This document shows, one piece after another, positions 1 to 40,271 of a DNA stretch of 40,271 nucleotides. Position 1 is the stretch's first letter. Each line of letters starts with the position of its first letter. The DNA comes from Mesotaenium endlicherianum (Eukaryota). Location: the NCBI GenBank assembly GCA_009602735.1, contig WELA01002856.1, positions 252,742 through 293,012 of the forward strand, given 5' to 3'. The position numbers and the translations under genes are program-made. The notes beneath the pieces were generated by a model. That model was given only the letters and a program-made list of their open reading frames with translations. It did not search any database and was not told where the DNA came from.

Positions 1-357
1 GGAGTGCTTGAAATCCAAGGTATCCACCTTTTGGGCCACTTCAATGATCTTTGAGAAGTCCGTTAAGTCGCGTAACTCCACTTCCTTTAACACCTTGGGT
101 TTGAGGCCATAGATGTAACGGTCAATCTTCTCCTCGAGAGACATGTTGGGGATCTCAAGAGTGAGGGCGTGAAATCTGGATGTATACTCTTGAACGGACG
201 TCGTTTGCTTGAGATGGTGGAGCTTTCCTCGGGCAATCTTCTCCGCATTGATGGGCATGAATTGCTTCTTGAGGGCCTCACGAAAATCTGCCCATCTTGC
301 ATATGATGGTGGGGGCTCTTGGCCGAGCATGGGGTGCGCCATAGCTTGATATATAGC
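1..357 (-). CDS. gag: Retrotransposon Gag (capsid) fragment
   Basis: An open frame not listed in the ORF track reads ...WADFREALKKQFMPINAEKIARGKLHHLKQTTSVQEYTSRFHALTLEIPNMSLEEKIDRYIYGLKPKV..., matching the LKQ-x-x-SVxEY...F...GL Ty3/Gypsy Gag signature. Confidence 0.85.
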
Positions 358-358
358 C

Positions 359-898
359 NNNNNNNNNNNNNNNNNNNNNNNNNNNNNNNNNNNNNNNNNN
401 NNNNNNNNNNNNNNNNNNNNNNNNNNNNNNNNNNNNNNNNNNNNNNNNNNNNNNNNNNNNNNNNNNNNNNNNNNNNNNNNNNNNNNNNNNNNNNNNNNNN
501 NNNNNNNNNNNNNNNNNNNNNNNNNNNNNNNNNNNNNNNNNNNNNNNNNNNNNNNNNNNNNNNNNNNNNNNNNNNNNNNNNNNNNNNNNNNNNNNNNNNN
601 NNNNNNNNNNNNNNNNNNNNNNNNNNNNNNNNNNNNNNNNNNNNNNNNNNNNNNNNNNNNNNNNNNNNNNNNNNNNNNNNNNNNNNNNNNNNNNNNNNNN
701 NNNNNNNNNNNNNNNNNNNNNNNNNNNNNNNNNNNNNNNNNNNNNNNNNNNNNNNNNNNNNNNNNNNNNNNNNNNNNNNNNNNNNNNNNNNNNNNNNNNN
801 NNNNNNNNNNNNNNNNNNNNNNNNNNNNNNNNNNNNNNNNNNNNNNNNNNNNNNNNNNNNNNNNNNNNNNNNNNNNNNNNNNNNNNNNNNNNNNNNNN
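359..898. other. Assembly gap (540 N)
   Basis: Run of n. A second run is at 30978-31100 and single n occur at 13150, 15569, 28662, 29740 and 37316. Confidence 1.
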
Positions 899-1084
899 AC
901 TTTTGCCACATGGAGTTCTTCTAGGTCTTTCCTCTAACTTCGAAAATGCCTTGGAAGGTTCAAAGGACATGAACCAAGTTACTAGAGTACCTATTCACAC
1001 TTGACTCCACACAATACTACTCCAAATATATTTGAAAACATTAAAATATATGCGAACTAATATATAATAACTCAAATCACTACA

Positions 1085-2251
1085 CCCAGCCCACCTGCCC
1101 AAGCAGGGGAAGAAGCTGATCTGACTGTACTGGGCAGCAGACACAGGCAGAAATCCCCAGAGGACAAGGGTGCCAGAAGAGGGACACGCGGGTGAGCCCG
1201 AGGTATGCCGGCCTCCCCCTCCGCTCAGGGGCATGTACCTCTAGCCAATGTATTTCAGCATCCTACTAGAATGCCTGTCTATGTGGGGATCAACACCCAA
1301 GTGGTTGAAGAGCAGGCTACCATCCTTCGTTCTCCTCGAGGTCCAACTTTAGAGCAAACAGGGTTCTTTAGAAGGCCAGCTAACAGACCTAGAGGGCTGT
1401 CCAGATCTAGGTCCAGATCTCCGTCCCCTGATCCTGAAGCTCCAGGAACAACCCTTTAAGGTGACAGGCTGAAAAGACAGTCAGTAGGGGGAGGCTGGTC
1501 AGGGTCAGTTCCTTTATTTAAGGCTTTTGCAGTTTAATGTTGTCGAGGCGACAACAAGTTAAGTGAGAGGGATTGTAATGAATCAATGTATTAGTGAATA
1601 TAATATTCATTTAAAGATAATTGTTAATTAAGTTCAGCCTGCTCAACTTTAGTTAATAGTCAGTCTGCTGGACTTTACATAATTATCAGTTTAATGACTT
1701 AGCCGGAAGCAGCAGGCTGAAGTCCATATAAGTCAGCTTGCTGACCCATTCTTTGACAGCCAGCTGACTTCCGTACACGGTAGCAGCGAACTGCCTTGAC
1801 ATACACCTAAGTACGATGTGCTAGATGAATCGCCAGATGACATCCCTATGATAGATGGCTATTCGGGATGATAGGAAATGGCGGTGGATTTGGTTAACCG
1901 AGGTCCTACCAACGTGGTTAACTCCCGGGTAGGCGGTGCCATCGCACTGACCGTTGAACAGTAAACTCATTCCATGTACATATGCTAGGCATTGCTCTCG
2001 AGTTCGGCATTCGGAAACGAGGCCAACTCTCTTTTACAGCTTACTGAGAGATATCTGAATCCAAGGCGAGAAGCCATTGATACGCACTGTCTTCTAACCT
2101 TGCTTATGTATGAGTTTACTGATTTGCATTATTGATGCTAGTTTACTCGCATTTGACTTACGAGTATTATTCACTGCTAGTGTATTGTCCTTTGCCGTTT
2201 AACCAGTTAACGGAAATTGTTAATCGCTTATTTGGTAAGTCGATTCATTTC
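1085..2251 (+). mobile_element. 3' end and 3' LTR (1574-2251) of a probable third LTR retrotransposon
   Basis: Decayed low-complexity ORF remnant to 1459. Then a GTTGTCG...CGACAAC hairpin and purine tract AAGTGAGAGGGA (1561-1572), followed by TGTAATGAATC at 1574. The matching inverted terminus GATTCATTTC is at 2242-2251. No second LTR is present in the window to confirm. Confidence 0.55.
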
Positions 2252-3371
2252 TGTCAGATTCAGAGAAAATCGCCCGTCAGGCTTTCACAAAGTCACAGCT
2301 TACAAAACTCTGAAAGTACACGTCTATGCTGGCCTGGGTCAAGCTCTTCACTTAACACCTCGCCTTAACAGTTCTTTATTGCCAGGCTAGGCTCACTCAG
2401 TTCTTCACTGAGAGCTTTATCTGCCAATACTACCCTCTCTCTTCGAGATGCGAATGCGACTTCTGAGAACTTGGAAACTGACACACAACTCACCAATTTA
2501 AGACTGCTTCACACACACTTGTGATTGTGCTAATCTCCTAGCCGATTCTATTCTGCAGTTCTCCTACTTTCAACAGTGAGATTCCTTCTTGGGAACTCCT
2601 ACAAACCTAACTCATCTATGATACATTGAGAACAATCTTCAGCGTCGGCAGAAGCGTGGGGCCTCGGCTCTCCAATGGCCTTGGGAACTCCTTCTTCTTC
2701 TTTGCGCCCTTCTTCTCCTTCCTTCTGCTCCTTCTGCTCCTTCTGCTTCTTGGCAAAAGTGCGTGAGAGTGAATGACATGTCTCAGGCAAGATTCGTGCC
2801 TTTCGCAGGCACCACACAGCGTCATCTTTCGAGAATTCCGTGCTTAGTCACAAAGCTTAGCTGCATGTCGCTTCTGCCTAGCCTTGCTCAACTCAAGCTC
2901 GTAGTCACTCGGCATGCATGCACACCTCGTGACTGTTGCGCGTGGCTGCTTAGCTTCTCAGCTGGCAATCACGCCTAATTGGCTCATGGCGAAGAACTCC
3001 TGAGCGGCGTGTACAAGCAAATGCCACTTGCTCAAGATTCCCAACCGGGCGGCCGTAACCTATCTTGGCTTGCGGCCATGACCTGGTTTAATCTGCCAGT
3101 CACACAGTACCTGACTTGGTACCTGCTGGACGGCTCATCACTGATCCCCAGCTTCTAGCCTCGCGGTTGTCTATGCTGTCAAAACCTCCCCCATCCCTGG
3201 GTGTGGGGCACATTGACATTGACCCCTTGCCAGTGGTCTTGACGCCGACATAACCGCTGACTGCGACGTAATCAGTCAAGTGGTCGGTGAGTCAACGTTG
3301 ACTTTCCGTACCTGGGTGGCCGTAGCTTGCGCTGCGCGTGCGGCACCGTCAAACGGATAATAGTCGCGACA
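2252..3371 (-). repeat. 3' LTR (shared portion) of the DNMT-Gypsy element
   Basis: TGTCAG...GCGACA, 1120 bp. It aligns with 15874-17004 with roughly 25-30 substitutions and 3 indels counted by eye. It may extend to 3677 (see findings). Confidence 0.9.
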
Positions 3372-3677
3372 GCTGTCGTGCCTAACAGTGTCGGTCCCTC
3401 GGCACGTGCGTAGCCTTCCAGCACGTGTGCCTTCGACCTGGTCGATGTGTCGGTGGCCCTCCTCACGTGTGGGCAAACATGGTCGATCGACCTTCGCACG
3501 TGTGTCGGTGACAAGCCTCACCAAGGTTGACCCATCCCTGGGCTCCTGAACTTGCACCATGCAACCATGACCAACACACAGAGCAATGTTCTCCTTCACT
3601 TAGCTCTCACCATCTGCTCATCCTAAGACTTCGCAAAAAATTTTAAAATTACTTGCTTTGCCTTAATTCCTCTTACA

Positions 3678-3688
3678 CCCCTCCCTTT
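3678..3688 (-). other. Candidate polypurine tract of the DNMT-Gypsy element
   Basis: Minus strand reads AAAGGGAGGGG, overlapping the last base of the integrase-PHD stop codon and immediately followed by TGTAAG. Confidence 0.55.
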
Positions 3689-5000
3689 CAGCTGCTGAGG
3701 CGTCCCTGCCTTTTCTGCTGAAAGCTATTTCCAGCCCTGCGGCTAGGGGTTTTAGGAAGGCAGTCAGGACATACCCATCGTCCTGCCATAATCTCTTCCT
3801 CGCCAATGCAGAAAGTGTGCCAACGGGCACCACACTTATCGCAAGTTACCATTGCTTCCTGATCATCCAGCACTTTGCAGCTGGCACAAGGCGTGGCTGG
3901 CACCAATTCCTCGGGCACAACCCTAATCGTAGGATCAATATTCGGCAAATGGCATAGCGAGCAATTCTGCACGTGGTCTCTCATGGTCTTACCATCAGAA
4001 CCTTCCAGTTCTAACACACCATTGTCAATTGCATGTTTCACGCGTAAGAACACTGCACCTGAACTGGTGTCGATGGTGGTCTTGGTCTGGCGCTTGCGAT
4101 TGACGAAGTCTCCTTCTTGAATGTGCGTCATCTGCAGGCGGTAGCTCCCGTCTCGCGTCCTGGCGTAAACGCTGCGTATCTCTTTTCTGCGCAATTTTTA
4201 GATTGTCCAGCGCAGCCGGCATCATGCGCTCAAATAACGCCTTACGACGTACCATCACCTTTAGCAGTTCATCAGGGCTGTCCAGGTCTTTCACCTGTTC
4301 AATCTCCTGCTTGATGCTGCTGGGCACTACTGGACTTCTGCCAAGCAGTATCTGATATGGCGAGTACTTTGCCAAGGCAGCCTGCTTGCTAAATCTGTAA
4401 CCCATAACCAACCATGGCAGGGCCAGATCCCAATCACGCTTGTCATGCTCAAGCCAAAACTTGCGCAAAGCAGACTTAATGGTTTGCACCATCCTTTCTG
4501 CCAGACCATCTGCTTCCGGATGATCTCTAGACGTAGTGCAATGATCGATGAAGCATCTATCCAAGAGTTTCTGAAATGACCCTTGGAACTCGAACCCTTG
4601 GTCTGTCAGCACTTTTGCTGGAGCTCCATGACGCACAATCACACCATTGAGGAGTGCTTCCGCGGTCCCTAGACTCTCCTTAGCAGCCAGAGGCACGACC
4701 TCTATCCACTTAGAGAAATGCTCAATCATGACCATGATATACTTGTTACCTCGCTTAGACAGCGGTAGCTCACCTGCGAGATCACAGCTCCAGCGGTAGC
4801 CTAGGCCCATGATTGGCAGAGGTTGCAAGTGTGGATGTTGCCTGTAAAACTAGCCTTGACGCGATCACAGCTTTGGCAGGCCTTGATCACATCTTCACAC
4901 TGTTGCTTCATGCCCCTCCACCAGTAAGACAGCTCCAAAAGACTATACGTCTTCTTGACACCATAGTGTCCAGTGTTCTCGTGCATTTCCTGCACAAGAG
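3688..5000 (-). pseudogene. Integrase (HHCC, DDE core) with C-terminal PHD finger, frameshifted near 4830 and 4170
   Basis: HENTGH...CQSC zinc finger. Catalytic triad in WSCDLAG / LTDQG / GLAERMV. The C-terminus CASC-x11-CDKC-x4-HTFC-x12-CPDC is a C4HC3 PHD finger (about 3760-3890). Confidence 0.9.
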
Positions 5001-5329
5001 CTCGTCTCCTGATGGGTTCTGGCACTAACTTCTCCTGACCAATTTCTTCAATTTTGAAGAGGTTGTTGCGTTTCCAGCAAAACCTTTTAGCTCGATGGCT
5101 TACCTGGTCCTTCTCCTTCTCTGATAGCACTTCCAAGTGAGTTCCCGTCTGCAGCCAGTGCATAGTAGCTTGATCTTTCCAGATCTCCAAACTGAACAGG
5201 GGTAGAGGCTCAGCTTCACCTGATGCTACCATTCCAGCCATTTCGGCTAGGCAGGCCACCAACTCTGCTGGGCTGCTCGGATGTTCGTCCTCTCGAGCTC
5301 CTGTTATGTCGTCGGAAGATGGGTCTGGG

Positions 5330-5955
5330 TTCCTGCTGAGTCCATCGGCGTCGTTGTTGAGCACTCCTGCTCTGTGTACCACCGTCACTTGGTACTCTTG
5401 CAGCTTAAGAGCCCAGCGAGCCAACTTACCAGTGAGGTCTCCATTCTTCATCAGCCATAGTAATGGTGAGTGATCCGTGATCAGCGTGAAGGGTCTTCCC
5501 CACAGATACTCTCTGAAGTGTGTGACAGCCCAAACCACTGCCGGCAGCTCTCCTTTGTAGGACGAGTAGTTGCTCTCCGCTCAATTGTCAGAGCGTGAGG
5601 CATAGGCAATGACATACTCCTCTCTAGGACTTGCGGCCTGAGTGAGCACTGCGCCAATTCCTACACGACTCCAGTCAGTGTGCAGATTGAACAGCTTGGA
5701 GTAGTCAGGCGTTCGCAAGATTGGGGCTGTAACCAGTCGCTCCTTAAGCTCGTTCATGGCTTTCTCCTGAGCTTCTGTCCACACAAAAGGCACATCCTTT
5801 TTCAGGAGTTCCGTCAGGGGTTTAGCAATTCTGCTATAATCCTTCACAAACTTACGATAGTATCCGCTTAGCCCTAACAGAGCTTTCAGCTTAGACACAT
5901 TCGCAGGTGCAAGTATCTTGTAAATAGCCTCAGTCTTCTCAGCCTGAGGGGACAT
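5330..5955 (-). pseudogene. RT connection and RNase H domain (in-frame TGA at 5581)
   Basis: LLGLSGYYRKFV, FNLHTDWS..GIGAVLTQ, IAYASR, NYSSYKGE, LITDHSPL, LARWALKLQEY and ADGLSR motifs. Confidence 0.93.
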
Positions 5956-6730
5956 AGCATTTTCCCAATCTCATGTCCTAGGTAAGGCACGTGTGCCTCA
6001 AAGAATCTGTACTTCCCAGGATGCAGCTTCATCTGGAATTTTTCCAGGCGCTGGAACACTTGTTCCAAGTGCTCGAGGTGCTCCTCTATGGACTTGCTGA
6101 ATACTACCACATCGTCAATGTATGGCTTAGCAAAATCCAGCCCCTCCAGCACTTTATCCATAGTCCTCTGAAATATGGCTGGGGCATTTTTCAGCCCAAA
6201 TGGCATTACTGTCCATTGCCAAAGTTCCCTTTGAGCCCAGAAAGCGGGCTTACCTCGATCTTCTGTTTTCACAGGGATTTGGTTGAAGCCTTGGCGCAGA
6301 TCGATGATGCTGAACACCTTCCCGGTGGTGGCAATCGCAAGATCCGCTCCGGCGTAGGCATCACATAGCTGTCTGGCTCCGTGTACAGATTCAGTCGCCT
6401 GTAATCTCCACACATACGAGTGGCAGTGTAATTGCCGGCCTCGTCCTTTTTAGCGACTACTACTGTGGGAGCCCCATGCACTGAGGTAGATTTTCCAATC
6501 ATGCGGAGCTTATGCAGCTCTTCGCTAGTTTTCTCCACACAGTCCCATTCTGTCTGACTAAGCTTATGCGGCCCAAGTCTGACTGGGTTATCAATAATTA
6601 GTGTGAACTCACACACACTGGCAGTGATTCTACCAATCTCCTCCTTAGTAAAAGCAAACACCTTGCGGTGTTTCTTCAGCAACCTTTCTACTTGTGCTCT
6701 CTGCTGGGCTGAGACCATTTTCCCAAATGG
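5956..6730 (-). pseudogene. Reverse transcriptase, frameshifted near 6330 and 5960
   Basis: RMCGDYRRLN, FSIIDLRQGFNQI, VMPFGLKNAPAIFQR, YIDD (6111-6122) and YLGH motifs. Confidence 0.95.
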
Positions 6731-8829
6731 CAAAAGCCTCAGTTTCAGGTTGCTTCTCCCCAACAAAGGCATCCAGTAGTTGCAACTCATTGGGTGCAGG
6801 TGTGGGCTTTTCGCCCTCATCCTGGCCCTCAGGCTTTCTGCCTGATTTTGGCTCTCGAGCTTTTCTGCCTGATTCTTAGGAGGTGGGGTAGCAAGCTTTG
6901 CACCTTGCTCCTCCGTTGCCATAGGCTCTGCAGCCTGCTTCCTAGGCTTTTTACCTTTTCCAATGACGCGTCGCCTCTCCTGCTGTGAGGTGTACGTCAG
7001 GCGCCTCCGGATGGGTTGCCTTAGGAACTTTTCTTCGTCGACTGCAGTCCAACTGGTCCCAGTTCCTCCTTCTTCACGTGGCCGAGGTTGGTTAGCCACT
7101 GGCCAACCTGCAGGACCTGTCCTAGGGCTGATTACCCAGCCCCACTCTCGCTCAATAACAACCATGCGGGCGACGGTCGTGCCATACTCCTCCCTTGCGG
7201 GTGGTGTGACCGTCCATGCCTGCGCCAACGTTTGCGACCTTTGAGATGCCGCTAGTTTTGCGAGGAAAACATCATCCGCTGCGGTCAAGCGGCTCATATC
7301 CATCAGTTCCCATTCTGGGATTGCAGGTGTCATGGGAGCAAGTGCCTCCGGCCTCGACATCCTAAGATCTGATAGTTGCAACAGCGGCGTGTTAATGCCT
7401 GGCGGCACACTAATGTCCAATGCCATTGCCCTGCGAATCAAGCCGTCCTCTCCCTCTCTCTGCAGAATATCCCGCAGAGGAGGAGGAGGTGGGGCTGTGG
7501 TTCCTCGCGGAACGCCCTCTCTCTGAGCCTTCCCCTTATGCTTGAAATATCGCTTTAGCATCCTCCTAAAAGATGCGTTACCCTCACGGGCCACCTTCCT
7601 TGGTCTGCTTGCGCGACCTTGGGCTTACCTTGCGCTGTCTCCACTTTAGCAGTGCAGGCAGTCACCTCCTGCCATTGCGGCGGTCGTGCAGTTGACTTGG
7701 GCACTGCCACTGAAAGACTGGCAGTAGGGGTACTGGATGTTGGTGACCTTAGTTCTTCATAAAGGTCTGCCGGGCTTGGCCCCATCAGGTGGTCAGCTAC
7801 CCAGTCGTCTGTCCTCAACTCCTGCAAGTCAAGCAGATCCAACTCTGGCGTGGGAAAACGTGGAATTTCTTCCCTGGCTTCCCCTCCATTGTTGAGTGAT
7901 GGCAACTCAAACTCTGGGAGGCCTTGCATCTCTGCATCCTCTCCCTCCTCCGGCTTCTCTGTTCCAGGAGGCGGCGGTTCTTCATCCCCTCCTGCTTTGA
8001 GCCTCCCCATGTTGATGATGGCTGACTGTAGAGCGCGAGCTGCTTTCGCCACTTTCTCTTCCTTGAGTCGAGGGGCGTCTGCTTCCAGCAATTGCTCCAT
8101 GATTTGCCTGGTGCTCGACTCAGCTGTGCTGCCAACTGTGTCTTGTAGTTGCCCTTTGGCCTCTGGCGCTGGGCTCATCAGAACAGGTGTGGCGGGCAAT
8201 CTCTCGATTGTCTCCTTCCTGCGTTCTTCAAAGATCACCTCCAGGCAAATGGTCTTTCCAGACCCTCCAGAATTTCCTGAATTCTGACTGCATTCTTCGG
8301 CCCATTCGCCAATATTGCACTGGCGTTCTTCATATCTTGACGTTGCCGCGTCTGGGGATGGGCGACATGGTCTTGGGCCATGTTCCGTAACTCAGAAGTG
8401 GTCTCTTCCTCCCCTTCCGGCATCCTCACAAATATTTTGCTGGAGCGTTCTGCAGATAATGGGATCTCTTGTAATTTGCTTGCTGCAGCGCTCTCCAAAG
8501 GGTTTGCTTCACCAGTTGCCTGGTCTTCCATGGCTACGTCTTCCCGCAGCCTTCGCAGCTCTCTTTCCAGAGGGTCGTGTAGAGCCGTTTTCCAATTGTC
8601 AATACGCGCTAGTAGGTCTTGACACCTGGTCAGCTCCGCCACTCTGGTTTCTCTGAGTGCTTCACCTTGGTCAGCCTCAGCTGCGTCCCTTTCAACACCA
8701 TATTCTTCTTGTCGCTGATGCGCTTCCCTGACAGCTCTCTGATCAGAGGTTGGCACCACATGGACTCCAATCGTTACTGGTCTCGGCCTGGGCATAGGCT
8801 TGTCAGAGAATGTCATTTGCTGCCAAGTC

Positions 8830-9794
8830 ATAATCGTCTCCACCAACCACGTCATGGAGTGATGCCCAATCATGTTGCCGAATATCTTCCCAGCGTCGTC
8901 CTGTCCCACCATCGCAACAATTTCTTGTGCAATGGAGTTGGGTACCCCCAGGCACCTTCCCTTCTCTTCAGCTGTCGGCTCTCTCCACTGAGCTTCTCTG
9001 TTGTGCGCGTTCTTAACCATGTCTGGTCCTCCATTCACGAATGCGCGTGATCCTGGGTATGCCGTGAAGGTGGGCAGCACCACCCTCGGCCGGCCTGGCT
9101 CGTTGACGACGTGCTGTGGGTAGGAATCCCTCCTGATCACTGGCTTGGTTTCCACCATCAGTGCTTCTCCCACAGATGCTGCTGTTGGTGTGCGCCGCGT
9201 AATCTCCTCCATCTCCCTCAGGACTTCAATGGACATGCCGTTGGTCCAGAATAGTCTGGCCCGGTGTGAGACTCCTCCGTGCCTGGCGTCGTTGATCAAT
9301 ACATGATGACCCAGGGTGGAGTCAAAGACCAGCCATGGATCTCCTGGGTTCATCTGGTTGTAATCCATCCCTGGACGTACATTCTCAATCACAAACACTG
9401 GTGGGTAGAGATGCTGGCGTTCCCGCAGCATACTGATGATTTTCACCATCCATCCCCAGTGTTGTGCTCGCAGGTCATTGAATCCCCTCCTGTTCCCAGC
9501 TTGCAAGAAAGGTTGACAAGGGAATCCCGCAAAGATCCAGTCAATCCTGTAATCATACGAGTCCTCAGACTTCACATCGAGAATGTTTCCTCCAGCAAGA
9601 CGCACCAAACTAGAGTCAGTAGGCACCAACGCCTTGAAATGATGCATTTGCCGAATCTGACTCATGATCTCCTTAAATGCTGTGAAAGCACTCTCATCAT
9701 TGTCCACATACAGCACTTTGGATACTTGGATACCTCGCTGAATCTGTGAGATGGTTCCAGAACCAAGTTCGGCGAACAATTCCAGCACTACTAC
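8830..9794 (-). pseudogene. C5 cytosine DNA methyltransferase domain, in frame with the retroelement protease (ORF 8235-10445)
   Basis: Ordered motifs: I VLELFAELG (9762-9794), II LYVDND, III GNILDV, IV AGFPCQPF (catalytic Cys 9516-9518), VI FVIENV (9378-9386), VIII HRARLFWTN, IX RCLGVP, X IFGN. Confidence 0.92.
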
Positions 9795-10149
9795 TCCTCT
9801 CCTGTGAAATGGATCTTCCATCCTCACAATGCCTTGCGGCAGCGGGTCTACTCCAGGCATCGAATTGGCAGCAGACTTAACTGGATAAGGAACTGGCAGG
9901 AGCTCTTGCGGGCCACGGTCCCTCTTACTCACAGTTTCCAGTTGCTCCATAATCCGAGGTTGCCAAACCAAGGGAGTCGGCATGTTGACGCTGGTGTAGC
10001 CCTCCTCTTCGCGTTGCATGATGAGGTCATAATGGTCTGGACACCGGTCATTCACACAACAGTCTAGCAGTCCGTAGTTCGCCTCTTCCCAGCAAACCAT
10101 TTTTACAGGAATTTCTCCTGTCGGCTGCCGATCTGTCGACTGGTAAGTC

Positions 10150-10463
10150 ACCCTCTGCTTCCGCAGGTCGATGACCATACCCAGGGGAATCTGGGCTTCT
10201 GTCCCCAAGAGGACATCATAGTTCTCTGCCTCTGTCACCGTGCATTCTATGAGCAGTGACGCCTCCTCAGGTTTCCCCAAATTTACTGTGATTTTCACAG
10301 GCTTGCGGGTAATTCCACAAGAGTTTGAAATCTGCCCAGATGCAGTCCTCAACTGAAATGGACTTTCTTTCAGGTCCCTTGCCGTCAATCCCAGAGCTTT
10401 CACAGCTCGCTTTCCCAAGATTACTGGCTGTGCGCCAGTGTCCAATAGGATATTGGAAGCGGC
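10150..10463 (-). pseudogene. Retroviral-type aspartic protease
   Basis: ILLDTGAQPVILG active site and downstream YDVLLG flap-side motif, in the same frame as gag and DNMT. Confidence 0.9.
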
Positions 10464-10580
10464 TCAGTCGTTGAACGTCAAAACTCTATCCTTGTTCTGC
10501 ACTCTCACAGTGCTGAAATTAGTAGGCAGCGAAGCGCTGTTCGCGCCTTCCTCAGCTATGTCCAGCTGCTGTCCGGCTTC

Positions 10581-12373
10581 TTAAACCGTGAAAGGGTACG
10601 TAAGACGCAGATCAGCGAGTGAAAGACAAGGAATGTGCTGAATCCGGTGTTCCACCAGAGCCTTCAGCTTCTCCAGCGAAAAACTAAATGTCTTGCGTGG
10701 CCCAGGCTTGGCTTGTCGTAGCTGCGCAATCTCGTTCTCATCGAGAGTGATCCGAAAGGTCTGAGGAAGCTTCCCAGCATTCCTTGGAACCAGACGGTCA
10801 TGATCTGCGCGCTTCGCAGCCGTTGCAGCCACGGCCTTCTCAGGCGTCAGCTTCTCGCCTTTGCAGACGGTCTTTTCGGCCACATCTGCATCATAATAGA
10901 CATTGGGGACATTTAGTTTTGCGAATTGAGCTTTCAACTCTGCAATCTCTGCACTCATAGCATCATACTTCTGGTTACCCTTTCGGTTACCAGAGTTATC
11001 TTTCTCTTTTTTCTTACCCTTATCTCCCTCTTTCGTGGCAGCATTAGCCCATGGTGGCTTCAGATTTGGGTTCTTGGACCAACACTCATCTTCTGAGTGT
11101 CCCTTTTTGCTGCAATGTGCGCATACCTGCGCCTTGCTAGCAGACAATTGCTTAGCATCCGGGTACGGACAATCTCTCTTCTGATGTCCCCATTTCCCGC
11201 AATTCCAACAGCCCTCTGCTGTCTCAGCAGTGTTGGCGTGCTTAGCAAACCTATTGAAAGACCCGCTCTTCTTCTTAAACTGAAAATTAGAGCTATTGGC
11301 CTTAGGCTGAAAGGATTCCTCCTTTCTCTCAGGAGCCATAAGCGTCCTGGAAGCCTCCTTGTACCAGACTTTACCTTCCTCGACATTGCGTGCTATTTCA
11401 GCAGCCTCGTCGATGTTCCAGTCGATTCCGCGTTTCGTAGATAGGTGCGGCCTGACCTCCCGATCTATGTCTTTACCCAAACACAATAAGAATTTGTCAG
11501 CCACAATCCTAGGCTCATAGATTCCCGCCTTCTTGGCAAGGTCTACCAATCTGGATTTGACCTCCATCACTCTCTCGTTCTTCTGACGGACAAAATGCAC
11601 ATAATGGTGCACCTTAAGACTGCGATCCTCTGGGAAATCTGCTTCAAGCAACTTAAAGAAACGACGCTGACAGTGCTCAGAGTCTAACTGGTCATTCCCA
11701 GCCTCCATATCCCTACGGCAACTAGCCAACGCTTGCGCATGGCTTGCTTCCGTGGTGGCACTATCACCATGCTGCCCTGTAAAAGGTGCAGTCCAGCGCG
11801 TTACTCGTTCCTGAGCATTAGCAATCTTTTCAGACAATTCTGCACACACTTTACGCAATTCTGCGACACACCCAGCATCATCATCTCAAGTAGCCGCTCG
11901 CTGTTGACCCTCGATGAGTTGCCTCATGGCATCTGTTAATTCTTGTGTTAGTGCAGCTAAGTCTACGCTCTCAACAGGTGCAGCAGGTTTCGCTCTTCCT
12001 GATAACAAAGCGGACAGGCGGGCTTTCGCAGCCTGTTTCTGGATTTTTAAATTCCTCGCCTTCTTTTGCTCGTCAAACGCCCATTCCTGGGTAAGGTTCT
12101 CATTCTTCCGGAATTGGCGATAAAGCAACAAGGCATCCTTGTCCAAGTACTGAACCAAGCTTATAAAAGCGACTGACTGAGTGTAAGAAGAATCCTTTTG
12201 GATTCTCTCAAAGAAATCAGCCCAATAGATCTCATCAAACTCTTCGAAAGTGAGACTATTTCCACCTGTTCGTCCACTAAAACACTTTGTAGACAGCTCA
12301 AACTTAGGATTTTCATCCTTATCATCACCAGTCATTTCGAATGGTGACTAAGACTCACTAACTTTACCCCACA
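10581..12373 (-). pseudogene. gag: Gag (main part) with two CCHC zinc knuckles
   Basis: ORFs 11886-12335 and 10581-11858 share one frame separated by a TGA. FVRQKNERVMEV major-homology-like region. Knuckles CWNCGKWGHQKRDC and CAHCSKKGHSEDEC. Confidence 0.88.
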
Positions 12374-12876
12374 TGTAGTGATTTGAGTTATTACATATTA
12401 GTTTGCATATATTTTAATGTTTTCAAATATATTTGGAGTAGTATTGTGTGGAGTCAAGTGTGAATAGGTACTCTAGTAACTTGGTTCATGTCCTTTGAAC
12501 CTTCCAAGGCATTTTTGAAGTTTGAGGAAAGACCTAGAAGAACTCCATGTGGCAAAAGTCAAATGTGCCATTTTTAGGTCAAAAGGACATGTGTACATTA
12601 TTCTAGAAAGAGGTGGCAAGTTTTGGGATGTGTTGGGTGCCAACACATCAACATACACCTTCCTAGAAATTACTTATGTAGCAAGTATATAAACAAGAGC
12701 TAGAACATAGAAAGACATTCCAGAATCACTCTTGTACTTGCCAAAATCCAGAAATATATTAACTTTCAAGAAGCCATCTCTCTTTCAAGAAGCTACCACT
12801 TGTGTTCAAAGATCCTTGTCTTGAATAGATAAAGTATTCTGTTTTACTAAGTACTTTATCTATCTGTTTCACTACA
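12374..12876 (+). repeat. 5' LTR of nested chromovirus
   Basis: TGTAGTG...CACTACA with 7-bp inverted termini, TATATAAA at 12686-12693, and 6 substitutions versus the 3' LTR counted by eye. Confidence 0.97.
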
Positions 12877-12877
12877 G

Positions 12878-12889
12878 TGGTATCGGAGC
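12878..12889 (+). promoter_or_regulatory. Primer binding site, initiator tRNA-Met type
   Basis: TGGTATCGGAGC one base after the 5' LTR, with one mismatch to the canonical plant TGGTATCAGAGC. Confidence 0.88.
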
Positions 12890-13150
12890 TAGGCACTTTG
12901 GTAGCACAAGAAGATGGCCGATCCTCAAGACCAACAGCAAGCTTTCGAAGGAAGCCCTTCCTCTCCAAGACACCCTCCTCCAGCGCCGATGGGAGAGCCC
13001 ACTCAAGAAAATCTGCAAAACAAGAAGCACCACAAGGAGGAGCACCGTCAAATCCGGTGGCAGCCGCTATAGCAAAGTTAACCCCACCACAAGGAGTTCT
13101 CGCAAATGAGTGGGCAGCCTTCCTAATGACCGTCCACAACCAAGTGGGCN

Positions 13151-14120
13151 TGGCCATTTCTAGAAAAATCTCTTTAAGAACTTGGGTACATCGCTGGATA
13201 TGTCCACTGCCTACCACCCGCAATCAGATGGGCAAACCGAGCGTATGAATCGTACTCTAAAGACCTCTTTAAAGGCCTACGTGTCTACCCTCGAGCAAGA
13301 CTGGGACATGTACTTGACCCCCCTCGAGTTTGCCTACAACAACACTACGCAGGCCTCTACCCAAGAGTCCCCATTCTTCCTCAACTATGGCTTCCATCCG
13401 ACCACGCCACTGAGCTTCACGGCTGGCCTTGATGAAGTACCTGCAGCCACAGATTTTATGGAGACATTAGAAGCAGCCCTTACAGCAGCGAAGAAAGCTC
13501 TACAACACGCGCAAGATGCTCAAGCAAGAGTGGCGAACAGATCCAGAAGAGAAATTACGTACAAAGCGGGTGACAACGTGTCACTATCATCCAAGAATAT
13601 TTCCGTGAACAACAGGCCTGCCGGCAGCAAGTTCTCTCCCAAGTATTTGGGACCCTTCAAGATTATCCAGCAAGTCAACCCCGTTGCTTTCAAGCTAGAA
13701 CTTCCCCAGACTATGCACATCGACCCCGTATTCCACGCTTCCCTCTTCAAGCCATATGTGCAACCCGACAACAAGTTCCCAGGACGTGTGACAACCCCAC
13801 CAGCCCCAACAATAGTGGATGATCATTTGGAGTACGAAGTGGAAGACATAGTGGCTATGAGAAATTTCAGGAGACAGCAGCAATACTTGATCAAGTGGAA
13901 AGGATATCCAGATTCGGAGAATAGTTGGGTGGCGGCGCACTACCTTGACAAAGTTCAGAGAAAGTTGAAGCGCTTCCATGCCGCCAACCCCCATCTTGGA
14001 CCAGCCCCAAGTCTCTCTACTAGAAGCCCGAAGACTTCAGGGAGGCAGCCTGCCACCATCAAGAAGCAGCAGAAGACCCCTTGGAGGCAGCCTGCAAGAA
14101 CAAGAAAGAGGAAAAATTGA
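13151..14120 (+). pseudogene. Integrase C-terminal half with GPY/F motif and chromodomain
   Basis: STAYHPQSDGQTERMN, EFAYN, SPFFLNYG, KYLGPFKI, PVFHASL. Chromodomain YEVEDIV...YLIKWKGYPDSENSW. One in-frame TAG just after the n. Confidence 0.93.
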
Positions 14121-14745
14121 CATTAGACACTCTTCTCTTCTCGCAGTTTCTGGACAGAAAACTAAAACTGCTACTGGTAATAGGTCTCTGCATAATAAAT
14201 TCTGAAAATTTACCTGGCTGTAGTCCATGAGTAGCCGGTCATTTAGAGTCCAAGTTTGCTCAATTTGGAGCACTGGTGAGAGAGATATGATGCTCTAAGT
14301 AGAAGGGGGTCAGGCTGCTGGCATTGTTAGGGCAGAATATGCCTTCTGACATTGTGCCCTCCCCTGAACTTGGAATGCTCTGAAACTCAAGACTCTGGTA
14401 GAACATCTTACAGCGCCCAGTTTGAGACTTAGTTTGCAGAATTTGGAGAAGTATAGAAGGACTTATGATTTTCAGAAGTTTCTGCACAGATTTGGAGGAG
14501 TGCCTACTCTCTCAGCTCTCAACGACACTCCAGAAATGAGAATGCTCTCAAATTTGGTGACCCGGTAGAGTTCTCCGACGCGGTCCGTCTGGCACTCGAA
14601 TTTTCAGATTTGGAGCAGTTCTGTGGCCGCTATGAATTTTTGAGTTCGTGGCAGATTCTGGGCCAACTTGTACAATTTTCTTTATCATTAAGGAGTAGGC
14701 TAGCCAATAAGGTCACACCACCTACGACCTTGCCTAGTCTACCTT

Positions 14746-14856
14746 ACATGTGTAGCACCTGACTTGGCGCCTTTGACTAGTCCTCTTCACATGTGTGGCA
14801 TCTGACTTGAAACTGTTGACTAGTTTGCTCCACATGTGTAAGACCTGACTTGACGC
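14746..14856 (+). repeat. About 2.6 tandem copies of a 43-bp unit in the chromovirus 3' UTR
   Basis: ACATGTGT....CTGACTTG......TTGACTAGT units start at 14746, 14789 and 14832. Confidence 0.85.
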
Positions 14857-14879
14857 GCCGAGACGTCGCTTTTTCTATC

Positions 14880-14889
14880 GGGGGGGTGA
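14880..14889 (+). other. Polypurine tract of nested chromovirus
   Basis: GGGGGGGTGA immediately before the TG of the 3' LTR. Confidence 0.85.
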
Positions 14890-15392
14890 TGTAGTGATTT
14901 GAGTTATTATATATTAGTTTGCATATATTTTAATGTTTTCAAATATATTTGGAGTAGTATTGTGTGGAGTCAAGTGTGAATAGGTACTCTAGTAACTTGG
15001 TTCATGTCCTTTGAACCTTCCAAGGCATTTTCGAAGTTAGAGGAAAGACCTAGAAGAACTCCATGTGGCAAAAGTCAAATGTGCCATTTTTAGGTCAAAA
15101 GGACATGTGTACATTATTCTAGAAAGAGGTGGCAAGTTTTGGGATGTGTTGGGTGCCAACACATCAACATACACCTTCCTAGAAATTACTTATGTAGCAA
15201 GTATATAAACAAGAGCTAGAACATAGAAAGAGATTCCAGAATCACTCTTGTACTTGCCAAAATCCAGAAATATATTAACTTTCAAGAAGCCATCTCTCTT
15301 TCAAGAAGCTACCACTTGTGTTCAAAGATCCTTGTCTTGAATAGATAAACTATTCTATTTTACTAAGTACTTTATCTATCTGTTTCACTACA
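14890..15392 (+). repeat. 3' LTR of nested chromovirus
   Basis: 503-bp near-identical copy of 12374-12876, followed by TSD CCACA. Confidence 0.97.
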
Positions 15393-15639
15393 CCACACGT
15401 CGTGCTCTCTGCCCAAATTGGGTACAAAGGCTTGCGCGTTATACGGATTCTCACCGTTTGTGGCAGTATGGCGAGACTCGTCTCTCGACGGTTGCTCACT
15501 CCACAGGTTATCCGTGCGCTCAGATGTCTCACTTCCTCGTGGACTTTGACTTGAATCAGAACCTTCCGNGACTTTGACTTGAATCAGAACCTTTCGCAGG
15601 ATCCACAGTTTAGTAGAGTCTTCCACTCCTCAACCGCAT
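15393..15639 (-). pseudogene. gag: N-terminal piece of the DNMT-Gypsy gag, split off by the nested insertion
   Basis: Starts MRLRSGR (ATG 15639), an LRSG-type Gag N-terminus. After removing the insertion and one TSD it reads ...REHDVWGKVSES*SPFEMTGDD in frame with ORF 11886-12335. Confidence 0.7.
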
Positions 15640-15873
15640 GTACGGTTGAATTTCTCCGGGGCCCCTTCCAGGTTGAGCACCGGCAGCCCTCACAGGCCTC
15701 AATCCCCAATTTGCTTGGGAATTTCTCTTCACCTGAACCACGGAACCGAAGTTTTCAGAAGTAGGACGGAAGTCTCTTACTTCCACATAGGCTTTATGTC
15801 TTGAGGTTCTTGGGTTCACAGGCGAGCAAATTGTAGTTTGCAGAAATCACACTCTAAGCAGCTTGACATATAA

Positions 15874-17004
15874 CGTCAGATTCAGAGAAAATTGCCCTTC
15901 AGGCTTTCGCTTAACTTTCACAAAGTCACAGCTTACAAAACTCTGAAACTACACGTCTATGCTGGCCTGGGTCAAGCTCTTCACTTAACACCGCGCCTTA
16001 ACAGTTCTTTACTGCCAGGCTAGGCTCACTCAGTTCTTCACTGAGAGCTTTATCTGCCAATACTACCCTCTCTCTTCGAGATGCGAATGCGACTTCTGAG
16101 AACTTGGAAACTAACACACAACTCACCAATTTAAGGCTGCTTCACACACACTTGTGGCTGTGCTAATCTCCTAGCCAATTCTATTCTGCAGTTCTCCTAC
16201 TTTCAACAGTGAGATTCCCTCTTGGGAACTCCTACAATCCTAACTTATCTATGATACATTGAGAAGAATCTTCAGCGTCGGCAGAAGCGTGGGGCCTCGG
16301 CTCTCCAATGGCCTTGGGAACTCCTTCTTCTTCTTTGCGCCCTTCTTCTCCTTCCTTCTGCTCCTTCTGCTCCTTCTGCTTCTTGGCAAAAGTGCGTGAG
16401 AGTGAATAACATGTCTCAGGCAAGATTCGTGCCTTTTGCAGGCACCACACAGCGTCATCTTCGAGAATGCCGTGCTTAGTCACAAAGCTTAGCTGCATGT
16501 CGCTTCTGCCTAGCCATGCTCAACTCAAGCTCGTAGTCACTCGGCATGCATGCACACCTCGTGACTGTCGCGTGTGGCTGCTTAGCTTCTCAGCTGGCAA
16601 TCACGCCTAATTGGCTCATGGCTAAGAACTCCTGAGCGGCGTGTACAAGCAAATGCCACTTGCTCAAGATTCCCAACCGGGCGGCCGTAACCTATCTTGG
16701 CATTGCGGCCATGACCTGGCTTAATCTGCCAGTCACACAGTACCTGACTTGGTACCTGCTGGGCGGCTCATCACTGATCCCCAGCTTCTAGCCTCGCGGC
16801 TGTCTATGCTGTCAAAACCTCCCCCATCCCTGGGTGTGGGGCACATTGACATTGACCCCTTGCCAGTGGTCTTGACGCCGACATAACCGCTGACTGCGAC
16901 GTAATCAGTCAAGTGGTCGGTGAGTCAACGTTGACTTTCCGTACCTGGATGGCCGTAGCTTGCGCTGCGCGTGCGGCACCGTCAAACGGATAGTAGTCGC
17001 GACA
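15874..17004 (-). repeat. 5' LTR of the DNMT-Gypsy element
   Basis: 1131-bp direct repeat of 2252-3371, with 11 extra bp near 15909 and first base C instead of T. Confidence 0.9.
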
Positions 17005-17553
17005 TAAATCACGTCGCGCCTAAAGACCACTGTAAACAACTCTTTTATCGCGCTCAAATTGAAAATGTACCTGCAGGTACCTTTTAGTACTTTTCAATAA
17101 ATCAAGTCGCTATCGATGTGCCGACTGTAAACCGGGCCTAAACAAGTGAGAACAAGATTCTGAAAATGATCGAAAAGACGGCACTGGAGGTACCAGGATG
17201 TACTCGCGCTTCGCAAGTTTGCGAGGGGCCTGTACAATCATGTTCACATTTGAATGGCACCTTCTACCTGCTTCTACCCAACGTGAGACTCACGCACCGT
17301 CCGATACATGAGGTCCCGCGCGGGCTGCAGTACAATCTACTTGCCTTTTGAAGGCACGTGGAAACATCGTGTAAATATTTACGACGAATCGTTTTTTGTT
17401 CTTCAATTGCTCCTCAAGTTGCTACTTAGCTTCGTGGTGTATTCTGCTCACATCACTCACCCAGCATGCAATGAGTGTCCGCACTCTACGATACAAGCTT
17501 CTCTTTGCAGACAGACGTAAGATGGGCACATTAGCATACTGCTGAGAGAGCGG

Positions 17554-19854
17554 ATGGCTGAAGTTTCTCGTGGGAATCCCATGTCTGTGGTTAATAGAGC
17601 GGTAGCCCTTGCACCGGAACATGTTGAGGCTTCCGCAGTTGTAAATGCTCCATTTATCCGTAACGATGCATATGGTCACATGGGAGCTGGTCGTCTCAAT
17701 TTCAGGGAGAAAATTTCATTGTGTCTGGCATCAGTGGCTTTGTTACCAATTCGACTTGTTATCATTCTACTGTCTATCCTATCATTTTACTTCATCTGCT
17801 GCATAGCAACTCTCTGCCTGAAGCCCAGGGGAGACTATAGGCTGAGCGGATTGAGGTTAAGAATTGTCATGACTTCTGGCCGTTATCTTGCTCGCGTGGT
17901 AATGCTACTCTACCTTCTGATTATCTCTGTAACTGGTTTCGTGGAAGGGCAAGTGGCACGTTGAGGCGGTCACCTTACTTATAAGCTTAAAACCTGACGC
18001 CGCAGCCGCTCTCTCTACCAGGTGCTCTTTGCGTTGGGATTTCACTATATTAAAGAGGAAACCCTGCTGGCAGACGCAAGAGTGCAGCTGAGCCCTGGCT
18101 CTGAAGGACTGGTAAGCTTTACTATTTCATATGGATTTATGGTGCAAGAGGTGACTTCTGTCGAGGGATGCCAAAGGGGCTGTGCCCATTCCTTTCTGCG
18201 GACGTGCACGTTGCTGACTTCAGCACTGCCACTGCTCAACCATCTGCAGAGAAGGGCTGTGAGTGCAAAAGTGGTTGCTTGCGCGAGCAGGCTCACAGGA
18301 AGCAAGGGAATGGGACCGATGATGCCACCTGTGTAGTTTCCAACCACGTGTCTTGGGTGGACATCCTGTACCACGTGTACGCTCATCCTAGAGGCCTTCC
18401 TGCGTTTGCAGCAAAGGTACACTCATGGCACCTGGTGGAAGTGCGCGTAAGGCATGCTGCTCCTGGAAGGCGAGGCGGAGTCTCAATGTTGCTGCTCTCT
18501 TTCTGTGTGTATGGGGTTGGGGAGGGGGGGGACAGAGCTCGCTGGCAGCGGTTCCCGTGATTGGATTCCTGAGGTACTAGTGCTACTTTGAGCTTGGCAG
18601 AGTCTCCTCATTTCGCGTGCTCTGGAGCGTCGATAACGCCCGCTGGATGTGTCACTGCTTGTGGCGGGGCTGCAGCAACTGCCTGAGCTGCATGTATGTT
18701 GATCGTGAATTCAAGCCGGCCGGAGGGGGAGGAGTTGCAGGTCAGTAGGTCAGCAGGGGCCCTGCTTGCTCAGCTGCCCCTCCCGCACTCTCGCTGGGCC
18801 AGGTTGGCGCGGAGCATGAAAGCCTGCTGATGGGATGGAAGGGAAGGAGGGAGGCAGGCATAGTGAAGGAGCGCATGCAGGCGGCACAGCAGCAGCCGGG
18901 CAACTCCCCATTGCCCCTGCTCTTTCCTGGTGAGTGGGTGGGTGGGTGGGTGTGGCTGTGCTGTGCACAAGTGCGGTGTGTGGTGGGCAGAGGATGGACG
19001 GCGCACCTGACAGCCGGGCCTGGCCTGGGGGTGAGAGGGGTGCAGAGGGGACAACCACAAATGGGCGCTACCTGCTGCCATTCAAGACAGGCGCGTTCTT
19101 GGCCGGCACGCCCGTGCTACCCGTGCTGTTGCACTACCGCCCCTCCAAGCTCAGTCCGGCCTGGGAGAGCATCAGTGGGGTATGTGGCGTGCATGCTGCT
19201 CACTCACGCCCTGCTGTCACGTTATTTTTTAACTTGAATGAAAATGGATGTGCTGAGGAAAGCATCTTATCTTCGTTGCTGCAGGGCCGACACGTGTTTC
19301 TGATGCTCTGCCAGCTGTCGCACCGCCTTGAAGTGCTCCGCCTTCCAGTGTACTACCCAAGTGCAAGAGAAAGACAGGATCCCAAACTGTTTGCCTTGAA
19401 CGTGCGGCAGCTCATGGCTGACTCGGTGAGTGCGTGGCGCCCTTCTCTCCATCATGTGTCACCGTCCTTCTCAAGTCTGCTGGAGGTGAGCCAGAGATGT
19501 CAGACGTGTGATGCTCGAACAGGTTTTCCCTGCGCTTACGGACGGCCACTAATGGGTGAGGGGAATGGGAGCTAGAGGCCCTCATGTGCATGCAGGCTTG
19601 CAAGCAGGTGCCAGAGACGTCCTTTTAGGACATTAATATGTATGCTGCTATCAGTTGCTAGAATCTGCTGGGTCTCATACAAATTTTGCGTGCAGCTCAG
19701 CAGGTCTACGGTCTAGGCTGCACGCTTGCAACGCAGTTCGTCACACTCTTGCTGTTGTTGGCAGGGGGTTTTGCCACTATCAAGCTCAACTTTGGTGGAG
19801 AAGAGAGCGTACCATGCCGTCCTTCGCTCTTCCTCTTTGACCAAGGCTGAGTGA
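17554..19854 (+). CDS. LPEAT: Lysophospholipid acyltransferase, LPEAT-like (9 exons)
   Basis: Exons 17554-17898, 18022-18111, 18291-18416, 18536-18573, 18676-18740, 18858-18929, 19046-19179, 19285-19425 and 19765-19854 splice in frame via GT-AG. Motifs SNHVSWVD (HxxxxD), YVDRE, LFPEGTTTNG, FKTGAF, SPAWESIS and EKRAYH. Confidence 0.88.
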
Positions 19855-20999
19855 TCCTTGGGATAATGAGTATGGAGTAATAATGTGCGCTGCATATGTC
19901 CTAGACTTGTGTGTTCCCAATAAGTTGATGTTGCTGCCTTGCTTCCTCCACTCCATGAATGACAAGTGATTATCCTGTTTCATCTTCTGTGTGTCCCTTG
20001 GAGCGGAAAGTAGCATCGCGTCTTGAAAGTGGTGGACAGCTATTTATTGGCTTAGAACAGTGCAGCTCCATGCCGCTTTCATGTGCCGGTTCCTGTTGAG
20101 TGGTCTAAGTTGGTCCCTCTTTTCTTCTCTGATCAGGTGACAATGAAATACAATTGGAATGGTGTAGGAAGCCTCATTTCACTTGCAGGGAATAGGGCGG
20201 AGCGTGCAGCATTTTTGACTCTTTCGTGTGTAAAGACTGGCTGCATATTTCTCATTGCGTCGACCATCTGAAAGTCACACTAAGTGTTCACCCTGGATAT
20301 CAACTTAATTTGGCATAATCTTCCTCAAAGCCTTTAGCAGGCTGTTGATTTGACATGTTTGGCACTTGTTTGCGCTGTCGGCAATAAGTTTCTGATGTAG
20401 TCAGTGGTGTTGTGGCTGCAGTCTAAATACTTATTTTTGCTCGAATTGGTTCATTTGGAAAAGGTGTGAAATCCGTGACTGTTTGCAGTGAGTGGTGTTC
20501 TTCTAATTGCTACGAGATACAAGTTGAGTAATATTTTCGAACACTTCTATGGAGGAAGGTCAAAGCGACAATATGCATATTTTTACCGTGCATTAGTTGG
20601 TTCAGTAAAGAAAGCTGACACGGATGAGTCTTGAAACAGCCCGGATTCATTATGATGGTTTTCCAAGGCAGATCGAGCTTTATATTGACGCGTCTCGATT
20701 TGTCCATGTTAAATTTTCTCCGTCGCATTCCCAACAGGAGGTAGTATAATGATGATTCAAGGCCATTAAGTGTGGCTTCAATAAAAAGAGGCTGCCATAT
20801 TTGATTTGGACACTTTGAGAACACAAGTGAAATGCTGTTTGTACAACACACCAAAGTAGTCTAAGAGGGATCAGCTTGTGACATACGGTTCGTGAATAGG
20901 GCTGCTAGAAGGAAGTCTTGCCACTAGAATTCGGTCTAAAATTGAAGAAAGGCTACCCCACCTTAGCCTGGATATAAAATGCATACGCCTGTGCCACTT

Positions 21000-23291
21000 T
21001 TACGCATATAGGTCAAGTCCCCAAAATGGTGCAGGATTGTTGCTCCTTGCATTCCGGTCAAGTGCCTCCACTTGCGACATTTCCTCCTTGCTCAGCTCAA
21101 AGTCGAACACATCAAAGTTCTCCTTCAATCGTGCTACTCGGTTTGATTTAGGAATGACGACAGTGTTCCGCTGTAAGCCCCACTTCAATATAACTTGTGC
21201 TGGAGTCTTGTTGTGTTTGCTGCCAATTTCCTGCACGACAATAAGTCGAGCACAACCACTTCATGAAAACCACATTATGCAAGCCAAATTTATGAAAGCT
21301 ACCAACTCCTGCAATAGGCAATGCATCAGCACAGCGCTTCCCTGCATGCATGAAGCAAGCTGTGCGGAAGCCCTGAGAGGCCAAATGATCTGCATGAATG
21401 TGTGTTTTCCGCTACTGAGGGTGTTCATGATTAGCGACTTACCTTGAGAGTCGGGTCTTCAAGAGGAGATGTGGACTTGAACCACTCAATGTTGGCCTGG
21501 CCACCTCCTAGAGGCGTATGAGCAGTGACAACAACATTGTGCTTCTGACAGAACTTGACGAGGGATGGTCGCTGGAAGTACGGATGCGTTTCAATCTGGT
21601 TCACTGCCGGCTTGATCTTGGAGTATGCCAAGCAGTCTCTTGTAAGATATATGTCATAATTGCTGCAGACACCATAAAGTTATCACTCAGTCCTGCTTCA
21701 CGATATCTCTGCTGGCCATGTTGCCCTTGCGACTGCTATTCTGCACAGAAACACATATTTACTGGCAGTGCTACAGAAGTGCAAGGATGTAGGACTGACC
21801 TGATGCCAATGCTGCGCACGAGCTGGGCATCGACAAGGGCCTCCATGTTGTGCCACGTGGACTCCAGCGAGATAGTGGTGTCAATATCCAGCACTCCATC
21901 CTCCCCCATGGCGCTGCTAGTGGTTCCAATTCCTGAAGCCAAATGGTCTCATGAGAGAATGCACCACGCACTACAGTCCAATCCCCATTATACCCCATGC
22001 TTGCATGGCCGCCAATTAGGACTAGCAAACCTGAGAAACTGAGGCATAAGTACAAGACTAATGACCTCATTGTCCACATCCAAGTGGGGGCAAGTACACA
22101 TGGTTTAACTCAACACTACAGAACTTGCAGAACTGCCCTGGTCTGATCACGTAAAGTTTCAGACCACCATATTCTACAACAAGAATTTAGAAAGGCAAAT
22201 AAGAGCATGTCGGCGTAAAGTACCTGTGTGGCGGGTGGCAATAGGAAAATGAATCAGGTATAAATCAAGATACTCAATTTGCAAGTTCCGTAGACTATCT
22301 TCGCAAGCCTCTCGGACGTGGCCATGGTCTGAGTTCCACAGCTGCCCTTGTCAAAAGTCATGACAGCCATCAAACAGTCTCCGTGGTGAGATTCTGCGAG
22401 CAGGGCCTGGCAGCCCGTGAACACCATGTGAAAGAGCAAACACAACATGGAAGAGCGTAAAAAGTTGCACGGAACTTAGTTCTTGACTGCAGCAGAAGAT
22501 CCTGAGTCTGCCTTGCCTTACTTGGCCTCTGACTGCAGCACCGCAGAATGTTCATAGTGGAAATAAATATCGTAAAATATTGCATGTAGTCAGGAAAGAA
22601 CGGACCTTGGTCGTTATGAACAAGTCCTTGCGCTCAACCAGGCCTTCATTGATGGCCTCAGAGAGTGCTTGGCCCACCTCTTTCTCATTGCCGTAATCAG
22701 CTGCACAAGCAACGCATACGCATTTTTGAGAACCTGCACCTTGTCTCAAGTGTCTTCAACCCACATTATTGAACTTATAGAAGTGAAGTGGCATGAATTT
22801 GACTACATTGGTGAGAACAAGGTCTGATTGACGAACCAAGGAACACAAAAGCATCAGCAATACAGCTCCAGACACAGGCACACATTAATATTATCTTCTG
22901 TTTCAAAGTTTATCGACTACAATGAGCCTTGCAATATTGAGAGCAGAACATATACATGCATCAGATAGCACAGACCATCAGTATACTTTATGACTGAAAC
23001 TGAAAATAATCGAGCATCTTACTTGCACCTCTGCTTAAAACTACCGGACAATATAGGACTTTAATTTTGATCTACACATCAGAAAGCGAAGTTCTCGGAG
23101 CGAGACTAAGAGCAGCCGAGCAAAAAAGGCGAATAAAAATGACCTGCACAATCGAAATGGCGATAGCCAGCTCTAATCGCTTCCTTGATCAAATTCACGA
23201 GAGAACCAGCCTCAGCTCGCCAGACTCCGTATCCAACGATAGGCATATGATGGCCAGAGCTCAACTCAACAGAAGGAACCTGGGCAGCCAT
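21000..23291 (-). CDS. Aldo-keto reductase, sorbitol-6-phosphate dehydrogenase / mannose-6-phosphate reductase-like (6 exons)
   Basis: Exons 23291-23144, 22700-22606, 22341-22224, 21932-21800, 21662-21443 and 21230-21000. Motifs [55 protein letters not shown] and C-terminal FWGLDLYA. Confidence 0.93.
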
Positions 23292-23752
23292 TATTCGGGC
23301 GTGTTGCAAAAGAGTGCTTTCTTTTCGAGCTCGCTTGTCTCGAAGAGCGGAAGTTGCACTACACTTTCCCGACTGTCGTCCACTGCAGAGCTCGTATTGT
23401 CTAGGCAACACACAGTGACATAGCCTTTACTTGAAATTGGGACTGTACTCTTGGCCACCCTTGGCTGGGTGCATTCGACCGAGTGGCATGCATGAAGACT
23501 AGAGCAGGCCAGCCTGCAGTCTCGTGACTCTCGTCCAACCACGACCAACTGCGTTTCACCCCCCCAAGTCACCCAACGTCCGACACTTCAGCTTCTCATG
23601 AGCGCGCAGCACAGTGCCTCCTGGTGCCTCCTGCCAAACGTGTCGACGTTCTGTTAGCACGGCCCATATCTCAATCGCTTTTCTGTACGCTCTAAAGCTC
23701 ATTTGCAATTTCCCCTTCCACTGAGAACCGCTACATACACGTTGCTTAAAAC

Positions 23753-25949
23753 ATGGCGTCCGTCTCTTGCTCCTTTTTCAAACCTCGCGCGTGCTTTCTA
23801 GGTACTTGTTCGTCTGGTTTAAAGAGATCAAACAAATTTGAGGTATCAATATTCAACAGGACCAAACATGCTCACGAGGCTCTTGACCTCCATATTTTGA
23901 ACAAGAGGAGCAGCGAGGTATTTGAATACATGCAGTGAAACCAAATTATCCCAGACTCAATGTGCACTTTTTCCTCCTTTGCATTGGGGTGCATATTGAC
24001 TGAAAGTGGATGGAGGGCGCTAGTGTCAGGTGGCAGGCACGAGAAGAAAGAGGTTCAGTACCTCAGGTGTATGTCGTTGTGAAGCTACAAGTCAGGCAGG
24101 TATTACTCTGCTGCGAACCGAGCAAAACGTGGCCTTATTGTACAATTGTAAGCAGGCGATGTGCCCTCTCAACTTTGGCTCTAGGTGGCAAATTAAACCA
24201 TGCAGAATTCAGCAGGTAGTTTCATGTAGTGTAGGACAAGTTTGGCGCCTCTTGCCGCAAACAACAGTTTTTTGGCTGGCTGGAGAACCATTATCTTGGG
24301 TGCCCTCTTCTGAATGTAGTGCCAACATTTGTGCAGCATCTGTTGCTCCAACGACTGAATGGTTTCAAAAGACTATTGAGCTGCCGCCCTACAAAAGGTG
24401 TGCGCAGCTTCTGTTTCTGCCACATCATGGATCGAACCTCTTACATTGCTACAATCATGCGCAGTCAATATCTGGTGTACTTATGCAGGACCCGTAGTTC
24501 TTCACATGAGCAAAAGTTGCAACTTTAAAGAGTCCTCCAAGTAAGGATTAGATTGAGAGAGAGACCATATCATTACGTGGGGCATAAATGAATCTTGGGG
24601 GCATAGTGCGACGGGGTAGAACCATTTGTACGTACTTTAAAGTATGTTCTGCACAATTGTACTCGTCTTACAAGTAATGACCAGTCAGCCTCGTCCACTG
24701 AAAAGGTGCCTTGTTGAATTCTAGTAGAATTAGTTTCCTGTTTGAACAAGGTACCTGTGGGCAATTTTGTACACCCCATGTTCCACTTATTGGCTTCGCC
24801 ATGCTTGTGGCATTTTTTGGTTCCAAGTGTTGATGGAAGCCAGCAGCAGAAGTGGGATGCTGGAAAGTGCACCTGTGGACCCTCTGCGGTGCTAGTCTGA
24901 GCAACCGAGGCAGGGGGGGAGGGTGTCCACGCATATTTGAGTCGGGGGTTTCATCGCATCTATGCTTTGCGCCTTCGTCGTTGCTGACAAGTGATGCTCC
25001 GCAGCAGTCTTGTGAGTCAACCAGCGGTCAGCTTGGAAATGATCGCTCGCAGTGGTCTTAATGAGCAGGGGATGCCACATCATCACATCACACATCAGCC
25101 GGGCAGTGCCTGAGCTGGCTCAGTTTCGAGTTGGCCTCGCCCACATATTTGGTATGGCCACTTGGCACCTCCCCTCCCGCCACCAGCAGGAGCAAGCAGC
25201 TGATGTGGGGCAACGGAAAGGACTGATGGTGGTGGTGGTGGCGTCAGTGCAGTGATGCACACATCGGCCAGCCTGACCATCAATGAGAACGCCAGCCCGG
25301 ACGTGCCGGCCGACATGGAGGACTCCCTCAACCGCCTGGTGCCCGAGGCACGCTCCTCCCTCCCCCTCCCCCTCCCCTCCCCCCTGCCCCCCATGCAGGC
25401 ACCTGCTCTGCTTTGCGCATGTGCCCATGTGATGTAGTCGTCGGTCTGAGTGTCTAGGATGTGTGTGCGTGTGCAGGGAGGGCACTTCAGGCACCTGGAT
25501 GAGGGCTATGATGACATGCCTGGTGAGAGGGGCAGGCAGACAGCAGCAGCCCATTCATTCTTTGGAGCGTGCATCTTGCACCCCAACGGAGCAAGCTCCT
25601 TACACAGGCGCTGGGTGGGGGTGAGGGAGAAAGGGTTGCAGCACATGTGAAGGCATCTCTGATGGGGAGCTCCCTGTCCATCCCCATTACAGCTGGCAAG
25701 CTTGGCCTGGGCATGTGGCAGGTAGGTCAATGTCTGCTTGGGGTCCCTTAAAGCGCCATTGCTGATGCCCACTTTCGTGTGGAGAAGCCTCCAGCAGTGC
25801 ATGATGTGTGCATGCGAGGTGCGAGTGCGGGTGCGGGTGCGGGGGTGCGGGTGCGGCAGGGCATATGGTTGAATGAACATCGCAATTACGGGGGCGCGCG
25901 CACGCTGTGCATCACTCTCCATGGCGAGCGCCGCACTGACGGGCGGTAG
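23753..25949 (+). CDS. yjbQ: YjbQ / UPF0047 family protein with probable organellar transit peptide (about 8 exons)
   Basis: Exons 23753-23801, 24037-24099, 24337-24397, 25069-25151, 25253-25347, 25477-25522, 25642-25721 and 25860-25949. Motifs RGCHIIT, HTSASLTINENASPDV, HLDEGYDDMPAHVKASLMG and LGMWQGIWLNEHR. The first two exons and the last stop are less certain. Confidence 0.85.
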
Positions 25950-27250
25950 GTGCTTTATGCCCCTCCTGCAGTAGTGGGGTGACCAGGACAGGTGGGCAGG
26001 TCGTCATCATATGCCACATGTGTTTCTCTGGCGGCTGATGCACGACAGCGTGCAAGGAGCTCCGCGGGGCAAGCTCAAGGTGCATGAGCAGACGATTAAG
26101 CATCTCAAATGTTGCGCTCATGCACAGCCACGTTTTGCGTTGCCATGGTGGTGAACCGGGCTTATGCAGAAGCTACAGGTGACGAGTGCACGTCGCACGG
26201 CCTGCTGCATCTGTGTACCTCTGCCCATTTGCCTTCCTTGTGCAATGGGGCGTGCTGCAGTCAAAGTTTGTCATCATTGTGGATCTGGTAGTGCAATCAC
26301 TGAGGAGGTGGACGAGCAGGAGGGAGGAGCTACTACTATTTCCCGAGGGCTTTGTGCGGCTGTCTTTGTTAGTTGGTTCCAGACGCGGATATAATGTGAC
26401 TAGGTGAATGTGTAATACCTCATTAACATGTCCGCCTGTGCGTCCTTGGCTCTGGACTAGCAAAGAGCAGATCCTCTCAGAATTGCAGGCAGGTGACTTC
26501 AGAAGCTTCTTGTCCAAAAACCTCTTTGAGGCCCGATGCCTTTTATCTTACTTTGGGACTGCCTGAATGTGAAATACACAGTGTTGTGATTTGTTAAGTT
26601 CCGGAACTTTGTGTTAAGAAATCAGCATTTGCGAGCCAACTGATAAAAGGCCTGTCTGCACGATGCTTTCCCTCGTTTCTCATCTGCAATAAAGCACACA
26701 TCCTCGAGTCGTATGTACACTGTGGAGCAATGAACTCACAGAACCTTTTTCTTGCGACAATAGAAAATATGAAATTGGATCCAATGTGTACTATGTACAT
26801 GCAGGAATGACTGCATAGACATTGGCATGTATTTGTGAGTGCTTTTGTCATCTCAAGTCTGCTTCTTGTAGGAGTAAACGTGACACACTTGCGAAGAAAC
26901 AGACCATTAAGTGGCAAGCATCAGATTTTAGTGCAGTTAGGAGTTGCCACACGATTGTTGTGGCCAGGCGAGTGCATCTTAAAGAAAAATCTTATGTACT
27001 ACATGCTTCAATCTACTAGCATGCTCAAATTGACAGAACCTCTTGCACCCCTGCGCCAATAACAAAAATGTCTTTCACAGGATTTGCTGTAGGCAGTGCT
27101 TCATGCTGACTTCTTGCTTGCTATAGAGGAGGAGAGGGCGACGGGAAGAAACTTGAATTCATGCCGAAACCAATTTTGTGCACATGTCTATACGAGGAAC
27201 TGAGCTGATGCCAGGTGGAGACAGGCGATAGGCCAGAGCTGCACGCGGAG

Positions 27251-29660
27251 TCACAAGAAGCTGGTGGTGATGGCCAGATCGCGCAGGTTGGCTACAATCT
27301 GGCGCCGCGTTGTCCCAATCTGCTTGGCCATGCTCTCCTGCGTTCCCAGCTCCAGCATGTCATAGCTGCAGTCCCCCCGCAGACCCCATCCAAGTGAAGC
27401 ATCAGTCCCCTCCCTCCCTGACACACCAAGATACGGCACACCTGCTGCTGCTGCTTCTGCTGCTTTGCTGCTTCTGCTGCTTTGCTGCTTCTGCTGCTAC
27501 AGCTGGGAGGCCAAGCAGGAAGAGGGGAGAGAGCGCACTGGTGGAGCAGCTCGCAGTCGATGATGGAGTCAGGCATCCCCTGCCGCAGCTCCGCGCCGCT
27601 CTGCACCGTGCGCCGGAACGCTCGCGGGTGGAGGCCCGCCACATGCGGCACCGCATCCACCAGCCTCTTCTGCCATTCCCTCCCACAGCCGCCCCTGCCT
27701 CCATGCTCAGCTTGCCTTCCCCGGCAGGTGAGGCGAGGGCATGCATGAATGCAGGCATGCATGCACACGTGCGAGGGCAGATCACCTGAAGGTCTTGAAG
27801 GCGTCTGAAAGTGCGCTCGTCGAGGGGCGCCACCATGCTGATGCTGCCGTCCAGGCCTCCGCACAACAAGGCTACCCTTCGGGAGATGGGCCCTCCGGCG
27901 AGCGCGGGCAGCATGGCCTGGCCCACGAAAGAGGAGATGCGCACCCCCGCGTGGAAGTCGCCACGCGGCACCAGCTTCGGGCCCCTGAGGCTCTCAATCT
28001 TTGTGGGGGCATAGCCCAGGATCTGCCCGCCCACATGTTCCACATAAGCAGCAGTTTAGCAGCAGCAGCAGCAGTACCAGCAGCAGGAGGGCGACGAGGA
28101 GGAGGGGTAAGGGGGGGGGGCGTGCACGCACGCGCAGATTGCCGGAGGCATCGCAGGCAAGTAGCGACAGCATGCTGCCGTCAATGAGAAAGTCGGTGGC
28201 CAGCGTGTCCATGGGCGCAAAGTCCTTGGCCAGCATGATGAGCTGCGCGCCCTCTTCCCGCCACTGCACAAAGTAGAGGCTCTTGTGCACGTCCCCCACC
28301 AGGATGTAGTTCTTTACCTGCACCACCACGCTCACGCTCCCCCACCAGCACGTGTCTGCTCAGCCGCCCGCGCTTTCCTCCACCTGTCTACCATCCGCTT
28401 AGGAGACGGGGAGCACGGGAGACGTACCACGCTGAGGGTGACCACATACAGCGGGCAGTCAAAGAAGGCGATGGGATTGAGGTGCTGGCCGTTCCACGTG
28501 TGCATGTTGAGCTTGGTGCCGATGGCCACCAGCAGATACCCGGGTGCCAGGGTGGCGATGGCGGACACGGCCCCCTTGTGCTCCTTGCTGTAGACCTCCG
28601 CCACCTGCAGGACAAAAGGCTCACTCCACATCTTACGAGTCCTCGAGGGGGGGGGGGGGCTNAGGACAAAAGGCTCACTCCACATCTTACGAGTCCTCGA
28701 GGGGGGGGGGGGCTGGGGGGGCTGGGGAGAGGCATATGAGAGAGGGGGCGTACGAGTTGAGAGGAGTCGTCCACTGCAGAGGAGGCGATGGAGAAGAGGA
28801 CGATGCGGCCGCGGCACGCCACGTCTTCGCCCGCCACAAACGCCGTGCCCATGACCAGCAGCACCTCGCTCGCGCCTGACTGCGTGTTCTGCGCCCTCAC
28901 CCCCCAACCGCGTGAGAGAGGCAGGAAGGGACTGGCGCTGCCCTGCAAGCATACGGTGACGACGATGACGATGCAGAAGTGCCCCCCATTGCAGAGCGTA
29001 CTTGAAGGGTGACGACTTTGAGGCAGAGGCCGTTCTCCAGAAGATGGAGCGGCACAGCGGCCGCCTTCGCCACCTCCCAGCACGCGGAGGAGGAGGAGGA
29101 GGAGGAAGAGCGCGCGTTGCTGCCCATGCCACCGCTATTCTCCTCACCCTCGAGGGCAGCTGCGGACGGCGGGAGGACCACCCGCAGCTCAAAGTCATCC
29201 ACCCACACTTTAGGGCCCTCGCCCTCGCCCACCCCCTCCCCCTCCCCCTCCTCCTCCTTGAGGTGGTCGGAGGGGGGCTTGCTGTCCTCCTGCTGCTGCT
29301 GCTGCGCTTGCTCGCCGCCTGCTGCCGCCAGCAGCTGTGATGAATGTCGCTGCACCTGAACCACCACCAGCGGCAGCAGCAAGCAGTCAGCCAGTGGCAC
29401 CCCTCCTCTCCCTGGGTTGCTGCCGGGCGGGAGAAGGAAGGTGAAGGTTGTACTCACAGCAGTGGAGGCGATGACAAACAAGAGCCCCGCCTGCGGGGCA
29501 TGTGCGATGGCATGCACCGTTGCGCCCATTGCCACCTGCCCTTTCCCAACAGCCCTCCCCTTAGTGTTGCTCTTTCAAAAACACAGAGCATATGAAATCC
29601 CCCTTGTGCCCTCCTGGCTCCATCCCTTTCTCTCCCTATCCCTCACACACACACAAATGA

Positions 29661-29739
<79 letters not shown>

Positions 29740-32700
29740 NGCTGTCGTAGTTGAAGAGGGCAGGCATCTGACTGATCTTCAGGACCCCCTGCTCACCTCT
29801 TGCCACCAGAGGATGAGATCAGGTCAAGCCAGGTCAGGCCAGGTACCCACAGCACTCCAATGGAAGCGGTGGCAAGAGCGCACCTGAGCAGTGACCTGGA
29901 TGAAGCCGTGGGTGCAGTTGGTGTTGTGCAGCGCTGCAAACGCTGTCACGTGCCCATCGCACAACTGTGCCATGCCCCCCCCTTTTCCCATGTCAGCCTG
30001 GAGGACCAACACCCATCAGCAGCAGAAGCGGCAGCAGCTGCCCCACTAGTACTTGCCTGGGGGTGGGCGCGGGGGCGATGGTGGCGGTGCAGCAGAATCC
30101 AGAGGGGGCGTGTGCCCGCCACAAACACGCCCTTCAGCCGCCCGCCCACGTTGCTGAACACCGTCATGCGCTTCTGCTTCGCCGTTGTCTTTGCACTGCC
30201 GTCATCCCCCTCCTCCTTCCCTACCTTCTGCTGCGGCTGCTGCTGCTGCTGCTCCTGGGGCAACGCGCCCACCCACTCCAAGGGCCTCCGTGCAAAGCGC
30301 ACCCCCGCAAGGCTCCTCCTCGCCCTCCTGCCCCCCCCCTGCGGCTCCTCCTCCCAACGGAAGGAGAAGGCGGAGTAGCAGAGGATGCGAGCGTCGCTCA
30401 TGATGGCCACCACCACCGCGCGCCCCTGCCTCCTCCTCCTCCTCCTGCCGCTACTGCTGCTGCTGGGGGGTCCGGAGCTGTGCTGCATCACGCAAATCTC
30501 CACCGCGTGTGCTCCTGCTGCTCCTCCTCCTCCTCCTCCTCCTGCTGCTGCTGCTGCTGCTGCTGCTGATCCATCCTCATCTTCATCATCATCATCGCCG
30601 TCCTTGTTGTCGCCGTGGGCATCTACAAGAACCCGGGGCCCCTGCCCAAAGGTGGGAGAGCGAAACGCGCAGCGGAAGGAGGGCAGCGCATACATCTCCA
30701 GCTGCCCCTTCTGCCGCCCCACCACACACACCACCCCTGCCGCTGACTCCTGCTCCTTCTCCTCCTCCTCCTTTCTGGCGCTGCTGCTGCTGCGCTTCCC
30801 TGCTGCTGCTGCCTGCGAAGCCTCCGGCAAGGAGAAGCTGCGGGAGGAGTCGGCGTACAAGCTGCTCGCCGTCACGGGGTTGCCTCCGAGGCCAGGGATG
30901 GACGGCTCCGCCATGGCCAGCTGCATGCTGCCCGCATCTGTCATTCCTAACCCCCCCCCCCCCCCCCCCCCCCCCCCNNNNNNNNNNNNNNNNNNNNNNN
31001 NNNNNNNNNNNNNNNNNNNNNNNNNNNNNNNNNNNNNNNNNNNNNNNNNNNNNNNNNNNNNNNNNNNNNNNNNNNNNNNNNNNNNNNNNNNNNNNNNNNN
31101 CCCCCCCCCCCCCCCCAACTCCGATTCCCACATGAGAAAGACGTACTTGTACCCATCGTCACCACTACCTCACCTCCGCCGGTAGCATACACACACGCGC
31201 TGCACATGAACCCCCAGTGCCTCAGCTACAACATGCGGACCTGCGTGCAGCAGGCGCAGAGAGCCGTCGGAGAGCGTGAGCAGCACATAGGGGTCGCAGA
31301 TGTCCGCTGCCGCAACGCTGACAGAGCCGGAGCCGGAGCCGAGGAGCAGCTCCTGCGTCATGGCGGCGCCGTCCAGCAGCCGCACCCCTCCCGCGTACAC
31401 CTGTACCACTCGTCGCCTGCACAGCCAGCCCATCGTCAACCAGCAGCAGCAGCAGCAGCACTGCACATGCTTGACGCAGCAACTACCCAGCCACGTAGGG
31501 GATGTCCACAACTGCGATCCATGCCAGCAAGTGCATGCCTTCCCGGCCACCCACCGCTGGAAGAGGTTGGCGGCGGCGAGGGTGGGGCCGGCCACGTAGA
31601 ATTGCACGGCCTCCGTCACCTCGCCCAGCGTCTCGCCCGTCTCCAGCACCTGCGCCCCCGGCCCTCAGCCCCTCAGCCCGTCTTTCTCTCCCTTGTGCTG
31701 CTGCTGCTGCTGCTGCTGCTGCTGACAGAGGGGGAGGAGGGAGGAGGAAGAAGGGAGGGGGAGGAGCACTGGCAGTCGTGTGTCTCTCACCATGGTGCGG
31801 CTGTGGAGGCTGAGAATGAGGTACGCATGGAACTCCTCTTCCTCCTCCTCCTCCTCCTCATCCCCCTGCTGCTGCTGTTGCTGGTGCGCCTCCTGGCGGT
31901 GATACACGGTCCAGGCGCCAGAGCAGCCGGGGAGGTCCACCTGCGTGATGACGTCGGGCCGCAGGGAGCGCTGCAGCACAGCCAGGGCGCCGCTCTTGCC
32001 GTGCCCGCAGGCCGCCACCAGCTCATGGGCGTGGGGGCGCACCAGCATGTCGCGGATGGGCGCCAAGTTGACCAGCGAGTCGCGCACGGCAAACGCCCAC
32101 GCCCTGCTCTGCGCCCCCCCCACCTCATCAACCGCGCCCGCTATCATGCTGGTGCTCACTCACTCTCTCCCTCTCTCTTTCTCTCTCTCTCTCTGGCTCG
32201 CTCCCAATAAGGTGGTGCATGGCAGCAGTTTGTCGGGGAGAAAGGGTTGGCAGTACCTGCACAGAGAGCGAGAGGGGGATGGTGGGCGACCATGACGCGG
32301 CCGATGCGTACAGGGACGACAGCGCCTCCTCCTCCTCCTCGCTTGCTTCCACTTCCGCTTCCGCTTCCGCTTCCGGGATCCCGACAGCGTCGAGCGATGG
32401 TGCTGCCGGTTCCAGCTTCAGCCGCTTCCTACTGCTGCCACTGGGTGTCTCGTCACCCCCCTGCAGGCCAGGCGGGGAAGAGCACTCGCTTCGCCATCTG
32501 ACTGGCTGACTGGCTGGCTGGCTGGCTGGCTAACCGGCCAATGCCTCCAGTGCAGAAACAGCAGGAAAGAGGGGGGCACAAGCAACGAAACGTGGTGCAC
32601 ATCACAAAGAGACACACACGCACACATAGAGAGAACGAGAGAGAGAGAGAAGAGAGCCAACCTGTTGAGAGTCAGACAACGGCCCAGTGCCCCTCCCCCC

Positions 32701-34031
32701 TCCGGGGGCGTATTGCACCAGCAGGCTGTCACCCGCACGGCTGGCCAGGAAGAAGAAGGCGGGGCCCACGCTGCAGATGCCGCTGGCCCGCACGGCCTCG
32801 CGCGCCGCCGACAGCCCCAGCTTCTGCACCGTCCTGCTCCCCCCCCCCCCCACTCAGCCAGAGAGATCGAGATGTGGGCGCGGCCAGCCTGCACGTGTGC
32901 ATGCACGTTCAAGCACGCACCGCGTCCCTCCCTGGCGTGTGTGTGTGCGTGTGCGTGCGCCTCACCTGCCGTCAAAGGAGAGGGAGAGGAGGAACAGGTG
33001 GCCGGTCTTGGAGGCCAGCAGGGCCATGGAGGGTGCCACCCACATGATGTGGGCGGCGTCCATGTCCACGTCCACTTTAGAGCGCGGTAGCGGCGGGCTG
33101 CCCTCCGGCGTGACCGCGTACTCGTTCAGCGCCAGCCCGCACGGCGCCGCCGCCTGGCTGCAGTAGTGCAGCGAGTGTGCGGCCAGCACCAGCACCCCCC
33201 CGATGGGTGCCGGCACGGCCGATATCCGATACGCGTCGTATGGGAGCTCCTGCACGCCCCCATCCCCCCACCCCCTCCCCTGCCACGTCAAATTGCTGCA
33301 GTGCATGGGAGGGCAGGGCCTGACAAGATGCTGGGTTTGGGACTCAGGCTCACGGGCAGGGCAGGGCAGGGCAGGGTAGGGCAGGGGCGGGGGAGGCGTA
33401 CAGAGGTGGACCAGAGCACGGGGTGCTGGCGCAGGGAGAGGTTGAGCGACAGCGCCGTCACGCGCATGGTGAAGCGGCGCAGCGCAGCGCGGCCCGCCCA
33501 CGTGGGCTCGCCCTCCTGGTGCAGCAGCGCCAGCACGGGCTCCGTGTAGCCGTGCAGGAACGCGCTGTCCTTCACCACCACGCCCCCGCGCACGCCCAGC
33601 GCCGCCTGCACGTCCACCGCGTACGACCCGCCCTCCAGCTTGGCAGCACCTCCACCTCCTCCTCCTCCTTCGTTGTCCTCTCCCATGATGCCGTACCCGG
33701 GCTGCTCCATCTCCGCAGAGCAGGGCAGGGACAGATGGGGGTCATTAAGAACGATGCTGAGCGGGCGGGCGGGCGCGCGGGCAGGCAGGGAGAAAAGAGT
33801 TACTGGTGCGAGTGGGTGCCTACCTCCGCAGCTTTGAAGAGCACCAGGTAACAGTCAAAGAGCAGGACAGCCGCACAGCGGCCGACAGGGTCGGTGCAGG
33901 CAATGGGCGCGCTGGCATATCGCGTGCGCCCCTTCTTCAGGCGCTGCCATTCCTCGCCCTCCATGAAGTGCATGGAGCTGCACCCCTCCTCCCCTCCCAC
34001 CCTCAGTGCTGCCCTCCAAGCAGACAGCGTG

Positions 34032-34078
<47 letters not shown>

Positions 34079-34934
34079 AGGTGCATCACCCGTAGCGCAC
34101 CTGAGAAGGAGGCTCTGAGAGGCATCGTCAAAGTGCAGCACGCACGCCTTGGCCTCACGGAAGGTGAGCAGGAGGGAGTCGCGGCCGCGGCCCTCCTTGC
34201 GGGGGTGCGTCAGCACTGCCATGCTCTCCACCACCCCATGCAACCTGCCCGCCCGCGCTCCACTGCCCTCTGCTTAGGATACTGCCCCCAAGATGATGTG
34301 TCGGAGCGACTGAATAGTCCAGAGACCAGATCGCCAAAAACCTGCCCTTGCTTCATGACCCCACCCCCACACGCATCTTCCAAGCGGTGCATACAAGCGC
34401 AATGAACAATGCAAAACGAACGCAGTCAGGAGGTTCAATCGACTGGCAGACTCGTGCAAGCTACAGGGATGGGAAGCACGTCAGGGCTGGACGTATCACT
34501 TCCACTTGTCGGCTGATTATGCTCACTGCTTGTTTACAAGATGGACGTCTGCTTGTATAGATAGCCCACCTGTATTCACAGACAAGGTCCAGCCAGGCAG
34601 CTGATATTCCTCCCATGACCCCAACCTCATTCTGTCCCGTATCAGACTTTGTGCCATGCTCGAAGTCTGGCCTCTCCACTCGCACGCTGTAGACTTCGAG
34701 TACATTTCCCTTGGCAATGACCAGATTTGGTAGCCTCCGGGCACCCTGCCCTCCTTTAACTTCCCCAGTTGTGGCAGCATACTCCGTCAAAGTAGTAAGG
34801 ATCTCTGCTTTACTTTCATAGGCATCAATTTCAGCGTCTGCAGAGGGGTCAGAAGGGTCGTGTGCAAGGTATGCAGCTGCACACAATTCTACCCCAGTAG
34901 CAGCATGCAGCACTTTGAAGGCTGCATAGCTCAT
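27251..34934 (-). CDS. CPSF160: Cleavage and polyadenylation specificity factor 160-kDa subunit (multi-exon)
   Basis: MSYAAFK start. LHGVVESMAVL, DSLLLTFREAK, FLHGYTEPVL, EPTWAGR, PAPIGGVLV, DSLVNLAPIRDM, GHGKSGALAVLQRS, GVFVAGTRP, HPQLCDG, GEDVACRGR, KNYILVGDVHKSLYF and LDERTFRRLQ. Ends TTSFL*. Not all exon edges resolved. Confidence 0.95.
29672..29739 (+). repeat. (GA)n microsatellite preceded by short (GT)n, intronic
   Basis: Direct reading. Ends at the assembly n at 29740. Confidence 0.95.
34031..34078 (+). repeat. (GCAG)n tetranucleotide microsatellite, intronic
   Basis: Direct reading. Similar short arrays (GGCT)n near 32503-32531 and (GGGCA)n near 33354-33385. Confidence 0.9.
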
Positions 34935-37900
34935 GGCTTCTACCAAGCTCAGATTTGACTCGGACTGCTCATTGCAGCTTCTGGCACCAGCTGGTTTCCT
35001 CTGCAATATTCAGCGTTATATACCAGCTAGTTGTCCCAGTGGAAGAAGCTGAGAACTGCACCTCCAGAACTGAGGGCAGGGGTCCACCGTAATTCAAAAC
35101 CGTAACACTTCACTTACTTACGTAAGAAGCTCTTCTGCTGTCCAAAAGCGCCACTCAAAAGTTCCTTGGTCGAGTACGGTGATAATAGTTCACGAACTAA
35201 TTTGTGTCACCTAAAGGCCTCGAAAAAATTGATAACTCGTGAAGAAAACAGACGCGGGAACACGCGTCAAACTATTTTGGACTAGTTTTAACATAAGGAT
35301 TTGCTCAATTGAGTTTCTGACGGTAAGACGACTATTAGGCAGGCCTCACAGTCGTCTTGCTGAATGACCACGGTATTGATCTGTTAAAACACATCTGCCC
35401 TCGTACAAGGCATAACTGTGTCTGAGGGGGAAACTGAAGCTCAATACATCTGAGCTCTCACTGTTGCCTTTGATGAGTTCGCCATCGTCATTGTGGACGC
35501 AATTCTTGAAGCTGTAGAAGTGCTTGTTAGAACATGGATTGGAGTAATGTGACCGGAGAAGAACTTTTAGATGCTCTCAAGGAAGTAGAGTGGACCACGC
35601 CTCCTCGTCCCTTGACAGAGTTCTTCCAGAAGTTTTCTACCCCCAAAAGTTACAGTAAATGGGAGGGTCGACTGAAGTGCAACGCATACTAGTAAGTCTG
35701 AGGGCATTAATATCCGCTCATGATGTTACACTTAACGAGCATGCTGCGCGCTTGTTTGCACTTAAGTAGACCATGGTGGCAATTTTGGTCGTTGGAATTT
35801 CATCACGAACTGGGATCATGGCATGTAATTGCTGGCTGCTGCTTAATGTCCCCTGAAAGAGCTTTGCAAAAACCGCGAGCTCTTAGAAAACATTGAGAAC
35901 ACCGTCAGTGTACTTTCCCTCGGAGTTAGTGAACGATAGTCCCATGCATCTATATATTTTGTAAAATCCGCTTCGTTCGAGTCTAAGCTAATTTGGTGGT
36001 GTCTTCTGGGGCTGGCTTTTTTCTAGACGCACATATTCTTGTCTTTTTGCTTATTCAACCCTGCACTCGTTATATGAACCTTCTGTACGCTACAGACTGC
36101 AATATCAAGTCCGTTCTCCAAGGTGGATCTGGATGGTCAGGCTAGTCTCTAGTAACCCAAGGAATGAGTGTTTTATGCCATAAGTTTCTAGCCAACAATA
36201 AACTCCTTGGTTCAAATTGGTCTGCTGCGTTAGGAGGTGGGATCTCTCTGTGGGTGGATGCTATGTATAAAGATTGAGAAGGGCATGACTATGTCCTATG
36301 GCCAGTGCCTTAGTGAAATTCTGTTCCTGAGCATTTTCACCACGTTGCCCGATTTCAGTAGTAGTTGCTAAGCAACCCTTTAACCGCTCATGAAGCAATC
36401 AGTTGTGCAGTGGAACCTTGTTGAATGTCGTACTAATATAGCTACTGATTTCAATGTGCGGTGTGGACGGACGAGCAGCTATCGGACGAATTACTTCGCA
36501 ATCATTACCCTAGTCCTTGGTGAGAACCTCTCCTCTTTTTTTGTTGCTGTTGTCGGTCCTATTGGTCATATACCTCGTGTACTGCAACTTCTGTTTAATG
36601 TTCTTGGGGGGGGGGAGAAGTCTGCGAATTCATCCAAACGGACAATTGTCGACTTCTCATGTTGGTCCTCTAACTGTGCGCAGTTTTTGCATTCTTGCGA
36701 AATCCTTTGGCGCTTGGAGCTGTTGCTTTGGCTGCATTCAGTCTGGCATGCTTGAATGATAGGTACTTCGCCCAACCCCTAATTTCCTCCTTTGTTCAGT
36801 AGGCCTAGGAAGACACGATCATATAGAACCCTGGAGCTGCTTCCAGAGCCCACCTTTGCCGAAAGCGAAGGGAAAATCAGGATAAATTCGTGCTTGTCAC
36901 CAACCTTTCATGAGGTTCAGACTTGAGCAGCATGAAGGCTGTGGTATGAGCAGCAGCCCTACGGCTCTGCATGTGTAGCACAAGGCTGGCATGCTCTTAT
37001 ATTTACTACACTGAATGTGTGGTTCCTGCAAGATCGTCGTTGGTAGTAATTTTACACTTCCATTTCAGTACAAAATGATGGGCAGTTTTGCGGTGGCGGT
37101 GAATGAGAGGGTGATGAGAGGCATCCGCAGGCTTTCACCGCCTCTGGCAGCCAAGTTGCGCGCCCCAGCCTCTTCGTAAATACCTCCCCCTCCCCCCCCT
37201 TCCCCCCCTCGCCATGCGGTCTTCTTTCCCCCTCGTGGAGCTTCTCCCAGCTCACCTGATTTGCACATGTAAGCAGCTACTAGATACATATCCTTGCTGA
37301 AATTTCTAATCCTTTNTGCACATGTAAGCAGCTACTAGATACATATCCTTGCTGAAATTTCTAATCCTTTACTCTCGCGCTCTCTATCTCTCTTAGAGGG
37401 GGGAGGGAGCGTTTGCTGATATTTTGTTCTCCTTGCTGTGTCTGAATGTCTGGTAGCTTGCCTCTGCACGTGGAACAAGTGAAGAAACAATCTGTGCCGA
37501 ATGCTGGTTTCTGAATCTCATGGGGGGCGCTGGGCGAAAGGACAGGCGAGCAGGAGGACGCGCAGGCAGGCCACTAAAGGGGGCTGTGCACATCTGTGGT
37601 CAGGACAGGCGTGTAATCGTCGCCCTCCTGTCGGCATGTAAGAGTCCCGCCCTGCGCTGTGCTGTGCTGCGCTAGGTTTGCAAGGGTGCATGTTATTGAG
37701 TCGCTTCTCCTTGCGAGTTTCTCGGTAGAAGGAGCAGGAGGACTGTTGGTCACGTTGCCTGGGTGAAAAATGACGTGAAGGTGCATGTGTTGCACGGGAG
37801 ATGTGGATGCAGTGAGTGCAGTGTGTTGGTACCTTACATCGGCAATCCTGACGTTTTTTGGCGGGATCGTCTTGGCACTTGGCTGTGAGCATCACTTGCT

Positions 37901-38779
37901 CTTTCCCTTCTTGGTCCTCATGCTGTTCCCTTTCTACAAGAAAGGTTGCTTACTGGCTTATGCATCATAAGAGGACAAGATGCGTTTTGGAATACAGTAG
38001 TTGTCGTTTGTGACTTCAGATTGCTTCTCTTTGTAGCTTCACACGACATCATAGAGTAGTACTTAACATTCATGGCAGTTGGTCTTGAGCTGAATGCATT
38101 ATTGCCGCTCTTATTTTTCTCCTTGCGCCGATGAGAATATCTGCATTGCGGCTGGCTGCTGTCTGTTGCTGCTGCTTGTGCAGTGACCATCTTACACGCA
38201 ACATTCCGATCTCCCAATCTCAAGGCTAGATTGAATTCTTTCAGAGAGGAGTTTAGAGCTGTCTGGCGAGGGTATAGTGATGCTCCATAAGTCATTGCTC
38301 CTTTTTATACTTTTCTTCTCAATGGCCCTTTTCAGCTCTCCATTAATGACACAGCCATTCTGGCTCGCATATGTAAACAAATTCTGGCGTGTCTCATTTG
38401 TTAAGGCGGCTCAAAGCACAGAAATAAAGATCACATAGTAGTGTAATTCTTGCAGTCCAGCATGGAAGATGAAGAGTTGACAATGTGCAAAGACATGCAT
38501 TTTCATTTCACTCAAAACTCCCAAACCCTTCTTGAGTACGCTAGCAACTCTCCTGCAGCCATTGCATCAGGAAGTAAGCTGCTACGTTTAGAAGCGCGTA
38601 GACAAAACAACGTAGAGCATGACGTAGGGTGTCGTGGTGATGCCATTAATCGGCTCCTCACTGCACATGCCCACTTAACATTGTTGAGAACAAGAAACTT
38701 TTATTGATCCATGACCTGTGCCATGTAAATAAGGCACTATGGCAGGTAAAGTTGAAGTGTAAACATATGCATAAATAAG

Positions 38780-39400
38780 TTGAAGTCTAAACAAATGGTA
38801 GACATCTCACTTATGGACAACTTTGTGTTTACAATTGATCTTAAGAATACCATCATATCAAGATGCACCCAGACGTGCAAACCTCTCTTGGGTTTGAGCT
38901 GGACAATTTACACGTTCACAGGCTTGCTATTGGGGCTGGCGACAGCGCCATATAAATTCACACGAGTAGTGAAGGAGCTGGTTGGTAGGTGGAGCAAAAG
39001 AGGGATCAAAATGCTAGCATACTTGGACAACTTTGTGGTCAATTGTGATACAAATGAGTTTCAATGACATCGATGAAGAGGATACTTAGCCGAATTTGAA
39101 CTCGCCGGGTTTGTCATTAATGTGCCGAACGAAATTTTCTCTAGCTCTAAAGTGACCCACTTTTTGGGCGTTGCGTAGACACGCATAAGCTTTGGGTGTA
39201 CATTGTGGTAAGTCGCGCAAAGAGAAAATCTTGCACACGTTGCTTCGCATCAAGGCCAGCGCATGTTAGTTTGTGAGCATATGTATCCGAACCTTAGCAT
39301 CGCTGGCGACTCAAACGTTTTCCATGGAAGTGGTGTTGGGGGCGGTAGCGGGTATGTACACGCAACACATGTATGTTGAAATCAGCCAGGGTGCTACCGG
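38780..39400 (+). pseudogene. Decayed DIRS-like (tyrosine recombinase retrotransposon) reverse transcriptase
   Basis: FTIDLK...LLGLSW..YTFTGLLLGLATAPYKFTRVVKELVGRWSKRGIKMLAYLDN (YLDD relic), then AGFVINV, FLGV and LASLA.Q..SME.VLGAVA.MYT, all typical of DIRS RT and connection regions. Stops and frameshifts present. Confidence 0.75.
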
Positions 39401-39529
39401 GGATGACGCAGTGTTGGTACACCAAGATTCCTCCACGAGTTTGCTTTTTGGCAAGAGCACTTTGACGAGTTCTGTAGCGCTCCTATTTGTGCCAGTGTGG
39501 CCCCAGACTTATCAAGCATACAGGGGCCA

Positions 39530-40194
39530 ACGTTACTATTGGGGGTGCAATATTGAGGAGTTGTCAGGCCAGAGAGTAAAGCACACCCGGCTGCATCGTC
39601 ATGTTGAGCACTCGCAGGTTGGGAGTGCAGGCAAATATGGCTGGTCTGACACTCGGGGTGAGAAAGATGTCCAATACGTGAAGGAGAAGCATGGGCTCTT
39701 TGACCCTGGACAGTGCTCCCTCCATCCTCAGCTCTTGGAGGGTGCCCCTTGCACCCTCTGGAAGTGCCTCAATGGGGGCTCCAGAAGGGGAATAATCGCG
39801 CAGATATGTGGCAGCGGTGGGCCTACGTTGAGAGACGTGAGGCTCAACATACTGCTGATGATGTCCAGATCCCTGTTGGGGTTGTCGAAGGACTGTGTCA
39901 AAGCTAGGCAACCACAATGATGAGACTGTGGGCTTCTGGCAATGAACACAGTGTGAGGAAGACGTATCTTCACATAACACGCACTGGGTGAGGGCAACAC
40001 CAAACCCAAGGCCCAAAGCACACGGTAGGCAGAGCACTACATACCATGAGTCCTTGTATCTGCAGTTTCTCCAGCGTGGTCATGTCTCTTATGGAGTCCT
40101 CCACAGAGTCATGTGTGAGATTGCCATCCTTCACCTCCAGGCATCTGAATGCTTCACAGGTTCTTAGCTAGTCTGGTAAAGGCCACACAAGGCA
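39530..40194 (-). pseudogene. Decayed leucine-rich-repeat (RNI/F-box-LRR-like) coding fragment
   Basis: LxxLxL-type units across shifting frames: FRCLEV, MTTLEKLQI, SLPEAHSLI/CGCLALT, MLSLTSLNV, TLQELRM and CTPNLRVLNM. Confidence 0.5.
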
Positions 40195-40271
40195 TTAGGG
40201 TTTAGGGTTTAGGGTTTAGGGTTTAGGGTTGAGGGTTTAGGGTTTAGGGTTTAGGGTTTAGGGTTTAGGGT
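40195..40271 (+). repeat. Telomeric repeat array (TTTAGGG)n
   Basis: A partial TTAGGG, then ten 7-mers (one variant TTGAGGG at 40229-40235) running to the window end with the G-rich strand pointing outward. Confidence 0.97.

Follow-up and report, generated by a model that had tools for sequence, protein, structure and literature searches.

The 40,271-nucleotide stretch of Mesotaenium endlicherianum DNA analysed here (contig WELA01002856.1; hereafter the window) carries a decayed Ty3/Gypsy LTR retrotransposon on its minus strand at 2253-17004. Pfam matches and a pair of long terminal repeats define its order as Gag-PR-DNMT-RT-RH-IN-PHD, a layout in which a DNA methyltransferase (DNMT) lies between the protease and the reverse transcriptase and a PHD finger closes the integrase. 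In the direction of transcription, the features are:

15875-17004, minus strand: 5′ LTR of the DNMT-PHD Gypsy element (blastn self-comparison)
12374-15392, plus strand: nested chromovirus-type LTR element, internally deleted, inside the leader of the DNMT-PHD element
10581-12347, minus strand: Gag with a CCHC zinc knuckle (PF00098), with an in-frame stop at 11886-11888
8235-10463, minus strand: aspartic protease (PR; N-terminal about 90 residues) and C5 DNMT (PF13975, PF00145)
6269-8391, minus strand: two pieces from the ORF list, 6269-7624 and 7555-8391, between DNMT and RT
5886-6449, minus strand: reverse transcriptase (RT; PF00078, E 1e-28)
5581-5970, minus strand: N-terminal half of RNase H (RH; PF17919, E 1.1e-19), in a frame different from that of RT
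4801-5580, minus strand: C-terminal half of RNase H and the H2C2 zinc-binding domain of integrase (PF17917, E 1.2e-20; PF17921, E 1.1e-16)
4025-4849, minus strand: piece of the integrase (IN) catalytic core (rve, PF00665, E 4.7e-11)
4160-4175, minus strand: one-base frameshift between the core frame and the barrel-PHD frame, where ORFs 4025-4849 and 3688-4197 overlap
3691-4197, minus strand: C-terminal SH3-like barrel of integrase and PHD finger, then a 22-residue tail, with the stop at 3688-3690
3760-3888, minus strand: the C4HC3 PHD finger, residues 104-146 of ORF 3691-4197 (PF00628 and AlphaFold2 model)
2253-3371, minus strand: 3′ LTR of the DNMT-PHD Gypsy element (blastn self-comparison)

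In the blastn self-comparison, the LTRs are 97.6% alike across 1091 nt (2282-3371 against 15915-17004) and 94% alike over 2253-2286 against 15875-15908; on the minus strand, the element begins and ends with TGTC...CTGAC. A clean target-site duplication of this outer element was not found (TTTCT or ATTTC against TAAAT), nor was a purine-rich tract adjoining the 3′ LTR. A purine-rich tract is present at 3661-3687, directly after the pol stop, with about 290 nt between it and the edge of the LTR. The protease and Gag matches fall slightly below their Pfam cut-offs (E 4e-6, 27.8 bits against 28.2, and E 4.9e-4, 20.5 bits against 20.8, respectively). Neither ORF 6269-7624 nor ORF 7555-8391 matches any Pfam family; the former continues into the RT N-terminus.

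The window copy is dead: its pol has accumulated at least six frameshifts, in-frame stops lie at 5581-5583 and 11886-11888, and another element has inserted into it. In polyA RNA (about 6% of one run), no reads at ≥95% likeness fall on 3691-12139, apart from a single bin with depth 0.6. The nested element has LTRs (12374-12876 and 14890-15392) that are 98.8% alike and end in TG..CA, a PBS-like TGGTATCGGAGC and a 5-bp duplication, CCACA. Its ORF at 13164-14120 encodes SH3_Tf2-1 and then Chromo; the window’s chromodomain is this element’s and not that of the DNMT-PHD element.

The sequence-only reading that drew attention to this locus had proposed a C4HC3 PHD finger, and a genuine PHD zinc finger at 3760-3888 is confirmed. 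ORF 3691-4197 matches PF00628 over profile positions 1-47 of 47 (E 8.1e-7, 29.4 bits; the curated cut-off is 24 bits). The letters CASC-x11-CDKC-GARW-H-TFC-x12-CPDC place the zinc ligands at residues 104-146 with the canonical spacing C-x2-C-x11-C-x2-C-x4-H-x2-C-x12-C-x2-C, and alignment A1 shows little or no variation at these ligands. Invariant there are C104, C107, C119, C122, H127, W141 and C143; W141 is the conserved Trp two residues ahead of Cys7, a feature of the cross-brace PHD fold. The AlphaFold2 model of the finger, a predicted rather than a solved structure, reaches pLDDT 90-95, and PHD folds are its nearest structures in Foldseek: it superposes on the fingers of BAZ2B, BAZ2A, KDM5B and Lid with rmsd 1.6-3.2 Å, most closely on BAZ2B/BAZ2A (1.6-1.7 Å across 48-49 columns; 1.6 Å and 33% identity for BAZ2B). 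A word-index protein search returned 0 matches for the PHD ORF and 0 for the PR-DNMT ORF; a profile search and a HMMER scan reached the family, the latter matching 936 library proteins at E≤1e-3, of which 303 reach E≤1e-10. Among 185 relatives (about 28-46% identity), 170 retain all eight zinc ligands; together with the library matches, this excludes a chance origin of the finger, and the retention itself points to purifying conservation.

To which enzyme of the polyprotein does the finger belong? The AlphaFold2 strands at residues 31-81 of the same ORF (pLDDT up to 94) form a β-barrel, closed by the motif NCxxCHLPNID, and the family profile aligns with the integrase of the nested chromovirus with an hhalign probability of 97.2%; the barrel ahead of the finger is the integrase C-terminal domain. 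Because the chromovirus integrase consists of SH3_Tf2-1 followed by Chromo, this alignment puts the PHD at the chromodomain position, just where the sequence-only reading had placed it; Pfam finds the PHD and no Chromo match in ORF 3691-4197. The finger shares its frame with the barrel here and with IN in relatives but not with the catalytic core here, from which a one-base shift near 4167 separates it. The base at 4167 is absent (“left out 1”) from 11 contigs of run X1, two of X5 and two of X7, all public runs, and with one base fewer the core and barrel-PHD frames are joined in these other copies; an extra base at 4841, also found in other copies, joins frame 4801-5580 to the core frame. Of the 150 relatives listed, 146 encode a protein in which the PHD comes immediately after the C-terminal domain, and a Pfam scan of 29 long relatives detects integrase domains in 27 and the PHD in every one. 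The PHD belongs to the integrase, and the IN-PHD fusion is constant across a large family.

Which histone mark might such a finger read? The cage position, two residues before the His, is occupied by Arg in the window (GARWH), as had been remarked from the letters, and the cage Trp is missing both here and in 170 of 170 relatives that follow the strict pattern (Gly 145, Ala 21, Trp 0, Arg 0). The methyl-lysine cage residue is absent, but the emphasis once laid on Arg is misplaced: with 0 occurrences in the 170 relatives, this residue is private to the window copy, which also departs from its family in having Met for the loop Pro and M-V-T for M-L-L. The Asp after Cys3 is present in the window (CDKC) and in 160 of the 170 relatives, and so, in the window, is the G-x-W loop (AGRW), with its invariant W141. 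According to the accessible text of PMC4225485, the equivalent Asp of KDM5B PHD1, D328, contacts H3R2, the G-x-W loop anchors H3A1, and an acidic residue just ahead of Cys1 holds K4 (D308 in KDM5B, E488/D489 in BHC80); KDM5B PHD1 binds H3K4me0 with a Kd of 6.4 μM and K4me3 >15-fold more weakly. Immediately ahead of Cys1, the window has no acidic residue (P-A-T-P) at a position that is not conserved in the family, which leaves the K4 contact without an assigned residue. The acidic stretch that follows Cys2 may substitute for the missing acid; it reads DDQE in the window, and 138 of the 170 relatives carry 2-4 Asp/Glu between Cys2 and Cys3.

Comparisons with known fingers point to the same reader class. 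The best PDB matches of the family profile are CHD4, PHD1 of Lid/KDM5A/B/D, KMT2C/D, PHF12, ATXR5, WSTF, BAZ2B, PHF21A, UHRF1 and AIRE, with no ING, BPTF or TAF3 among the 60 matches listed; one of the structure matches, PDB 4q6f, is by its title the BAZ2A PHD with an unmodified H3K4 peptide. Outside transposons, the profile first matches a plant protein that bears the name “JmjN domain” and has a PHD in its Pfam list; we take its other accessions to be JmjC and ARID, i.e., KDM5-type. Like KDM5A/B PHD1, BAZ2A/B, BHC80 (PHF21A), AIRE and CHD4, the window finger combines a C4HC3 fold with no aromatic cage, an Asp after Cys3, a G-x-W loop and an acidic patch after Cys2, and these H3K4me0-type fingers are its best sequence, profile and structure matches. 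Unlike KDM5B-type fingers, it lacks the pre-Cys1 acid (D308 in KDM5B), has Arg at the cage and is fused to an integrase. By fold alone, TAF3, an H3K4me3 reader, superposes in Foldseek about as well as BAZ2, so the call of a reader class rests on few residues.

The element was also said to bring its own methyltransferase, and it does: a C5 DNMT domain with PCQ and ENV motifs spans about 8790-9860 on the minus strand (PF00145, E 1.7e-12). On its own, this domain yields weak PDB matches only, to bacterial M.HaeIII/HhaI, and the DNMT3 assignment therefore needed the family profile (A3), for which DNMT3A is the best PDB match (9.4e-14) and DNMT3C and DNMT3B also rank above M.HhaI, DRM, DNMT2 and DNMT1. 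To judge by this profile, the methyltransferase is DNMT3-like. Against the PDB, the other family profile (A2) gives predominantly integrase and PHD matches and nothing on DNMT. Pfam is a poor detector of the family DNMT (at E≤1e-5, it recovers the domain in three of 29 long relatives), so the co-occurrence counts rely on phmmer and a family HMM. From the PHD side, of 40 relatives long enough to cover RT, RH and IN, 36 have a DNMT, and 26 more partial proteins have a DNMT upstream of IN. From the DNMT side, 50 loci contain a PHD in 27 cases and end too early in 21; the other two are L031, with a divergent Cys/His finger below threshold, and L019, which is interrupted. The PHD is thus found in 27 of 29 loci of sufficient reach, a sample drawn with a motif from the same DNMT-PHD family and hence carrying no inference on unrelated DNMT-bearing Gypsy lineages. 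The proposed link between the two domains is borne out: across the samples drawn from the family, the pairing is near-constant in both directions. Their spacing differs between clades (FastTree, SH-like support only). In main-clade elements, IN-PHD comes immediately after the DNMT (34 of 40); in the window’s clade, the DNMT sits between PR and RT, and about 1,500 residues, including RT, RH and IN, separate it from the PHD. The “reader plus writer” toolkit of the sequence-only reading thus stands insofar as both domains reside in one polyprotein; with the PHD on the integrase and not on the DNMT, the phrase describes one polyprotein rather than a demonstrated coupled enzyme.

What would an integrase gain from this finger? 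We favor, at roughly even odds (about 0.5), the view that it is the integrase PHD of a decayed DNMT3-like Gypsy element and that, in live family members, it likely tethers integrase to nucleosomes in which the H3 tail is unmethylated at K4. The finger would bind the H3 N-terminus with a preference for unmethylated K4, in parallel to the chromodomain of chromoviruses at H3K9me; insertion sites would shift away from active promoters; and the DNMT would methylate the new copy or its surroundings. H3K4me0 reading, integration targeting and self-methylation are what we infer, the last of them from reports that retrotransposon DNMTs other than this one methylate CG de novo. Tethering is also supported by analogy, since chromodomains direct Gypsy integration (Gao 2008, as cited in other papers), as in chromoviruses such as MAGGY and Tf1.

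The near-constant pairing with the DNMT suggests another partner for the finger. Acting like an ADD domain, the PHD could direct or release the DNMT on H3K4-unmethylated chromatin, and the element would methylate itself or its neighborhood. This corresponds to the target-and-silence or camouflage system put forward by the sequence-only reading, which overstates what the sequence shows. The DNMT is DNMT3-like by profile and has no Pfam reader domain beside it in the window’s PR-DNMT ORF, retrotransposon DNMTs methylate CG de novo (PMC5890265, accessible text), and the main-clade order makes an uncleaved DNMT-IN-PHD protein conceivable. Nevertheless, we consider this unlikely: in the window’s clade, the PHD stays on the integrase despite a DNMT positioned ahead of RT, an arrangement that speaks for IN as the partner of the finger, and the PHD occupies the site of the integration-targeting chromodomain in other Gypsy lineages. 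Alternatively, the finger could read no histone at all and serve as a structural or protein-protein module whose ligand is a host factor, DNA or a part of the intasome. PHD fingers also have non-histone partners, as the matches to PHD-like fingers with such ligands (e.g., UHRF1 PHD with Stella peptides) illustrate, and the window lacks the pre-Cys1 acidic residue that holds K4 in KDM5B and BHC80. These points, together with the window’s departures from its family, the TAF3 fold likeness and the dead copy, count against H3K4me0 reading. Yet the Asp after Cys3 and the G-x-W loop, the holders of H3R2 and H3A1, are conserved family-wide, and the top PDB profile matches are all H3-tail binders, making a purely non-histone role quite improbable.

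Separate from what the finger binds, and compatible with any of these readings, is whether the family still moves; it may be extinct in the source genome and its PHD a fossil. The frameshifts, stops and nested insertion of the window copy, LTRs that are 97.6% alike, and an interior almost devoid of polyA reads all suit a fossil. By contrast, run X1 holds 2401 family contigs at ≥85% likeness, 457 of them at ≥99%, some with frame-preserving states at 4167 and 4841, and a related RT-RH-IN-PHD protein of 1083 residues (P0187) comes from a transcriptome assembly in which it is labelled a complete ORF; extinction appears less likely than not. A bolder extension of the tethering reading is that this lineage has rebuilt the DNMT3 logic, with an H3K4me0 finger in the role of ADD joined to DNMT3 catalysis. 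A new copy would then be methylated at once and enter disguised as silent DNA, a device long kept, and a PHD fixed on the integrase while the DNMT moved between two pol positions would mark a co-selected pair; this is speculative and probably not the case.

How much of this is new? The sequence-only reading saw a candidate for a novel system, a claim that has to be given up because Gypsy-DNMT3 elements of streptophytes (de Mendoza 2018, PMC5890265) and PHD-bearing transposons are both in print; the names “KnitGypsy-Dnmt3” and “Gypsy-DNMT3” are used in the accessible part of bioRxiv 10.64898/2026.05.21.726589. As far as the available text of PMC5890265 describes KnitGypsy-Dnmt3, the window element resembles it in being a green-lineage LTR Gypsy with an intron-less DNMT3-related domain within pol; this likeness to Klebsormidium nitens elements is judged by the published description. 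Unlike KnitGypsy-Dnmt3, the window’s clade has the DNMT between PR and RT instead of RH and IN, and the window has a plain LTR pair only in place of the DIRS-like repeats of the Fig. 4c legend: its two LTRs are direct, and the other pair of repeats is that of the nested element, which has a target-site duplication of its own. The term “PHD” occurs 0 times in the main text and three text supplements of PMC5890265, where the Fig. 4c drawing might show a PHD unnamed.

PHD fingers are accessory domains of other retrotransposon polyproteins too, including Chlamydomonas REM1, CR1 LINEs and cnidarian PYGO-type fusions (PMC9940879, PMC8557442, bioRxiv 2021.11.30.470311), PYGO-type fingers being described as H3K4me readers; in Chlamydomonas Gypsy-7a_cRei, the PHD is listed before INT (PMC9940879). 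The window element differs from these in its DNMT, which the accessible text of the three sources does not mention. Like chromoviruses, it has a chromatin reader fused about 20-25 residues past the integrase SH3-like barrel, on homologous tails (hhalign 97.2%); unlike them, it has a PHD instead of a chromodomain, with the unmodified H3 N-terminus rather than H3K9me as the predicted ligand, and a DNMT in addition. The DNMT-PHD family is large and partly described already, and the newness is modest: in the literature searched, no IN-PHD fusion is named for Gypsy-DNMT3 elements, and the subclade that includes the window, with its DNMT before RT and its pol ending at the PHD, is new.

The family offers a natural case of a mobile element whose DNA-methylation writer is accompanied near-constantly, in the samples drawn, by a probable reader of histone tails. 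Should the finger read unmethylated H3K4, it would represent (i) a second reader-guided integration system in Gypsy, independent of chromoviruses; (ii) a simple test system for the chromatin choice of transposons; and (iii) a parallel to the ADD-DNMT3 coupling of cellular enzymes. The nearest named relative is a EukProt protein labelled jgi/Mesen1, with 74% identity over 65 residues.

The dead Ty3/Gypsy element on the minus strand of the window, which belongs to the known Gypsy-DNMT3 kind, carries a real and well-conserved fusion of integrase to a PHD finger. The finger is the final domain of the element and lies in an ORF whose coordinates agree with those marked by the sequence-only reading. 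It has the full C4HC3 set of zinc ligands (CASC-x11-CDKC-GARW-H-TFC-x12-CPDC) and matches PF00628 over its full length (E 8.1e-7; 29.4 bits, Pfam cut-off 24). An AlphaFold2 model of the ORF, made with a 40-sequence alignment, has pLDDT of 90-95 across the finger and up to 94 across the five-strand barrel that precedes it. In Foldseek, the predicted finger superposes on BAZ2B and BAZ2A (rmsd 1.6-1.7 Å, 31-35% identity) and also matches Lid PHD1, KDM5B PHD1, the MOZ/MORF double PHD, ATXR5, UHRF1 and TAF3. Ligands, profile, model and structural matches thus confirm the C4HC3 PHD finger proposed from sequence, and the Arg two residues before its His is present as described. The parts of the element are:

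2253-3371 and 15875-17004, minus: element LTRs, 97.6% alike over 1091 nt
3691-4197, minus: barrel-plus-PHD ORF, with its stop at 3688-3690
3760-3888, minus: PHD finger, ORF residues 104-146
between the H2C2 finger and the barrel-plus-PHD ORF, minus: integrase core (PF00665, E 4.7e-11)
after RT, minus: RNase H, then integrase H2C2 finger (Pfam)
next after the Pfam-less stretch, minus: RT (PF00078, E 1e-28)
6269-8700, minus: stretch of ~700 residues between DNMT and RT, empty in the Pfam scan
8235-10463, minus: aspartic protease and C5-DNMT in a single ORF (PF00145, E 1.7e-12; PCQ and ENV motifs)
10581-12347, minus: Gag with CCHC knuckle, read from the ORF
12374-15392, plus: nested chromovirus-type element, 3 kb, internally deleted, in the leader of the PHD-bearing element

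This copy is dead: its pol passes through at least six frame changes (judged from ORF frames), in-frame stops lie at 5581-5583 and 11886-11888, and an insertion of ~3 kb occupies the leader. The Pfam-less stretch abounds in Glu, Arg, Pro and Ala, and part of it looks like coiled coil. A purine-rich run (3661-3687, minus) directly follows the pol stop, and the LTR as defined by the repeat starts ~290 nt beyond it (3372-3660 lie between); the true 3′ boundary may differ from that of the repeat, or the 5′ LTR may have suffered a deletion. The flanks of the LTR pair hold no clean target-site duplication.

Does the finger belong to the integrase? In the window, a one-base shift near 4167 puts the barrel-PHD ORF out of frame with the integrase core. 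Contigs from four public runs were compared with window 3600-5600 at a likeness of at least 85%: those of three runs (11, 2 and 2 contigs) have one base fewer at 4167, a change that, by frame arithmetic, would unite the two frames, and an extra base at 4841, again in three runs, joins the H2C2 finger to the core. One run alone gave 2401 matching contigs, so the family must be very abundant in that run's organism. HMMER, run against 1.84 billion representative proteins, gave 936 matches at E ≤ 1e-3, 303 of them at E ≤ 1e-10; among the 150 relatives listed, the PHD comes straight after the barrel in 146, two break off at the barrel, and the remaining two, with several PHDs each, lack it. PF00628 was found in all 29 long relatives scanned with Pfam, with integrase domains ahead of it in 27. 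The in-frame linkage claimed by the sequence-only reading withstands both comparisons. For the further claim, that the PHD sits where chromoviruses carry a chromodomain, the window supplies its own comparator. The nested element (TG..CA LTRs, tRNA-Met-like primer site, target duplication CCACA) retains an ORF in which an SH3_Tf2-1 integrase domain is followed 25 residues later by a chromodomain, and the profile made from the PHD-bearing ORF's family matches its integrase tail with 97.2% probability; the PHD therefore holds the chromodomain's place. The remnant is also covered by polyA RNA reads, especially at 13134-14624 (depth 60-117), with splice-like joints at 13437>13941 and 14090>14213 whose CT..AC ends read GT..AG on the minus strand; about half of the reads deviate from the window at many sites. 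Paralogous copies seem to yield a spliced transcript that runs antisense to the ORF of the remnant.

Which ligand would such a finger read? Reader type was scored in 185 relatives, leaving out the two multi-PHD proteins, and 170 of them fit a strict C4HC3 pattern. At the cage position, two residues before the zinc-binding His, these have Gly (145), Ala (21) or, once each, Thr, Tyr, Cys and Leu; the cage Trp of ING, BPTF and TAF3 is absent from the entire family. The lack of the cage Trp noted for the window thus extends to 170/170 strict-pattern relatives; the window's Arg, found in none of them, is a change peculiar to this copy or its closest relatives. An Asp after Cys3 is present in the window and in 160/170 relatives, and the aligned sequences all have the Trp of the G-x-W loop. 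In the structure of KDM5B PHD1 with H3K4me0, the corresponding residues D328 and P347, G349 and W351 hold H3R2 and H3A1, D308, which lies four residues ahead of Cys1, holds K4, and binding is >15-fold weaker for K4me3 (PMC4225485). In the window, Cys1 is preceded by P-A-T-P, with no acidic residue, and the family alignment shows no conservation at this place; an acidic patch follows Cys2 (DDQE), and 138/170 relatives have 2-4 Asp/Glu in the Cys2-Cys3 loop.

The best sequence matches of the window finger are PHF10, Lid PHD1, WSTF, MLL3, KDM5B PHD1, p300 and BAZ2B; those of the family profile in the PDB are CHD4, Lid, KMT2D, KDM5D, MLL3, KDM5A, PHF12, KDM5B, ATXR5, WSTF, BAZ2B, PHF21A, UHRF1 and AIRE, and ING, BPTF and TAF3 are absent among the 60 PDB matches listed. 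In the protein library, the top non-transposon match of the profile is a plant protein named ‘JmjN domain’ whose Pfam list includes PHD; we take its other accessions to be JmjC, JmjN and ARID, in which case it would be of KDM5 type. Given the absent cage Trp, the retained Asp and G-x-W and these matches, the predicted ligand of the finger is the H3 N-terminus, bound with no methyl-lysine cage. The finger likely prefers unmethylated K4, with a K4 contact not assignable from sequence, and targeting of H3K4me0 is a plausible mechanism.

The methyltransferase that accompanies the finger matches M.HaeIII and M.HhaI weakly when the window's DNMT is compared alone with the PDB; a seven-sequence family profile ranks DNMT3A best (9.4e-14), then DNMT3C and DNMT3B, above M.HhaI (5e-9), plant DRM, DNMT2 and DNMT1. 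This agrees with the assignment to DNMT3 made for the Klebsormidium Gypsy elements in PMC5890265. How constant is the pair? Domains were mapped on 187 relatives (150 from the HMMER scan, as listed, and 37 from a profile search), with a family DNMT HMM and the domains of the window itself as queries. RT, RH and IN are all covered by 40 of them: 34 read RH-DNMT-IN, two (P0025 and P0203) carry the DNMT ahead of RT, the order of the window, and in four no DNMT was seen. In three of these four the RH-IN gap is short and the stretch upstream of RT too small for a call; P0205 has a long gap with no match to DNMT. In a further 26 partial relatives the DNMT precedes IN, and 119 do not extend far enough for a call. 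From the other side, a motif from the family DNMT alignment matched 154 stretches of metagenome contigs, and 50 loci were confirmed: a PHD follows the integrase in 27, the contig ends before its place in 21, one (L031) has a divergent, sub-threshold Cys/His finger instead, and in another (L019) the integrase core is interrupted beyond its start. The suggested co-occurrence is borne out within the family (36/40 spanning relatives; 27 of the 29 DNMT-side loci long enough to show it), where the pair is constant; the sample covers this one Gypsy family, to which the DNMT side is biased. Three of the 21 loci (L044-L046) have a DNMT split in four pieces over ~2.5 kb with no RT, RH or IN nearby, and may represent DNMT3-like genes of cells, with introns, that are kin to the element's DNMT.

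Does the PHD serve the DNMT or the integrase? In a FastTree tree of the integrase, from the H2C2 finger through the barrel and excluding the PHD (91 rows; 97 of the 187 relatives, with one of four parts missing or a short H2C2 match, fall outside it), the window groups with P0003, P0025, P0090 and P0187 (SH-like support 100). In this clade the DNMT is never between RH and IN; it lies between PR and RT in the window and P0025, the members long enough to show it, and pol ends within ~25 residues of the PHD. The main clade reads RH-DNMT-IN-PHD plus 300-400 further residues; the window's order is a minor variant. The P0025 DNMT matches the family HMM at 7.5e-88, so the DNMTs in both positions are homologous, and one capture followed by relocation would be a simpler reading than two captures. 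A DNMT-directed role for the PHD is less favoured, since the finger is constant on the integrase in both architectures while the DNMT's position differs between clades; because the PHD stayed there throughout, we favour a role in which it would steer integration. The main-clade extension (P0002, P0004, P0015, P0035, P0037, P0146) often opens with ‘GVT’, and the whole extension is missing from the window's clade; a Tudor domain (PF21743) scores below threshold in P0004 and P0035, while P0146 has it in its precomputed list, and the extension may be a second reader module. In P0021 (402 residues), an EPFAGTGG-like motif lies after the PHD, at residues ~229-272, with a weak, sub-threshold match to D12-class N6-adenine DNA methyltransferases (PF02086, E 0.0046), recalling the DAM-bearing LTR elements of a 2026 preprint (bioRxiv 10.64898/2026.05.21.726589).

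That preprint uses the name ‘Gypsy-DNMT3’ for the streptophyte elements and describes others that join methyltransferases with chromodomains. Gypsy elements with DNMT3 in a streptophyte alga (PMC5890265) and PHD fingers in retrotransposons (PMC9940879, PMC8557442, bioRxiv 2021.11.30.470311) are already published. ‘PHD’ is absent from the wording of the main text and three text supplements of PMC5890265 (Fig. 4c apart), and the literature searched on PHD with integrase, Gypsy, DNMT, Klebsormidium or streptophyte yielded no paper naming an IN-PHD fusion of the Gypsy-DNMT3 family.

In polyA RNA (~6% of one run, from the organism best matching the sequence; one condition; at least 95% likeness), 3691-12139 drew no reads, bar a depth of 0.6 in one bin. 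The related protein P0187 (RT-RH-IN-PHD), 43% identical to the query, was found in a transcriptome assembly, where its label is that of a complete ORF. Of the named relatives, a EukProt protein with the label jgi/Mesen1 is the nearest (74% identity across 65 residues); metagenomes are the source of most relatives, and Atlas clusters for the family, as leads only, fall in Streptophyta and Chlorophyta. Elsewhere in the window, ORF pieces at 27292-29453 (minus) hit PF03178, the family of the CPSF A subunit region (E 1.4e-7 and 6e-4), and are probably a host gene of the CPSF160/DDB1/SF3B3 kind; they lie in a 62-67% GC stretch at 28-34 kb, far GC-richer than the transposon part. Directly after an assembly gap (N run, 359-898) comes a 186-nt reversed fragment of the nested element's LTR (899-1084, 99.5% to 14890-15075), which marks the element's neighbourhood as repeat-rich and AT-rich (34% GC).

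What the first reader, a model, noticed from the sequence alone, without database searches (positions are those of the whole stretch)
8235..10463. Gypsy retrotransposon with a complete C5 DNA methyltransferase fused between protease and RT
Seen: the protease (LLDTGA) continues without a frame break into the core C5-MTase motifs (I-IV, VI, VIII-X) in canonical order, including the PCQ catalytic Cys, ENV and RxR, all inside the LTRs. Known: DNMT-carrying retrotransposons were reported in dinoflagellates and charophytes (de Mendoza et al. 2018), so the class is described but rare. Inference: the enzyme is released from the polyprotein in the particle and methylates nascent cDNA or the insertion site. 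Motif VIII (HRARLFWTN) resembles DNMT3/DRM-type enzymes. This family and host may be undescribed.
Basis: partly seen in the sequence, partly recalled or inferred. Interest (0 to 1): 0.9.

Follow-up and report, generated by a model that had tools for sequence, protein, structure and literature searches.

The report
Algal retrotransposon carrying a DNMT3-like methyltransferase
This is a broken copy of a multi-copy jumping gene in a green alga close to land plants whose polyprotein contains a DNMT3-like DNA methyltransferase, a kind already described in another alga; intact copies likely methylate their own newly made DNA and likely insert it after cutting a short palindrome that distant algal relatives share.

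Summary
A C5 cytosine methyltransferase (PF00145; motifs I-X in order; DNMT3-type by profile and fold) follows the protease in frame in a gag-PR-DNMT-RT-RH-IN-PHD Gypsy-like element. The host is the zygnematophyte alga Mesotaenium (neighbouring exon 100% identical to a Mesen1 protein). It is a new member of a described kind, KnitGypsy-Dnmt3: protease and DNMT align collinearly with a Klebsormidium nitens protein. Corrections: this copy is dead (stops, frameshifts, lesions in DNMT motifs I and IV), nearly silent in three RNA runs, and about 680 codons separate DNMT from RT. The repeats are not ordinary LTRs: no primer site, and the ends meet inside the element at a palindrome, GACAGCTGTC (A-coding-B-A, likely followed by B). 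New here: 158 protein clusters carry this DNMT, most with the domain between RNase H and integrase, one from a chlorophyte, and 15 of 32 distant metagenome loci (11 lineages) keep the same palindrome. Integration from a circle cut there, and methylation of the element's own cDNA, are inferred, not shown. This scan noted DNMT-bearing and permuted-end Gypsy elements before on other DNA (mosses).

The parts
15763..17004 (-). Repeat A, 5' copy; element starts TGTCGCG at 17004 against unrelated flank
   Evidence: Self-alignment with 2253-3371; inner end taken from the joint 3677/15763 in three runs
12374..15392 (+). Nested, internally deleted chromovirus-like LTR element (504-bp LTRs, tRNA-type PBS, PPT, 5-bp TSD, chromodomain); not part of the DNMT element
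   Evidence: LTRs 498 of 504 identical; Chromo and SH3_Tf2-1; empty site in 4 of 4 runs
10467..12347 (-). gag, in pieces 11886-12347 and 10581-11885 separated by stops, same frame as protease-DNMT; zinc knuckle near 11166-11213
   Evidence: sister contigs read other letters at the stops 10581-3 and 10464-6
10197..10454 (-). Aspartic protease (LLDTGA)
   Evidence: PF13975, PF13650; collinear with K. nitens protein P0013
8829..9797 (-). DNMT3-type C5 cytosine methyltransferase domain, motifs I-X; catalytic Cys, Glu and two Arg kept, motifs I and IV damaged in this copy
6760..8828 (-). About 680-codon E/A/P/R-rich linker between DNMT and RT, two frame breaks, no family match
   Evidence: relatives have 41-119 aa here
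5967..6760 (-). Reverse transcriptase, frame breaks near 6338 and 5961
   Evidence: PF00078 E=1e-28; indels in sister contigs
5392..5781 (-). RNase H, stop at 5581-5583
   Evidence: PF17917, PF17919
4200..5010 (-). DDE integrase with H2C2 zinc finger, frame break near 4850
   Evidence: PF17921, PF00665
3760..3888 (-). PHD finger at the end of pol
   Evidence: PF00628 E=8e-7; nearest solved: MLL3, WSTF, KDM5 and BAZ2 PHD fingers
3678..3689 (-). Polypurine tract directly before the TG that starts repeat B
3374..3677 (-). Repeat B (304 bp, TG...CA), one copy in the window
   Evidence: joints at 3677 and termini at 3374 in sister contigs
3367..3378 (.). B|A junction: palindrome CGACAGCTGTCG (B end CA, 2-nt spacer GC, A start TG)
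   Evidence: core GACAGCTGTC in 15 of 32 distant loci
2253..3371 (-). Repeat A, second copy, cut 112 bp short by the end of another LTR family at 2251
   Evidence: K2P 0.024 to the 5' copy; loose ends at 2251

Best explanation
This is a dead, nearly silent copy of a multi-copy Mesotaenium Gypsy-like retrotransposon of the KnitGypsy-Dnmt3 kind, whose pol carries a DNMT3-type cytosine methyltransferase after the protease and a PHD finger after the integrase; intact copies likely package the enzyme with RT and integrase and likely use it to methylate their own new cDNA de novo. Shown: domain order, DNMT3 affinity, decay of this copy, regular presence of the domain in sisters, purifying selection in relatives, repeat layout A-coding-PPT-B-GC-A. 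Inferred: (a) the protease frees the DNMT, since relatives carry it at two different places in pol; (b) it methylates the cDNA, probably at CG, so that a new copy arrives marked like host DNA (about 0.45); (c) B+A is the LTR made by reverse transcription, the two ends of the cDNA join (A|B joint), and the DDE integrase cuts the circle at the conserved B|A palindrome, giving A-coding-B-A-B (about 0.5); (d) the PHD finger steers insertion to chromatin with unmethylated H3K4 (about 0.4).
For: PF00145 and motif order. Profile of 66 family members hits DNMT3A E=1.6e-23, DRM 1.6e-14, HhaI 1.8e-10, no DNMT1 or CMT row; fold DNMT3B Z 25.3. Collinear protease-DNMT alignment with K. nitens GAQ93235.1, 28% over 581 columns, E=2e-45. 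Host exon 100% identical to a Mesen1 protein, next best 86%. Sister contigs cover the DNMT in 4 of 4 runs, at depth similar to RT and gag, with no listed joint that skips it. Catalytic Cys 126, Glu 127, Arg 127 and 125 of 127 relatives; DNMT dN/dS 0.013-0.225 in 14 related pairs. P0014, P0154 and P0161 hold gag-PR-DNMT-RT-RH-IN in one ORF. PPT before B, no PBS after A; A|B joint in three runs and termini at 3374; palindrome in 15 of 32 loci against 0.13 expected. SymbioDIRS-Dnmt3 domains methylate CG in yeast (PMC5890265); foamy virus integrase cuts a palindromic circle junction (PMC1180852 abstract).
Against: No activity is shown for this clade: KnitGypsy-Dnmt3 gave no methylation in yeast (PMC5890265). 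CpG observed/expected in the element (0.54-0.65 in pol domains) is no lower than in host genes (0.62-0.64), and the 18 transitions between the A copies are not concentrated at CG (5 of 106 CG, 4 of 122 CHG, 9 of 345 CHH sites). Single-sequence phmmer found HaeIII, HhaI and DNMT2 but no DNMT3 chain at E<=10. In the fold search M.MpeI (Z 23.3) is close behind DNMT3. The terminal B is absent from the window and no TSD can be read; the A|B joint rests on short sides (24-30 nt) and could come from deleted derivatives. 17 of 32 loci lack the palindrome, two of them with tails over 3 kb. The 14 dN/dS pairs are not independent and come from the other architecture.
Confidence: 0.6

Rival explanations
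1. The DNMT acts on the target, not the cDNA: it stays with integrase and PHD and methylates the insertion site or the new copy after integration, damping its expression and sparing the host.
For: In 82 of the 150 best relatives the DNMT lies after RNase H and/or before integrase, often with a C-terminal PHD; the PHD resembles fingers of KDM5, BAZ2 and AIRE type, recalled as readers of unmethylated H3K4 like the ADD domain of DNMT3; the element is nearly silent.
Against: In the window's subgroup the domain lies far from integrase, before RT; silence of an old copy is expected from host silencing alone.
Confidence: 0.25
2. The DNMT marks the conserved junction palindrome, for example to shield one of the two identical B|A junctions from the integrase or to license cleavage.
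For: The junction contains CG at a fixed place in 10 of 11 lineages and in the window; a circle with two identical junctions must be cut once only (inference).
Against: Earlier notes of this scan describe permuted ends in moss elements without mention of a DNMT (unchecked); no asymmetry between the two junctions was observed.
Confidence: 0.1
3. The repeats are an ordinary LTR pair altered by rearrangement near the telomere; the A|B joints are deleted derivatives, and the DNMT is a retained passenger with a non-catalytic or RNA-directed role.
For: The left end is cut by another element and no TSD is seen; 74 of 127 relatives have Glu instead of Pro before the catalytic Cys; the yeast test was negative.
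Against: PPT sits before B, not before A; the element's start coincides with the palindrome in the window and in L010; the same layout is reported for K. nitens; all catalytic residues are near-invariant.
Confidence: 0.1

Closest known systems
KnitGypsy-Dnmt3 of Klebsormidium nitens (de Mendoza et al. 2018, PMC5890265; I read the abstract, three of seven parts of the main text, the Fig. 4 legend, Supplementary Data 1 and passages of the review file; not the figure or the supplementary figures)
   Same: Intronless Dnmt3-like domain, unrearranged, in pol of a Gypsy element of a charophyte alga; repeats arranged as in DIRS elements; protease-DNMT order and homology shown with GAQ93235.1.
   Different: Host is a zygnematophyte; only 28% identity; about 680-codon DNMT-RT linker; a PHD finger, the PPT before B and the junction palindrome are not mentioned in the text I searched ('PHD' 0 hits in main text and held supplements). 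The paper reads it as an acquisition in the K. nitens lineage; the relatives found here point to an older origin.
SymbioDIRS-Dnmt3 (same paper)
   Same: Dnmt3-type domain in pol, A-coding-B-A-B repeats, de novo CG activity shown in yeast.
   Different: Tyrosine recombinase instead of protease and DDE integrase; dinoflagellate host; unrelated RT.
EpiLTRs and DAM-LTRs (bioRxiv 10.64898/2026.05.21.726589; part 1 of 5 and passages; supplements closed)
   Same: Gypsy-like elements carrying DNA methyltransferases and a chromatin reader in algae.
   Different: Their DNMT is sister to DNMT4 and comes with DAM and a chromodomain; the paper lists streptophyte 'Gypsy-DNMT3' as a separate acquisition.
Gypsy-7a_cRei of Chlamydomonas (PMC9940879; passages)
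   Same: 15.4-kb Gypsy element with PHD finger in Gag-Pol and LTR 'subparts'; naturally active.
   Different: No DNMT named in the legend; kinship with this element was not tested (no sequence at hand).
Prototype foamy virus 2-LTR circle junction (PMC1180852; abstract only)
   Same: A DDE integrase cleaving a conserved palindrome on circular cDNA.
   Different: There the cut site is the LTR-LTR junction and the provirus has normal LTRs; here the site lies inside the LTR-like unit and one copy is kept in the inserted element.
Troyka (PMC12440569; parts 1-3 of 5)
   Same: Gypsy-like domain order with unusual termini.
   Different: Animals only, CG...CG LTRs, 3-bp TSD; not this element.

Membership tests
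C5 cytosine MTase (PF00145) | Motifs I-X in order with catalytic Cys, ENV and RxR; class I MTase fold | tested here: met
C5 cytosine MTase (PF00145) | Intact SAM-binding motif I and motif IV in this copy | tested here: not met
   Departures at ORF residues 232 and 320; private to this copy
C5 cytosine MTase (PF00145) | Methyl transfer to cytosine in DNA | not testable with these tools
   Needs an assay
DNMT3 group | Catalytic domain closer to DNMT3 than to DRM, DNMT1/CMT, DNMT2 or bacterial enzymes | tested here: met
   Profile and fold searches rank DNMT3 first; single-sequence search did not; no tree with host DNMT3 sequences was built
DRM | Circularly rearranged motif order | tested here: not met
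   Order is I to X
KnitGypsy-Dnmt3 kind | Intronless Dnmt3-like domain in the pol of a Gypsy element | tested here: met
KnitGypsy-Dnmt3 kind | DNMT in the same ORF as RT and RNase H | tested here: inconclusive
   Broken in this copy; one of two breaks shown to be private; single ORF in relatives P0014, P0154, P0161
KnitGypsy-Dnmt3 kind | Repeats A-coding-B-A-B | tested here: inconclusive
   A-coding-B-A in the window; terminal B missing; A|B joint and B-end termini in sister contigs
KnitGypsy-Dnmt3 kind | Grouping with the Klebsormidium-type (protease-DNMT) elements | tested here: met
   RT tree: window plus 4 such rows on one side, SH-aLRT 95, 45 rows; IN tree: plus 3 such rows, 99, 63 rows (some rows are near-copies, and the K. 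nitens protein itself lacks RT and IN); DNMT tree places it among them on a long branch
Canonical Ty3/Gypsy LTR retrotransposon | Order gag-PR-RT-RH-IN | tested here: met
Canonical Ty3/Gypsy LTR retrotransposon | PBS after the 5' LTR and PPT directly before the 3' LTR | tested here: not met
   No TGG-type PBS at the inner end of A; PPT lies 306 bp before the second A
Canonical Ty3/Gypsy LTR retrotransposon | 4-6 bp TSD | tested here: inconclusive
   3' end missing from the window
DIRS/Ngaro/PAT | Tyrosine recombinase | tested here: not met
   DDE integrase and protease instead; no recombinase hit in the 12 ORFs scanned
Troyka | CG...CG termini, animal host | tested here: not met
   TG...CA termini, algal host

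The most novel reading that the evidence does not exclude
The element belongs to an ancient lineage of PHD-bearing Gypsy-like elements, spread across streptophyte and chlorophyte algae, that captured a DNMT3 enzyme once, later moved it within pol, and integrates in a way unlike any textbook LTR element: the cDNA circularises and the DDE integrase opens it at a 10-bp palindrome conserved across the green lineage, delivering a pre-methylated copy to H3K4-unmethylated chromatin.
Probability: 0.3. Interest if true: 0.8.

Novelty: new member of a known kind. Interest (0 to 1): 0.5.

Why it matters
Why retrotransposons keep a cytosine methyltransferase is an open question, and the Gypsy case rested on one alga with a negative yeast assay. 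This finding adds Mesotaenium, a laboratory model close to land plants, and shows at least 158 divergent protein clusters with the domain in two positions of pol, so the capture looks old and widespread and offers many natural intact domains to assay. The conserved junction palindrome gives a concrete substrate for testing whether a DDE integrase inserts these elements from a circle, which would explain the DIRS-like repeats that the 2018 paper noted without explanation. The copy in this window is itself a dead relic.

Tried and rejected
No genome is held for this window, so copies were studied through sequencing-run contigs only. Word-based protein searches with the DNMT found nothing, nor did the first metagenome scan; the full HMMER search did. 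Phage tblastn gave only weak C5-MTase hits of 23-28%; PHROGs and NCBIfam gave generic methylase models; viral contig scans gave 8 weak hits and then none, so a recent phage or viral donor has no support. A land-plant host (my first guess) was rejected. Troyka was rejected. No RNA holder was listed by the index. No self-priming complement longer than 8 nt was found at the end of A and no tRNA gene lies in the window. No CpG footprint. 5' termini of L072/L074 could not be fixed because they are the same copy. The ESM Atlas did not complete, and the REM1 paper is not held. Literature searches for this family in Mesotaenium, for chlorophyte Gypsy-DNMT3 elements and for Gypsy elements with split repeats returned only the papers cited; subscription journals, Repbase reports and theses are not covered, and the main supplementary file of PMC5890265 was too large to read and may bear on domain order and repeat detail.
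Full report
What is there. The finding lies in a 14.7-kb minus-strand retroelement (2253-17004) interrupted by a younger 3-kb chromovirus-like element (12374-15392; LTRs 498 of 504 identical, 5-bp TSD; empty site in 4 of 4 runs). Pfam on the 12 ORF pieces scanned gives gag with a zinc knuckle, protease, C5-MTase (PF00145, E=1.7e-12), RT, RNase H, integrase and a PHD finger in that order. Protease and MTase share the ORF 8235-10463; motifs I to X follow in canonical order.

Host. An exon of the neighbouring aldo-keto reductase gene is 100% identical over 73 aa to a protein labelled jgi/Mesen1; the next best is 86%. That Mesen1 stands for Mesotaenium endlicherianum, a zygnematophyte alga, is recalled. 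A contig of run X1 matches the window's host DNA at 17052-20100 without a difference, so organism A is the window's species or strain group.

Type of enzyme. The single sequence hit only HaeIII, HhaI, DNMT2 and other weak rows in the PDB. A profile of the window domain and 65 relatives ranks 29 DNMT3A/B/C sequences first (best E=1.6e-23), then DRM (1.6e-14), then HhaI (1.8e-10). The model (mean pLDDT 85.3) matches DNMT3B best by Foldseek and by VIA-align (Z 25.3; DNMT3A 24.2; M.MpeI 23.3; HhaI 21.0; DNMT1 19.1). No tree with host DNMT3 sequences was possible.

State of this copy. It has stops in gag, before the protease and in RNase H, and frame breaks in the linker, RT and integrase. Among 127 aligned relatives (23 of 150 dropped as shorter than 290 aa) the catalytic Cys, Glu and two Arg are near-invariant and kept here, but this copy departs at the motif I glycine, the motif IV serine and three further conserved columns. 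Sister contigs read other letters at two of the stops and at three of these columns and carry indels at 5961, 6338, 6834 and 7620, so the damage is private to this copy. The break at 8235-8391 is not among the rows shown (4 rows hidden), so DNMT-RT continuity in sisters is inferred from relatives that hold gag-PR-DNMT-RT-RH-IN in one ORF (P0014, P0154, P0161). The two A copies differ by K2P 0.024.

Family and expression. Contigs of four runs under four organism labels cover the DNMT. In X1 the summed depth over the DNMT bins is 20,000-24,000 against 54 for host DNA; the tool warns that this is no copy number, but it points to tens or hundreds of copies. No listed joint skips the domain (15 of 419 and 15 of 249 joints shown). 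In three poly(A) RNA runs (6-12% of each read) depth over 4038-12367 is 0-1 against 6.5-32 for the adjacent acyltransferase-like gene: the family is nearly silent in those samples.

Relatives. The full HMMER search gave 471 clusters at E<=0.001 and 158 at E<=1e-10, the best at 29-34% identity. Of the best 150, 15 show the DNMT after gag/protease or before RT as in the window, 82 show it after RT/RNase H or before integrase, and 53 show the DNMT alone. Of 30 representatives looked up, the ones with species names are Klebsormidium nitens (1) and Closterium (5) for the first layout and Scenedesmus (1) for the second; the rest are metagenomic and unnamed, one member carrying a bacterial MAG label. 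The window's protease-DNMT aligns collinearly with K. nitens GAQ93235.1 (28% over 581 columns, E=2e-45). RT and integrase trees put the window with the protease-DNMT group (SH-aLRT 95 and 99; few rows, some near-copies); the DNMT tree gathers all 78 rows of the second layout in one weakly supported group (0.51) and leaves the window on a long branch among the others. One capture followed by relocation is the simplest reading; two captures are not excluded. In 14 pairs of related loci (of 41 loci compared; pairs not independent) DNMT dN/dS is 0.013-0.225. The window's 680-codon DNMT-RT linker has no counterpart: relatives have 41-119 aa.

Repeats. The 1.1-kb direct repeats are not normal LTRs. 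No PBS follows the 5' copy, and the PPT lies before a separate 304-bp unit B that starts TG and ends CA; then come GC and the second copy of A, starting TG. Sister contigs join the inner end of A (15763 or 15766) to the start of B in three runs (sides only 24-30 nt) and end at 3374 beside other elements in X1. This fits A-coding-B-A-B, the layout stated for K. nitens in the Fig. 4 legend of PMC5890265; the terminal B is absent here because another LTR family cuts the second A at 2251. The B|A junction is the palindrome CGACAGCTGTCG. I took this pattern from the window and looked in 67 metagenome loci fetched with relatives of the second layout. Of 32 with a PHD, 15 hold GACAGCTGTC, once each, 406-3201 nt after the PHD and nowhere else; a Markov control gives 0.13 on average. 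They fall into 11 lineages, median 43% identity. Of the 17 without it, L011 and L019 end before the site of near-identical loci, and L022 and L041 lack it despite tails over 3 kb. After the site the sequence runs towards a long first ORF in several contigs, and in L010 the post-site sequence recurs upstream behind an unrelated flank, as at 17004 in the window. So the site marks the element's ends.

How it likely works. Reverse transcription primed at the PPT makes B+A the LTR-like unit. If the cDNA ends join and the integrase cuts one B|A palindrome after CA on each strand, the inserted copy is A-coding-B-A-B. Foamy virus integrase cutting a palindromic circle junction is the precedent (PMC1180852, abstract). 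The DNMT, translated with gag and pol, would be present where cDNA is made; its two positions in pol suggest a separately processed module. De novo CG methylation is shown for SymbioDIRS-Dnmt3 but was not seen for KnitGypsy-Dnmt3, and the window shows no CpG footprint. The PHD finger lacks the tryptophan two residues before the histidine (Arg here, Gly in 38 of 43 relatives matched) and is nearest to MLL3, WSTF, KDM5 and BAZ2 fingers; that this points to unmethylated H3K4 is recalled knowledge.

Novelty. The kind is known since 2018 and named Gypsy-DNMT3 of streptophytes in a 2026 preprint. My searches found no report for Mesotaenium, for the RNase H-DNMT-integrase layout or for the palindrome, within a library that lacks many journals. 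This scan has noted a DNMT-bearing moss element and permuted-end Gypsy elements before (unchecked notes, not support). Verdict: new member of a known kind, dead copy, with a real lead on breadth and on the integration route.

Noticed in passing
window 12374-15392: The nested chromovirus-like family gives abundant antisense poly(A) RNA with two GT-AG introns (13437-13941 and 14090-14213) in 3 of 3 RNA runs; it may be a spliced antisense transcript of the family or of one domesticated copy.
   Followed up: no
window 17011-17024: Eight bases outside the element's 5' end the flank carries an 11 of 12 match to the end of repeat B; target preference or a remnant of a related end.
   Followed up: partly
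window 6760-8828: About 680 codons of E/A/P/R-rich linker between DNMT and RT, with no Pfam, PHROGs or NCBIfam match and lower sister coverage.
   Followed up: partly
L010:1975-9320: A unit that starts at the A terminus and has one 1,800-codon ORF with DNMT, integrase and PHD but no RT or RNase H hit: possibly an RT-less, DNMT-bearing derivative.
   Followed up: partly
L057:3743-9601: After the junction a 1,500-codon ORF runs almost directly into the PHD region with no RT hit: deleted derivative or collapsed assembly.
   Followed up: no
P0001-P0150, motif IV: 74 of 127 relatives have Glu-Cys instead of the canonical Pro-Cys at the catalytic site.
   Followed up: no
L072, L074: Decayed, AT-rich (38-40% GC) elements with the protease-DNMT layout in metagenome contigs; host unknown.
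   Followed up: partly
P0292: A fragment of one DNMT-Gypsy cluster is labelled as a Betaproteobacteria MAG protein, probably algal DNA binned into a bacterial genome.
   Followed up: no
window 17500-34400 and 40190-40271: Host genes: acyltransferase-like (17.5-19.8 kb), aldo-keto reductase (20.9-23.3 kb, minus), CPSF_A-domain gene (27-34 kb, minus) in GC-rich, microsatellite-rich DNA; TTTAGGG telomere repeats end the window.
   Followed up: partly
window 899-2251: A partial inverted LTR of the chromovirus-like family and the end of a third LTR family abut the element: a nest of three families.
   Followed up: partly
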